Source: Ignavibacteriota bacterium
GTDB lineage: Bacteria; Bacteroidota; Ignavibacteria; UBA10030
Reading direction: 5' to 3'
Length of the DNA stretch: 64,000 bases
NCBI GenBank assembly: GCA_963727825.1
Contig: CAVSHO010000013.1
Coordinates: forward strand, 1-64,000
In this document: piece after piece, positions 1 to 64,000 of the stretch
Layout: each line of letters begins with the position of its first letter
Numbering within the stretch: position 1 is the stretch's first letter
The notes under the pieces: model-generated
Told to the model about the DNA's origin: nothing
The model's database searches: none
The model's input: only the letters and a program-made list of their open reading frames with translations
Position numbers and translations under genes: made by a program

Positions 1-787
1 CGTACATTGTAGAATTAATTTGCACTTCGCGTAAGAGTCGTTCTTGGTCTAACAGAAGTTGAGGCGAACCGCTGATGCTCCGGTTTTTCTCACGAAACTC
101 TTCTAAGACGTTTTCTGCTTTTGAAAGATCAGCTTTCACTTCTACGAGACGAGCCTCTATCCATTTCCTCTGCTCTGAAGCATTCGTGTTTCTCTTTGTT
201 CTGATGAAGGTATCCAAATAATGTATTACATTATTTAAGATATCTGCAGACAATTGCGGTTCCTCGGTTTCAAGAGCCATTGTTACTACACCTGTTTTCA
301 AGTCTAAAGCGATGTCTAATCCTGCACGAAGCGTTGCCAATGCTACTTCAAAATCACGATCTGAATTCTTTTGCTTTATGCCCCAGTATTGTATAAGATT
401 TACAGAATCAGAAAAACTCTTCGTTTTATATTTATCATAAACAACATTTCGCAGAACTGATTCACTTTTAAGAATGGTTGGATATAACTTTACTATCGAT
501 ACTTCACCGCCAACAGCTATGCCTGCCATTGCTGCTAAATCTGACATACTGCTTAACGACCCAAGTTTGGATTTTTCTGTTTCAGGTAAAACGACCGCTG
601 TCGACTTAAACGATTCTGGTATTATCAAACTAATAATTATTGCCAGCACCGTTACGACGCCGGTAACAATGCCAATAAACTTTCTGGATTTCCATAGAAG
701 TGTAATTGTGTCCATCCAATTCTTATGAATTGGACTATTCGAGGATTGTGCAGAAGTTTCTTCGGTGTTTTGAGATAGAGTTTTCAA
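1..787 (-). CDS. Polysaccharide chain-length determinant (Wzz / Wzc N-terminal-like), partial; runs off the left edge
   Basis: Not in the ORF track because its stop is outside the window. My translation from TTG787 (or ATG715): ..WMDTITLLWKSRKFIGIVTGVVTVLAIIISLIIPESFKSTAVVLP.. then coiled-coil RKWIEARLVEVKADLSKAENVLEEFREKN. It lies directly downstream of the SLBB export gene. Confidence 0.85.
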   Translation of the reverse strand, partial: MKTLSQNTEETSAQSSNSPIHKNWMDTITLLWKSRKFIGIVTGVVTVLAIIISLIIPESFKSTAVVLPETEKSKLGSLSSMSDLAAMAGIAVGGEVSIVKLYPTILKSESVLRNVVYDKYKTKSFSDSVNLIQYWGIKQKNSDRDFEVALATLRAGLDIALDLKTGVVTMALETEEPQLSADILNNVIHYLDTFIRTKRNTNASEQRKWIEARLVEVKADLSKAENVLEEFREKNRSISGSPQLLLDQERLLREVQINSTMY

Positions 788-1039
788 TTTTAATCAGCAA
801 ATTGTGAACAATGAATAGTAATTAGTTGTTAAATACTTTGCAATAAGTTATTAGCGATGAGCGATAAGTCATTCGTAGCAAACACTTCTGATAATGCCTC
901 TTAAAAGCCGTTCCACAGATGTACAAAACAGGATTAATTTGTTCAATCATTATTGTAACTTGCGATACCCTTTTAATCTTTCCAATTGCATTAAACCAAT
1001 CTCACATCACATATGACTCTTTACTCTTTACTGTTTTTA

Positions 1040-3484
1040 CTACTTCGTAACCTGCACAATCGCTACCATCATCGTTGCAATGCTCACAAAAATCGTTGCC
1101 CAATCGCGTAAAACGGGGAGTGTCGTGTTCTCTTTCTCGATCTTTTTAGGAACGAGAATCACACTTCCGCCAGGGATTTCGGGATCAGGAAAGAAAAACC
1201 AACCCTTTTCCCATTTCCGTCCATTGGGTAATGTCACATAGATTCTACCGTCATCAGCTTCATCTTTTAATCCCCCGGCTTGATTTAAATAATAGCTTAG
1301 ACTTCCACCTTCTTTGTGAACAACGGCAGAAGGGACAAACACTTCGCCACGGACTAAAACTACTTCTTGTTTGAATGCAATAGTAATACTGTCATTGGCT
1401 AAAAGAGAAATATTATCAAGAGATTTTTCATCCGCGATAGCTTTTTGAAAGTCTATCGGAACTAATCCAGCATTATTCCATTTTCTAAATAGAGTTGAAC
1501 CCTCTAAATATGCTCCAGGACGTAAACCACCTGCTCTATTGATAATTGAGGATAATTTTTCTCCTTCATATTGTAATGCATATGAACCGGGAAAGAGAGT
1601 GTAACCTGTAATGACGACAACCCGCATACTATTGAATTTAGCATCAACCGGCACCATAAGATGGTCATAATCTTGTAATAATCCATTATTACCCAATTGA
1701 TTATTCCAATAAGAATCTTGAACATTGAATTGGAATACTTTGCTTAATCTACCAAGGGTGGATGTATCAACGCGAGCAAGCTCCCAATAGGTTTTTGATG
1801 CATATTCGGTTAACCCGCCTGCCATAACGACAAGATCAGCAACTGTCATACTATCATTACGTGGATAAGTACCCGGATTTCTTACTGCCCCTCCAATACT
1901 TACTGTATGCGGAGGGAAGAATTGGCTTTCTTTATAAATAACGAGTGAATCTTCATTTTTTAATTCAATATTATTATTTATTTCTTCAAGAAGCGCAAGC
2001 CTGGGACTGAACGGAATTACCTCTCGACGAAGATTAGATAATAATCTGAAGATAGTCCCTCGTTCAGAGAATGTATTCCTATCTAAACTATCTGCCTCCA
2101 TAATCAGATCTTTGACTCGCATACCTGGTTTTAATTCGAAGACTCCAGGTTTTTTTACGTTTCCAGTAATAGTTATTCGGTTTTCCGGAACTGAACCAAC
2201 TTGAAAAACTTTAACAATGTCTCCATTCCTTATCTTAAAATTACTTGTTTCAAGTTCTGTATAAGTGGAAAAGTGCAGATCGTAATCCAAATAATTATTT
2301 GTATAATTTTTTCTTTCTTCAAAGGGCACAATTCGTTCAATATGAATTCGATCAATGTAAGCATCGAATCTCAACCCTCCGGCAATTCTTAATACATCAC
2401 CAAGAGATTCAGACTCTTTCAATTCATAAATCGCAGGCCGAAGGACAAAACCTGCTATAGCAATCCTTTTTTGTATGGGCTTGACAAAGACAATATCACC
2501 GTCTTGTAACCAAACATCTTTCGATTTATCTCCACGTAATATATAATCATAAGAATCAATAGTAGAAATACATTTATTATTACGCATTACTTCTATTGAA
2601 CGAAGAGATCCATTAATAGTCGGCCCCCCCGCTACATACAATGCAAGAAAAGAAGTCGACATAGAAGAAATTGCGTACCCTCCCGGTTTCTTTACTTCAC
2701 CCAGCACAAACACCTGAATAGTTCGAAGTTTTCCAATAGATACATCCAGCCATGTATTTGCATCAGTTCCGCCATTACGCAGTCCTGAATAAAAAGAAGT
2801 AAGCCGTTTGAGCAACCGCGCTTTTGATGTTTCTATCGTTAGTCCTTGAACCGGAACAGGTCCTGCATTAGGAATAACAATATTTCCTTCTCTATTAACT
2901 ATCAAACGTGTAAAAAGTTGTGCTTCCCCCCACATAGTTATCAGTAATTCATCGCCAGGACCAATAATATAACTTGGCGATGTAGGTGCATTACGCATGG
3001 GCTCAAACGTGGATGCAGCAGGTTGGAACAAATTATATCCAAAAGGGCGCAACCCTTTTGCATTCGCTCTTCCATAAAATCCTGGAATAGAATCTAAAAG
3101 CATTCTTTCGGCTAACCTATCAGCTAAATTTAGTGAATCTTCAATATGTTTGCCCAAAGTATCTCGTTTTAAATATTTAAATTCTCGCCGTTCTTCCCAC
3201 TGAGCAGCAGTTGTATCTTCCGTTTGTTCTATTGGTTTACCACTAAGAATATCGAAATATTGCTGTGCATTCAGACCTAGTGCTTTGGCTCTTTGTTGAA
3301 ATTCCTGATCAGTAAGTCCAAGCTCTTTTATTTTTTCTTTGATTTGCTCCGGGGTATAATTCTGAAGCTGAGTTTCCACTTCCTGTTTAGTTGCATCTTT
3401 TTCCTGAGCAATGACATTTGGGGCATATGACACCATAGAGTAAAAACCCAGTATAAGAATAAATATTTTAAGTTCTTTTTTCAT
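1040..3484 (-). CDS. Polysaccharide export protein with multiple SLBB repeats (Wza/KpsD-like)
   Basis: Poly_export motif YIIGPGDEL..WG, and repeated V.G.V..PG.Y...L..AGG SLBB units. Signal peptide from MKKELK (ATG 3484; the ORF track starts at 3517). Confidence 0.9.
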   Translation of the reverse strand: MKKELKIFILILGFYSMVSYAPNVIAQEKDATKQEVETQLQNYTPEQIKEKIKELGLTDQEFQQRAKALGLNAQQYFDILSGKPIEQTEDTTAAQWEERREFKYLKRDTLGKHIEDSLNLADRLAERMLLDSIPGFYGRANAKGLRPFGYNLFQPAASTFEPMRNAPTSPSYIIGPGDELLITMWGEAQLFTRLIVNREGNIVIPNAGPVPVQGLTIETSKARLLKRLTSFYSGLRNGGTDANTWLDVSIGKLRTIQVFVLGEVKKPGGYAISSMSTSFLALYVAGGPTINGSLRSIEVMRNNKCISTIDSYDYILRGDKSKDVWLQDGDIVFVKPIQKRIAIAGFVLRPAIYELKESESLGDVLRIAGGLRFDAYIDRIHIERIVPFEERKNYTNNYLDYDLHFSTYTELETSNFKIRNGDIVKVFQVGSVPENRITITGNVKKPGVFELKPGMRVKDLIMEADSLDRNTFSERGTIFRLLSNLRREVIPFSPRLALLEEINNNIELKNEDSLVIYKESQFFPPHTVSIGGAVRNPGTYPRNDSMTVADLVVMAGGLTEYASKTYWELARVDTSTLGRLSKVFQFNVQDSYWNNQLGNNGLLQDYDHLMVPVDAKFNSMRVVVITGYTLFPGSYALQYEGEKLSSIINRAGGLRPGAYLEGSTLFRKWNNAGLVPIDFQKAIADEKSLDNISLLANDSITIAFKQEVVLVRGEVFVPSAVVHKEGGSLSYYLNQAGGLKDEADDGRIYVTLPNGRKWEKGWFFFPDPEIPGGSVILVPKKIEKENTTLPVLRDWATIFVSIATMMVAIVQVTK

Positions 3485-4291
3485 GATATCCCTATAGTAC
3501 AATGGATAAAATATCAATCATTCTCACTTAATATCGACACGATCATTACTCATTCCAAGGAGAACTGATCGTGCGCTTTTCATATTACTTTCAAAAAAGC
3601 AGTAAATCATTTTATAGTCGTTTTGATTAGCAACTTTCTTCTTCGTTATCAATTCATCACATTCGAAATAGTAGAAATTAATACCTGATATGATCTTCCA
3701 ATACTCCAATATATGCAATTTAAGATTATTTATTCAGTAGTCCAACTCCTACACACCTTGGATATCGCTTATGAATCATAGATAATTTGTTGAATTTTAG
3801 AAATGTTTTTTATTTCTCTCTATCAAGCATCGGAAGATACTTAATATTTAGCTTTATCTCAGCGTTCTTAGATATAATGTTTTTTTTGACTTTTGAATGA
3901 GCATACACCCTAAATATTTCTTCAGATTTTCTTTTTCATTAATAATACAAAAAAAATCTCAAAGAATATTGAAATATGCAGAAAGCACCTATCAATACTT
4001 ACAGCCGTTGGTTATTGAGAAACGCTATGCGGAAAGTATTGAAGTAAGTAGAGTCAAGTCCTCGCTAAACTCCTTACCTTATTATCTCGAAATTATCCTA
4101 TTGGATTAGCGGACGTATCAATAATGTCCGATTAGGGAAGTAGGTCCATTTTCTGGACAGTACCGAAGTTGGCAATCTAAAAAACATATACCTATATTTT
4201 GAAAAGCATAGATATCGCGATTTTATGTCATGTATGAGACTTATAATTACATCTCATTTTATTTTTCCAGTAACAAGAAATAATCTACAGT

Positions 4292-5405
4292 TTACTTCAG
4301 TAGGACCATCTTTTTAACCTCGCGATATAATCCTGCCGTTACAACATACAGGTAGATGCCGCTCCCCATTTGGACACCTTTGCAGTTCTTTCCATCCCAG
4401 ATCGTCATATAACATCCGGCATTTATATCAGCGCTCATCAACTGAATAATTTCGCGTCCGGTGATGTCGTATACTTTGACATCTGCGTAAGTTGCTAAAG
4501 GAACTGAAAATCGTATAGTCGTCAATTGATTAAACGGATTTGGATAGTTCTGTTCCACCTTAAATACATCTGGAATTTCTAGACAGGATATTGAACCAAT
4601 GGCGTTTTGAACTTGAACGTTTGTCTTGATAATGTAGTATCAATTCCGTCAGTTGCATCGACGTACCAGGTAAACTCGGTGTTCTCTTTCAGTGCTTGCT
4701 TCGTCAATGTAAGCGTAGTATCCGGAAGATTGCTAAAGCTCAAGTTGGAAAATGCACTACTGAGGTGGACATTATATCTTACAATGTCACCAGTATCAAT
4801 ATCGATTGATTTCGACCACACAAGTAAAACACTTAAGATAGTATCGATTATACTCTCATTTTGTGGACCTAATAATTGGAAGGCTTTTGGAGCATTATTA
4901 ACTATAATCTTACCTGAATCAGTTTCGTTAGAATATATTTGTTCATTCCATCCCGCAATTCATTGCTGACAATGATAATAGGACTTGAACCACCGCGTAG
5001 TGCTGTAAATATTATAGTAAAAAGAGTACCAGAGCCGCTGACAGTCCCACCACCACAAATTGCTTGATCGACAGTGATCCTATTAGGTGCTGCTGGAGGT
5101 GGGGGTTGCGGTACAACACCAAGGAATACAGAATTTGAATTGTTTCCTTTCAGGAACGAGCCACCAATTATACTGCTATAGCGCAGAATTGTACTATCGA
5201 ATGCTAATGTCACACTTGAAGCAAAAAGATTTTCAGAACCTTCTACCTTAATATCAATAGTGGCTGTATGTGAGGGCTGCACTTTCATTGAAGAAGGTGA
5301 TACCATAACGATCGTTTTTATTTGTCCCTGAACGAAACTTTTCAAAGCAAGCAATTCTAGAGAAACGACGATAAGAAGACATAATTTTTTATTAAAAGCC
5401 TTCAC
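4292..5405 (-). CDS. T9SS cargo protein: signal peptide + cohesin-like domain + Ig/FN3-like domain + T9SS C-terminal sorting domain (two frameshifts)
   Basis: ORF pieces 4902-5405, 4579-4821 and 4292-4558 join after frame changes near 4935 and 4580. Cohesin-like ATIDIKV...SVTLAFDSTILRY...SGSGTLFTIIFTA; CTD QNYPNPFN...WDGKN...SGIYLY...KKMVLLK. Confidence 0.75.
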
Positions 5406-5651
5406 AAGGATTATTCCATATTACGTTTTTGCTACTCACTCAGCATTCATTTTTGAAATCTATTGTTAGTGCCTGTGAAGTGGCCTCTTGTAAAACGGAC
5501 CAATAGTGTCTGACATCTGGAGTAATTTTCTCTTAAATCACTTGGCAACTTTGATTAAAGCCTTCTTATAGCATCAGTAATATTTTTTGCAAATTGCTCT
5601 CGCTCTGCCAACAGATGTTGGTTAAAAGTACAATAAATTGGTCCTTATTTT

Positions 5652-5731
5652 AGAAACCTATCCCGCCCGTCAAAGCTAGCTTTGTACATCTCCCTGTTGT
5701 AGTTATGCCGCTGAGGCGGGCGGGCGTTTCT
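5652..5731. repeat. GC-rich branched inverted repeat (REP-like or structured element)
   Basis: AGAAAC/GTTTCT and CCCGCCCGTC/GGCGGGCGGG arms enclose the palindrome CAAAGCTAGCTTTG and a TACA/TGTA stem, in an otherwise AT-rich spacer. Confidence 0.55.
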
Positions 5732-5791
5732 CTTCACTAATGAAAAATAACTTTTTCCAGTATTGATTAATTACATTGAGTAATCTTCTTG

Positions 5792-8518
5792 CTATTTCAA
5801 TAGCAACATTTTCTTTGTGCTGATAAAATCATGACCTGAATTCGATGTGGGATCAATTGCTCGTATCTGGTAAAAATAAATGCCAGATGGGACTAACTGT
5901 TGCTGTGTATTCCTCCCATTCCATTCAACTTGATAATAGCCAGCATTCTGTTGTTTGTTTATAAGTGTCACAACTTCACGTCCGAGAATATCAAATACAT
6001 TCAACTTGACATAACTATCCGCTGACAGCTCGTAATTGATAGTCGTAGAGGGATTAAAAGGATTAGGATAGTTTTGAATCAATGCATATGTAGTCGGAAC
6101 ATTAGAAGTTAGAGCTTCTTTTGAGCCTATAAGAATTTGGATGTCGTGATTATTATCATCTCGTGCTTTTACAGATTGAATATTAATATCATAGTTGTTC
6201 GATTTATAGCACTGCTTAAAAAACACATTGGCAAAAATTCCATCTTTTGTTAAACCATCATTTTCAGTGCCAACAACAGCAGCATCAAGAGTTATTATAT
6301 TGCCTTTCGCCTTTGCTGCCATAAAACAATATTCATGATTCATTTCGCCGCTTTTTTCATAACCTATATATTCCAGCGAAGTTGATGGATATACCAAGGA
6401 AATAGATAATGCACGAACATTCATATCAGCGCCTGAAATTAATAGTGGAACAGTTACAATACCATCTGTGCTTTGTGAAATTTGTTGAGTACCGAAGGAA
6501 AACAGGCGCCAAATTATATTTATGTAGTTGATTCATTGCAGTTTTTCCATATCCAATAGAGAAAATGGCAAGATCTTCAAATTGGATATGTCCGTCTTGG
6601 TTTGGCATTGCGAAGTAACTTCCAATAGAATTTGTCGGACCGATATCAAACTTTGCCTTGTAACCAGCAGGCACACCGTCGGATTCACTGAAGTAAGCTA
6701 AAGCAAACTGCACAAGATCGTCGAAGTTGATTTTGCCATCTCCACTTGTTGTTACATTATTCTGAGATGCAAAATCGCCAAGATAAAACTTTATGCATCC
6801 GGAGTGTGATGTAACCTGGATGTTCTGTTGTGCATCACTATCAAAATATCTGAAGTCAGTCGCAGTAGTTGTGATTTCATTGAAACCCGGCCGTATGATT
6901 GTAAAATCCAATTGTGCCAAATATTTTCCTGCTGACGGTAATATATTGAGGCTTGAACTCGCACCCGTATTAACCCTCTTTTTACCAGCAGAAATATCTT
7001 GAGTTGCAAAGAAGTCAAACATATTTCCGTTTGTTACTGACAGGTTTGCCATAGAGGTATCCCAATTGATTTCAAACTCAGATGCACCAATGGATTGCGA
7101 TCCTACTGGCACTACATAAAATGTCATTTTGGGAGAATTGTATGTCCAATCATCGGCGCCATAAATAGTTCCATTACCAATTCCTGAATGCGGAAAGACA
7201 ACTGCGTGATTATCATCTGGTTGGGACGGATCACTTGTTATAAATAATTCTAATCCAGCAGAAGATCCCGTACCGCTGACAGCGATATTTCTTGTGCCTG
7301 CACCTGTGGATGTGCATGCAATGTTTCCTGAAAAAGAATTAGCGGTGGTAGGGTTGAAGCGTACATCAATACTAGCTCTCCGTAACGGAACCGTTCGTTT
7401 GTGTAAGAGCTATTGGATTAATGGAAAAAGGATTAGTACCTATTCTAATTTCAAAGCCTATAGGTGGAGTAATGTCGATATTGTTTGTTAAGTTCAGTCC
7501 GCTTACAATAAAATTTTGTGGATTAGAAGAATTGCCAACTGGAATAGTGCCGAACGAAGGAAGTGATGAAGTACTGACTGTAATAGTTGGAGTGTTTGTA
7601 CTAGTCAACAAAACACTAAAATTATCGAACTGACTTGTTTGTGCTACAGCCGTTGCATAGGCCCAATAAAAACCAAAATGCGTTAATGATAGTTGAGGTG
7701 TATGTATTATCCAAAGTTATTGAACCTTTTTGATTTGTAACTCCTGCTGATGGATCTGTCCAACTTGAGGATCCATCATCACGAACAAACAGCGACCAAT
7801 TGTCTCCATTTGGCTCATATTTTACACGCACACTCACATAGTTATTTACAGCGCTGATATCATTGTTCCCGGAGCTGATAAGATTTGTGATTGTACCGGT
7901 AAGTCCTCCCGCAAATTTTACTAATCGAATTGGATCCGGAGTGCCAGAACTACCAAACACGACTGCATATCCATTCCCTGCACCTGTGCCGGTAAAAATG
8001 CCATTGGAAATCCCTAAAATAATTGCTGTTCCATAATTGCTTGCCGCCAGCCCTGAGGGATTTGTCGTTCTATTGTATCTATAATTAAACGTCCATTCAA
8101 TATTATATGTGTTTAAATGAAGCGTCTGATTATAAGTATTCAAAAAATCTTGAGTCATTCCGGAAACGTATACTATCCCATCACCATTAGTAGCCGAAGA
8201 GGCATCATTTGTAAGCTCTAAGAAGGACCCGGTATTTATGCTTGCACCACCATCTCCAGCTGTTACTGTGATGGAATATGTCGTTGGTGTTCCCGAGGTG
8301 AGATTAGCTCTGTTGAAATTATCGAAGAATACCTGGGTTTGTCCCATAGCTTTTGTCCCAATGAACGCGAAGAGAAATATTGCTACCAGGCCTGCCCATG
8401 CGTAAATTCCCCTAATAGATTTTTTCGCGGTTTCGATGTCAGTAGCCGCCAGAAATTTCTCTGCTTCCGGCTGAAAATATAGATTCCTTGACAAGAAAAG
8501 AGAGTAGTAGCGTTTCAT
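5792..8518 (-). CDS. Large T9SS cargo: extended signal peptide, beta-rich N domain, ASH-type Ig domain, cohesin-like, dockerin-like, second cohesin-like, CTD (three frameshifts)
   Basis: Pieces 7622-8518, 7372-7611, 6426-~7370 and 5792-~6495 join in order. ASH-like IDVRFNPTTANSFSGNI..VSGTG; duplicated Ca-loop DGKINFDDL / DGHIQFEDL; CTD QNYPNPFNPSTTI..KKMLLLK. SD AAGGAGG precedes ATG 8518. Confidence 0.75.
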
Positions 8519-9312
8519 AGTTCCTCCTTGATATAGGTATTTTGATCATTTGTGCATTAAGTCATCCTGCCCCTGATTGAATGTATGCTGATATCGGAAA
8601 TCGTTTACATAGAATTGATTCACATCTTTTACTATCTGATTTTAATATTTCCTTTTCATGTATGTGCATCGCTTCCCATAAATTGCCTCCTTCCAATCAT
8701 CAAATGAATCCTTTATTATTGAAATTCCGTTAATCATAATATATGCGGCATCATAGCCATATTACTTTTTCTTAATGTCACACTTTTTTCACCATTGCCA
8801 GTTCTCAGTATTTTTAAGATAGTATATATCCATCACCGTCAATGATGTTTTTAGAGATGTCGTACGACCATGCAATGAATAAGCTATATAGGCTTATGAT
8901 TATGCATAGTTAAATAAACTGTTCGCTTTAAAACAAAATATTCAGTTTCTTAAATTCCGAATATTTAATTTTTAATAAGGATTTGTTTAGTACGATGTAA
9001 TTGGTAATTATGAGTGGTGTAAATATATTATTTAGCTAATTAATCCGCAATCACGTATTTGCGTGTTTTTTAAAACATCGAAATAAAATATATTGGTAAG
9101 AAGAAAATATACGTTTTTTATTCTAAGCATCGCCAAAGACAGAAAAACGCATACTTATACACTGTGAGAGAGCGTTTTTCATTGGTCGAATGCTTTGCAA
9201 AGCAGGGTAAGCAAATCCAATTAGAGAAAGAATAAATTTGTTACTTAACAAATGATAGAAGCACAACGTCGTTTCTTCTTTATGTGAAAACGACATCTCT
9301 GAAGCACTTAAA

Positions 9313-9810
9313 TTATTTTTTCTTTTTCATTTCTCGAGTTAATTTCGACCAGAGACTGGCCATGTCTTCTGAAACGAGTTTTACGTCACTTAATACCGGC
9401 ATGAAATTCGTGTCTCCATTCCACCGTGGAACAAGGTGAAAATGTACGTGCTTATCAATTCCTGCACCTGCAGTTCTTCCTAAATTTGCGCCGAAATTAA
9501 AGCCTTGAGGATTCAAGATTTTTTCGAGTGCCTTAATACATTTTCCCGTTACCATCATAATCTCGCTATACTCTTCGCCGAAAATACTTACAAAATGAGA
9601 TGCGTGACGATATGGAACAATCATTAAGTGTCCACTGTTGTACGGATATTTATTCATCACAATAAAGCAGAATTTCCCCCGCCAAATAATAAGATTCTTA
9701 GCATCTCTAGTTTCCTTGTGAACACGGCAAAAAAGACACGAATGTGAATGTTTTTTCTCGCTAAAAGTTTTGATATAAGCTGAACGCCAAGGGGAAAAAA
9801 GATGCTTCAT
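9313..9810 (-). CDS. HIT-family hydrolase (FHIT / Ap4A phosphorylase-like)
   Basis: PWR..YI, CLFC, NKYPYNSGHLM and the histidine triad HVHFHLVPRW. Confidence 0.9.
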   Translation of the reverse strand: MKHLFSPWRSAYIKTFSEKKHSHSCLFCRVHKETRDAKNLIIWRGKFCFIVMNKYPYNSGHLMIVPYRHASHFVSIFGEEYSEIMMVTGKCIKALEKILNPQGFNFGANLGRTAGAGIDKHVHFHLVPRWNGDTNFMPVLSDVKLVSEDMASLWSKLTREMKKKK

Positions 9811-9982
9811 TTTAGAACCGACGAATAGTAAATAATAATGGATATGTAACGATTAAATAGATTGATAATTTACAATCTAGACTCTTCGCACATAATTTAT
9901 GGAACAAATGCATTCCAATCAAGCCGACAAGATGCTGTAATTGCCGAGTAATTTCACTTTACGGAGTGTTTGAAGTTAAATT

Positions 9983-10931
9983 CTATAATTCATATTTAAC
10001 TTGAAGTGTTGGCATAAACTCTACTAAGTTTCCATCAATTCTTTTTAATTGAAGATACCCGTGCAATTGAATTCTATGGTTAATCTTTGATGCATTCCAA
10101 GCTGCTTCAAGTGCGCTAACAATGTGATTAGCCACAATAATATAAGAAACTGCAGTCGCGATATTATAAGAGTTGTTTGCATCGCCTCTCATGTGACTAT
10201 ATGCAATAAATTCCGGAGAAACATTGCCTATCCCGTTATTTGCAATTACATCTGCTTTTGTATATGATGCTGCATCATCCCAACCGCCGCCGAATTGTGA
10301 ATATTTTCCAATCATTTCATAATATTGTTGATCGCCGTATGGCGCAAGTTTATGCGTAAAGCCTGTAGGTTGAATATTCATATCCCCCGCTATCAGACCT
10401 TCAGCGTCATTTAAATTCATCCCAACTGACATAAATCCATGGACTAGCGATATTTGGAGCTTGTTGTCCAGGAACAATCATGTTATTGTAATATGCTGGA
10501 TAATTGGCCTGTATCCAATAGGCGTACCTAATAACCGACCAATGCGTATCTGCATAGTTTTGAAATGCTTGTGTTTGCTGATCTCCTTTTTTCTCATACT
10601 TCGCATATGCAATCCATGATATAACTTCAACTCCTAAAAACGCTGCACCCTGCCAATAAGATTTTGTGTAAAATTGGCCTGCTCCAGGTATGACAGCTGA
10701 AAATAACCCAGCAAGCAATGGAGAATACTTTTTCTTTGCACTCATACTTTTTATATCATCAAAACCATTAATAACTCTAGTTTGATCCATTTGATTAATT
10801 AAATCAATATGCAAATCGCCAGTCAAGAATGCATTATTTGCTTTATCTGCGGATATATTCAAATATTGGCTTTGCATTGTATCGGCGAGACAAAGAGCAA
10901 AGAGTCCAGCTATTAAGATTCGATATTTCAT
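9983..10931 (-). CDS. Exported/membrane protein with DUF5683-like N-terminal motif (one frameshift near 10413)
   Basis: KYSPLLAGLFSAVIPGAGQFY motif. ORFs 10407-10931 and 9983-10477 join as WDELNDAEG if one T is removed from a TTT run. Confidence 0.65.
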
Positions 10932-10933
10932 AT

Positions 10934-13900
10934 TTACCTCATAAATTGCCGCGGCATGATATCATTCAATTCAAATCCGAATAAGACGCCTAAATAGAAA
11001 CGCCATTCATGCCCGTATTGGACAGTGGTCGTATTTATATCCTGTACATCCCTGGAAAACCGATCTAAACCATAAGCACCTGAAAAAAAGATGCGTGTTG
11101 GATATTCATAGAAAGAAAATGTCTCAAGTCGAAGTTCAAATCCTACATCCTGTTTCCAAAAATTATCAGATGCCAACTCACGAGGCCATGCATTTCCTAT
11201 ATCATAAAATACTGAACCGTATAGCTTAGAAAAATAAATTTGAAGCACCCTGAAATCTAAATTTGGCGCTATCGGGAATCTATAAGTCGTATTAAGTGAA
11301 ATTGTTTTATTCCCTCCGAGCGCATAAAACGAATAACCCCGCATTCCAATAAAGCCGCCTGCATAATAATCGAAAAACTCGTCAATAGTCGGTCCAAGTA
11401 TACCGGAAGCATTCAATGTGAATGAAAGCGTATGCCGCGGGAATGGCAGAGCTATGTGTTCATTCCATGCCAGCTCAAGTCTCGAAAAATTGTACTTTGT
11501 GTAGATAGGAACGCGAAACCCGCTGTCTGTTGAGCTCGAATCTGTTGGATTAAATTTGTCCATCTCATAGGAATACTTCAATGAAAATGATCTTCCGACT
11601 GGATTGATCTCTCTATCCAATGTGTGCAAAATACCATCATATTTCATCTCAGCTGAAAGTGCATTACCAATAAAGTAAGTTGATGATGTGGCGGGAACTA
11701 CTTGATTATATATATCATCGGGAGGAGGATACTGAAGAATCCAGCTTCCAAAATCCTGACCATATCGGCTTAATGAATAATTTAATTTCAAATTATAGTT
11801 TTCAGAAAATATTTTTTGATTAAGCGAAAAATCAAATTCTAAAAGATTATAAGTTATCTCCGCTCCAAAAACTAACGGTGAATAATATGGAAGCTCAAAA
11901 GATACGTCGCGTTTACGTGTAATATTGTAAAGTTCCAACGTAGCTGTCGGTTCTAAGCCCAATTGATATAGAATGGGCAACCGGTCACTATAGTCGATTA
12001 TAAGAAAAAGATCACGTTCTAATTTTCTATTGATATCTGCCCCGCCGAATATATCCATTTTATTAAGTACATCAAATGAAGTCATATATAATCCCAGCTT
12101 CACATAATCAAGCCCACTGCTGTTTTGATTGTAGGTATCGATGCGAAGCAATGGAATAAATGAAGTGCTGGTGAAAACCGAGCGATATGGCCTCGCTTGA
12201 AGTAAAGTTGTGTCATTATAAATATATTTTCCGTTTTCTGGCTGTAAAGAGTGCTCCCACGCTTTAGCTTCAATAAAACCACTGTAAAGATTCGATGGAT
12301 TTATCTTTGTTTGCATTGAATCTTTTTCTGAAATCAATGGTAACGGAACATTAATTGAATCTTTACTCAAGAGAGCTATTTTATATCCGGTTGACGTATA
12401 TGCAGCATAAGCAACATCACCTTTGCCATTAACTGTAGGAAGGAATGCGCTGCCGAGGACATTTGTTATCTGCCATTCTTCATAAGTATGAAGATTGAGC
12501 GAATAGATATTATAGATTCCGCCTCTATCCCAAGAATAGTAAAGCGTTGAATCTGAAGAGAAGAATGGGTTGCGGCAATCTCCAGCATCGTTGGAGCATT
12601 TGGAAATTATTGCCATTAGTATCAACGAGTGCTATTGATTGATTCTGTGCAATCGAATATCCAAATGCAATTTTCTTTCCATCCGGTGACCATACAGGAG
12701 TGTACACCTGTTCTCCATTCTGGAATTTGGTCAATTGCACTCTGCCGCTTCCATCTGCATTGCAGACACCCAAATTTAACGTTCCATCACTCCCGAAAGT
12801 ATAGACAATCCTCTTTCCATCCGATGAAACTTTTGGATTAAACGCACGAAGTCCATGCGTCAATCGTTCTTCCTCCTCTGTCGATAGATTGAATCGATAC
12901 AAATCGCTGTAGCCTGACCAGTGTGGATTATCACGAGTGACTTTTGCATAATATATGTATTTGCAATCAGGAGAGAATGACAAAGATGAGCGAACGAGAG
13001 ATGAGAGTCTTTCCGGCAAGATCAATTTTGATTTTTTTGTGGCACGGTCATAAACATAAATACTACTGGCCCAATGATCTGTGCCTTTATTAGAAATGTA
13101 AGCAATTTGCGAACCATCCGGCGAAAATACAGGATAGAAATTTCCAAATCCTTCCTTCTCAATAATCTCTCCATCTTTGCGCATTGGTTTTAAAGAATCT
13201 TCAAGCTGCTTGTATGCCTTTGTCTTTTCTGCCTTCCATTCATTGTAAAGTTGTTCGCCCGTTATTCCTAATGTTGCTTCAATAGCACCATCTATTGTAA
13301 GTCTGAATGGCTTTGAAAGTTGTCTAGATATTGCTTGAAGTTTATCAACTCCGTATTTCTTCCCGATATATCCAACAAGAGAGAATCCTGAATTGTACAC
13401 AGATTCATTTCCAAGACTATTTTTACCGAAGAACGCCATCTCGTTCCAAGAGAGCGGGTTTCCATCAACCATGTACATTCGCAAAATCATATCACGGTGA
13501 GAATCCCAGTTATCATATCCCTGTATTGGATTGTTATATTGTGCAACACCTTCAGCAAACCATGGCGGAATAAGACTTCCGGCAATCGGATAAGATACTA
13601 TTACATTTGGGTAGCCATAAAGCACGTCCGGGCGGCTTTCTTTTTCATATCCGAGCCATTGAAAATAAATTCCTGGTACTCTTCTGCCAAATTTCATTGT
13701 AGTTTGAATTTGCACGAGATGCGTAAACTCGTGCGTTACCACCATCCACAGCCAGGGATGAGTTCCTCGCAATTCAAAATCTAAAGCGGGAGCGTAAATT
13801 ACAATAAAATTATCATAGGAATCAGTGCCTCCGTTCGAGTAATCATCGTGATCACGAATAACAATATTCACTTTCTGATCCGGTTCGTGGCTGTACATAG

Positions 13901-14096
13901 TTGTAATCGGATCATAAATATTTTCAGCTATCTTTGCTACTTCGTGCCCTGTACGTTCCGCACCATTATGGAAATGAACGAGAAAATGTTTCGTTTCTAT
14001 TGTTTTCCAATCTAATTCTGTATGATTGAAATCCTCCTGGCTGACAGCTATAGAAGAAGTCACAAAAATAAGTATCAAAAATAAAACTTGCTTCAA
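10934..14096 (-). CDS. Zincin-like peptidase + TolB/PD40 beta-propeller + C-terminal Omp85/BamA-like barrel (one frameshift near 12590)
   Basis: HEFTH..WFAEGVAQ metallopeptidase motif; repeated P.FSPDG / P.WSPDG blades; C-terminal GG...MRGY loop and VFYDIGNAW..DVGFELR barrel strands. Confidence 0.75.
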
Positions 14097-14150
14097 GCTC
14101 CCTCTCTTATAAATATTCTTACAAAAATATTAAGTCTATGAAAACGTAAT

Positions 14151-17100
14151 TTACTTTACCACTGCTATTTTAATAAACACTACACTGCTATTATTCGCGC
14201 CGCGTGCTTCAACACGAGCAAGATAGACACCGCTTTGTATATTCGAGACATTCCATGTTACCTCATTATCCATTCCTGCTGTTCCTCGTCCAGACAATTC
14301 TGTTATCTTCATACCAGAAAGGTCAAGAATAGTGATCGTAACATTTGCATTCTCACTTGTAAAGTACCGAATTTGGGTTGACTGGCCATAAACAGGATTC
14401 GGCCAATTATATACGCGTGATTTCGGAAAGAATTCTGTGCTAATCGGAATAATTTGTGGAGTTACGCTCACATCAACATTACTGTGCCGTTCATCGCCTA
14501 AATGCTGCCACCACGTTAATGAGCCTGACGTTACCGAGCTCGAAGTAAGGAATGCATCTAATGAACCGCTATCTGAAAGAACGGCTATGCCCAATTTATT
14601 AGATGGACTCGTATATGCTACAGAAAATGCATTTCCCGAAGAAGTTACCTGCACCGGAAAGCCCGAAAGCAATTTTCCGTTTTTATCATACACCCATATT
14701 TCACCATCATTCGTTAGGAGAACAATTTCAGGTTTAGCATCCCCGTTAAAATCCAATACAAGCGGCGTTCCAGTAAACTCCAAGCCAGTTCGCGCTTGTA
14801 TTGGAAAACCATCGAGCATGAAACCGTTACGATTAACGACTGAAAGAGAATTTACAGATTGGATAAGTACATCCTTTTCTCCATCACCATCAATATCGGC
14901 AACGGCAAGCTCGCTAATTATAGAACCTGGAACGGTGATCTCATAATTCTTTTGAGTTAATGATTGATTATAAGAAATTACTCTGCTTCCGTTTTTTTCT
15001 GCAGAGATTATATAATTTCCTTTTGGCGATACTGCTGCCGCAAGTATCCAGCACTTTGATGTTACCGGCAAATCTACAGTCGAAGACTGACCGTAAATTC
15101 TATTGCCTGATGTAAAAAAATATTCATTTGACTTTGCTGATGAAGCTGTAGGCAGTAATGTGATTGACCTTACTGAATCGGTTCCAACTGAACGGTTAGA
15201 AATTATGTCGCCATTTGTGTTAAACTGATATATTGTCCCTCCATCCGCACCAACAAGCAGAGATAATGAATCCAATTGTGCGAAACAGGGAGAAGTTGTG
15301 AAGCGATGAGTGTACGTTTTCTTGGAACTGTCAACTGAATTATAACCGCTGTGAAATGAAAGCTTAAAGATTCTCAAAACGCTATCTTGCACGCTCGCGA
15401 CTATTTCGGTCGAATCAGGTAACACATTTACGGCAACGCCGTTGGCAGCTGTAGTAGCAGATAGGAGATTTGTTGTATTACCTAATAAGCTTTGTCCATT
15501 GTTTTGAAGCGAATAAATTCCATTGCTTGTTGGAAGATAGAGATGATTTTTCGTTGACGTTGGAAATACGTTTACACTTGTGTTTTTAAATGCACGGTGC
15601 ATCAAAGAATCTCGTTGAAGTATTTGGTTCCCAATTTCTACTGTCAGTGTCATACGAGGCGATCTTGCGCTAAAATTCTTAATCGTAACTAAACTTGCAG
15701 CGCCGGAGAAGCTGTTGCTATTCGGAAACGAATTCTGATCGAAGATATTTTTATATAGTGGTGCTGAATTACCACTAAACCAGCAATCAAGCGGGCTTCC
15801 ATTTTGTGTCCCATAGCCAGGATCCGACATAGCTACATAGTCTTGACCAATATCTTGTGAACCATCCGCTTCTTCCAAACTAACACCACGATGATCCAGA
15901 TTCGCATTGACAGAGTTTGTGCTCAATCCCGCCTGAATTACATTCTCATCAATATGCCAAATAAGAATTCCGCCGCCGTCGTACAGATGCGTCGTATCCA
16001 TTAATCCAGGCAATGCCCAATCAAAATTGCTCACATCTATAACCGAACCACTGATTCCGCTCACATTATAATAACAAAAACTAGCTATATCCTGATCGAA
16101 GTGTCGCCAGCTTGTATCTCCTTTTGCACTCGCAATTTTTATATCTAAACCGGTCCCTCTAGGATTTCTATTTCTGTTCTCTATAAGAAAATATTCTGAA
16201 GAAGTTATTGGAATTTTATAAACTGTGTCTTGCTTCATAGAATATTTTAATCCAACAGCTGGCACGGAAAGATTTATTGTCTGGTTTCCAATTGTAATTG
16301 GTGTAAGCCATCCCAAATATATTTTTTCCCAAGCGCATGGTTCTGGTGGAAAAAGTCCATTGTAGGCAAAGATTGCCGCGCCGTCCATTAATCCAAACTG
16401 TCCAATGCCCGACGTTCCTGTTTTTGTATCGAACAAATCCGGCAGCCCTAAATAACTTCCTAAGGATGCGGCAAACATGCCATTGATACTGAATTGATAT
16501 GTCTGGGTGCCTGAATTCGTTGGAAGATCGCGCGACTCAGTCTCTGGCAGAATGATTGTGTTTTTGATGAAACCATTCTCGAAGCCCTGAAAAGATGATT
16601 GTCCCAGTGCGACTGCAAATGCGGTTGAATCAAGATACAACGAAGGTATATCATACGGAGTAGGATTGTATCCTATAGAACCCACCAAATCAAGATCACG
16701 CCCTGTTCCCGCATGGAAAATGACAAATGCATCGTAATTCTGAAAATTGATTTCTGGATATAACGAATCTGCAATCTGCCAGCTCTCTCTTGCGAGATCA
16801 GCGAGTTTACTGTTGTCATCCGAATTTGTCGGCGGAGAATAGGATTTCATCTGTTTCGAAAGTGTAATTCGCTTGCTATCGCCATACACCGCGCCTGTGA
16901 TGGTAAGCTTTCCATTTGAAACTTTATGGAAATAATTTTCAACAAATTGAATTTTATTGTTAAAGTACAACGAATCATGCGGTGGTGGATCGATCAGCGT
17001 ATCTGTAGCTGTAGTTGAAATCTCTTGGAGTTTTCCATTCCCGGTTGTCTGATCATCAGCGTCAGTCTGAAATTCTACCATGATGGCAAGAATGCGAACT

Positions 17101-17243
17101 GTATCCCGCATTGTCATAATATTTGATTGCGAACCAGCGTAATTTTTAATTTTTCTAATCGCTTGTGGAAAGCCGTTTCGCTGTTGCGCAAATAATAAAT
17201 TGCTAATAAGGAGCAATATAAAAATTGCCCATGCTCGTGTCAC
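14151..17243 (-). CDS. M6 (immune inhibitor A)-like metalloprotease homologue lacking HExxH, with FG-GAP/VCBS repeats and T9SS CTD
   Basis: M6 signatures ILAIMVEF, IFHAG.G, LGLPDLFD, GIGQFGLM, P.EPCAWEK..LGW, YFLIENR and GILIWHIDE; ADIDGDGEKD and DFNGDAKPE repeats; YNWPNP..SGVYL CTD. Confidence 0.8.
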   Translation of the reverse strand: MTRAWAIFILLLISNLLFAQQRNGFPQAIRKIKNYAGSQSNIMTMRDTVRILAIMVEFQTDADDQTTGNGKLQEISTTATDTLIDPPPHDSLYFNNKIQFVENYFHKVSNGKLTITGAVYGDSKRITLSKQMKSYSPPTNSDDNSKLADLARESWQIADSLYPEINFQNYDAFVIFHAGTGRDLDLVGSIGYNPTPYDIPSLYLDSTAFAVALGQSSFQGFENGFIKNTIILPETESRDLPTNSGTQTYQFSINGMFAASLGSYLGLPDLFDTKTGTSGIGQFGLMDGAAIFAYNGLFPPEPCAWEKIYLGWLTPITIGNQTINLSVPAVGLKYSMKQDTVYKIPITSSEYFLIENRNRNPRGTGLDIKIASAKGDTSWRHFDQDIASFCYYNVSGISGSVIDVSNFDWALPGLMDTTHLYDGGGILIWHIDENVIQAGLSTNSVNANLDHRGVSLEEADGSQDIGQDYVAMSDPGYGTQNGSPLDCWFSGNSAPLYKNIFDQNSFPNSNSFSGAASLVTIKNFSARSPRMTLTVEIGNQILQRDSLMHRAFKNTSVNVFPTSTKNHLYLPTSNGIYSLQNNGQSLLGNTTNLLSATTAANGVAVNVLPDSTEIVASVQDSVLRIFKLSFHSGYNSVDSSKKTYTHRFTTSPCFAQLDSLSLLVGADGGTIYQFNTNGDIISNRSVGTDSVRSITLLPTASSAKSNEYFFTSGNRIYGQSSTVDLPVTSKCWILAAAVSPKGNYIISAEKNGSRVISYNQSLTQKNYEITVPGSIISELAVADIDGDGEKDVLIQSVNSLSVVNRNGFMLDGFPIQARTGLEFTGTPLVLDFNGDAKPEIVLLTNDGEIWVYDKNGKLLSGFPVQVTSSGNAFSVAYTSPSNKLGIAVLSDSGSLDAFLTSSSVTSGSLTWWQHLGDERHSNVDVSVTPQIIPISTEFFPKSRVYNWPNPVYGQSTQIRYFTSENANVTITILDLSGMKITELSGRGTAGMDNEVTWNVSNIQSGVYLARVEARGANNSSVVFIKIAVVK

Positions 17244-17498
17244 AAGAACTCCAATCCTTATTTGTAATTCTTCATCTTGTTATCCAACGATCTGATAAAG
17301 AGCACAATAAAATATTTGGATGATAAAGCCATGCCATATGCAGAACAATGAATATCGTTTTGAATTTGATGGTTATATAATATTTAGATTTTCTCTGAAA
17401 ACCTTGTGGCTAATTTCTATAGCATTCATTTGCCCTCAACAACTCTCGATAAATGCTAAGCAGCTTTCTGCCAAAAAATAGACACATCCAAGAAATTC

Positions 17499-18614
17499 TT
17501 AATTCACATCACCACCCCAGCCAATTGAGAGTGACAGACGCAGCGTTCCGTCTAGAGGATTTTGACCATCTATAGCGCTAAGGTACCCAAAATCGAATCC
17601 ATAGATATCGTATCGAAGACCGGCACCGAATTCCATAAACTTGCGATTCCCTTCTCTCGGGTCCTCATAAAAATATCCAGCACGCAATCCAATTAGCTTC
17701 GGTGAGCCGTACCAATATTCCAATCCTAATGCAGAATCGAATCTGCGTATTTGTTCGCTTATATTTCCGTTTGACCAAGTAGTAAAGAACGCTTTGTAGA
17801 ATTCATCAGATGAAGTTCCATTACGAGTCACCAGTAATCGATTTACTTCTACAGTTGCATTTATATTATTGTAGTCACTTTCTAGAACTTTGTACGCAAT
17901 ACCAAGACGAAGATTCATTGGTAAAGGGTCTGCTTGTGCTTTGTCGATATATGACATTTTAGGACCGATATTAGCAATATTCATGCCAAAACTAATGTCC
18001 TTACCAAGATCAACACCTGTTAAAGGAATACGCATTACAATCGGGCGATACATTAATCCAATATCGAAACAAAATCCAGTTGCAGTACCGCTTCCTTGTT
18101 CTTGCCCGGCTCCTTGATTTGCAAGATGAGAATAGATAATTCTTGCACTTGTGCCAATTCCCAACTCGTCGGCGAGCTTTGTGCTGTATGTGGCGGCAAC
18201 AGCCATCTCATATCCGTTAAAAGTTCCGATCACATCTGGTGAATCACTTGTTCTATTAAACTCACCAAGATTTTCATAAGTCAATTGAAAAGCTATTATT
18301 CCATCTAAATATTCCACAGGTTGCTTGTAGGCAAGATGAGCAAGCCAGAGATCCGATAATCCTAAACCCGGAAGCCAATTTGTGTGTGTCATTGCCAGTT
18401 CAGAGCCTTTTTGGAATGCAAGTCCGGCAGGATTCCAAAATGTAGCCCAAACATTATCAGCTAACGCCACACCGGTCTCCCCCATTCCGCTTGCTCTCGA
18501 ATCTGGTACGATTAGCAAAAACGGTACTGCTGTCGTTATTGCACTCTGTGCCAGCACTGTTTTTATAGCACAAATTCCTAATACGGTTATTACTAAAATC
18601 ATTTTTTTTATCAT
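17499..18614 (-). CDS. porV: T9SS outer-membrane shuttle PorV
   Basis: N-terminal ITTAVPFLLIVPDSRASGMGE..ATFWNPAGLAF, LPMNLRLG and GLEYWY..GLRAGYFYE. Immediately downstream of porU, with a GGAGG SD. Confidence 0.9.
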   Translation of the reverse strand: MIKKMILVITVLGICAIKTVLAQSAITTAVPFLLIVPDSRASGMGETGVALADNVWATFWNPAGLAFQKGSELAMTHTNWLPGLGLSDLWLAHLAYKQPVEYLDGIIAFQLTYENLGEFNRTSDSPDVIGTFNGYEMAVAATYSTKLADELGIGTSARIIYSHLANQGAGQEQGSGTATGFCFDIGLMYRPIVMRIPLTGVDLGKDISFGMNIANIGPKMSYIDKAQADPLPMNLRLGIAYKVLESDYNNINATVEVNRLLVTRNGTSSDEFYKAFFTTWSNGNISEQIRRFDSALGLEYWYGSPKLIGLRAGYFYEDPREGNRKFMEFGAGLRYDIYGFDFGYLSAIDGQNPLDGTLRLSLSIGWGGDVN

Positions 18615-18744
18615 AATATGTAACCCTCCTAACAATGATGAATGCTAATATAGTTACTAATCAGCGTTAAAAATATGTATGGACACAATATCTATATGCA
18701 ATGTTTTTCTAATAATACATTTTATAGAACTTGCTAATTATTGA

Positions 18745-21700
18745 TCAACGCATTACAGCAAGCTTACCGATCGTTTCGTTTGAGCGCTGACTATTTTTGT
18801 CGCGTACAACTAATTTATAGAAGTAGACACCATTTGCAAGCGTGTTTCCATCGTTATCTTTTCCATCCCATGGTATCCTCACAGAGCTTTCTGCAATATT
18901 TTGGTGATCGATATTTGCAATTAAACGTCCTGCAACTGAATAAATTTTAATTTGTACATCTATCGGATCATATGAAGTGCGTTCGAATGTGAAAGTTGTC
19001 GCATTTGAGAAAGGATTTGGATAATTCACGACATTGAACATTGCAAAATCGTCAGCGGAGTGCACTTCAAAATAGGTTTCGGCGGTTGATGAATTATTCT
19101 GGATATCCCATGCTTTCACGCTCAACGTATATTTCCCATCGCTAAGATTAGATAATGGATAATCTACTTCTCCTTTTTTATAGTTATCAAGACTGCTGTG
19201 ATAATAACTGGAAAGATCGAATGTCTGTACCGGGTTATTGATGGTTGCCGATAACTGATGTCCTACGCCAACAGTCGACGTATTAATACCGCTTTCATCT
19301 TCAAGCTTTACAATAATAGTCGGATTACTCTTGACAACATCGCCCGGACGAAATGCTATGGTATCGAGATAGAGCGTTATCACCGGTCCCACTGTGTCTC
19401 TGGCTGTTGTAGTATCTATGCCATTAATCATTACGTTTTCTATGCTACCCGATGCGTCCGATTGACCGCTCCAAGCGTACATTGAAATTCGTGCATTTTT
19501 TCCTATTGTAACATCTTTGGGAACAGGAACAATCGCTGTATAATGTCCGTTGGTAATAGATACATCACCACAGTATAACGAGCTGCCGGTTAATTTAAAT
19601 ATGAATGTTCCAATTCCTTGCACGATGGAATCAATTCTTTGCGAATCAAACAGTTGGAGTGTGCCTTCGCCGGTAAACGAGGATATCAGTGTATTATTTT
19701 GTTTTACAGTACCTGCAATACGTGCAAGTCCTAATGATTTTATCTGGATAGTATCATTGCCTAATACACCACTGCCATTTATACTATCGACCGCAGCATT
19801 ATTTTTTGGCATCAATAGGCGAACAGTAGGATCACCAAATAGATGAAATTTTTGGGTATTCAATTGGTCCGCATTAATAGATTTTGCAAAAAGGCACGCA
19901 TCACCTATTCTCGGAAACTGATTATCAGAATCTTTTTGTAAGAGATAATTAAACAAGGATTCATCCAGCGCAAAATTTGGAGGATCATAGACTACGCGGG
20001 CTGGAGAAAAATCAGCGATAGAACCGCCTTGTTCCATCGTGACCAATTGTTCTCCCGAGCTGACTTCAGTTGGATTATCATAACAACCGTACCTGCATGT
20101 CGCCGTTATGGTAAATGTCAATCTATTTTTATTTGAGAGCTGCGGCAGATCGACTGCTTGTGTAAAGACATCTTCATGCGCCCACAGGAATTCATTACCA
20201 TGTCCAATATAATTAGTAATAATCGTTCCCGAATTAATCGCGTTAACAATTGCCTTATTTACATCCGGCTTCCTGCGGCCTCCTGCGCTGTTCACGGTTG
20301 GATATGCAATTTCATAAATTTTGTTTTCTTCATAATTCACAAGCGCACTTGTCCCAGCTATTTCTTCCGAATGGTCAGTGTATACTGAACCATCATCTGA
20401 CGTCGAAGTCAATCCATCATCTGAAACAAATGTAATCTTATTTCGCCATGGATCTAAAGGAGAATTTGTTTCATAAGAAATGACTTTATCTACCATACTA
20501 GCAGCATCTTTGAGACTGCGTACTGGAAGTCGTCCGATTGCAAGTGCATAGGAATTTGAATATCCAAGCATAACGAATTGATCATCGCATGGGTATGAAT
20601 CAACTGTTTCAAAAGATTCTTCCGTTTCGTAGGGCGGCATCCAGTTACTTTGTGTTGTGCTAATATTTTTATAATCAAAATGTCCGGAACCGAACAACAA
20701 AACATATCGCGGTTTTGGATCTGCCCAATTGTTTTGAGTGTAATTTATGAATTCCCTTATTGACAATGGATCTGGAAGACCGCCGGAAAATTCATTATAG
20801 ATTTGATGAATGTCCACCACTAATGTATTTAGACTATCATTTAATTTACGATAATCTCTTAATCTGTTTGCTTCGGATATAAATTCGGTTGGAGAAATAA
20901 TAATGAAATCAATCTGATCTTGAACATCGTGAAGATTATTGGGAGTAAATTTCGCGACCTTTGTCGCTGTTGTGGGAGTCAAATAGCCATTCTTACCAAT
21001 TACTGCGATCTCACGTACGTTTCCAGGAATCTGTTGAAGTTGAAATGTGCAAGAAGAACCCGTCTGATTGAATTTTATTTGTTTCACATCATTATGATCT
21101 GTTACATCGAAAGCGCGGACTTCTGACGAAAGATTACTTACACTGTATTGAATTAACCCTGAAGTGTCTGCTGTTGTGAATAAAAGCGCATCGTTCAAAG
21201 CTTCAAAATACCGCTGATAATAAATTTCTAACCAATCTAACCAAGTTTCTGAAGCTTGATTTGTGGTTACCACCTGAATTTTAACTATACTCGAATTTGG
21301 ATTAATCGGCACTCCTCCTGTCGCAGTAACCGGTAGATCCTCCGCATACGGGGTGGTTTCACCGTCTCCCAATTCCCCGCTTATTATAGGTGCTGCCCAC
21401 ATTGATATTTGTTGAATAAGGTTACCACTCTCATATATATTCAATAAATCGGTGGATGCAGAGCGGCGAATGAAGTTAAATGCATAATTGATTTGTGAAT
21501 TTGAGACTATACCTGGAAGTGAATTGTAATACGTGTCGGTAGTATCAGTTCCTGAAAATTCCTTTCCTGCCCATCTTCTACCTGAGCTTAAAAGATTATA
21601 TATTTCTTTCTTAAAAAATATTTTTTCCTGAAAATATTGCTTTGATGTCGAAGTCGGATTTGGAGAGATAATTGAATCCATCTGCTCGCCTGTTCCCTGG

Positions 21701-22725
21701 CTCACAGTAAAAAAATAGCAGTTAGTATCAGTGTAGGGATTAATATAATGTTGAAAACTTTTACTGCCTGCATCGTAGTTCCAGCCTTTTACTCCGCGTC
21801 CATAGAAAACGACATAATCCGCTGTGTCTATGCCGGTGCTGTTCTTTCGCACAACAAGACGTGGAATTTCCACTAATGAATCTGGCCTCGGATCAGTGTT
21901 GTTATCCGGAACTACCAATCCGCCATTTCCGAACAATCGAACTGAATTAATATCATTGACCGAAATATTTAGATTATGCAAATAAGTATTATCTATTTTG
22001 TACATACCATCATTTGCTACATTGATTCGATACCAATCTCCTTGTGCAAATGGAGAATTTCCTGACGTCACTTTGTGCAAACCCGCTTGCATTGTTTTGG
22101 CAAGCTGTGCTTTTTTCGGTAGTTCCCCTCTAAGAAAACAAGTGGAACGCAAGCCATTTTGAAAAGCATCTTTGAATTCAAACCTGATTGTTATACGTGA
22201 ATATATCCTTACTCTTTCTTTATCTATCACTTGGATAGGATGCATTACAATGGTTGCAGTATAACCAATGCTTGTTTCTCCAACACGTGCCACTTTTGCA
22301 AGTGCTTTTTGTGGTGAAGATCGCGCATCTTGGATAAATTTTGCATCATCGTAGCTTTCACTTACTCCAAAATCTTTTAGGGATTTTATTGTCGGTTTAG
22401 GTAGAAGTTTTATCGAATCTCTAATTTGAAATTCGCTCCGCAGGACTTGAAATGAATATCGCGTTGAAGGGAAGAACAATAGAATATTCCGAGAAAATTC
22501 TGCCTGTCCGGTAGAATCGAATGTTAATTGGTTTTCGAAAAAATGAAACCGTGTAAAAATACCACCATGAATCCCAGTCACACGTTCAGTTGTAATATGG
22601 GGTGTAAATTCAAGAACAACGGATTGTTGGTCTTCACTCAAGATTCGGATATCTGTCAACGGCTGGGCGGTGCCCATCAGCGTTCCGATTAATAATAGGA
22701 TTGTAATTGTAAAAGTATTTTTCAT
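18745..22725 (-). CDS. porU: T9SS sortase PorU (C25 gingipain fold)
   Basis: GDWYRI..DGMYKI, IYNEFSGG.PDP..IR, IGRLPV, catalytic NYIGHG and ITATC, DTVGPVI..DESGIN..GVGH, CTD NYPNPF. Adjacent to porV. Confidence 0.92.
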   Translation of the reverse strand: MKNTFTITILLLIGTLMGTAQPLTDIRILSEDQQSVVLEFTPHITTERVTGIHGGIFTRFHFFENQLTFDSTGQAEFSRNILLFFPSTRYSFQVLRSEFQIRDSIKLLPKPTIKSLKDFGVSESYDDAKFIQDARSSPQKALAKVARVGETSIGYTATIVMHPIQVIDKERVRIYSRITIRFEFKDAFQNGLRSTCFLRGELPKKAQLAKTMQAGLHKVTSGNSPFAQGDWYRINVANDGMYKIDNTYLHNLNISVNDINSVRLFGNGGLVVPDNNTDPRPDSLVEIPRLVVRKNSTGIDTADYVVFYGRGVKGWNYDAGSKSFQHYINPYTDTNCYFFTVSQGTGEQMDSIISPNPTSTSKQYFQEKIFFKKEIYNLLSSGRRWAGKEFSGTDTTDTYYNSLPGIVSNSQINYAFNFIRRSASTDLLNIYESGNLIQQISMWAAPIISGELGDGETTPYAEDLPVTATGGVPINPNSSIVKIQVVTTNQASETWLDWLEIYYQRYFEALNDALLFTTADTSGLIQYSVSNLSSEVRAFDVTDHNDVKQIKFNQTGSSCTFQLQQIPGNVREIAVIGKNGYLTPTTATKVAKFTPNNLHDVQDQIDFIIISPTEFISEANRLRDYRKLNDSLNTLVVDIHQIYNEFSGGLPDPLSIREFINYTQNNWADPKPRYVLLFGSGHFDYKNISTTQSNWMPPYETEESFETVDSYPCDDQFVMLGYSNSYALAIGRLPVRSLKDAASMVDKVISYETNSPLDPWRNKITFVSDDGLTSTSDDGSVYTDHSEEIAGTSALVNYEENKIYEIAYPTVNSAGGRRKPDVNKAIVNAINSGTIITNYIGHGNEFLWAHEDVFTQAVDLPQLSNKNRLTFTITATCRYGCYDNPTEVSSGEQLVTMEQGGSIADFSPARVVYDPPNFALDESLFNYLLQKDSDNQFPRIGDACLFAKSINADQLNTQKFHLFGDPTVRLLMPKNNAAVDSINGSGVLGNDTIQIKSLGLARIAGTVKQNNTLISSFTGEGTLQLFDSQRIDSIVQGIGTFIFKLTGSSLYCGDVSITNGHYTAIVPVPKDVTIGKNARISMYAWSGQSDASGSIENVMINGIDTTTARDTVGPVITLYLDTIAFRPGDVVKSNPTIIVKLEDESGINTSTVGVGHQLSATINNPVQTFDLSSYYHSSLDNYKKGEVDYPLSNLSDGKYTLSVKAWDIQNNSSTAETYFEVHSADDFAMFNVVNYPNPFSNATTFTFERTSYDPIDVQIKIYSVAGRLIANIDHQNIAESSVRIPWDGKDNDGNTLANGVYFYKLVVRDKNSQRSNETIGKLAVMR

Positions 22726-22769
22726 AAAAAAAAAGCCAAACGAGAGAAAATATACTGTCTCGTTCGGCT
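22726..22769 (-). terminator. Intrinsic terminator directly upstream of the porU start codon
   Basis: RNA AGCCGAACGAGA-loop-UCUCGUUUGGCU (12 bp, one G-U) followed by a U tract that runs into AUG. Confidence 0.8.
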
Positions 22770-22905
22770 AAACTCTTCTTTATTTAGAGATCGTCAGCCG
22801 AACTTGAAAAGGTCTGTACTTCCAACATAATCCCTATAGTATAAAACACGCCGAAATACTTTAGGAATAAACCTTTATCAAGCCCTCGATACAATCTCCA
22901 TAAAC
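22726..22905 (-). promoter_or_regulatory. Structured porU leader (candidate attenuator/riboswitch, or sRNA)
   Basis: Mutually exclusive helices read by eye; see the finding. Confidence 0.6.
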
Positions 22906-22930
22906 AATATTATTCTTTTTAAACTGATAA

Positions 22931-22959
22931 AAGATAGCGAATGAAAAGAAGATTGTCAA
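22931..22959 (-). promoter_or_regulatory. Sigma70-type promoter for the porU leader
   Basis: TTGACA (22959-22954), 17-nt spacer, TATCTT (22936-22931). Confidence 0.65.
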
Positions 22960-23178
22960 GCAATTGATTCGCGATTTGCTCAAACTATTCTATAGCTGAT
23001 CTATGTTTTCTGTTATTTAGAAGAATTTTAACAATAGAACTCCACAATTGCTCTATTCTATTTTTTGATGAATGATATTTTCAGAAAAGATGATTAGAAA
23101 TAAATGATTTGCTTTGCAGTTCTGGCAATATTTTGCTAAATTATATTTATCGAAAGCATTTATCCTTATTTAGGTAAT

Positions 23179-24666
23179 ATGAGTAGACCTCTTAACATTC
23201 TTTTTGTCACCAGCGAAGTATATCCCTTCGCAAAAACTGGCGGGCTTGCTGACGTTTCCGGCGCCCTTCCTAAAGCAATCAAAGATCTCGGACACGAAAT
23301 TCGCATAATGATGCCGCGATACCGATTTATTGGTGAACGGAAGTTTAGATTGCATGACATCATACGTTTACACGAAATACCGATTCCCGTTGGAAGCATC
23401 GTCGAACTTGGGAATGTCAAATCTTCTTTCATTAATAATTTGAAAGAAAAAGTTCAGGTTTATTTTTTAGACAATACGAATTTTTATGGCCGCGATGGCA
23501 TTTACCAAAGTCCAACGACAAAGAAAGATTACAAAGATAATGATGAACGATTCATCTTTTTTTGCCGTGGTGTGATAGAAACATTAAAACGATTAGGGTG
23601 GCAGCCGGATATTATCCATTGCAACGATTGGCAATCTGGTTTAATACCTGCATACCTCAAAACCATGTGCATGGCTGATCCATTCTTTAAATCGATGAAG
23701 ACGGTTTTCACTATACATAACATGGGATATCAAGGTGCCTTTCCGCAGGAATCATTTGCAAAATCGAATTTGCCGATAGAGTTATTTGATACGAATGGCG
23801 TAGAAGCGTATGGCTGCTTTAACTTCCTTAAAGCGGGCATCTTTTTCTCTGATGCTATTACAACAGTCAGCGAAAAGTATGCTGACGAGATTTGCAAATC
23901 TCCTGAAATCGGAGCTGGACTCAATGGCTTACTTACTGCACGACGAAAAGACTTAAGCGGAATTCTTAACGGTATTGATTACCAAATTTGGGATCCGGCG
24001 ACCGATGAATACAGTTTCCGAAAATTTGACGTCAAATCTATTGAAGCTAAAGTTGACAATAAACGCGCGTTAATGACAAAGTTAGGAATGGAATTTTCCG
24101 AGGATCGTCCTGCCATCGGGATAATTAGCCGCCTTGCGGATCAAAAAGGATTTGATTTAATCTTTGAAATTATAGAAGACATCATTCGGCTTGATGTCCA
24201 GATAGTCATGCTTGTCGCAGGTGAAAGAGACTACGAGAAGAAAGTAGAAGCACTCCAAAAGAAATATCCGAAGCGAATTTTTGCATTTATCGGTTATGAT
24301 AATGAACTAGCGCATATGATTGAAGCGGGAACGGATATGTTCCTCATGCCGTCTAAGTATGAGCCTTGTGGATTAAACCAGATGTATAGCATGCGGTATG
24401 GCACTGTTCCAATAGTCCGTGCAACTGGCGGATTAGACGACACAGTAGAAGATTATATCGGTAATGGAAAAGGCACAGGATTTAAGTTTGAAAAATATGA
24501 ATCTAAAGAGTTAATGAAAGTGATTCAGCGGGCTCTGAAGGTCTTCCAGCAACCTGAAGAATGGAAACGAATAATGCGAAATGGTATGATGTGCAATTTT
24601 TCATGGGAAAATTCAGCACGAAAGTACATCAACCTCTATAAAGACCTTTTAAAACATAATGTATGA
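23179..24666 (+). CDS. glgA: Glycogen synthase (GT5)
   Basis: SEVYPFAKTGGLADV, IIHCNDWQ, FTIHN..YQG, MPSKYEPCGLNQM, TGGL.DTV. Confidence 0.95.
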   Translation: MSRPLNILFVTSEVYPFAKTGGLADVSGALPKAIKDLGHEIRIMMPRYRFIGERKFRLHDIIRLHEIPIPVGSIVELGNVKSSFINNLKEKVQVYFLDNTNFYGRDGIYQSPTTKKDYKDNDERFIFFCRGVIETLKRLGWQPDIIHCNDWQSGLIPAYLKTMCMADPFFKSMKTVFTIHNMGYQGAFPQESFAKSNLPIELFDTNGVEAYGCFNFLKAGIFFSDAITTVSEKYADEICKSPEIGAGLNGLLTARRKDLSGILNGIDYQIWDPATDEYSFRKFDVKSIEAKVDNKRALMTKLGMEFSEDRPAIGIISRLADQKGFDLIFEIIEDIIRLDVQIVMLVAGERDYEKKVEALQKKYPKRIFAFIGYDNELAHMIEAGTDMFLMPSKYEPCGLNQMYSMRYGTVPIVRATGGLDDTVEDYIGNGKGTGFKFEKYESKELMKVIQRALKVFQQPEEWKRIMRNGMMCNFSWENSARKYINLYKDLLKHNV

Positions 24667-24802
24667 TCTCGAATGACGTTGGATTTTTTCTCGCCCATAG
24701 CTTGGCGATACAGAAACTGCTCATCTCCACCGTCCAGAATATCTCTAATTGAAATCTTTCTCATCTTACATCGCTATCGAAATAGACAAAGGATATTGTG
24801 AA

Positions 24803-26014
24803 TTGAAGGTGTTCCGTTTTATTCTCCTCTTCTGCATCGCATCGATATTGTTTTTAATTGGCGGCTGCAATGACACTCCAAATTCTGTAGGTAAAGGCTC
24901 GCTTAAACAAGAAGACTTCGGCGTAGTCCATGTCGATACATTTTATGCCACAGATCATTCCACAATCCCAAATGTAATGTCCACATCCTCAAGTGATCGA
25001 TTCATGATCGGCCAGTATAAAACATATCAAGCTTGGACATGCTTAAAATTTGATCAATGGCCGGATACTCTAGTCGGTGTTAAAATTGTTAGTGCATCAA
25101 TTCACTTGAGAAGTGTTTACCATTTCGGCGATTCATTAGCACCTTTATCGTTTAATGTGTACCGCGCAATGTCAAACCTTTTCTTGAGCGATTCACTTAC
25201 ATATGATTCATTAAAATTAAATAGCGTAAATAGTGCTAATGGTATTTATTACAACAGTAATAATGCGGTTGGCACGTATCCGTCCACTTCATTTGGAGAT
25301 ACTGATGCTATTATAATCAATATTCTTGATACGACAATGCTTCGGCAGTGGTTCTCAACAAACAATGATACTTCGGATCTTAATGATGGTCTTATCTTTC
25401 GTCCAACTAATTCAAATGTTATTAAAGGATTTTATTCATATAATAATGCATCTGATACATCCCTGCAACCTACACTCTTTGTTAGTTATATAGATACAAA
25501 CGGTATTCCTTATTATGACTATCCTCTTAAATCCAGTCTTTCAGAATATGTTGCAACAGTCAACCAGGCAAGCCTTATTACGGATAACAGTTTGATTTAT
25601 GTGCAAAATGGCATTTCCTATCGAGGGCTTGTATCGTTCGACAGTATTCCTATTCCTTGGCCGACTTCTATTCACCGTGCGGTTCTTCAAGTAACTTTGA
25701 ACTCATCTCAATCCTCAAGTCAGTTTATTCCATTCGCTCACGACTCAATGTTCGCACTCTCCGTGGGAACGAACCAAGAAAGTGATGGAGGGGCATATGG
25801 AACGAGCTTACGTAACGATAGTTCTGGCTATCCCGTTTATTCATTTGAAATAAGATCAGTTGCGATACGTATGCTTAGTAACGCCTCAATACGAAAAGTG
25901 ATTTTGAGTGGTTACATAGAGGATGGGTCTTTCGATTTGCATTCATTATATGGTGCTATTCCAGATAAAAAATTAAAACCTAGAATCATTATCACTTATT
26001 CCGTTCAACGTTGA
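24803..26014 (+). CDS. Putative lipoprotein (DUF4270-like)
   Basis: Hydrophobic stretch ending in lipobox IGGC followed by ND; probable TTG start at 24803. Its position after glgA resembles Bacteroidota synteny. Confidence 0.55.
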   Translation: MKVFRFILLFCIASILFLIGGCNDTPNSVGKGSLKQEDFGVVHVDTFYATDHSTIPNVMSTSSSDRFMIGQYKTYQAWTCLKFDQWPDTLVGVKIVSASIHLRSVYHFGDSLAPLSFNVYRAMSNLFLSDSLTYDSLKLNSVNSANGIYYNSNNAVGTYPSTSFGDTDAIIINILDTTMLRQWFSTNNDTSDLNDGLIFRPTNSNVIKGFYSYNNASDTSLQPTLFVSYIDTNGIPYYDYPLKSSLSEYVATVNQASLITDNSLIYVQNGISYRGLVSFDSIPIPWPTSIHRAVLQVTLNSSQSSSQFIPFAHDSMFALSVGTNQESDGGAYGTSLRNDSSGYPVYSFEIRSVAIRMLSNASIRKVILSGYIEDGSFDLHSLYGAIPDKKLKPRIIITYSVQR

Positions 26015-26028
26015 CACGTTTGTAGACT

Positions 26029-27285
26029 ATGCATAATTCTAAAATAAAAATATTTCTATTTATCTTAATCGTCGTATTTCCGTCAATCACTTTTGCTGGC
26101 GGGTCTTCTTTCTCTCGATACGGCTTTGGTGATCTCTTATTTAACGGTGATAGTCGAACATATGCTATGAGTGGCACAGGAATTGCTTTTATAGACGATG
26201 GGTTTATTAACGGATTAAATCCAGCTGGCCTCGCACGTATTTCTTATACAAGATTTTCAGCCGGGCTGGAATACAATAATTTTTTTTCTAAAGATGAAAC
26301 TGGTTCTTCATCTTATTCTACAGGTGGATTACAAGGATTATCTTTTGCTTTCCCGATTTCAACAGAGAACGGAATTGTGATGTCTGCCGAATTCACTCCA
26401 TACAGCAAAGTAAGTTACGGCATTACTTCTTCTCTCTATGATACTTTAACACAATCAATAAAAAATGCAACATTTTATGGCAACGGAGGTCTTTCCTATA
26501 TTGGATTGGGACTTTCTGCATCTCCTTTAACGACACTGCACTTCGGTGCACGCGTAAATTACATGTACGGACGTACAGATCAGTATCAAACAACCGCTTT
26601 CGATAGCACGTATTTAGCTTCTACTACATTTGATCGTTCTGTCTATTATTCTGGTTTTACATTTACACTAGGAACAATTTATGAAGGTATAGCTGACCTT
26701 CTAAATATTCAAGCTCTGCATTCTTTTACAATTGGAGTAACTTTAACAACCGGCTGTTCTCTTAACGCTGATATACAACGAACGTACTCTGAAAGTTCCT
26801 ATATATCAGGCGATTCAACAGTCACAGAAAATGGTACATCTGGCATTCCTCTTTCTCTTGGCCTTGGACTTTCTTATGTATATCATAATCGTTACCGCTT
26901 TCTGGGAGATTTAGTAGCTGAAAATTGGGGAAATATTAAATATGTCGGATTAGATACTGTTGGTCATCGGAATTCTTTACGTGCAAGTCTAGGTTTCGAA
27001 GCACTTCCCGAAAAAGACGCAGATACTTTTGTAAAGCGTATCGTTTACCGAGCTGGTATTGCTTATAATGCAACATATTACGAAATCAATGGTGTTGGCA
27101 TTAATGAGTTTACTATAAGTGGAGGTCTTGGACTTCCGATGGGACCGGAATCTCAGCTAAATATTGGTTTGCAAATAGGATTACGCGGCAGTACAGATAA
27201 CCATCTAGAAAAGGATACAATCGTTCGTCTTTCAGTTGCAGTATCCGCAACTGAAATATGGTTTCTAAGATTCGAGGAGGAGTAA
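26029..27285 (+). CDS. Outer-membrane beta-barrel protein (FadL/OmpP1-like superfamily)
   Basis: Signal peptide, SSFSRYGFGD..AMSGTGIA..NPAGL plug motif, amphipathic strands, C-terminal EIWF. Confidence 0.7.
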   Translation: MHNSKIKIFLFILIVVFPSITFAGGSSFSRYGFGDLLFNGDSRTYAMSGTGIAFIDDGFINGLNPAGLARISYTRFSAGLEYNNFFSKDETGSSSYSTGGLQGLSFAFPISTENGIVMSAEFTPYSKVSYGITSSLYDTLTQSIKNATFYGNGGLSYIGLGLSASPLTTLHFGARVNYMYGRTDQYQTTAFDSTYLASTTFDRSVYYSGFTFTLGTIYEGIADLLNIQALHSFTIGVTLTTGCSLNADIQRTYSESSYISGDSTVTENGTSGIPLSLGLGLSYVYHNRYRFLGDLVAENWGNIKYVGLDTVGHRNSLRASLGFEALPEKDADTFVKRIVYRAGIAYNATYYEINGVGINEFTISGGLGLPMGPESQLNIGLQIGLRGSTDNHLEKDTIVRLSVAVSATEIWFLRFEEE

Positions 27286-27290
27286 GGCTT

Positions 27291-27730
27291 ATGATTGCAC
27301 TTGGCAGCGATCATGCAGGTTTTGATTACAAAGAACGTTTAAAAAACTTCTCGATAAAATCGAAAAAAACTATCAGGATTTTGGTACTTTTTCGCCAGAC
27401 TCTGTTGATTATCCCGATATTGCACACATGGTTTCAAATGAAGTCTCTTCTGGTAAATTTCAATGCGGTATTTTAATCTGCGGAACTGGAATCGGAATGT
27501 CGATTGTTGCCAACAAGCACAATGGAATTCGTGCCGCCGTTTGTGAATCTTCTGCATCAGCAAAGCTTTCACGTGAACATAATGATGCTAATATCCTTTG
27601 TTTGGGTGCGCGCATCACTGGTTGGGAAACAGCAACAGAAATTGTAAAGACTTTTTTAACAACTCCATTTAGCGGCGGAGAACGGCACATATGCCGAATT
27701 CAAAAAATCCATTCTCTTACAGGCTTATAA
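27291..27730 (+). CDS. rpiB: Ribose-5-phosphate isomerase B (frameshift in an A-run near 27342)
   Basis: MIALGSDHAG in one frame, DYPD..GILICGTGIGMSIVANK..REHNDANILCLGAR in the next. Adding one A restores the frame. Confidence 0.9.
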
Positions 27731-27783
27731 TATTTGATTAATCAATATAAAATATTTCATTCATTTTCTAATTTAATTTAATC

Positions 27784-29079
27784 ATGAATAATATCAAAAT
27801 ATCTGATCCGGAAATCTTTAGCGCTATTCAAAGTGAAGTTCACAGACAAAATTCCAAACTCGAACTAATTGCTTCAGAAAACTTTGTCAGCCTTGCTGTG
27901 CTTGAAGCGTTGGGTAGCGTTCTGACGAATAAATATGCAGAAGGATATCCGGCAAAACGATATTATGGTGGATGCGAATTTATCGATGTTGCTGAGAACC
28001 TGGCGCGTGATCGGGCGAAGAAATTGTTCGGAGCTGAATATGTCAATGTCCAGCCACATGCAGGGTCACAGGCAAATATGGCTGTCTACTTTTCTTTTAT
28101 CAAGCCAGGTGATACCGTTCTTGGTATGAATCTTTCTCATGGTGGACACTTGACTCATGGATCTCCTGTGAACTTTTCAGGACAATTATATCGCTTTTCT
28201 GCCTACGGTGTCTCGAAAGAAACAGGCCGTATTGATTATAATGACGTTGAAGAAAAAGCTAAACGTGACCGACCTAAAATGATTACAGTCGGTGCGAGCG
28301 CCTATTCTCGCAATATCGATTACAAAGCATTCCGAGAAATTGCGGATAAAGTTGGTGCATTCCTCTTTGCCGATATAGCGCATCCCGCCGGATTAGTTGC
28401 AGCAAAGCTGCACAATGATCCACTTCCATATTGCCACGTCGTTACTACAACGACTCATAAAACACTTCGCGGTCCCCGTGGAGGAATGATTATGATCGGC
28501 AAAGATTATGAGAATCCATTTGGACAAGTAGCGCCAAAATCCGGTAGAAAAAAAATGATGTCAGAGCTGATTGATTCGATGGTAATTCCAGGTATTCAAG
28601 GTGGACCGCTTATGCACGTCATTGCCGCAAAGGCTGTAGCTTTTGGCGAGAATCTCCAACCGCAATTTGGCATTTACGCAGAACAAATTATTAAAAATGC
28701 GCATGCGCTCGCTTCCTCATTGAACAAACGCGGCTACAATATTATCTCCGGCGGCACAGATAATCATTTAATGCTTATAGATCTCCGCAACAAAAATCTG
28801 ACTGGCAAGGAATCTCAGGAAGCTCTTGATCTCGCCGGTATAACAGTGAATAAAAATGCAGTTCCATTTGACGATAAATCGCCGCTGATCACAAGCGGTA
28901 TTCGTATTGGTACGCCTGCAATTACAACTCGAGGGATGAAGGAATCTGAAATGGAAGTCATTGCGGATTTTATAGACCGTGTTCTTAATAATCGAACAAA
29001 CGAAAAAATATTAAAACAGATCAGTGAAGAAGTAAAGGCATTGTGTGAAGGATTCCCTCTATATCCCGAAATGGTTTAG
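27784..29079 (+). CDS. glyA: Serine hydroxymethyltransferase
   Basis: [39 protein letters not shown]. Confidence 0.97.
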
Positions 29080-29088
29080 CGGCGGCTC

Positions 29089-29886
29089 ATGAGTATAACG
29101 CAAGCCATCATTAAGAGAATATTTAAGTCATCCACAGACGGCATTTCCGGTGATCGCGAAATGTCATTTCTTGATCACCTCGAAGAATTACGCAAACAAA
29201 TCATTAAAATGGTTGTCGGCATTATCGTGGGTACTTTATTATGTATCTATTTTGCCGATTTCATAGTTCAAACTATCCTTATAGGTCCTCTTCGGTCAGT
29301 AGGATTAAAATCACAGGTGCTTACACCTTACGGTATTGTAATGCTATATATGGAAGCAATTCTAATTTGCGGTGTTATTCTTAGCATGCCTTATTCGATT
29401 TACTGCCTATGGAAATTTGTTGCGCCAGGATTACTTCCTAAAGAAAAGCAATATATTTCGCGTATAGTATTCTTCACGTCTATCTGCTTTTTTACCGGTA
29501 TAATATTTGGATATTATGTATTGCTACCGGCTGCACTGACATTTTTTTCCACTTTTGGTACACAGAACATTGAACTGCATATTGCACTCGATCAATATGT
29601 CAGTTTTATGTTAGCTTTATTGCTTGGAGCCGGACTTGTTTTTGAGCTGCCAATGATTTCGTATTTCTTGTCCAAGATGGGAATACTAACGCCTTCATTT
29701 ATGCGAAAATACCGCCGGCATGCCATTGTTGTTATCCTGATTATTGCTGCAGTAGTAACACCGACACCTGATATGGTTACACAAACTCTTCTCGCTCTGC
29801 CAATGTTTTTCCTTTATGAAGTCAGTATTATTGTTTGCAAGTTCGCTCAGAAGAAAAAAACTCCATCAGAGGAAATTACATTATGA
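29089..29886 (+). CDS. tatC: Twin-arginine translocase subunit TatC
   Basis: EMSFLDHLEELR, FVAPGL, GLVFELP, AAVVTPTPD, LYEVSI. Confidence 0.95.
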   Translation: MSITQAIIKRIFKSSTDGISGDREMSFLDHLEELRKQIIKMVVGIIVGTLLCIYFADFIVQTILIGPLRSVGLKSQVLTPYGIVMLYMEAILICGVILSMPYSIYCLWKFVAPGLLPKEKQYISRIVFFTSICFFTGIIFGYYVLLPAALTFFSTFGTQNIELHIALDQYVSFMLALLLGAGLVFELPMISYFLSKMGILTPSFMRKYRRHAIVVILIIAAVVTPTPDMVTQTLLALPMFFLYEVSIIVCKFAQKKKTPSEEITL

Positions 29887-30878
29887 GTATTATACATTCG
29901 TCCGATCATTCACTCGATTCAATTCGTGAACCAGTTGAGGAAGAACTAAAGATATTTGATAGCGTTTTTAGAGATTCAATGCGTTCTCAAGTCGCGCTTA
30001 TGGACGTCGTCACGCGTTATATCCTGCGACAAAAAGGGAAACGCGTTCGGCCTTTATTAGTTATGCTTAGTGCAAAATTATGTGGTGAAGTTAACGATAG
30101 TACATACCGAGCTGCAACACTTATTGAGCTTCTACATACCGCTACACTCGTTCACGATGATGTAGTTGATGATGCCGATACGCGTCGCGGATTTGCGTCC
30201 ATCAATGCCGTCTGGAAAAATAAAGTCGCTGTGTTGATGGGTGATTATCTCCTTTCACGTGGTTTATTGTTATCCTTGCAATACAATGATCATTATTTTT
30301 TGAATTCAACAGCAGATGCGGTAAAACGGATGAGTGAAGGAGAATTACTTCAGATTCAAAAGAGCCGCCAGCTCAATATCGATGAGAAAACATATATCAA
30401 AATCATTAGCGATAAAACAGGTTCACTTTTTTCAGCGTGTACAGATATTGGCGCGGCAAGTACGACACAAGATCAGGAAAAAAGAAATTTACTAAAAGCT
30501 TATGGAGAAAATATCGGTTTAGCATTTCAGATACGAGATGATTTATTAGATTATCTTGGACGAAAAAGCATATTAGGAAAATCCACCGGCAGTGACATTA
30601 AAGAAAAGAAACTTACGCTCCCGCTCATCTTTGCGCTTCAAAACAGCAATAGACACGAAGCAACGCAAGCATTACGATATATTAAGAAAGGCGCTCGGCA
30701 AAAAGAAATTGCATGGGTATTAGACTTCGTTCGTAAAAATGGCGGTATCGAGTATTCATTACAGAAAGCAGAAGAATATTCTGCGCTTGCGATTGATTCA
30801 CTCGTTTCCTTCCCCGATTCTTCAATTAAACAGTCACTTCTTCAATTTGCAGGTTTTGTTCTAGAGAGAAATAATTAG
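29883..30878 (+). CDS. Long-chain trans-polyprenyl diphosphate synthase (IspB/HepT-like)
   Basis: GKRVRP, first Asp-rich motif ATLVHDDVVD, RRG, second motif FQIRDDLLD. ATG 29883 overlaps the tatC stop. Confidence 0.9.
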   Translation: MSIIHSSDHSLDSIREPVEEELKIFDSVFRDSMRSQVALMDVVTRYILRQKGKRVRPLLVMLSAKLCGEVNDSTYRAATLIELLHTATLVHDDVVDDADTRRGFASINAVWKNKVAVLMGDYLLSRGLLLSLQYNDHYFLNSTADAVKRMSEGELLQIQKSRQLNIDEKTYIKIISDKTGSLFSACTDIGAASTTQDQEKRNLLKAYGENIGLAFQIRDDLLDYLGRKSILGKSTGSDIKEKKLTLPLIFALQNSNRHEATQALRYIKKGARQKEIAWVLDFVRKNGGIEYSLQKAEEYSALAIDSLVSFPDSSIKQSLLQFAGFVLERNN

Positions 30879-30950
30879 CATTTACGTCTGCTGCTATTTG
30901 CATTAAATGAAGAGATATTTCTCTTTTTTTTTCCCAGTTGTATTCTTTTG

Positions 30951-31394
30951 TTATTTAGACGATTGATTAACCAGCAACCAGTAAAGCACGAGATGACTCA
31001 TCGCTTCTATGAATTTATTGAAGTCTACTGGCTTCACTACATAGCTATTGGCTCCATATTCATAGGCAGTCTTGATATCCAAATCTTGTGCTGACGAAGT
31101 AACTATTACAACCGGAATCATCTTCGTCTTTTCATCTGATTTGATTGCCTTGAGTACCTCGAGACCATTGACCTTAGACAATTTCAAATCGAGCAATATC
31201 ACTTTCGGGTAATTGGTAATCACACGATCAGCGTACTTCCCTCTGCAAAGAATAAAGTCTAGAGTTTCCGCCCCATCCTCAATAACTTTAAGCTTGTTGG
31301 TAATATTGTGTTTATTTAGAGCTCGGATTGTTAACTCCGTGTCCCTGGGGTTATCCTCTACCAATAAGATATCTACTTCATTTTGATCATTCAA
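30951..31394 (-). CDS. Stand-alone receiver-domain response regulator (Rcp1-like)
   Basis: ILLVEDN, ILLDLKL, IPVVIVTSS, GANSYVVKPVDF, C-terminal YW. Confidence 0.85.
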   Translation of the reverse strand: MNDQNEVDILLVEDNPRDTELTIRALNKHNITNKLKVIEDGAETLDFILCRGKYADRVITNYPKVILLDLKLSKVNGLEVLKAIKSDEKTKMIPVVIVTSSAQDLDIKTAYEYGANSYVVKPVDFNKFIEAMSHLVLYWLLVNQSSK

Positions 31395-31865
31395 TGCGGG
31401 CTCCCTTTTTACATAGCCACAAAGTAATTTAAACCATCTTTTAGTTTTAATAAAAGTATTTAATGTGTGCGGTCAACTATATCCAGTCTATATCAATATA
31501 GAATTTCTTTTTAACTGTGGCAAACAAAATGAGTTGTATTATTATAATTTAGTAAAAATATTTTCTGCATCAGTGATACAGAGTACAGAATTCCTTTTTA
31601 TTTTTTATCAGCGAACAATTCGGTACTTTGATGATGACGCCGACAGATTTACCGAGAAGTTTTTTAAACTTCATATAGGATTATTCTGATAGTGACAGTT
31701 GTAAGTTATAAGATGTTTCACTAAGTCGTTAAAAAAATGGTAGGCAAATTCTCATTTCGAGAAACTAATTCCCAAAGTGGTAAGTGATGATGCAGGTTTT
31801 CTATTTGTTCGTTGAATAGTTAACTCAAACTGAACCTTTTCCAATGTACTTTTTGAGTTAGTCCC

Positions 31866-32396
31866 TTAGACTTTCACAAACTCATGCTCACCGGATCTCA
31901 CTACGAGCACTGGGCAAGGGGCTTTCCGCACAACTTTTTCAGCCGTACTGCCGAAAAGAATATGCTCCATGCCTGAATGTCCGTGAGTGGCAATGATAAT
32001 GAGATTAATGTTTTCTTCCAAAGCGTACTGGTTAATCTCGTAAAATGGTTTTCCTGTCCGAACAATTTTACGTGAAACCACTTTATCGGTAATCTCTTTT
32101 TTTATTAGGTTTTCTAATTCATCACTTCCGCGCTTGCGCAGTTCCTCTTCAACGTTCGGAAATCCAATTTGTCCAAAACTAAAATCAGCGGGGTATATTG
32201 TAGGTTCTACAACGTAAATGAGGTCGATGGATGCTTTAAATTTCTGTGCGAAGGGTAGCGCATATTTCAAAGCATTCTTTGAATGCTCTGAAAAATCAAT
32301 AGGCACGAGAATACGCTGAATGCCAATTGATAATTTCTGAGCAGGTTTAACTTTGCGTGCTTGGATTTTCCTCTTTGGCTGGATTATTTTTGACAT
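31866..32396 (-). CDS. Universal stress protein
   Basis: RILVPIDFSEHS, IIIATHG.SG..HILFGSTAEKVVRKAPCPVLVV. Confidence 0.92.
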   Translation of the reverse strand: MSKIIQPKRKIQARKVKPAQKLSIGIQRILVPIDFSEHSKNALKYALPFAQKFKASIDLIYVVEPTIYPADFSFGQIGFPNVEEELRKRGSDELENLIKKEITDKVVSRKIVRTGKPFYEINQYALEENINLIIIATHGHSGMEHILFGSTAEKVVRKAPCPVLVVRSGEHEFVKV

Positions 32397-32955
32397 AGGA
32401 ATCCCTTTCGTCTCGTGTTTGAAGTCTCTCTAATTGACTCTTCACTTTTGAAAGTTCTTTGTCTGTCTGGCGTAATCTCTGCGCAACAATTTCTGCCAAC
32501 TTTAGTACAATTTTTATGCCTAATGTATTTTTTTTATCGATCAGTTCAAAGAGATCCGGACGAAAAAAACCAATCAGCGTACAATCAGTCTTACAGATAG
32601 CATTTGCAGAGCGCGACGATTCATCTAATAGTGCAAGTTCGCCGAAGAAATCTCCGTCTCCAAGCAACGCAAGTTCTTGTTCATTTCCATCTTTCCCTAA
32701 GATCGCGATAGACACTTCTCCATCCTCGACAATATACATTCCAAGCCCCGGATCACCTTGATAGAATACTGGCTCACCCGCACGATATTCGCGCTTGTGA
32801 ACAATTGCCGATACTTCCTTCAAATCACGTGGAGCAAGATTGGCAAATGCAGGAACCTTGCTTAAGATTTCTTCCGTCGTACCTTCCCGGATAACACGCT
32901 GGGAAAAAATATTTTTCCATATTGCGCTATCAGAATCAGATTTTGATGGTGCCAT
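32347..32955 (-). CDS. Cyclic-nucleotide-binding domain protein without a DNA-binding domain
   Basis: FYQGDPG.GMYIV..G.V, GDFFGELALL...RSANA, followed by a coiled-coil tail. Confidence 0.85.
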   Translation of the reverse strand: MAPSKSDSDSAIWKNIFSQRVIREGTTEEILSKVPAFANLAPRDLKEVSAIVHKREYRAGEPVFYQGDPGLGMYIVEDGEVSIAILGKDGNEQELALLGDGDFFGELALLDESSRSANAICKTDCTLIGFFRPDLFELIDKKNTLGIKIVLKLAEIVAQRLRQTDKELSKVKSQLERLQTRDERDSYVKNNPAKEENPSTQS

Positions 32956-32975
32956 TGCTGTTACTCCAGTTTCGT

Positions 32976-33896
32976 TTATCGAACGGGCGTCAACCAGTTA
33001 TGTTTGTCTTTTCCACTTTGAATGATTTTAAAAAATTCTTTTTGAAGTCTCTTCGTAACTGGTCCCGCATGTCCTGCTCCGACAACGATTTTATCAATAG
33101 AACGGATCGGCGTTATCTCTGCTGCCGTCCCGCTGAAGAAGACTTCATCGGCAATATACAGCATCTCTCTCGGAATTGCCATCTCACTCACCGTATAGCC
33201 AACTTCTTTTGCCAATGTGATAACAGAATCGCGCGTAATGCCAGGCAAAATTGATGAAGCAAATGGAGGCGTATAGATCATATTATCACGAATCAAAAAT
33301 ATATTTTCACCGCTTCCTTCACTTACAGTTCCATTAATATCGAGAGCAATGCCTTCGACATAACCGTTCGCGAGTGCTTCCAATTTAATTGATTGCGAGT
33401 TCAAATAATTGCCGCTGGATTTAGCCATTGTTGCAAATGTATTTGGAGCTGGACGTCGCCACGTAGAAATACAAACATCTATTCCCTTTTCTAAAGCTTC
33501 TGACCCCAGATATGCGCCCCATTCCCAAACTGCAATTGCAACGTCCACTGGACAGCCTAATGGATTCACGCCGACGTCACCGTATCCTCGGTACACAATC
33601 GGCCGTATATAGCATGCTTTGAGTTTGTTCGCAAGAATGGTTTTTTTAATCGCTTCCGTTAATTCCTCGATTGTATAAGGAACTTCTGTCCGATAAATTT
33701 TTGCGGAATCAAATAATCGGCGAAGGTGTGCATCAAGACGGAATATTGCTGGTCCCCTTTTTGTATTATAACACCGAATTCCTTCAAACCAACTAGAAGC
33801 ATAATGCACAACGTGAGAGAGCACATGAATCTTTGCATCATCCCAATTGACGAATGTTCCATTCATCCATATTTTATCAACTTTATTAACTGGCAT
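32976..33896 (-). CDS. ilvE: Branched-chain amino acid aminotransferase
   Basis: HVVHY...[42 protein letters not shown]. Confidence 0.95.
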
Positions 33897-33940
33897 ATTA
33901 TTCCCGATTTGTTTTGTTTAGTTATCAGTTGTCATTGATT

Positions 33941-35059
33941 CTACAAATTCAATTCATAAATCCGATATCGTTTGTTAATTACGCCTTGCATCGCTTCTGC
34001 TGATTTATTCATCCGTTCGTTATCTTCAAGAATCCAACTCGCTTCGCCATATCCATATCCGAGCTTCTTTGCATTAATAGCAGTCTCATAAAACAATGCA
34101 CCGCCTGCTCCTGTACTAAGATACTCCGGTAAAACTCCTAAGGTGATAACACGCACTAAATCGATTTCCTTTTTCTTAGTTAGAAGATGATATAGACCGG
34201 GGAGGGTGTAACCATTCTTATTATGCTTCAGCGGGATATTAATATCCGGCAGTGACAGTGAAAACCCGATAGTCTTACTGTCCTTCTCAGCAAAAATGAC
34301 GAGTTCCGGAACAATAATCATCTTCAGATCTGCAGCAAGTGCATCGAATTCTTCGTTCGTCATTGGAACAGCGCCCCAATTTTTTGCCCATGCTCTATTG
34401 TATACCTCTTTCACTCTCTCAACTTCTTCTTTGAATTTCTTATTGTTAAAGGTCCTAAAAGTAAGATTATGCCGCTTCTTAACAAGCTCATGAGCTCTAT
34501 TAAATCGATCCGTATATACTTTTTTCTGATCCAGTAAATACGCATAAAGATCCTTAACTTTTCTAAAACCGTATTTTTCAATCAATTCGACATAATACGG
34601 TGGATTGTAAGTCATCATCACGGTCGGACTAAGATCGAATCCTTCTATGAGTAATCCAATTTCGTCATTCACAGACGGATTAAAAGGCCCGCGCATGGCC
34701 GTTACGCCATGAGCGCATAAATATTCCTTAGCTTTATCGAAAAGCGCATTTGCTACCGTTTGATCATTGATGCATTCAAAAAAACCAAAGAATCCGATAT
34801 TTTCGTCGTGCTCTTTGTTGTGATTATGATTAACGATAGCGCCGATTCTGCCAATCACTTCACCTTCGTGTTCGGCGAGATAAAATTCCGCATCGCTGTG
34901 TTTATAAAATGGATTCTTTTCTCGATCCATCAACTTTTTTCGATCCATCATCAACGGAGGAACCCATGCAGGATAATCTTTATAAATCTTCCAGAGAAAT
35001 CGGATAAATGAATTCACATCTTGTCTTGAAGAAATAGATCTTATTATTAATCCATCCAT
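33941..35059 (-). CDS. GNAT-fold acyltransferase, probable bacterial ceramide synthase (bCerS/YghO family)
   Basis: WVPPL..D, KNPF, GRI.AI.N, GFFGFFECIND, MRGP.NPS.N.E.GLL, YNPPYY, SWILEDN..M. Adjacent to spt. Confidence 0.75.
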   Translation of the reverse strand: MDGLIIRSISSRQDVNSFIRFLWKIYKDYPAWVPPLMMDRKKLMDREKNPFYKHSDAEFYLAEHEGEVIGRIGAIVNHNHNKEHDENIGFFGFFECINDQTVANALFDKAKEYLCAHGVTAMRGPFNPSVNDEIGLLIEGFDLSPTVMMTYNPPYYVELIEKYGFRKVKDLYAYLLDQKKVYTDRFNRAHELVKKRHNLTFRTFNNKKFKEEVERVKEVYNRAWAKNWGAVPMTNEEFDALAADLKMIIVPELVIFAEKDSKTIGFSLSLPDINIPLKHNKNGYTLPGLYHLLTKKKEIDLVRVITLGVLPEYLSTGAGGALFYETAINAKKLGYGYGEASWILEDNERMNKSAEAMQGVINKRYRIYELNL

Positions 35060-35085
35060 TTAGAACCTCCTAAAAAAAACAGGAC

Positions 35086-35120
35086 AAAATAAAACCGCAG
35101 TTTGGTTGCAACCGCGGCTT
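35086..35120 (-). terminator. Intrinsic terminator after spt
   Basis: AAGCCGCGGUU/AACUGCGGUUU stem with G-U pairs, then a U-rich tail. Confidence 0.6.
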
Positions 35121-35153
35121 GTATTCCACTATTGTTTAAAAACGTACAATATT

Positions 35154-36368
35154 TTAGCTAATGACAGCAAACTTTTTGCCGACTTTCGTAAACACTTCTA
35201 GAATTCTATCGAGATGCTTTTTCTCGTGCGTTGCCATATAACTTGTTCGAAGCATTTCCATTCCCGGAGGTACACCAGGACGAATGAATGCATTCACGAA
35301 CACCCCTTCTTCAAAGAGCATTTTCCACATCAGCAAAACTTTTTCTGTATCGCCAATAATAACAGAGACAACAGCTGTATCGTGTTCGCTTACACGATAT
35401 CCCAATGCTTTTAATCCAGCGCGCATTGTACGAGCATTAGACATCAATTTAGTTACACGCTCAGGTTCAGCTTCGAGAATATCAAGCACGGCTAACACTG
35501 ATGCCACCGATGCAGGTGTTGGACTTGCACTGAAAATTAGAGCTGGCGCGCTGTGTTTCAGATAATCAATTACCTTAGATTCACTAACAACAAATCCTCC
35601 CAGTGATGCAAATGTTTTACTGAAGGTTCCCATCGTTAGATCGGTTTCCTTTTCAAGGCCGTAATGGCTTGCCGTTCCTCGTCCACCTTTGCCAATTACA
35701 CCAACAGCGTGGGCATCGTCAATTAATACACGTGCATTATGCTTGCGAGCAACTTTCACCATATCCGGCAGATTGACAATTTCGCCAGATGTGCTAAAAA
35801 CACCATCACTCACTATAAGTTTTGCAGATTCGGCTGGCAGTTGTGAGAGCACATGTTCTAAATGTGCCATATCATTATGCTTGTATCGAACCACAGAGTT
35901 GCTTTCTTTTGAATCATAGGATGCCATACCTGCCGCAACAAGAGTACCGGCAACAAGACTGGCGTGATTATCTTTATCTGAAACGACATAATCACCGCGT
36001 CCCACGAGTGTCGGAATGATTCCTTGTCCTGTTTGATATCCAGTGCTGAAAAGCAAGCATGCTTCTTTACCCATAAACTTCGCAAGTCGATGCTCCAATT
36101 CGACATGCAAATCAAGTGTACCCGTTAAATATCTTGAACCGGAACATCCGGTGCCGTACTTTTTCACTGCTGCAATTGCCGCTTCTTTCACTTTGGGATG
36201 CGTCGTCAATCCGAGGTAGTTGTTAGATCCAGCCATGATCACTTTACGACCTTCTATTTGAACAACAGGGCCTTCACTTTCTTCGATCGCATGAAAATAT
36301 GGATAACAGCCTAATGCTTTTACTTCATCTGCACGCGTAAAATTCCAACACTTTTCAAAAAGATCCAA
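35154..36368 (-). CDS. spt: Serine palmitoyltransferase (PLP-dependent alpha-oxoamine synthase)
   Basis: [47 protein letters not shown]. These motifs and the bCerS neighbour favour Spt over BioF/Kbl. Confidence 0.8.
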
Positions 36369-36414
36369 TGAATTCTCCTAGAAAATAGTAAATGATTACA
36401 AAAAGAAGCATTTT

Positions 36415-36464
36415 TTGCTTCTTTGCACTTTTTTGAATATAGTTTAATATGAAAAGAAAGTCAA
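36415..36464. promoter_or_regulatory. Overlapping divergent sigma70-type promoters for spt and the reductase
   Basis: Plus strand TTGCTT(36415)-17-TATAGT(36438); minus strand TTGACT(36464)-17-TATATT(36441). Confidence 0.55.
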
Positions 36465-36491
36465 TGAACACTATGTTTCGAGGAGTAAACG

Positions 36492-37475
36492 ATTAACACT
36501 ATTCTTGTTACCGGAGGAACCGGTTTTATTGGAAGCCACACAGTTGAGCAATTGCTTGCGGAAGGATTTCACGTCCGGTGTCTCATACGTCCGCATCAGA
36601 CAAGTTTGAGATGGCTTCAGGACCTGCCTGTTGATCTGGTTGAATGCGATCTATTGAATTCCGCATCGATTTTAAAAAGTATTGAGGATGCAGAATATAT
36701 AATTCACATCGCAGGGGTTACTAAGGCCAAACGCCAAAGTGAATTCTTTACCGGGAATGTTACAACGACTAATAATCTTCTTTCAGCTGCAAGTCATTTG
36801 AAGCATCTGAAGAAATTCTGTTATATCAGCAGTTTAACTGCTGTAGGACCTAGTCCATCAGGCATCCCGTTGGACGAAACGGCATATTGTCGTCCTATCA
36901 CTGAGTATGCAAAATCAAAGTTAGAAGCTGAACGTATCTGTAAGCAATATTCGGAAAAACTGCAAATTGTTGTTATCCGGCCTCCTGCCGTTTTCGGACC
37001 TCGCGATTCGGATACTTTGGAAATATTCAAATGGGTTAACCTCGGATTGAAGCCTGTGCTCGGTTCATCTGAAAAAACACTTAGCCTGGTCTATGCGCCT
37101 GACCTGGCAAAGGGAATTATCCGTGCTACATTAGATGAGAGAACCTCCGGCGAAACATACAATATCGCTGATCCCACAATTTTTACTTTCTCTTCTATGA
37201 TCGACAATCTCGCTGCCATTATTCATAGAAGGACAATTCAGATATATCTCCCAAAAGGATTAGTATATTCTATGGCAGGCATTGCTCAATTTGTGTCTTT
37301 TTTTGGCGAGAGACCTGCCGTATTAAATATTGAAAAGGCTCGTGACCTTCTGCAAAAACATTGGGTTTGTGATACACGAAAAATTTATGAGCACATCGGA
37401 TTTCAAACATCAACATCCATTTATGATGGAATGAATAAAACTTTCCAATGGTATAAAGACAAGGGTTGGCTGTGA
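36492..37475 (+). CDS. Extended SDR / NAD-dependent epimerase, candidate ceramide reductase (CerR-like)
   Basis: Rossmann motif ILVTGGTGFIGS lies upstream of the ORF-track start (36552); also ISSLTA and YAKSK. Divergent from spt. Confidence 0.75.
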   Translation: MNTILVTGGTGFIGSHTVEQLLAEGFHVRCLIRPHQTSLRWLQDLPVDLVECDLLNSASILKSIEDAEYIIHIAGVTKAKRQSEFFTGNVTTTNNLLSAASHLKHLKKFCYISSLTAVGPSPSGIPLDETAYCRPITEYAKSKLEAERICKQYSEKLQIVVIRPPAVFGPRDSDTLEIFKWVNLGLKPVLGSSEKTLSLVYAPDLAKGIIRATLDERTSGETYNIADPTIFTFSSMIDNLAAIIHRRTIQIYLPKGLVYSMAGIAQFVSFFGERPAVLNIEKARDLLQKHWVCDTRKIYEHIGFQTSTSIYDGMNKTFQWYKDKGWL

Positions 37476-37567
37476 TATTTGAAATCTGTAAATTGTAAAA
37501 AGAATCAGGCAGAATGTGTCATTCCTTTGCATTGGATTATAAATTGAAAGTCTATCAGTGCATAAAA

Positions 37568-39536
37568 ATGCATCTTAGAGTATTACTCTCAATGCTATTG
37601 ACTATTTATATGGGAGGATATGCACAAACATCTATTTATAGTTCTGAGCATCAGCAAGCATTAAATAATTTTTTCTATGAAAAGGCTCTTACACATCAGC
37701 AGCATACTTTCATGGAAACAGAAACAGCAGCAAGCACCTGGTTTGATGTAACGTATTACCGTCTCGCATTAGATATTTTTACTCAATCCAACTCGATTAA
37801 AGGAGATGTCACAATCACAGGAATCTGCAGAGACAGTGTAAATACACTTACCCTTGACCTTGTGAATCAAATGCATATAGATTCTGTGCTTGTGAACGGA
37901 CAAATCCTGCCATTTACTCAAAAAATCGATTGGTTTGATATTTCACTCGATCGTTCTTATAAAATCGGACAAATTCTTTCTGTTGATGTTTTTTATGAAG
38001 GTATTCCCCTTTCAACAGGTTTTGGAAGTTTTGTATTCGATTCTCACTTAGGCGTGCCCTGGGTCCACTCACTCAGTGAACCGTATGGAGCGAAAGACTG
38101 GTGGCCTTGTAAAAATGATCCGAGCGATAAAGCCGACTCCGCAGATATCATTATTTCTTGCGATTCGACTTTTAAAGTCGGCTCGGAAGGAATTCTTGTC
38201 TCTGTTATCAACAATGGTAATGGAAGATCTACCTACCACTGGAAAGAGCGATACCCTATCGCTTCCTATCTAATTTCCATTGCGATCACTAACTATGTTC
38301 AATTCTCCAATTGGTTCCGATATTCCGCTACAGATTCTATGGAAATATTGAATTACGTTCTTCCCGAACATGATTCGACTGCACTCCAGAATCTTCCGCT
38401 TGTGGTTAACATGCTGGCGATTTATTCAAACATGTTTGGACTGTATCCATTTATTAAAGAAAAATATGGCCACGCGGAAATTAGCGGGGGTAGCTCAATG
38501 GAACATCAAACCATGACTTCTATTACATCATTTAAAGAAGATGTACTCTCGCATGAGCTTGCCCATCAATGGTTTGGAGATATGATAACATGCCGCACAT
38601 GGTCGGATCTCTGGCTAAATGAAGGTTTTGCACAATACTGTTCGGCACTTTATCGTGAACGGCAGTACGGAATCAATTGGTACTGGACTTATATGAATAC
38701 ACAGATCGATCAGGCAAAGCTGTCACAAGGTGCGATTGGAATTGCCGACACATCTAGTGTCAGCAATCTTTTCAATTCAGCTAGAATATATTCGAAAGGG
38801 TCAGTTGTATTGCATATGCTTCGGCATGTTTTAGGGGATAGCATCTTTTTCCTTTCACTATACACGTATGCCAATGATCCAGCTTTCAAATATTCGACTG
38901 CAACAATCAGGGATTTTCAATCTGTATGCGAAACAGTGTCGGAAAAAAGTCTTGCATTCTTCTTTCAAGAATGGCTTTATGGCGATAGATTTCCGGATTA
39001 TAGTTATTCATGGAAATGGAGTTCCTTGGGCGACTCCTCTTTTATTATACTAACCATCACACAATCGACAATTGGAACTTCTCCAACATTTTATACTATG
39101 CCTATTGATATTAAAATTACCGCAGCAGGAGTGAATAAAACATATACAGTATTTAACAATGCACAACTGCAGACTTTTACTATCGAGTGTCCTGTCAAAC
39201 CATCTGCAGTGCTTCTAGATCCTGAGGGATGGATTTTGAAATATTCTCTTGATGAGAACGAGCTTCCTCCCTCTACCTACCTGTTGGAGCAAAATTATCC
39301 GAATCCATTCAACTCTTCAACAACTATTTCGTACCAGATTCCAGAACGAAATCAAGTTGTTCTTAAGATATATGATATTCTCGGACGTGAAGTAGAGACA
39401 CTTGTAGATACAAGACAATTTGCCGGATACTATGAGTACCGATTGGCGTCCTCAAAATATGGCGAGTGGAATATATTTTTGCCGTTTGAATGCTGGGAGT
39501 GTACAGATGCAAAGAAAGATGGTGCTTCTTAAATGA
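37568..39536 (+). CDS. M1-family aminopeptidase with T9SS CTD (frameshift near 39440)
   Basis: WWPC, SMEHQ, HELAHQWFGD..WLNEGFA, YSKG..VLHMLR. The CTD QNYPNPFN continues in another frame as ..ASGIYFCRL..KMVLLK-TGA 39536. Confidence 0.88.
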
Positions 39537-39554
39537 AACCTTGTTCTTGACATG

Positions 39555-40559
39555 CTATAGAAATTGTTCAATAATCCAATAGGATCCTGCAGAGACAAGT
39601 GCTGAAGCTGGAATTGTAATAATCCACGCAATAATAATTTTTCCGGCAAGTCCCCACTTCACAGCGGACATACGTTTGGTTGCACCTACTCCCATAATTG
39701 CACCGGTAATAGTATGTGTAGTGCTAACTGCAATGCCGCTGAACGCAGTAATAAGCAATGTGAATGCACCGGCCGTTTCCGCACAAAACCCGCCCACAGG
39801 TTTTAATTTCGTTACCTTCTGCCCCATCGTTTTCACTATACGCCAGCCACCGAACATCGTGCCTATCGAAATAGCGGTATAGCATGGAATAATTACCCAC
39901 CATTTAATTGGAAAATCATTCGGGCCTGTAGTTTGAATAAGTTGCGCATTGATAAGCATTATTGTTATGATACCCATCGTTTTCTGGGCATCGTTTGCAC
40001 CATGTCCAAGACTATAGAAAGCCGCAGAAATAAGCTGCAACTTTCTAAAAACACCATTGATTTTTGATGATGGATGTTTGTGAAATAGCCACATTAAAAG
40101 CATCATCATACCAAAACCCAATACCATCCCAAGCATAGGAGCAACAACAATAAAAATCAGTGTTTTTATCCAGCCGTTCCAGACGATGGAACCAAAACCA
40201 GCACGCATAATTGCTGCACCACCCAGACCACCCATTAATGCATGCGAAGAACTAGAAGGAATACCAAAATACCAAGTTATAATGTTCCAAGATATCGCAC
40301 CTATCAGTGCGGCTAAGATAACGTACTCATTAACTAAATTTGGTGTAACAAGACCTTTGCCAATTGTCCTTGCAACATTGTGACCGGTAAAAAGAAATGC
40401 CGCAAGAAAATTAAAAAAAGCCGCCCACAAAACCGCTTTTCGTGGTGTAAGCACGCGTGTGGATACAATCGTTGCGATCGAATTTGCCGAATCATGAAAT
40501 CCGTTGAGGAAATCAAAAATTAATGCAATAAAAACAATAATAATAATAAGTGTTACCAT
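39555..40559 (-). CDS. pit: PiT-family inorganic phosphate transporter
   Basis: NGFHDSAN, PSSSSHA, HGANDAQK, STTH signatures. Confidence 0.93.
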   Translation of the reverse strand: MVTLIIIIVFIALIFDFLNGFHDSANSIATIVSTRVLTPRKAVLWAAFFNFLAAFLFTGHNVARTIGKGLVTPNLVNEYVILAALIGAISWNIITWYFGIPSSSSHALMGGLGGAAIMRAGFGSIVWNGWIKTLIFIVVAPMLGMVLGFGMMMLLMWLFHKHPSSKINGVFRKLQLISAAFYSLGHGANDAQKTMGIITIMLINAQLIQTTGPNDFPIKWWVIIPCYTAISIGTMFGGWRIVKTMGQKVTKLKPVGGFCAETAGAFTLLITAFSGIAVSTTHTITGAIMGVGATKRMSAVKWGLAGKIIIAWIITIPASALVSAGSYWIIEQFL

Positions 40560-40665
40560 AAAATAAAGGTCCGATCAGACCTGATTTTTAAAATATTTTC
40601 AATATTCATTATAGAATTTTGTATTGGAAGGTATAAGCAAGTTATTTAGATTTTTTTCAATAGCA

Positions 40666-41313
40666 TTAATTGTGCTTTATAAGGATACCTTCAAGAACAT
40701 TGGCAGCATCCTCACATTTATCTGTTGCAGTTTCCAATCCAACGTATACTTCTTTTATTTTAATAATCTGCACCGGATCTTTTTCTTTGTCAAATAGATC
40801 TGCTACGGCATTATCGAAAATACCGTCTGCCTGATTTTCGTATTCATTCACTTTCGTGAATGATGCCTTGAGATTATCTATTTCATTTAATTTGCGCAGA
40901 AGATGAACTCCATTCTTTAATTCCGCCATCGAAAGTACCAGCACATCAATGAGTTGACCTACTGCTTTCGGAAAGCGTGTTATTTTGTAGAGTGCGAATC
41001 TGTTTGCGCATCCATCTATTTGATCAAGGATATCGTCCAATGCCGAGGCAAGTTCATGAATATCTTCCCTGTCAATTGGAGTAACAAATGTCGAGTTAAG
41101 CTCCGAATATATTCTATGTGTTATCGAATCACCATCATGTTCGATATCTTTAATTCGCCTTGCGGCATCCTCACGCTGAATTTGTGTTTTACATAAAGGT
41201 AGAGTTTTTAATTCCACACCTGCTTTTATAAGGTTCTGCGCAGACTCTTCTAATAAATTATAAAAGTTTTCGTCATGAGGAAGCAGCATTTTCAAATATT
41301 TGTCAATTTTCAT
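40666..41313 (-). CDS. DUF47 / PhoU-like Pit accessory protein
   Basis: IEHDGD, FVTPIDREDI, ENQAD, LETATDKCEDAAN. Upstream of pit. Confidence 0.9.
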   Translation of the reverse strand: MKIDKYLKMLLPHDENFYNLLEESAQNLIKAGVELKTLPLCKTQIQREDAARRIKDIEHDGDSITHRIYSELNSTFVTPIDREDIHELASALDDILDQIDGCANRFALYKITRFPKAVGQLIDVLVLSMAELKNGVHLLRKLNEIDNLKASFTKVNEYENQADGIFDNAVADLFDKEKDPVQIIKIKEVYVGLETATDKCEDAANVLEGILIKHN

Positions 41314-41474
41314 ATTTATTCTTCATTTATTACTAAGTGACATTTTTCTTTTTCTTTAATGCAGCCAGTAATTTATTATTAGACTATTTATAATTATGTG
41401 ATAGTAAATAATTTTCCTATTAACATAGATAATGTGAAAAAGATCCTGTGAATAATTCTTGATTCTGTCTCTAA

Positions 41475-41978
41475 TTATACTGAAGACTTTAAAACCTTCT
41501 CCTGGAGTTTTTTGCGATAAGATTCGAGTTTTATGGTAAGCTCTGGATAAACAAGTGCAAGCATTTCTATTGCAAGCAATGCAGCATTCATTGCTCCATC
41601 AATAGCGACTGTTGCAACTGGAATACCGGCAGGCATCTGTACTATTGATAACAATGAATCCATTCCATTAAGAGATTTCGATTTGATAGGAATGCCGATT
41701 ACCGGTAATGTCGTAGCAGCAGCGACAATTCCTGGCAAATGCGCTGCTCCGCCTGCTCCAGCAATGATAATTTTAATTCCACGTTCTTTTGCTGCCTTTA
41801 CATAATTGATCGTATGCTCTAGTGTGCGGTGTGCAGAAAGCACTTTCATTTCGCACAGGATATCAAACTCTTTAAGGATCTGTCTCGCTGGTTCCATCGT
41901 ATCTGCATCAGAAGTGCTTCCCAATAAGATGGCAACAATCGGTATGGGAACTGTTTTTTCCGTATTTAAAAGAATCAT
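41475..41978 (-). CDS. purE: N5-carboxyaminoimidazole ribonucleotide mutase
   Basis: [39 protein letters not shown]. Confidence 0.95.
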
Positions 41979-42050
41979 TTATTTAGTCTCCTCGTAATGA
42001 AATAATTATTTTTCAATCCATATTAACACTAATTTTAAAGAATATTAATG

Positions 42051-43064
42051 CTAAGTATTCTGTGCGGCTTTGATAAGGCGATCCATAATCGCTGCACCGA
42101 TTCCTTTCTCCTCAACACTTTCCACAAGCATGCAGTCAACATTTAAGTTGTCTAATTCACGAAGCGCTCGAAAAATGTTCTTCGCATAGCTTTCAGCAGA
42201 TGAAGAGAGAATAAGATGGAATTTTGTTGCATCGATAACGTTCATATTTTCTGAATAAGTAATCGCGCCGACCATTTTTCCCTCGCCTTTCATTCTGTTC
42301 ATTTGTGCTATGAAAGCTTCGCGATCGTTTTTGGGAATAAGAAACACACGTGCTTTTGGCGCATAGTGGCGATGCCTGGTTCCCGGCGAACGTCGAAGTA
42401 TTTCTATAGCGTTTGTCTGGCGAGTTTCTCCTATCTCTTTCTCAATATCTTCACGGCTTAGGCCACCTATTCTTAAAATTACAGGTGGATTAATTGTTAC
42501 ATCTATAACTGTCGATTCCATGCCAATTTTCGTTGGCCCTGCATCCATAATAATATCAATCTTTTCGTTTAAATCATGATACACATGTTCAGCCGAAGTT
42601 GGACTTGGACGCCCGGAAATATTCGCACTTGGTCCAACAATGCCGCCTTCAAATCTTTTTAATAGTTCTAAAGTTATCGGATGGTTTGGAATTCTAATCG
42701 CTACAGTATCCAAACCAGCGGTCACAATATCCGGAACATTCGATTTTCGTTTAACTACAAGTGTAAGCGGACCTGGCCAGAACCGCTTTGCAAGTTGTAA
42801 TCCTTTGTCTGAAATCTCTGCCATAAAATGCCATGCGATTTCCAGAGATGCAACATGAACAATAAGCGGGTTATCAGACGGCCTTCCCTTCGCTTCAAAG
42901 ACTTTTTTAACGGCGTCTGCTTTTAAAGCATCAGCACCTAGACCATAAACTGTTTCCGTGGGGAACGCAACTAACCCTCCTGAACGAAGCATTGCAACTG
43001 CACTGTTAATACCATCCGGACTCGGATGTTCTCCAAAGAATTGCAAAATTTTCGTCGTTGGCAT
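42051..43064 (-). CDS. sua5: Threonylcarbamoyl-AMP synthase (YrdC + SUA5 domains)
   Basis: VAFPTETVYGLG, KGRPSDNPLIVH, PSANISG, SPG...RHYAP. Confidence 0.95.
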   Translation of the reverse strand: MPTTKILQFFGEHPSPDGINSAVAMLRSGGLVAFPTETVYGLGADALKADAVKKVFEAKGRPSDNPLIVHVASLEIAWHFMAEISDKGLQLAKRFWPGPLTLVVKRKSNVPDIVTAGLDTVAIRIPNHPITLELLKRFEGGIVGPSANISGRPSPTSAEHVYHDLNEKIDIIMDAGPTKIGMESTVIDVTINPPVILRIGGLSREDIEKEIGETRQTNAIEILRRSPGTRHRHYAPKARVFLIPKNDREAFIAQMNRMKGEGKMVGAITYSENMNVIDATKFHLILSSSAESYAKNIFRALRELDNLNVDCMLVESVEEKGIGAAIMDRLIKAAQNT

Positions 43065-43091
43065 TTTTTTAGGATTATTGAAAAACCGTCT

Positions 43092-45092
43092 CTATTCGAC
43101 AGCATCCAACAATATCTCCGCAAGATCTTTTACTTTCACTATCTCAGTCGCCTCTTTATCTTTCACACCGTCTTCTAACATTGTCAAACAAAATGGGCAA
43201 GCAGTTCCGATTACATCTGGTTTTAACGCAAGTGCTTCTTCTATTCGCTCAACGTTGACGCGCTTGCCCTCGGTCTCTTCCATCCACATTCTGCCGCCAC
43301 CAGCGCCGCAGCAGAATCCTTTTGATTTCGAACGTTTCATTTCCACCATTTTCAAACCTGGAAGTGCATTGAGAATCTCTCGTGGTTGATCGTAAATATC
43401 ATTGTACCTTCCGAGATAACACGAATCATGAAAAGTCACTTTCGCCGCTTCTTCTTTTATTACCTTCAATTTACCTTCGTTAATGAGATTCATTAAGAAA
43501 TCGGTGTGATGAACGACTTCATAGTTTCCGCCAAATTGAGGATATTCATTCTTCAGCGTATTAAAGCAATGTGGACATGTTGTTACAATCCTTTTCACGT
43601 TATATCCATTGAGAGTTGATATGTTCTCTTTCATCAGCATTTGAGCAAGATATTCATTTCCAATTCGTCGCGCGGAATCACCGGTGCATTTTTCTTCTGT
43701 TCCAAGAATGGCGAATTTGATTCCTGCTTTCTGCATAAGCTTTGCGAATGCTTGTGTCACCTTTTTGTAACGTGAATCAAATGCTCCGGCACAGCCGACC
43801 CAAAAAAGGATTTCCACATCTTGTGTCTGCGACATCTGGGGAATATTAATTCCCTCTGCCCAATCAGCACGAGCCGACGCAGGGAATGCCCACGGGCTAG
43901 AATTCGTTTCAAGATTTTTAAACAAAACCTGAACCTCCGGCGGGAAATTTGATTCCATCAAAACTAGACTCCGGCGCAATTCCACAATAGCCGGAATGTG
44001 TTCGTTATTCACTGGACATTCTTGTACACATGCCATGCAAGTCGTGCAAGCAAACAGTTCCTCCGCTGTGAGATAATGATGCAACAGCGTATTCTCTAAA
44101 GGATCTTTTCCCACTTCCTTAACTTTACCAACTTTATCACTTTCAAGCAGTAATGGCCCTTTTTCTGCAACACGATGCCGAATATCTGTCATGATCTTTT
44201 TTGGAGAAAGCTTTTTTCCTGTAATATTCGCAGGGCATGAATCTGTACAACGGCCGCATTCCGTGCAGGTAAATCCATCAAGCAATTGTTTCCAGGTCAA
44301 ATCATCAATATCTGTTGCGCCGAACTTTTCCACCCCTTCTGCTTCAAGATCAATTGGCTCCAATGCACCCTTAGGTTTCAATGATGAAAGAAAAACATTC
44401 GGGATAGATGTTAGTATGTGTGCATGCTTTGAGTATGGCAAATAATTTAAAAATCCAAGCACGAGTACTATATGCATCCACCAGTAAATTTCAAATAGAA
44501 TATTATTTATAGATACAGTTGATGCAGTCAAAATTGGAATTAGCGCTTCCGAGAGAAAATGTCCTCCCGGATTCACATCAACTTGGATACGAACCGCATT
44601 CTGTCCTAATAAACATATCATAATAAGAAAAATGGTTAGGAGAATTGCAGTTGCATCAATTTGCGCGTGTCTATCAACTTGCAACCGCTTGGGCCGAAGA
44701 ATAAATCGGCGATACAAAGCAATAAAAACTCCCACCATTACGAGTCCTGCAAACAAATCCTGACAGAATTGCAATGGCTGATAGAAAATGCCAATGAACC
44801 GAAATGTGAAACCAGAAGACAATCCATCACCGATTGCTTCCAAAATGGATGACAGTAAAACCAAGAACCCCCAGAAGATAAATGCATGCATCATACCCGG
44901 TATTGGTTCTCGGAAAAGTTTTGATTGGCCGAATGCCACAGTCATCATCCTTTTAAATCTTTCTGATAGATGATCCAATCGGTTCTCAGGCTTGCCAATT
45001 GAAATCAACCTTATCATTCTCCGTAAACTTAATCCGAATAATCCAAGTGCGCCTAACAATATACTTGCAAAGACGATTGTCTTAATTGTCAT
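43092..45092 (-). CDS. Membrane-anchored Fe-S oxidoreductase (FadF/HdrD-like: NarI-like membrane part + 4Fe-4S + two CCG domains)
   Basis: TM helices with His residues; CTECGRC..CP and CTTCMAC..CP; CCG motifs CPHC, HDSCYLGR, CCGAGG, ACPFC. Confidence 0.9.
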   Translation of the reverse strand: MTIKTIVFASILLGALGLFGLSLRRMIRLISIGKPENRLDHLSERFKRMMTVAFGQSKLFREPIPGMMHAFIFWGFLVLLSSILEAIGDGLSSGFTFRFIGIFYQPLQFCQDLFAGLVMVGVFIALYRRFILRPKRLQVDRHAQIDATAILLTIFLIMICLLGQNAVRIQVDVNPGGHFLSEALIPILTASTVSINNILFEIYWWMHIVLVLGFLNYLPYSKHAHILTSIPNVFLSSLKPKGALEPIDLEAEGVEKFGATDIDDLTWKQLLDGFTCTECGRCTDSCPANITGKKLSPKKIMTDIRHRVAEKGPLLLESDKVGKVKEVGKDPLENTLLHHYLTAEELFACTTCMACVQECPVNNEHIPAIVELRRSLVLMESNFPPEVQVLFKNLETNSSPWAFPASARADWAEGINIPQMSQTQDVEILFWVGCAGAFDSRYKKVTQAFAKLMQKAGIKFAILGTEEKCTGDSARRIGNEYLAQMLMKENISTLNGYNVKRIVTTCPHCFNTLKNEYPQFGGNYEVVHHTDFLMNLINEGKLKVIKEEAAKVTFHDSCYLGRYNDIYDQPREILNALPGLKMVEMKRSKSKGFCCGAGGGRMWMEETEGKRVNVERIEEALALKPDVIGTACPFCLTMLEDGVKDKEATEIVKVKDLAEILLDAVE

Positions 45093-45113
45093 TCCACTTT
45101 TCCTTTTTATCTA

Positions 45114-46037
45114 TCAAATCTTTAACAATGCATTCAAGATTGTAACTGCCTCGCCACCAATACTAACGTTTTCAATTCCCTTCTTACCACAATTCACACG
45201 AATTTTTACTCTCCCTATCCTCTTCATTTCATCTCCCTGCTCACCAACGAATTCCAACCTTCCATCCGATAATTCACGGCTTGCGACAGGATATCCTGCC
45301 GGTAAAACATATTTTTTGAGATAACACCCTAATGGGCCATTTGCAGAACCTGTCACCGGATCTTCGTCTATTCCATAGTTCGGTGCAAAGAATCGCGAAT
45401 GAACCGCTGAATTCTTTTCTCTTGTCTCTAAAGAAAACAGGCATACACCATTGACCTTCATTTTCTTTAATCCATTTGCCAATACCGGAAAATCTGGATT
45501 GATTTTTTCTAACGTGGCGATACGATTCACGGGAATATAGAAATATAAATCGGTAACGACTGGTATATCCTTCTTCAATTCTTTTATTGACAGACCAATA
45601 GCATGCAGCAGGGATATCGGGACTTTCTTTTTAATCTGAAATCTTGGCAGCGGCAGCTCAAATTCAACGCTTGTATCATAAAAATTCTTCTCTACTCTTA
45701 TCGGTAAAATGCCGCTCTTCGTTTGTAATTTAAAGTAATGCTGTCCATTAGTACTCATACCTTCCATTCCTTCTTCGGCAAGAGCATGAAAACTTGCTAT
45801 CGTTGCGTGACCACATAATGGAACTTCGCAGAGCGGAGAAAACCATCGAATACGCAGGTTTGCATCCTCTTCTGTTGCTGGAAGAATAAATGCTGTCTCT
45901 GGTGTATTCACTTCTCGTGCAATAAGCTGCATTTGTATATCAGTTAGGCCATCGGCGTCTAACACAACACCTGCAGGATTACCCGCAAACTTCATTCTCG
46001 TAAATGCATCGACAAGTTTCAGATGATAAGTTTTCAT
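45114..46037 (-). CDS. PhzF-family isomerase/epimerase
   Basis: VDAF..GNPAGV, ETAF, EVPLCGHAT, EDPVTGSA. Confidence 0.9.
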   Translation of the reverse strand: MKTYHLKLVDAFTRMKFAGNPAGVVLDADGLTDIQMQLIAREVNTPETAFILPATEEDANLRIRWFSPLCEVPLCGHATIASFHALAEEGMEGMSTNGQHYFKLQTKSGILPIRVEKNFYDTSVEFELPLPRFQIKKKVPISLLHAIGLSIKELKKDIPVVTDLYFYIPVNRIATLEKINPDFPVLANGLKKMKVNGVCLFSLETREKNSAVHSRFFAPNYGIDEDPVTGSANGPLGCYLKKYVLPAGYPVASRELSDGRLEFVGEQGDEMKRIGRVKIRVNCGKKGIENVSIGGEAVTILNALLKI

Positions 46038-46041
46038 TGTC

Positions 46042-46461
46042 TCATCTTCCCATTAGTTGGACAACAATGTCTCTATTCCGTGCTCGGTTGTCGAAATCTA
46101 TCAGTACAATTTGTTGCCACGTTCCCAGAAGCACCTCGCCGTTGCAAAATGGCACCACGAGCGACGGCCCCAGAAATGATGCCCTAACATGCGCATGACC
46201 ATTTCCGTCTCCCCATGTATCATCGTGATGATAGCGCACATCGCTTGGTGCAATTCGTTCCAGCATTACTGGAATATCTTTCTTTAATCCCTGTTCAAAT
46301 TCAGTTGTTGTGATAGAAGCGGTCGAACCCACAACAAAAACCGTTGCAATGCCTTCTTTCAAACTATGCTTCTGAAGCACAGCAGCAACCTGGCCTGTAA
46401 TATTGATAACTTCCGAATTTCCATGGGTCGCCACTTTAATATGTTCTGTTATGATTTCCAC
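46042..46461 (-). CDS. yjbQ: YjbQ / UPF0047 protein
   Basis: GSTASIT, Y.H...DGNGHAHVRAS, LGTWQQIVLIDFD. Confidence 0.9.
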   Translation of the reverse strand: MEIITEHIKVATHGNSEVINITGQVAAVLQKHSLKEGIATVFVVGSTASITTTEFEQGLKKDIPVMLERIAPSDVRYHHDDTWGDGNGHAHVRASFLGPSLVVPFCNGEVLLGTWQQIVLIDFDNRARNRDIVVQLMGR

Positions 46462-47339
46462 ACTTGCAATGCCGTTAACATAGTTTGATGCTTGATGAAG
46501 AACAATAAATTGTTTTTTACGATAAACGTGTCTATGCTTGGAATCTTTACATCTTCAGCAATAATTTCATTGTGAAGTATCTTTTCGCTTTTTAAATCAT
46601 AAACCGATAAGATGTTATTCAGTAATGATGATTCGGATTTATTTTGCGCTTCACGATATTGACTTATAATGAGTATGTCGGAACGCAAGAGATATTCAAT
46701 CCAGTCTTTGAGTGCTTTGCTTTCTGTAATTCGTTGAACCGCTGTCTTGATAATTGGAACTGCTCCATTTTCATCAAACACTTCGGGAAATATTACAGCT
46801 TGCTGACGCTCGAAATCTTTTTCTGACACTTTTTGATGAAGCTCTTGCAACAAATCAAGATTACCGGAGTACTCATTTAATAGTGTTCCTGTTTTGATGT
46901 CAAATTCGCAAGCGATGTGTTTTTCAAAGAGATATTTATGCGCATAGAGCTTCTCATTATCGATGAACCATAATGAAAGATGGTCATTTCTCCAAAGAAG
47001 TTTACCTGATTCAATATCAATTATACGAATTCCGCGATGTTCCGGCATATCTGGTCTGACATATCCGTGCAAAATCATCCATCTCTCATGCACCGCTTCA
47101 ATTCCAATCCACCAGGGTTCGTCAAAGCTAATATTTTTCCACAGATGTTTTCCGGAATGTATATCGACGCAAAAAAAGCCAGTTGATTTCGCTTCTTGAT
47201 TACGCGTCTCGCCAATAATGTGATTATTTGAAGTAAAGAATATCCGCCAAATCAATGTGCCAGCATCGAAAACCCATGCCGGTTTCAATTGCTTTTCTTT
47301 TAAGAATGGGATCATAGAAACCATATAATGTACTAACAT
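46449..47339 (-). CDS. Hypothetical protein (DUF4905-like)
   Basis: IWR..GETR, EPWWIG, MPEHRGI..ID..G..LW, C-terminal DTF. Family assignment is from memory. Confidence 0.6.
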   Translation of the reverse strand: MLVHYMVSMIPFLKEKQLKPAWVFDAGTLIWRIFFTSNNHIIGETRNQEAKSTGFFCVDIHSGKHLWKNISFDEPWWIGIEAVHERWMILHGYVRPDMPEHRGIRIIDIESGKLLWRNDHLSLWFIDNEKLYAHKYLFEKHIACEFDIKTGTLLNEYSGNLDLLQELHQKVSEKDFERQQAVIFPEVFDENGAVPIIKTAVQRITESKALKDWIEYLLRSDILIISQYREAQNKSESSLLNNILSVYDLKSEKILHNEIIAEDVKIPSIDTFIVKNNLLFFIKHQTMLTALQVWKS

Positions 47340-47379
47340 ACCGCTTTTTTAAAGTAGTTTCAACCAATTGCTGCATAAC

Positions 47380-47411
47380 AAAAAAGGCCAACCAAAATCT
47401 GATTGACCTTT
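47380..47411 (-). terminator. Intrinsic terminator after the glutathione peroxidase gene
   Basis: AAAGGUCAAUCA/UGGUUGGCCUUU stem followed by a U tract. Confidence 0.65.
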
Positions 47412-47439
47412 CGTCATAAATTCTTTAAGGCAGAGTATA

Positions 47440-48012
47440 TTAGCTCCCTAAAAGTTTTTCAATCTCAGTAATAACCTTTACGTCTGTTGGTTCTGTGCCC
47501 GGTTCAAACTTATCTATTACATTCCCTTTCTTATCCACAAGATATTTTTGGAAATTCCATTTAACAACTCCGGGCACCGAAGATTCCTCAGTTAAGTAGC
47601 GGTAAAGCGGATGCTGGTCATTCCCTTTCACACTTATCTTTGAAAACATATCGAATGTTACGCCGTATTTCGTTGAGCAAAACTGTTTTATTTCAGAATC
47701 TGTACCAGGCTCCTGCCATAAAAAATTGTTTGCGGGAAAACCGAGAATCATAAAGCCTCGGTCTTTATATTTTTCATAAAGTGCTTCGAGTCCTTTATAC
47801 TGCGGGGTATGACCGCATTTTGATGCGACATTCACGATCATCAGTACATTTCCCTTGTAATCTGATAGTTTTTTTTCGTTTCCATCAATCGTCTTCATTG
47901 TAAATGAATACAACGCTGGTTGTGTTTCCATCTGCTTCTCCTTGGTTTGTGCTATTACAATTATCTGGAACATGAGCAATGCTACAAGCACTATTGCATT
48001 TGTGTATTTCAT
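47440..48012 (-). CDS. Cys-type glutathione peroxidase with signal peptide
   Basis: VNVASKCG, FPANNF..QEPG, FC, WNF.KYL. Signal peptide MKYTNAIVLVALL..VIA-Q. Confidence 0.92.
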   Translation of the reverse strand: MKYTNAIVLVALLMFQIIVIAQTKEKQMETQPALYSFTMKTIDGNEKKLSDYKGNVLMIVNVASKCGHTPQYKGLEALYEKYKDRGFMILGFPANNFLWQEPGTDSEIKQFCSTKYGVTFDMFSKISVKGNDQHPLYRYLTEESSVPGVVKWNFQKYLVDKKGNVIDKFEPGTEPTDVKVITEIEKLLGS

Positions 48013-48093
48013 GGTTGTACCTTTTAAATTCGAGTTTATTAAATTCAATAGTACAACATCAAACACAAGGAAGAAAGTTTCAATAGACAAGAA

Positions 48094-48288
48094 TTAATTT
48101 TGTCCAGCGACTGGGACAATCCACCAAGCTATTAGATAAGCGATGAAAAATGGAAAAAAACCGGTTGCAAGACCGAGCACTATTACAATAAGCCGAATAA
48201 TGGTCGGATCGGTATCTGTCATTTCACCGATGCCGCCACAAATTCCCGCAATTTTCTTGTTCGTTTGTGAACGATAGAGCTTTTTCAT
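48094..48288 (-). CDS. pspC: PspC-domain protein
   Basis: KKLYRS..KKIAGICGGI..DPTIIR, YLIAWWIVP. Confidence 0.9.
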   Translation of the reverse strand: MKKLYRSQTNKKIAGICGGIGEMTDTDPTIIRLIVIVLGLATGFFPFFIAYLIAWWIVPVAGQN

Positions 48289-48309
48289 ACATAACCTCTT
48301 GTTTGATTA

Positions 48310-49119
48310 CTAAAGCGTCTGCGTTGCATTCGATACGATGCTACGGTGTGGAGTGATTTCATTCCCTCCAGAGAAACGGACATCACCTATAATTTTCATC
48401 TGTCGAATGTCACCTACTGCAGTATACGCAAGTTGCGGGAGAACGGTTGCAGTAACTATCAAACTGAATATTGGAAAGGGAGTCATTCTATGCTGAGAAA
48501 AATGTTTATATGAATAAATCTCTATAACAAGAAGCTTAAATAATTGTTTTAAGCTAATTAGATGTTCATCTGAACCAAGAATTTTTAGATACTCAAATAC
48601 TGAACTCAGGAATTCCTTTTCAGATGTAATTGCTTGGTCAGTATCAGATTGCATTTCACCAATCTGTATTCTGATATGCAATTCTTTTGCTATTGGATCA
48701 AGAGTACATGTCTCTGTCTGAGAAAAGAAGGGATGACGTTTATCAAGACTTGGATCAAGTTTCCAAATATCCAACACTGTAGTCTTTTCGCCTTTCTGGA
48801 GCATCAACAAATCCTTAGTATGAACAAGTGCTTTTTCATAAGTTCGATGATCGAGTATTTCCTTCTTCCGCTTTTTTATTTCATCCTCGTTAACCTTCAT
48901 ATGTGGATCAAGTAAAGAACGTTTGACCATATACATAACAAATACAAGCAAACTCAAATAAGTGATTACAAACATAAGAACTGCTATTGAGCTGTTATAC
49001 GTCGAAATCCACCAAACCATAGGTACAGCGACAAATATTAAAACTATAGCAACAGCAATAATCCATGGATTCCACCACCATACTTTTCTTCTTATGAAAT
49101 ATGCGGGTTTTGCGGCCAT
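48310..49119 (-). CDS. Hypothetical membrane protein (two N-terminal TM helices)
   Basis: 269-aa ORF co-oriented with its neighbours; no motif recognised. Confidence 0.6.
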   Translation of the reverse strand: MAAKPAYFIRRKVWWWNPWIIAVAIVLIFVAVPMVWWISTYNSSIAVLMFVITYLSLLVFVMYMVKRSLLDPHMKVNEDEIKKRKKEILDHRTYEKALVHTKDLLMLQKGEKTTVLDIWKLDPSLDKRHPFFSQTETCTLDPIAKELHIRIQIGEMQSDTDQAITSEKEFLSSVFEYLKILGSDEHLISLKQLFKLLVIEIYSYKHFSQHRMTPFPIFSLIVTATVLPQLAYTAVGDIRQMKIIGDVRFSGGNEITPHRSIVSNATQTL

Positions 49120-49171
49120 CGGAACTCTGTTCTTCTATCTTTAATTTTCTCTAAAAGGAACTATTACCTTC

Positions 49172-49603
49172 TTATTCTACAACAACTTTCCGCATTTGCT
49201 TGGTTTGGCTCCGTGATTTTTTTGTACGAAGCCGCATTTCGCGAGCTGTGTGTGTCGGCTTGGTAGCGATTCGTTTTTTATGCACTATTAGTGCTGATTT
49301 CAAAAGAGTAGATAATCGTTCAACTGCTAGGAGCTGCTTATTCTTCCATTGACTTCTCGTATCCTGCGTGACAATATGCAACACACCCGATGAATCAAGT
49401 TGCGAAGTCAAATTGTTTAGCAAACGCTGGCGAATATGTTCTGGAATGGTCGGTGAATTTGCCACATCGAATAACACTTCAACCCGGGTTTCCAACTTAT
49501 TCACATTCTGCCCCCCAGGGCCTCCGCTCCTACTTGTTTTAAACTTCAATTCTGCAGATGGAATCTTTAATGAATGCGAAATAGTGATATTTGATTCAAG
49601 CAT
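49172..49603 (-). CDS. arfB: Alternative ribosome rescue peptidyl-tRNA hydrolase
   Basis: SRSGGPGGQNVNK, RSQ..N, basic tail RIATKPT..RLRTKK. Confidence 0.93.
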   Translation of the reverse strand: MLESNITISHSLKIPSAELKFKTSRSGGPGGQNVNKLETRVEVLFDVANSPTIPEHIRQRLLNNLTSQLDSSGVLHIVTQDTRSQWKNKQLLAVERLSTLLKSALIVHKKRIATKPTHTAREMRLRTKKSRSQTKQMRKVVVE

Positions 49604-49624
49604 CTGATATATTTTTTTGGTGTT

Positions 49625-50965
49625 TTAGTTTGCAGGAATAATATCCACTTTTTCTAATTTATCACCCTCGCGTTTGTCGGCACGTAAGAGAAGAATAGCA
49701 AAGATCAATCCAAAAATGCCGAGCATAGAAAACATCACCATGCTTGCTGTGTATGCTTGCGTAGCATCTCGCAGCAATCCATTAAGCCAAGGGAATAATG
49801 CTAATCCTATATTTTGAATCGTCGTTGTCAATCCGAAGGCCGTACCGACACGATTCTTTTCCACGATGAGCGGAATCGATGGCCACATCGCTGCAGGAAC
49901 CATAACAAATGCCGCTCCTAATACAATCATAGGAAGTGCAGGTGGAATCATCGTGAATGCCATCGTTAGAAATGCAGGAACCATAAGAATTGAACCGCCG
50001 ACCATAACCGTGGCACGTTTACCAAAACGATCAACTAACTGTCCGAAAAATGGAGCAAATACCATAGAAGCAAATATAATGATTGTGGTTGTACCGCCTG
50101 CCGTGCTAAACATATGAATTACATTGTAAAATACCTGGGTGAAGAAACCGCCTTCCGATCCTGCTGTGAGCGGCAATCCCCATTTACTATTGAAGAAATC
50201 CGTGGAAAGTGCTGTGAACGGAAATATTGCAGAATAGAAGGTAACGCAGAGAAGTGTTACGTACCAATAAGATGAACGAAATTTCTTGATATCGGCAAGA
50301 ACAATTTTATCTCCGCCGCCTTCTTCTTGAAGTTTGAGTATGCGTTCTCCTCGACGATCTAAAAATATATAAAGTGTATTCGCCAGCACCGACAGAACAC
50401 AGAAAATAACTGCCGCCCATAACGCTGCACTGTAATTTTTAAAATATTCTGCAATTAATGCTTCCGTGTTGAAACTGAAAAGCGTTCCCAGCCGGCTGAT
50501 CGTAAGTCCGATTCCAAATGCAAATGCCAATTCCTTTCCTTTAAACCAACGAGTAAAGATCGCACTTTGTGCGACTACCAATGATTCCGAACCCCAGCCA
50601 AAAATAAAACGGCCAAAGTAAAGAATCCAAATGTTTGGCGCTATGGCGACAATCAATGCGCCGACCGTAACAAGCATCGAAAAAAGTAGACTTGCTCGTC
50701 GTGTTCCAATTCTATCAATTAACAAGCCACCTATAAATACAGAAAGAATTGCCGCGATACTATAGAGCGTGTACATTTGTCCGATTGATTCGCGGCCTAT
50801 TCCGAGCGCAGAAATAAGTGTGGGAGCAATTGCACCAACGCTGTCGTATGCAAAATAGCTTCCGAACGTCAATAGGCTTACAATAAATAAAACTGCGTAT
50901 CGATATGGACGTCGAGATGGATGGAACCAGTTCGATGGCAACTTAAAGGATTCAATTTCGGCCAT
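49625..50965 (-). CDS. MFS transporter (MFSD1-like)
   Basis: FGSYFAYD, GGLLIDRIG.R, WFKGKELA.AFG, LCVTFYSAIFPF, GTAFG...IQNIG. Confidence 0.85.
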   Translation of the reverse strand: MAEIESFKLPSNWFHPSRRPYRYAVLFIVSLLTFGSYFAYDSVGAIAPTLISALGIGRESIGQMYTLYSIAAILSVFIGGLLIDRIGTRRASLLFSMLVTVGALIVAIAPNIWILYFGRFIFGWGSESLVVAQSAIFTRWFKGKELAFAFGIGLTISRLGTLFSFNTEALIAEYFKNYSAALWAAVIFCVLSVLANTLYIFLDRRGERILKLQEEGGGDKIVLADIKKFRSSYWYVTLLCVTFYSAIFPFTALSTDFFNSKWGLPLTAGSEGGFFTQVFYNVIHMFSTAGGTTTIIIFASMVFAPFFGQLVDRFGKRATVMVGGSILMVPAFLTMAFTMIPPALPMIVLGAAFVMVPAAMWPSIPLIVEKNRVGTAFGLTTTIQNIGLALFPWLNGLLRDATQAYTASMVMFSMLGIFGLIFAILLLRADKREGDKLEKVDIIPAN

Positions 50966-50991
50966 ATTATTTCCTTATAATATTTTCCCAA

Positions 50992-51028
50992 ATTAAAAGC
51001 GCTGTACGGTTTTAACCGCGCAGCGCTT
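50992..51028 (-). terminator. Intrinsic terminator between pepD and the MFS gene
   Basis: AAGCGCUG-GCGGUU / AACCGU-CAGCGCUU stem, then a U-rich tail. Confidence 0.65.
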
Positions 51029-51078
51029 ATTATGATATCTTTTTAATTAATGAATTCCAATATTTGGTTACTTTTTTT

Positions 51079-52536
51079 TCATTTCACATTTTTCAAAATA
51101 GCCAATAGGAAATTCCAGAATTTTTCCACTGTATCGAGATGAATCTTTTCATCTGGAGAATGAACTCCTTCTAGGGTTGGACCAAAAGAGATCATATCCA
51201 TGCCCGCGTATTTCTCGCCAATGATACCGCATTCTAATCCTGCATGAATTGCTTTAACGTACGGCTTTTTATTGTAAAGCGACTGATATGTTGTCTTTGC
51301 GACTTTTAAAATTGAAGAATCCATATTCGGTTTCCACCCAGGATAACCATCCGTTGTCTCCACATCCGCACCGCCAAGTATTAAAACAGATACAACCGAA
51401 TGTACAACTTCATCAATTTCCGATGCAACTGAACTTCTCTGACTTGTTGTTAAGCTTACGCCCTTTGCGTCCGTGCAGATAATCGCAACATTTGTTGATG
51501 TCTCAACTAATCCTGGAATATCTGCACTCATCTTCACTACGCCATGTGGTAATGCGGAAATTGTCAAAAGTATTTTTTTCTGCAACGCTTTCTTAAGAAC
51601 TTTTCCTTTCGACTTTCCTTTCACTTCTTCTAAAATAATTGCAAGTTCCGATTCCACGTTAGGCAATTCATCTTTAATGATAGAATTGTATTGGGAAACA
51701 ACCGCACTGGCGTCATTCAATTTTGTATTCGGAATATACACCATAGCTTCGGCTTCTCTTGGAATAGCATTGCTTTTGTTCCCACCATTGAAAGAAGAAA
51801 TTCGCACACCGAGCTTGTCAAGTTCTAATAATACGCGATTCAATATTTTTATTGAATTGCCGCGCCCCTTATCAATTTCCAATCCTGAATGTCCGCCTTT
51901 CAATCCTTTTACTTTCACAATTGCAGGCGCATATTTTTTCGGAACAATTTCATATGAAGCATTCCACGAGCCAATGGAATTTCTACCACCGGAGCAGCCG
52001 ACATAAATAGCGCCCTCTTCTTCGGAATCAAGATTCATGAGCGTCTTGCTCTTAATGAAATCTGGCTGCAAATTGTTCGCACCAGTTAATCCAGTTTCTT
52101 CATCTACAGTGAATAAAAACTCCAACGGGCCATGTTCAAGCGATTTATCTTCCATAATAGCAAGATTCGTTGCAACGGCAATTCCGTTATCTGCCCCGAG
52201 TGTTGTTCCATTCGCCATTAAAAAATTGTCTTTTACAATGAGTTCAAGCGGATCTTTCTCGAAATTATGAACTTTGTCTTTATTCTTTTCGCACACCATG
52301 TCAAGATGACCTTGTAAGCACACTGAAGGAACATTCTCATGACCTTTCGATGCCGGTTTTCGCACAACAACGTTGAGCACTTTGTCCTGTTTAACTTCTA
52401 GACCCAGCTTCTTTGCTGTCTCAACGACGTATGCTGATATTTTCTTTTCGTTTTTTGATCCGCGTGGAATTTTGCTTATTTCAGCAAAGTATTTCCATAC
52501 CAATGCTGGCCTCAAATCTGACAATGAATTCGACAT
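51079..52536 (-). CDS. pepD: Aminoacyl-histidine dipeptidase (M20C)
   Basis: QGHLDMVCEK, TLGADNG, DEETG, NLDSEE, GGHSG, IHAGLECG, HSPDE. Confidence 0.95.
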   Translation of the reverse strand: MSNSLSDLRPALVWKYFAEISKIPRGSKNEKKISAYVVETAKKLGLEVKQDKVLNVVVRKPASKGHENVPSVCLQGHLDMVCEKNKDKVHNFEKDPLELIVKDNFLMANGTTLGADNGIAVATNLAIMEDKSLEHGPLEFLFTVDEETGLTGANNLQPDFIKSKTLMNLDSEEEGAIYVGCSGGRNSIGSWNASYEIVPKKYAPAIVKVKGLKGGHSGLEIDKGRGNSIKILNRVLLELDKLGVRISSFNGGNKSNAIPREAEAMVYIPNTKLNDASAVVSQYNSIIKDELPNVESELAIILEEVKGKSKGKVLKKALQKKILLTISALPHGVVKMSADIPGLVETSTNVAIICTDAKGVSLTTSQRSSVASEIDEVVHSVVSVLILGGADVETTDGYPGWKPNMDSSILKVAKTTYQSLYNKKPYVKAIHAGLECGIIGEKYAGMDMISFGPTLEGVHSPDEKIHLDTVEKFWNFLLAILKNVK

Positions 52537-52637
52537 ATCAACCTCTTTTTTTGTTTAGAGAATCACTATTATTATTGAACTAAGCCCAAATTAATGAGCT
52601 TGTAACATTGAATTCACATAATAAGTTCATTCATTCC

Positions 52638-54729
52638 CTACATCATCGCTGTCGGTGGCGCTGGCTCATCTGCCCTGCCTGCTTTTGAAAGCGGAACATA
52701 AATTAAATACAATGCAAGCACTGCAAAGATCGGAATCGCTAACCAGGAAGCAATTGATTCAAATCCTCCGATTATCCAAAATTCTGCTTTACCACCCATT
52801 TGATCTTTGACAAAGACTACTGTTGCAATGAATAGCCCCATCAATGCTTCACCGGCGATTAATCCTGACGCAGATAAGATACCTGCATTTTCAACTCTTG
52901 CTTTTTGAGCATCGTTGTAGCCGCGCTTTGATGCACGTTTATCAACAAACCCGCGAATCAAACCACCGATGAAGATTGCAAATGTAGTTTCAAGTGGAAG
53001 ATACATGCCAACCGAAAACAACATCGGGCTTTTTACTTTTATTAAAATCATCGAAATTCCTAACGCAATACCCACAATAACCAACGGCCAGGCCATTTCG
53101 CCGCCGACGATTCCTTGTGATAAAGCCGCCATAAGCCCGGCTTGCGGTGCCGGAAGATTACTAGAACCAAATCCGCCGGTTAACGGATTGCTTGCTAAAT
53201 CTGAATTGTGAAGAATGTACAATGGAAAGAACATCACAAGTCCGGCAAGCACGACTCCAATAATGTCTCCAATCTGCATTTTCGATGGAGTGCCGCCAAG
53301 AATATGACCAACTTTAAGATCTTGCAGCATCTCTCCCGCAACTGCTGACGACACGCAGACGACAGCCGCAACACCAAGGACGGCGGCAACGCCTTCCTTA
53401 CCGTGGACACCAACAACAACCATGGTCAAAGCGGCAACCACAGTTGTGGCAAGTGTTAATCCGGAAATAGGATTATTAGATGAACCAATCATTCCGACTA
53501 GATTTCCAGAAACAGCTGCAAAGAAGAATCCAGTCACTAACATTACGACAGCAGCAAGAATTGCACCAAGAATCATATTCGTGAAATAAAAATAGAGTCC
53601 AATCATCAGAGCAAAAATAATTATGATACCAAGAATGACAACCTTAAATGATAAATCTTTCTGAGTGCGTTCTGTTGCGGCAGCTGCAGTTGCAGATTTC
53701 CTTACATCAGCAATACCGCGTTTAATGCCGAGAATCAAATTTTTCCGCATTTTCCATAGTGTATAGCATGCACCTACAAGCATTCCGCCAACTGCAATTG
53801 GACGAACAATATAACGATATAAATGCCCAGTAATTGCAGCCCATGCCGCAAGCGAATCTCCATTGCTTGCAACAAGGTACTTATCAATCATTTGTGGACC
53901 GAGGAAGAAAACAAGTAACGGAACAAACAACCCCCACGCTAAAACACCACCGGCAAAGTTTAAAGCGCCAAGTTCGGGTCCGATGATATAGCCGACACCA
54001 ATATAAGCTGGTGTTGCTGCTGGAGCGGAAATTGTGGTTATACCGCCGCCAAGAATTTTTTCAGAGTCGGAGCTTCAATCCAAGTTTCACAAAAGATTCT
54101 TTTAAACGTCCGACCATAACTTGAAAATCATTCGATGAATGAAATATTCCCAAACCATCCATCAGTTTAATGACTGCGCCCACTCCCATCGCTTTGAAAA
54201 GCGAAATCGCTGCATCTGCACCTCGCTGGCCTGCTTTGTGAATTTCCGATGCCGCAACAGATTCTGGAAACGGTAGAGATTGGTCTTCTACCATCACACG
54301 CCTAAGAACCGTTACAAACATTATTCCGAGCACACCGCCAAGAATCATTAATGCTACGGCGGTGAGATATTCCGTGAACATACTTTGCGTCGTGAAATTC
54401 CAAATACGCAAAATAACAAATGCCGGAATAGTAAAAATCGCACCTGCTGCTACCGACTCACCGATGGAGCCAACTGTTCTTGCGAAATTTTCTTCAAGAA
54501 TTGATCCTTTCATTATTTTTAATAGTGCCATACCAATAACTGCAGCTGGATATGTCGCCGCAATTGTCATTCCAGCTTTTAGACCGAGGTATGCATTTGC
54601 AGCGCCCAGAACAACGCACATCACCAATCCTATGAGCAGCGCTCTGATAGTAAATTCTTTCATATTCGTGTTCGACGGAACATACGAAACAAATTTCTTC
54701 CCGCTCACTCCATTATTAACATCTGCCAT
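52638..54729 (-). CDS. OPT/YSL-family oligopeptide transporter (frameshift near 54070)
   Basis: ANAYLGLKAG, FTIPA, LPFPES, GSSNNPISG, QDLKVG..GGTP, APQA, SGLIAGEA. The linking sequence reads GVGYIIGP in the second frame. Confidence 0.9.
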
Positions 54730-54762
54730 ACGTCACTCCTTGTGTTTGAGTTTCTCGATACC

Positions 54763-55663
54763 TCAATGGATAAAAATTGCTTTCGTAATATACCATGCCA
54801 TTTGTGGATTTTCCTGCAACCGGCGTGTCGAATAGGCATACCACTGTTCGCCAAACGGTACATAGATTCTTAAACGATGTCCATCTTTCACTATTTGATC
54901 GCGTCGCTTCTCGCGCACACCTAGAAGCATTTGAAATTCATACTGCTCTTTTTTCAATTCCATTTTATTAATCATTGCATACGCACCATTTATCAAATAA
55001 TCATCGTGCGTAGCAATGCCGACATAGCAACCGCTTTCAAGAATAATTTGCAGAAGTTTTAGATAATTGTCTTGAATTTCTTTTCGTTCTTTATAAGCTA
55101 TCGCTGGCTTTTCATTGTAAATCCCCTTGCACAAACGGATGTTTGCCCCTTCGTTTACTAAGAGCACGGACATCATCTTCGCTCCGATGAAGATACGCTT
55201 GAATGACAACACCTGTGTTGGTCAACCCATCCTTTTTAAGATGTTGATAAATGGCAAGTGTATCGTCGGTTGTTGTGGCATCTTCCATGTCGATCCGGAC
55301 GAAGTTGCCACACTTCTTCGCTTCTTCAATAATCGTCTTTATATTACGATAAGCTAGATCTTTATCAATCTTCAAGCCAAGTTGAGTTGGTTTAATAGAA
55401 ACATTAGATTTTAGATTATTCTCTTTAATTGATTTGACAATTTCAAGAATTTCTTTTTTGACTTCTTCGGTTTCAGCGACATTCTTCACATCTTCACCTA
55501 ACAAATCCATTGTCGCTATCATTGTCTTATTATTGAGCTCTTTGACGAGACGAACACCATCAGACAATGCAACTCCGGCGATATAACGCTTCGCTACCTG
55601 CCCTACAATTGCTTTTGGGATGAACGGAAATGCTGTCGTGATAAGCTTATTCAGTATTGGCAT
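54763..55663 (-). CDS. Monofunctional proline dehydrogenase (frameshift near 55160)
   Basis: RYIAG, DLLGE, SIKPTQLG, RIDMED, QAYL in the first frame; IRLCKG.Y.E, IATHD, EFQMLLG, YVPFG..Y..RRL.E.P in the second. Confidence 0.9.
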
Positions 55664-55717
55664 AACTACTTTATTAGAGCCAAATTTTAATGAAATTCAA
55701 TCAGTCAAATCGCAGTA

Positions 55718-55746
55718 AATATAGGCACACGGGCGCGGAAAAGCAA
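55718..55746 (-). promoter_or_regulatory. Putative sigma70-type promoter of the PRODH-OPT-pepD run
   Basis: TTGCTT-17-TATATT. Confidence 0.45.
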
Positions 55747-55932
55747 GAAAGAACATAGAAATGTATTGCGTTATTTAGAATAAAGGACAAAATTTGCTAT
55801 TGGTTTGTTAAAATTCTGATTGTTTAGTATGAGTAAATTAAGAGATTTTTATGTATGATTTATTACGATAGATTCTGACAACTTCATGAAAATCAAAGTA
55901 AACAGATTCTTAATTAGAAATGGAAAATATGA

Positions 55933-56334
55933 ATGTCTCTTATTGAATGGGACAACGCGTTTTCGGTTGGTAATCAGCAGCTTGACGAACACCACAAAAA
56001 ATTCTTTCATATCATTAATACTCTCCACGATGCATTGAAAAAAGGAGAAGGAGATGGTATTCTTCTATCGGTTTTGAAGGAATTGCAGCAGTATGTTCAG
56101 TATCATTTCAAAGCAGAAGAATCATTAATGAAAATATACGCCTATCCAAATATTTCCAGTCACAAAGCAGAGCATGAAGATGCGATACAAAAAGTGAATA
56201 AATTTATCATCGATTATGAACGGCACGACGATAAGCTTTCAATTGATGTACTGAAATTCTTAAGCAATTGGCTTCAGAACCATATTCTTCGAACCGATAG
56301 AGAATATATCCCATATCTGAATAAAAAAATTTAG
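55933..56334 (+). CDS. Single-domain bacteriohemerythrin
   Basis: W...SVG..LD.HH, HF.AEE.LM, H..EH, WL..HI...D di-iron ligands. Confidence 0.93.
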   Translation: MSLIEWDNAFSVGNQQLDEHHKKFFHIINTLHDALKKGEGDGILLSVLKELQQYVQYHFKAEESLMKIYAYPNISSHKAEHEDAIQKVNKFIIDYERHDDKLSIDVLKFLSNWLQNHILRTDREYIPYLNKKI

Positions 56335-56343
56335 AGAATTAAT

Positions 56344-56962
56344 ATGACAACACTGAAATCATTACGAGTCCTGATTGTGGACGATCAGGAGTCTGTTAGA
56401 GAACTTATACGACGCCAATTGGAGAAAATCGGACACAAAGTCGTAGGTAAAGCATCCAATGGCCTGCAAGCAATCGAACTCACTGAATCCTTGCTTCCGG
56501 ATGTTGTGCTCATGGATATAGAGATGCCAAAGATGGACGGCCTGGAAGCTACCAGAAAAATAATGGATAAATATCCACGACCTGTTGTTTTGCTCACATC
56601 ACATGAAGATCCGGAAATGGTTCAGGCGGGCGAGTCAAGCTGGTGCTGGGGCTTATCTGTTAAAACCGCCAAGTTCAGATGAAATTGAACGGACAATGAT
56701 CATCGCAGCTGCGCGTTTTGCAGACCTCATGGAATTACGCCGGCTCAATTCAGAATTAAAAGAGGCATTGGAAAACGTTAAAGTATTAAGTGGCTTACTC
56801 CCTATCTGTGCCAATTGTAAAAGCATTCGTAATGATAGAGGTTATTGGGAAGCTGTAGAAGAATACATAACGGAAAAGACCGAGGTGCACTTTTCGCATA
56901 GTCTGTGTCCAGCATGCATAGACAAGCTATATCCGGACTATAAACCCAAGAAAATCCAATAA
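56344..56962 (+). CDS. Response regulator: receiver + coiled coil + CxxC...CxxC domain (frameshift near 56624)
   Basis: LIVDD, LMDIEMP, LLTS, then AGAGAYLLKP in the next frame; tail LPICANCKSIR..GYW..FSHSLCPAC. Confidence 0.85.
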
Positions 56963-57041
56963 ACGAATTTCATAGGTAATCCTGCTAAGAGAAATTGACA
57001 CGCAATTAAACAACCGCATTCGGTTTATGAAATTTCATTTC

Positions 57042-58412
57042 CTAATGCTTATACAGTAAAAGATACTCAGCACTCCAATAATTAAATTTTTTCAGCACTT
57101 TTATTGTTGTATCCTGCAGCATCATTTCTTTTGTCAATTCAGTTTGATAGAAAATAGAATTTGACGAGAAAGGATCCCAAAAGATAAGACATTCCGGATA
57201 CTTCTTAAGTGTTTCCTTATTGAACAGCGCATAATGAACACCACCAGCCGGCGATACATCCATAATATATGCTACAATACAATTATTGCTGAGCACAGTC
57301 AGATCCGGATATTCATTTCTCATTTCTTTTGTTAGAGTAATCGCAACCTTGTTATAATTTGCCCAAAGCCGAGGATGAGTCGTCAATGTGCAGTTGAATA
57401 CGACCACACCGAAGACGAGAATAGAAAATGCAAATTTTCCGCGTGATGGTCTTATTCTTTCCAGCATCTCCGAGAAACCATACACTGACACAATTCCAAA
57501 GAATGGCCCTACGACTACAATATACCGCAGCTCGCCTATGCTTGCTGTCCAATGAAATATCTCTGCTCCGGCAATTGTGTGAAGGATAATGGTCATTGCA
57601 ATTGCAGCATAAATAATTCCAAACTCGGCGCTCCTCTTTTCCCGTGCTATAAATATGACACCTGCAATGAAAAGAATCAGTTGTGCAAACCCGAATGTTG
57701 TTTGCAAATTTGCTATATAATGCGTTAAAGAGACACCGGGAATAAACTTCCCTAAATCCGTAAAATGTTTCCACTCCTTGAAGAATGTCAGGATATTTCC
57801 TGATATGATCGTCGTCGATCCAATCCAGAGCAATGGTCCTATCAGTAAGAGAGGTAGTATTTTCCACTCGCGTTTGTGAGTATAAATTATGAACATCAAA
57901 CCTGCAAAAATGTACATTTCACTCCGGCATAATATTACTGCAGAAGCTAATGCCAGGCTCCATCCGTGTTTTCCCTTCAAGTGATAGTAGTATGAGAGCG
58001 AAATCATAAAAGCAGTTGGCATTTCTGTCATGCATGCATACGAAAGATCAAAGAGGATCGGTTGAAGACCGACAAGAATAACGATCCACTCAGCATGCTT
58101 TATTCCATGCAGCACCGCAATCCTATATGTAATTAGGAGAAGGCAAATGAAAAGTCCAGCAGCAAAGAACATTGTAAACGTATGTCCAAGCTGTGCCGGA
58201 AGGGCAAAAAGCCATTGCGGTATCGGCCTGTGCCAGGTTTGTACCGTTAAAGGCAGCGCCTGAAGCACAAATCTACTGTAAAGGTAATGCGCTAATTCGT
58301 CGATATAATAAAATCCGTCCGATTTTAGGATCCAAATGGATTCTATGACAGCAACCACGGTAAGGAAAAAAATTAAAAGCGGTTTTTTCAATAGATTTTT
58401 TATGACATTCAT
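57042..58412 (-). CDS. Integral membrane GT-C-fold glycosyltransferase-like protein
   Basis: DE after the first TM helix, MTE motif, R.E and RY motifs, about 11 TM helices, soluble C-terminal tail. Confidence 0.6.
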   Translation of the reverse strand: MNVIKNLLKKPLLIFFLTVVAVIESIWILKSDGFYYIDELAHYLYSRFVLQALPLTVQTWHRPIPQWLFALPAQLGHTFTMFFAAGLFICLLLITYRIAVLHGIKHAEWIVILVGLQPILFDLSYACMTEMPTAFMISLSYYYHLKGKHGWSLALASAVILCRSEMYIFAGLMFIIYTHKREWKILPLLLIGPLLWIGSTTIISGNILTFFKEWKHFTDLGKFIPGVSLTHYIANLQTTFGFAQLILFIAGVIFIAREKRSAEFGIIYAAIAMTIILHTIAGAEIFHWTASIGELRYIVVVGPFFGIVSVYGFSEMLERIRPSRGKFAFSILVFGVVVFNCTLTTHPRLWANYNKVAITLTKEMRNEYPDLTVLSNNCIVAYIMDVSPAGGVHYALFNKETLKKYPECLIFWDPFSSNSIFYQTELTKEMMLQDTTIKVLKKFNYWSAEYLLLYKH

Positions 58413-58510
58413 ATTATTTATTGATGTTACGTAGATAGTCCGTATTTATCATAATGAAAAATTGCTAAATACACCTTCCCTTTTTAAGTATATCTAGAAA
58501 GTGAATAAAA

Positions 58511-58778
58511 AAGTTACGCTGAGCTTGCCTGAGTGCCTTCGGCTGGGAGGCAGGAAAGAGTCTTATTTGGGATTTATATTCTTCTCCCGGCTCTATCGGG
58601 ACCAGAATTATAAAACCTTTTTAAAAATTAATAGAAGATAATTTCCTTTCACCATTAGTGCTGTCAGACCTTACGTCCTGACAGATTCTATAGGAATGTC
58701 GGGAATCCCGCTTTGCCTGCCCGTAGCAGGCGGGCGGGACCGACCAATTGTCGTTTTTCAATTCATGCGTAACGTGAG
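58511..58778. repeat. Cluster of nested REP-like palindromes, possibly a MITE remnant
   Basis: Four hairpins bounded by the inverted pair GTTACGC (58513) / GCGTAAC (58767). Confidence 0.55.
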
Positions 58779-58789
58779 TTAGTAATAAT

Positions 58790-59440
58790 TCAAAATGCTC
58801 GTGTATAAAAGTCTTCCTTTTCGTTCGTATGAATCCTTAGAACTCCGGCACGTACAAGTTGTATGAGTGAGCGCGACGCGCGTCGATCGGAGATATTCAC
58901 AAGTTTTGAAAATTGCTTCATTGTAATGCGTTCGTTTTCGTCTAGGTATTCAAAGAGACGCCGTTCTGAATCTCCTATTGCTATGCGTAATGGCGGAGCG
59001 TTTGGATTTTCAGCCTGAAGTATGTGTACCACTTCTTTGCTTGCTTCAACGGTTTTATCATTCACACGAATATAGACTCGTGTTCCGCCGTTCTTTCCTT
59101 CGTCATCGACATTAAGGTAATGCGGTTTCTGATCGCTTTCTTCCACAGTAACAACAACCACATCTCTGCCTTTGTATGGAACAGTGTCAATGTGCGGCTC
59201 GATCGGAGGATCACAGTAGTAACTTGCCGCCGTCCGAATCATTTCCATTTCTTCCTTCTCGCTGCCGACTCCGACAATAGTCCGATCATCATCGACTCCG
59301 AAGAGCACTATACCACCTTTGGTGTTTGCAAACGACATTAAAGTCTTCGCCACTTTGATAGGTGTAGAAACTTTACGCTTGAACTCCAATTCGAAACCTT
59401 CGCCTTCTTCGATCAACAGTTTTAAGTCATTTAGTTTCAT
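58790..59440 (-). CDS. AlbA_2 (Schlafen-like) domain + winged-HTH protein
   Basis: EGEG..LEFK, SFANTKGG.VLFGVDD, YIRV.D, C-terminal HTH. Confidence 0.85.
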   Translation of the reverse strand: MKLNDLKLLIEEGEGFELEFKRKVSTPIKVAKTLMSFANTKGGIVLFGVDDDRTIVGVGSEKEEMEMIRTAASYYCDPPIEPHIDTVPYKGRDVVVVTVEESDQKPHYLNVDDEGKNGGTRVYIRVNDKTVEASKEVVHILQAENPNAPPLRIAIGDSERRLFEYLDENERITMKQFSKLVNISDRRASRSLIQLVRAGVLRIHTNEKEDFYTRAF

Positions 59441-59452
59441 AACTAGATCTAT

Positions 59453-60220
59453 CTACATTCCACGCGCATCCATGCGTTCAAGTATCAGTTTGGATCGTCG
59501 CAACACGTACTTTGAATCCACATCAGCACGATGTTTGCGCGGGCTTGGAATAATCGCCGCAAGCCTTGCACATTCCTCGCGATTTAAATTCGATGTTGAT
59601 TTATCAAAATAGTAGTGCGATGCTGCTTCAATGCCATACACACCGTCGCCCCATTCAATCACATTAAAATAGATTTCGAGAATGCGCGATTTGCTTAATT
59701 GTGTTTCCATGTACCAAGTCAGAATCCATTCCTTTAATTTTCGTAACGGATTTTTTGATGATGAAAGATATAAATTTTTCACTAATTGCTGTGTTATAGT
59801 ACTTGCGCCTCGTGCCGCCCGCCCTTCTTCAAAATTTCTTTCGATTGATTCTCTAAATTCGAACCAATCGAATCCGTTATTCGACCAGAATGTTCCATCT
59901 TCCGAAACAATCACAGCATCAATTGCATCCTGAGGAATCGCCCGAAGTGATATCCAATATTGAATCTTATGGAATTTACGATTCTCTTTATTTGCAATTG
60001 CTGCTTGTTCGCGCATAAATGCCGTCTCACCTGCATTTTTCGTCTTCAATTGTCTAATATTGTCATACGGTAAAAGTAGAATTTGAAAAATAATAATTAC
60101 AAAGAAAGAGATGAATAGTGATTTGAGAGGATTGCGTTTGATAAGCTGGGCAAAATTCATTACTGCAGGATATTTGCGGAATATCGAACGAGACTTGTGT
60201 TGTCGGATTCCTTCTTCCAT
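59453..60220 (-). CDS. mtgA: Monofunctional peptidoglycan transglycosylase (GT51)
   Basis: SED..F..GFD, RGASTITQQLVKN, RK.KE, K.RILEIY.N..EWG. Confidence 0.92.
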   Translation of the reverse strand: MEEGIRQHKSRSIFRKYPAVMNFAQLIKRNPLKSLFISFFVIIIFQILLLPYDNIRQLKTKNAGETAFMREQAAIANKENRKFHKIQYWISLRAIPQDAIDAVIVSEDGTFWSNNGFDWFEFRESIERNFEEGRAARGASTITQQLVKNLYLSSSKNPLRKLKEWILTWYMETQLSKSRILEIYFNVIEWGDGVYGIEAASHYYFDKSTSNLNREECARLAAIIPSPRKHRADVDSKYVLRRSKLILERMDARGM

Positions 60221-60222
60221 GG

Positions 60223-60672
60223 TTATATAGAATGTGAATGTTTTGCATTATCTAAAAATCCTTGCAGAATAATTGCTGCTGCCATAGAGTCTATGCGGCC
60301 ATCTTTCTTCTGCCTTTCTTTTTTCTTCGTCCCCATTACAAGCATTGTCTGATGTGCGATTGTGGTCGTAAAACGCTCATCCCATACTACAACCGGAATA
60401 TCGAGTTTCGCTTTTAAAAGCTCAATAAATATTTGCACTTCATTTGCTTTTTGCGCGTATTGTCCTTTTAAATTGAAAGGCATGCCGACTACAATCAATT
60501 TCACATTTTCGCGGACAGATAATTGTTTAAGATGGCTAAACAGCGACGAATCGTTTTTCAGCATTTCAATCGGTTGAGCAATAATACCAAGCGGATCACT
60601 CAATGATAACCCGACACGATGCGAGCCGTAATCAATTCCAAGAACGCGCTGGTACGTTTTAGTTGCCTCCAC
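60223..60672 (-). CDS. ruvX: YqgF/RuvX nuclease
   Basis: LGIDYG..RVG..SD, VVGMP, WDERFTT, DSMAA.IILQ. Confidence 0.93.
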   Translation of the reverse strand: MEATKTYQRVLGIDYGSHRVGLSLSDPLGIIAQPIEMLKNDSSLFSHLKQLSVRENVKLIVVGMPFNLKGQYAQKANEVQIFIELLKAKLDIPVVVWDERFTTTIAHQTMLVMGTKKKERQKKDGRIDSMAAAIILQGFLDNAKHSHSI

Positions 60673-60676
60673 GATG

Positions 60677-62869
60677 CTAATCCCCTTTTCCTGAGAATCG
60701 TTCTACGCTCTCGATGCCCGGAATATTTTTGATCTTTTCAATAATGCGCGCAAGATGCTCGGTATCTTTTACAAAAAGGATAAATTTTCCGTCAAAAAGA
60801 GATCCGTGTGAATCAACATTAACAGAGCGAATATTTGTATTTTGGTGGGTGGAGATAGCATGTGTGATGTCGCTCAGTAATCCGGGGCGATCTCCACCGC
60901 CTATGTGAATTCCTGTAATAAAGTCTGCATTGTGTTCTGAAGGCCAGCCGACTTCGACTATGCGCTCGCTTTCTGCAAGTCGGAGCGTGAGAACATTTTT
61001 GCAATCTTTTCGATGAATCTTAATACCTTCGCCTGTTGTCACAAAACCGACAATAGCATCGCCGGGAATCGGATTGCAGCATTTTGCGTATTGATGTAAA
61101 AAATTGTCATTCACACCAAGAACGGAAATGCCGCTTGTAAGATCGCGCGCTGTGTTAATAAACTTTGAAAATAGAGAATCTGAATTCGGTGTTTGCGCTG
61201 CGTCTTCTCCAGTCAGATGTTTTGACCAAATAACATATTGCTCTATCAATGTGTCAACATCAATTTTTTGGCTGACTATCGCAAAATAGAATTCTTGGAC
61301 ATCTCCATATTTTAAACTATGAATGAATTTTTCGAGTTCTTCTTTGCTGATAGTTATCTTACGGCGTTTGATCTTTTTCTCCCAAATATCTTTCCCTTCG
61401 TCGGCAAGCTTCCGGGATTCCTCGCGAATAAACCTTCGAATATGCGCTTTTGCTTTATGCGTTACCGCAAATTGTTCCCATCCAGCACTTGGTGTTTGGT
61501 TCTTCGAGGTAATAATCTCAACCTGATCACCGCTTCGTAATATTGTGTTAAGTGGAACAATGCGTCCATTCACTTTAGCGCCAATACAATGATATCCGAC
61601 GTTCGAATGTATTTCAAATGCAAAATCAATCGGAGTCGAATTTTGCGGCATTATTTTAAGGTCGCCCTTCGGCGTGAAAACATAGATTTCATCTTGATAG
61701 AGATTGAGCTTAAAACTCTCCATCAATTCTTTTGGAGTTTCATCGCTTTTCTGTTCAAATATTTCGCGAACCCAGTTAATCCAGCCCTCAAGTTCCTTAT
61801 CAAGCGACGAATTGTTCTCTTTGTAAATCCAGTGTGCTGCAACACCGCGCTCAGCTACTTCGTGCATCGCCCTCGTACGAATTTGCACTTCTACCATTTT
61901 GCCATCGGGACCAATCACAGTTGTGTGGATTGATTGGTAACCATTTTTCTTAGGAACTGAAATGTAATCTTTAAATCGTTCCGGAATTGGTTTGTATATT
62001 TCCGTTACTATGCTATAAGCTATAAAGCATTCGCTGTTATCTTTCGTATCTATGATGATGCGTACAGCAAAGAGATCATAAATTTCTTCTAACGGTTTGT
62101 TGCGTTTCAGCATTTTATTGTAGATGCTGAAAATATGTTTCGCCCTGCCGGCAACTTCATAATTCAATTTTTCTTCAACGAGCCGCTTTTTGATAGGTTG
62201 AATAAACCGATTGATGTAATGTTCGCGCTCACGCCGCTTAGAACGCAGCTGCCGCGATATTTTTTCATATTCCTGGACGTGCAAATGCTTAAAAGATAAA
62301 TCCTCTAACTCCCATTTGATTTGTGCTAACCCAAATCGGTGCGCGAACGGTGCATAAATGTCGAGAGTTTCTTTTGCAAGACGCAGACGCTTTTCAGGCG
62401 GAAGATACTCAAGCGTGCGCATATTATGAAGGCGGTCTGCAAATTTCACAAGCATCACGCGAATATCACCTACCATTGAAAGCAGCAGCTTACGATAACT
62501 TTCCGCTTGGGTTACTTCATGGCTTTCGAAGATGTCTGTAATTTTTGTGATACCATCTACAATATCTGCTACAGCATCGCCGAATTCTGCGCGTATATCT
62601 TTCAACTCGAAATCCGTGTCTTCCACTACGTCGTGCAAAAGTGCACTCGCAATGGATACATCATCCAATGCAATTTCCTTTGCAACAATCATTGCAACTT
62701 CAAATGGATGTATAAAATATGGCTCTCCGGAAGCACGTAAATTGTTCTTGTGCGCTTCAAGACTCAGAAGGAATGCTCGTGTGATCAGATCTTCGTCGAC
62801 CGAACGCAGATTCTTCCGGCAGATAGCAAGAAGATCGTTGAGTTTCTTTTGATATATACTGTCTATCAT
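60677..62869 (-). CDS. relA: Bifunctional (p)ppGpp synthetase/hydrolase (long RSH)
   Basis: R.SGEPY..HP, HDVVED, ADRLHNMRT, YQSIH, EVQIRT, TGS domain, CCNP..H..C, ACT domain. Confidence 0.96.
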   Translation of the reverse strand: MIDSIYQKKLNDLLAICRKNLRSVDEDLITRAFLLSLEAHKNNLRASGEPYFIHPFEVAMIVAKEIALDDVSIASALLHDVVEDTDFELKDIRAEFGDAVADIVDGITKITDIFESHEVTQAESYRKLLLSMVGDIRVMLVKFADRLHNMRTLEYLPPEKRLRLAKETLDIYAPFAHRFGLAQIKWELEDLSFKHLHVQEYEKISRQLRSKRREREHYINRFIQPIKKRLVEEKLNYEVAGRAKHIFSIYNKMLKRNKPLEEIYDLFAVRIIIDTKDNSECFIAYSIVTEIYKPIPERFKDYISVPKKNGYQSIHTTVIGPDGKMVEVQIRTRAMHEVAERGVAAHWIYKENNSSLDKELEGWINWVREIFEQKSDETPKELMESFKLNLYQDEIYVFTPKGDLKIMPQNSTPIDFAFEIHSNVGYHCIGAKVNGRIVPLNTILRSGDQVEIITSKNQTPSAGWEQFAVTHKAKAHIRRFIREESRKLADEGKDIWEKKIKRRKITISKEELEKFIHSLKYGDVQEFYFAIVSQKIDVDTLIEQYVIWSKHLTGEDAAQTPNSDSLFSKFINTARDLTSGISVLGVNDNFLHQYAKCCNPIPGDAIVGFVTTGEGIKIHRKDCKNVLTLRLAESERIVEVGWPSEHNADFITGIHIGGGDRPGLLSDITHAISTHQNTNIRSVNVDSHGSLFDGKFILFVKDTEHLARIIEKIKNIPGIESVERFSGKGD

Positions 62870-62891
62870 TATGAACTCTGAAATACAAAAG

Positions 62892-62919
62892 AATATACGG
62901 ATTCCCTACCGAATGTCAA
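62892..62919 (-). promoter_or_regulatory. Putative promoter of the rel operon
   Basis: TTGACA-16-TATATT. Confidence 0.5.
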
Positions 62920-62967
62920 GCCACATCAATTACATTCGTGCCAATACTCATCAAGTTAAATTTCAGT

Positions 62968-63999
62968 TTATTTTAATGCTGCCCGCTGATTTTCTAATTG
63001 TAAAAGCAGTTTCCGCGCCTCTTCAAACTTCGCATTCGCACGGGATTGGAGATTGGCAGGAAAAGAACACGTCTCATATGAGAGAAGTGTTTTTAGATTA
63101 TAAAGCACATTGCTTGTATCGTTCAAAACAACTTTTGATTTAACAAGATTTAACCGGCAGACTATTTCATTATAAGGATTTGGCGCATGCACATGCACAA
63201 TATTTTTTAGAAGACTTGAATACGCCGGCACAGCTTCGGCAGAACGATTCTGCCGATCCAATGCTGTGGCAAATCCCCATAAAAATATTCGGTTTTCCGG
63301 ATAAAAATTTAAACCTCGCTTTGCCCACTCTTCTGCTTGCCTATAATTTTCAGAATCAAGATAAATTGCAATAAGTGCGCTTATTGCGGCAAATCGATTA
63401 TATTCGGATTGCTCCGCGCCGATAATGAGCATTTTGATTCCAAGTCCACGGTTATCTTTAACGAATGGCAGCCATCGAATGAATTCCGTCTTTCGACAAC
63501 TCCAGTAATAATAAGCACCAATGCCAACATAAGCATCGTAAAATGAAGAATCTTTTTCAATTACTTCTTCTAATTTTGATGCCGATGACATGCTTTTCCG
63601 CACTCCACCTAACCAATCTCCACTTTGCACTCGTTCATATGCATCATAGCCATCTGCTGTACCAAGAAAGTATCCGCGCCAGGGCAAAGAGATTTTTTCT
63701 GCGGTATTTTTCCCTATCACCAATAAGGAATCAAATTTATCCTGCTCAATCGGCACATCGAAATCCATGTCGTATGCTTGCAGCACTGCTGCTTGATAAA
63801 GATAACCAACCGGATTATCAGGATAACGATTAGCAACAACTTGGAATAGTGAATCAGCCTGCATATACTCCTGTCTCAAGATAAAATCAATTCCTCTGAC
63901 AACGAGGGAATGAAGCGAAGGTTCCAATTTCCACTGTGCTTGGGAAATCGCGGCTGCAAACATAATTGTAATTACAATATTGAAAGCTTTGTTTTTCAA
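62968..63999 (-). CDS. Exported TPR-repeat protein
   Basis: Signal peptide ending SQA-Q, TPR-like YPDNP.GY, DAY.G.G.Y.Y, YPEN. The start lies at the window edge. Confidence 0.7.
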   Translation of the reverse strand: MKNKAFNIVITIMFAAAISQAQWKLEPSLHSLVVRGIDFILRQEYMQADSLFQVVANRYPDNPVGYLYQAAVLQAYDMDFDVPIEQDKFDSLLVIGKNTAEKISLPWRGYFLGTADGYDAYERVQSGDWLGGVRKSMSSASKLEEVIEKDSSFYDAYVGIGAYYYWSCRKTEFIRWLPFVKDNRGLGIKMLIIGAEQSEYNRFAAISALIAIYLDSENYRQAEEWAKRGLNFYPENRIFLWGFATALDRQNRSAEAVPAYSSLLKNIVHVHAPNPYNEIVCRLNLVKSKVVLNDTSNVLYNLKTLLSYETCSFPANLQSRANAKFEEARKLLLQLENQRAALK

Positions 64000-64000
64000 A

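Follow-up and report, generated by a model that had tools for sequence, protein, structure and literature searches.

The DNA upstream of porU, which encodes the T9SS (type IX secretion system) sortase, raises the question of whether the roughly 200 nt between promoter and start codon act as an RNA switch, and of what might throw it. In the papers searched, the only control described for type IX secretion genes acts at their promoters, through PorXY/SigP and ECF-type promoters (passages of PMC9723704). Full-text literature searching turned up nothing on RNA leaders, riboswitches, or attenuators of porU/porV or on RNA-level control of T9SS genes, in agreement with an earlier sequence-only reading of this locus, which did not know such control to be described. 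On balance, we lean toward the view that the leader of the porU-porV-(M6-like cargo) operon, found in one family of Ignavibacteria-type bacteria, is a lineage-specific attenuator of transcription, with termination as its default state.

All features described here lie on the minus strand of the window (the whole 64,000-nt stretch of DNA that was analyzed). The first gene downstream of the leader is porU (18745..22725), whose 1326-aa product is the T9SS sortase (Pfam Peptidase_C25, 9e-91; NCBIfam T9SS_sortase, 963 bits against a cut-off of 420). It is followed by porV (17499..18635; Pfam PorV, 2.4e-36; NCBIfam T9SS_OM_PorV, 262.6 bits against a cut-off of 250), the true start of which is likely the ATG at 18614, with AGGAGG 5' of it, and by a third co-oriented gene (14151..17243), whose product is an inactivated M6-like metalloprotease that depends on T9SS and carries a C-terminal sorting domain (NCBIfam NF052323, 895.5 bits against a cut-off of 600). 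The synteny of this cargo gene is kept in all seven full-length related loci. The leader lies directly 5' of the porU ATG at 22725, and because glgA is divergent from porU, no co-directional upstream gene is able to feed transcript into it.

A sigma-70-type promoter heads this region, with, as the sequence-only reading had it, the -35 element TTGACA (22959-22954), a 17-nt spacer, and the -10 element TATCTT (22936-22931), giving 10/12 matches. By itself such a match is not significant (five promoter-like sites in 1.1 kb, versus 3.9 +/- 2.0 in shuffles); the promoter's weight comes from its invariance, as 9/9 genomes share the two hexamers and, without a gap, the 17-nt spacing between them. The leader is predicted to start near 22925-22924, with an A/U-rich, poorly conserved 5' tail (22902..22925; column identity 0.55) that is unpaired in the consensus fold. 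A start that bypasses the terminator, which the same reading had raised against itself, was searched for and no such promoter was found: the minus strand has no sigma-70-like site inside the leader, and a candidate ECF-type promoter (GAAC-N-CGT) inside the terminator hairpin was rejected, as the CGT is present in 4/9 genomes, at spacers of 17, 19, 19, and 20 nt.

The comparison set consisted of nine sequences, the window and eight related loci with upstream DNA, which form one syntenic family and two clades; cultured Ignavibacterium and Melioribacter were not among the matches of the scan that supplied the related loci. Each of the eight carries the promoter, the rod and alternative helix described below, the run of nine U, and the ATG at the same place, with leader DNA 72-89% identical and PorU 51-81% identical at the amino-acid level. 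The intergenic region holds just two conserved blocks, one of which extends from the -35 element to the ATG (22965-22726). Conservation starts abruptly at the -35, since the preceding ~130 nt (23098-22966) cannot be aligned. Stems are 92-99% conserved, as against ~55-59% for loops and linkers, and in the rod and terminator 97.8% of 403 cells are paired, compared with 32-55% when the partners are slid by one to three columns. Covariation among relatives, for which the sequence-only reading had proposed a test, proved thin: three of 45 pairs, all in the rod, change on both sides (eight cells), 30 pairs never vary, and the antiterminator has none. The rod covariation is largely one split between the two clades; 0/500 shuffles reach the observed covariation score, a control that overstates support for related sequences.

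The leader folds to -63.2 kcal/mol, versus -42.7 +/- 4.0 for 200 dinucleotide shuffles, none of which was as stable (z -5.19). By strand, the fold energy is -58.5 kcal/mol for the minus and -38.3 kcal/mol for the plus. An RNA read from the plus strand was thus rejected on the grounds of its 20 kcal/mol weaker fold and of the G-U pairs, which fall on the minus strand, where the structured RNA had been placed from the start; seven G-U pairs were counted among the 45 consensus pairs of the window (three to seven per sequence across the nine genomes), close to the "eight or so" originally given. The leader is therefore supported as a real, conserved, strand-specific structured RNA before porU-porV.

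Most of this RNA is a long rod (22786..22899), recovered in both the minimum free energy (MFE) fold and the RNAalifold consensus. Its arms, drawn earlier as 22899-22891/22794-22786 and 22885-22869/22815-22800 beneath an AUUCCUA/UAGGGAU cap, fall exactly there on the minus-strand read, and resolve into helices P1 (22899-22891/22794-22786), P1b (22889-22886/22801-22798), P2 (22883-22878/22807-22802), P3 (22876-22869/22815-22808), and P4, the cap (22868-22862/22836-22830). A variable apical hairpin (22861-22837; loop identity 0.56) tops the structure, and an asymmetric 14-nt bulge (22829-22816; identity 0.74) interrupts it. The stems have a column identity of 0.92-0.95, the closing helices amount to 19 bp in all, and there is almost no variation in P2-P4 or in certain stretches of the bulge and loop (UUCCUAAAG, UAGGRAUU). 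Neither a multi-helix junction nor a pseudoknot was detected in the rod by the consensus fold and all-column helix scan, and a search of all columns for further conserved helices or pairing of the bulge returned only short pairings with the U tract.

Known RNA families do not account for this structure. Rfam 15, whose models take in riboswitches, T-boxes, the PyrR site, r-protein leaders, 6S, SRP, and known Bacteroidota/Chlorobi motifs, gave no match at the gathering score in the whole window; at E values up to 10, six weak matches were found in 22400-23500, all below gathering (best 23.7 bits against 40), of which four overlap 22726-22959, every one on the plus strand and none on the leader's own. 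We accordingly rejected a known family as the explanation, and the earlier failure to recognize any riboswitch consensus is borne out. A repeat or mobile element was likewise rejected, since a blastn search of the window yielded the leader once only. A covariance model of the leader (R1), run over the window and 58 loci (784 kb), found no copy beyond the nine on which it was trained, other matches being antisense self-matches or scoring below 20 bits (best 18.3 bits, E 0.067). At 40 porU loci of distant Bacteroidota (those with a callable start; L023, which has no ATG, was excluded), a T run of at least six within 25 nt of the ATG was found in 0/40, and the covariance model had no matches; 31/40 of these loci have a CGTT element at a distance of 25-55 nt upstream of the predicted ATG.

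Downstream of the rod, past an A-rich, variable linker (22772..22785; column identity 0.55), comes a hairpin resembling an intrinsic terminator (22726..22769), found in the MFE and consensus folds, with a 12-bp stem (22769-22758/22745-22734) and a loop of 12 nt. Nine consecutive U (22734-22726) come next and adjoin the porU ATG, so that the 12-bp terminator-like stem with its U tract touching the start codon is present as first described. The stem has a GCC/GGC base and a stability of -16.1 kcal/mol, and with its T9 it is the strongest of six hairpins with T-runs that our own scan found in the 64-kb window. Across the nine genomes its 11 counted pairs are formed in 100% of cells, the U9 and ATG are invariant in 9/9, and the 5' arm is invariant while the 3' arm varies. 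The loop (10-13 nt among genomes) is longer than in textbook terminators, and a standard terminator scan, which allows loops of 3-8 nt, did not report the hairpin because its loop exceeds 8 nt. We infer that transcription probably terminates at this U tract.

A hairpin in this position might instead act without any termination, the hairpin and rod governing how long the mRNA lasts or how ribosomes reach it. Between the base of the hairpin and the porU AUG lie 8-9 nt, and no Shine-Dalgarno sequence precedes that AUG (in the window, only 9/36 large ORFs have a Shine-Dalgarno-like motif); this region of the genome shows no enrichment of canonical terminator-like sites (8, 20, and 23, versus 12.0, 14.9, and 15.6 in shuffles), which, like the long hairpin loop, also counts against attenuation; and the predicted accessibility of the porU start differs between the folds, rising from 0.33 to 0.46 in the antiterminator state. 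That gain is small, however, and an invariant U9 right after a GC-based 12-bp stem is a classical termination signal. A purely translational or stability element consequently seems to us very improbable, though its effects would be compatible with attenuation and both could act together.

What makes the leader more than a rod followed by a terminator is an alternative helix of 10 bp, in which GUUCGGCUGA (22803-22794) pairs with UUAGCCGAAC (22771-22762), coordinates that the minus-strand read confirms. The rod hides the 5' arm of this helix within P1/P1b/P2, and its 3' arm doubles as the 5' arm of the terminator. The sequence-only reading had drawn these three helices as mutually exclusive, and all are present as drawn, the folds and column scan yielding exclusive 1:2, 2:3, and 3:4 pairings. 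In an all-against-all scan of columns, the alternative helix is the longest helix common to 9/9 sequences, with 98.9% of cells able to pair. Both of its arms are invariant, which is why it lacks covariation support. When the 154 nt upstream were shuffled 5000 times, 0.52% of the shuffles contained 10 bp of complementarity to the hairpin's 5' arm.

The alternative helix bears on whether the transcript could be an independent ~200-nt sRNA that has a promoter and terminator of its own, its rod serving as a trans-acting or protein-sequestering body. Under that proposal porU would be reached only through constitutive leak, and the antiterminator would not be a regulated switch. Such an RNA would fit the conserved promoter, the strong terminator, the very stable rod formed by default, the A-rich linker preceding a U-tailed hairpin, and the conservation of stem sequences beyond what pairing needs, as expected of contact with a partner. 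Against this, the U tract adjoins the porU AUG in 9/9 genomes and leaves no space for another promoter; the RNA is therefore physically the leader of porU. A plain sRNA would also have no use for an invariant 10-bp alternative helix that is so infrequent by chance. We regard the sRNA as unlikely.

The energetics indicate which state prevails. In all nine genomes the rod with the terminator is 4.9-15 kcal/mol more stable than a fold with the antiterminator forced, and folds of the growing chain show a finished rod at about nt 140, when the 3' arm of the antiterminator has yet to be made. With the rod both favored and formed first, the default is "off", and some trigger that disrupts a helix is needed, one that the sequence-only reading did not name. 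We propose that RNA made from the sigma-70-type promoter, ~200 nt long, would fold its first 115 structured bases into the rod, the 3' strand of which would hide GUUCGGCUGA; AGCCGAACGAGA would then pair with UCUCGUUUGGCU to form the strong hairpin followed by nine U, and RNA polymerase would by default halt one base 5' of the porU AUG and release a short RNA. If the 5' strand of the rod were instead kept unpaired during transcription, GUUCGGCUGA could pair with UUAGCCGAAC, no terminator would form, and porU would be transcribed; in this read-through state, the U-rich stretch before the porU AUG would be less structured as well.

The default state also weighs on the idea that the leader is an OFF-type small-molecule riboswitch, with P1-P4, their loops, and the 14-nt bulge as an aptamer whose ligand would lock P1/P1b/P2, hide the antiterminator arm, and so cause termination. 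Transcriptional OFF riboswitches are built in this way, with an overlap between the closing stem of the aptamer and the antiterminator; the near-invariance of P2-P4 and of stretches in the bulge and loop also fits, and no known class matches. Yet the rod wins by the full 4.9-15 kcal/mol and forms first with no ligand, which would add nothing; its shape offers neither junction nor detected pseudoknot; there is a single copy per genome in the DNA scanned, in one narrow lineage; and the genes controlled belong to secretion machinery, not metabolism or transport. We give this riboswitch little credence.

Control by a protein or by an RNA acting in trans is somewhat easier to entertain, though still doubtful. 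Here a factor bound to the 5' strand or apical domain of the rod would free the antiterminator or, in the manner of PyrR, stabilize the rod. The default-off energetics demand a factor that disrupts helices, the sequence-invariant double-stranded P2-P4 is typical of protein recognition, and the three-structure layout is that of protein-controlled attenuators such as B. subtilis pyr. No candidate RNA-binding regulator, however, was recognized among the 61 ORFs of the window in an NCBIfam scan; there is no repeated binding motif; and the Rfam models for leaders that bind proteins or tRNA, PyrR and T-box among them, are unmatched. A bolder version of these ideas makes the leader a new class of orphan riboregulator for a secretion machine, in which the invariant P2-P4 core would sense envelope or secretion status, as a small molecule or factor, and gate the T9SS sortase/shuttle operon. 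We consider this class quite unlikely; if it is real, no earlier sensor acting at the level of RNA would be known for type IX secretion.

For the attenuator that we favor, the remaining issue is the trigger, and a short open reading frame on the 5' strand of the rod suggests one. The mini-ORF (22878..22901) reads AUG GAG AUU GUA UCG AGG GCU UGA (MEIVSRA*), with an in-frame UAA next, so that it ends in tandem UGA-UAA stops. Its length is 7-9 codons, and a canonical in-frame start is present in 8/9 genomes: the ATG is at the same column in six, L008 has GTG at that column plus an in-frame ATG two codons upstream, and L002 has ACG there with an in-frame ATG two codons upstream. Given that only 9/36 large ORFs carry a Shine-Dalgarno-like motif, the lack of one before the mini-ORF is not unusual here. 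A ribosome on this ORF would hold the 5' strand of the rod, turning the leader into a four-segment leader-peptide attenuator (1:2, 2:3, 3:4). A ribosome translating the mini-ORF is our slight favorite as the trigger, with a trans-acting protein or RNA, or a ligand on the invariant P2-P4, as close alternatives.

Several features sit poorly with a ribosome as trigger. One genome, L001, has no canonical start for the mini-ORF; the peptide, M-E-[IS]-[VIL]-S-[KR]-[ATI], has no repeated codon and no tandem regulatory codons; conservation of the ORF is confounded, as its frame and stops sit in structurally invariant columns; the sequence invariance of P3/P4 is left unexplained; and the gain in porU start accessibility is small.

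A different reading frame, a 14-aa uORF (22828-22784) reading MLEVQTFSSSADDL, had been pointed out originally. It is full length in only two of the nine genomes (the window and L003) and was rejected as a sensor on that basis: in L001 and L002 it is shortened to four codons, L008, L005, L007, and L009 have no aligned start codon, and in L006 an aligned GTG opens a different, 11-residue ORF. Of the initial interpretation, then, the conserved, structured porU-porV leader stands, and the 14-aa uORF does not.

If the leader gates porU-porV, premature termination would be the means by which a relative of the Bacteroidia that branches deeply adjusts the sortase/attachment step of T9SS, and the signal would be experimentally approachable through a compact element of 200 nt. 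Few structured regulatory RNAs are known from Ignavibacteria-type bacteria, and the leader would join them as a further, well-defined family. Should the mini-ORF be the trigger, this would be leader-peptide attenuation outside amino-acid metabolism.

Among the closest parallels are the amino-acid leader attenuators of E. coli (trp, his, leu, and pheA). These have the same four segments with 1:2, 2:3, and 3:4 pairings, the same early and stable 1:2 structure with a short ORF on segment 1, and the same intrinsic terminator and U tract just before the first structural gene. The porU leader differs from them in that (i) its peptide has no tandem codons and lacks a start codon in 1/9 genomes, (ii) a gap of ~75 nt, which holds an additional conserved apical domain, separates the mini-ORF stop from segment 2, and (iii) its operon encodes secretion machinery rather than biosynthesis. 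The PyrR-controlled pyr attenuators of Bacillus follow the same three-structure logic, an upstream stem-loop sequestering the 5' arm of the antiterminator. In the pyr system, the antiterminator wins by default, whereas the porU anti-antiterminator is far more stable than the antiterminator with no factor present; the porU leader is also unmatched to the Rfam PyrR site model at E values up to 10. OFF riboswitches (SAM-I, FMN, and TPP) show the same overlap of closing helix, antiterminator, and terminator, in contrast to which the porU leader is a rod, with 19-bp closing helices that need no ligand, at one locus in one lineage, and with no Rfam riboswitch match.

At the level of the genes controlled, the relevant comparison is with T9SS regulation in other Bacteroidota, where ECF-sigma/PorXY-SigP control of T9SS genes was reportedly described by Kadowaki in 2016. 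F. psychrophilum PorU, which is induced by high osmotic pressure, is listed in a section on promoters and alternative sigma factors (PMC9723704). PorXY-SigP/ECF control resembles the present case in singling out porU for dedicated regulation; it acts at promoters with short leaders, whereas the porU family described here combines a sigma-70-type promoter with a structured leader of 200 nt.

The 453-nt gap between the divergent genes glgA (23179-24666, plus strand) and porU (18745-22725, minus strand), read on the minus strand, carries a leader that we consider, with slightly better than even confidence, to be a default-off transcription attenuator. A promoter scan placed TTGACA-17-TATCTT at 22959-22931, followed by a short A/U-rich tail, a rod of ~115 nt (22899-22786), a 14-nt linker, a 12-bp hairpin (22769-22734) and a run of nine U residues (U9; 22734-22726) that ends at the porU ATG (22725). 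The sequence-only reading was correct in all of its coordinates, including those of a 10-bp alternative helix (22803-22794/22771-22762) and a 14-aa uORF (22828-22784). porU encodes a C25-type T9SS sortase (Pfam, 9e-91; NCBIfam, 963 bits; cut-off 420), and is followed by porV (NCBIfam, 262.6 bits; cut-off 250) and then by a gene for a T9SS-dependent M6-like inactivated metalloprotease (NCBIfam, 895.5 bits; cut-off 600). The longest porV ORF opens with TTG at 18635; the ATG at 18614, with AGGAGG at a suitable distance upstream, is the likelier true start. The Shine-Dalgarno sequence is strong in porV, and porU has none. The NCBIfam sortase model spans PorU residues 226-1324; outside it lies an N-terminal region of ~220 residues (window 22066-22725, residues 1-220) that is present here and in close relatives, and distant PorU loci match only from about residue 221, leaving this region unmatched. 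Elsewhere in the window, two minus-strand ORFs, 4292-4558 (88 aa) and 5792-6424 (210 aa), carry T9SS type A C-terminal sorting domains and may represent either small cargo proteins or fragments of genes. An OPT oligopeptide transporter (52638-53930, 54061-54729) and a proline dehydrogenase (54763-55212, 55112-55663) are each split into two ORFs, and the match of an rpiB-like ORF (27428-27730) is confined to profile positions 51-145; each of these cases is a frameshift/pseudogene or an error in the source assembly.

Species-representative genomes scanned with the PorU protein yielded 58 loci (L001-L058), ten of them from close relatives (49-83% identity, Ignavibacteria-type MAGs). DNA upstream of porU is present in eight of these ten, L004 and L010 being fragments limited to the 3' part of porU, and the comparison of upstream regions that had been proposed found the element at the same position in all eight (72-89% DNA identity). 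Across nine leader sequences, i.e., the window and these eight relatives, the -35 and -10 hexamers with their gap-free 17-nt spacer, GUUCGGCUG, AGCCGAACGAGA, and the U9 run with the ATG are all invariant. Column identity tracks structure, at 0.92-0.99 in the stems and 0.55-0.59 in the 5' tail, apical loop, linker and terminator loop. The gene order, glgA (divergent) and porU-porV-M6-like, is the same in 7/7 full-length loci; all nine sequences thus belong to a single family and do not sample a broad diversity independently. The glgA cluster has as its third gene (26029-27285, plus strand) a match to the BamG family of beta-barrel-assembly proteins (264 bits; cut-off 250), which is syntenic in 7/7 full-length related loci. 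The glgA–porU intergenic region has two conserved blocks, 22965-22726 (-35 to ATG) and 23178-23099, separated by 130 nt that cannot be aligned. The latter block adjoins the glgA start (23179), has 0.69-0.90 column identity over eight genomes and no Rfam match reaching threshold, and presumably represents the promoter and 5' UTR of glgA.

The minimum free energy of the leader (216 nt) is -63.2 kcal/mol, against -42.7 ± 4.0 in 200 dinucleotide shuffles (z = -5.19), none of which was as stable. Folded as RNA, the minus strand of the leader DNA gives -58.5 kcal/mol and the plus strand only -38.3; the G-U pairs among 45 consensus pairs (seven in the window, three to seven in relatives) point to the minus strand as the one transcribed. 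The promoter match alone is not significant (5 sites in 1.1 kb, where 3.9 ± 2.0 are expected). When the upstream 154 nt were shuffled 5000 times, 0.52% of the shuffles contained a 10-bp run able to pair with the 5' arm of the terminator. RNAalifold returned rod plus terminator as the consensus. When a hand-written structure was tested on the nine sequences (45 pairs, 403 cells), 97.8% of cells were paired, against 32-55% with partners slid by 1-3 columns; three pairs changed on both sides (8 cells), eight on one side, and 30 never varied. Covariation, which the sequence-only reading had proposed as a check, is supportive but thin: the score (0.122) lies above all 500 shuffles, but this control is lenient for related sequences, and one of the three covarying pairs amounts to a single split between two clades. 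For the alternative helix, 98.9% of cells are paired, and when all alignment columns are compared with one another it is the longest helix kept in 9/9; its arms are invariant, and it thus gives no covariation information. The arm common to it and the terminator is invariant and the other terminator arm varies, a pattern that fits a double pairing constraint.

The predicted layout is that of a classical four-segment attenuator, in which segment 1 would be the 5' strand of the rod, segment 2 GUUCGGCUGA, within its 3' strand, segment 3 UUAGCCGAAC/AGCCGAACGAGA, and segment 4 UCUCGUUUGGCU with U9. In 9/9 the lowest-energy fold is rod plus terminator, 4.9-15 kcal/mol below any fold forced to hold the 2:3 helix. 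In folds of the growing chain the rod is complete by ~nt 140, when segment 3 is not yet made. Together, these results argue that the default would be termination, one base 5' of the porU AUG. Because glgA points the other way and the minus strand of the leader contains no promoter-like site, porU would depend entirely on read-through for its expression. Within the hairpin, an ECF-like GAAC...CGT pattern was rejected as a conserved bypass promoter because the alignment has it in only 4/9 genomes, with spacers varying from 17 to 20 nt. We infer the transcription, termination and translation of the leader from sequence. The leader hairpin, whose loop is long (10-13 nt), is the strongest of six hairpin-plus-T-run sites in the window. 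Over positions 1-60000, canonical terminator-like sites show no excess over shuffles (8, 20 and 23 sites, with 12.0, 14.9 and 15.6 expected, respectively), which calls for caution about the use of intrinsic termination by this organism. The mean unpaired probability of the porU start region is predicted to rise modestly in the antiterminator state, from 0.33 to 0.46.

Formation of the 2:3 helix would need an agent that holds segment 1 unpaired. The 14-aa uORF pointed out in the sequence-only reading cannot do so and was discarded as a sensor: its position is on the opposite rod strand from the one needed, and just 2/9 genomes have it at full length. A mini-ORF (MEIVSRA, then an in-frame UAA; 22901-22878, minus strand) sits exactly on segment 1, and a ribosome translating it is slightly ahead as the putative trigger. 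Its ATG occupies the same column in 6/9 genomes; the column holds GTG in L008 and ACG in L002, each with an in-frame ATG two codons upstream, leaving L001 as the only one of the nine without a canonical start. This start-codon 'hand-over', in the poorly conserved tail, is the sole evolutionary evidence that the mini-ORF is translated. Against a ribosome stand (i) the missing start in L001, (ii) the lack of any repeated codon, (iii) the position of most of the mini-ORF in structurally invariant columns, and (iv) the sequence invariance of rod stems P2-P4, for which it does not account. A protein or RNA factor would rank slightly behind the ribosome on the mini-ORF, with a small ligand in third place.

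As far as the data examined go, the leader is confined to one Ignavibacteria-type family. R1, a covariance model trained on the nine leaders and run over the window and the 58 loci (784 kb), matched only its nine source copies (167-196 bits), the remainder being antisense self-matches and matches below 20 bits; blastn found no second copy in the window either, which excludes a repeat element. In distant porU loci (Chitinophagales, Bacteroidia, and others) the device is absent, and a T run adjoins the ATG in 0/40, these being the loci with a callable start (L023, with no ATG, was dropped). With starts called crudely, as the first ATG after the upstream stop, 31/40 distant Bacteroidota loci (within L011-L058) have CGTT 25-55 nt upstream (background, 10%), most often at -38 and often as AAATCGTTTATAT. 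This motif resembles a phylum-wide, conserved ECF-type -10 element of porU, and fits promoter-level control of the kind described for F. psychrophilum PorU in PMC9723704.

Rfam 15 matched nothing in the whole window at gathering score; around the element, at E up to 10, it gave six sub-threshold matches, none on the leader's strand inside the leader, in agreement with the sequence-only reading, which had recognized no known riboswitch consensus. Full-text literature searches, judged from listings and abstracts, gave no report of RNA-level control of T9SS or porU, and among the papers listed for Ignavibacteria and structured RNAs none described a motif for this lineage. The porU leader belongs to no curated family; in kind it would be a cis-acting attenuator leader, predicted to work like a leader-peptide attenuator, a PyrR-type attenuator, or an OFF riboswitch platform.
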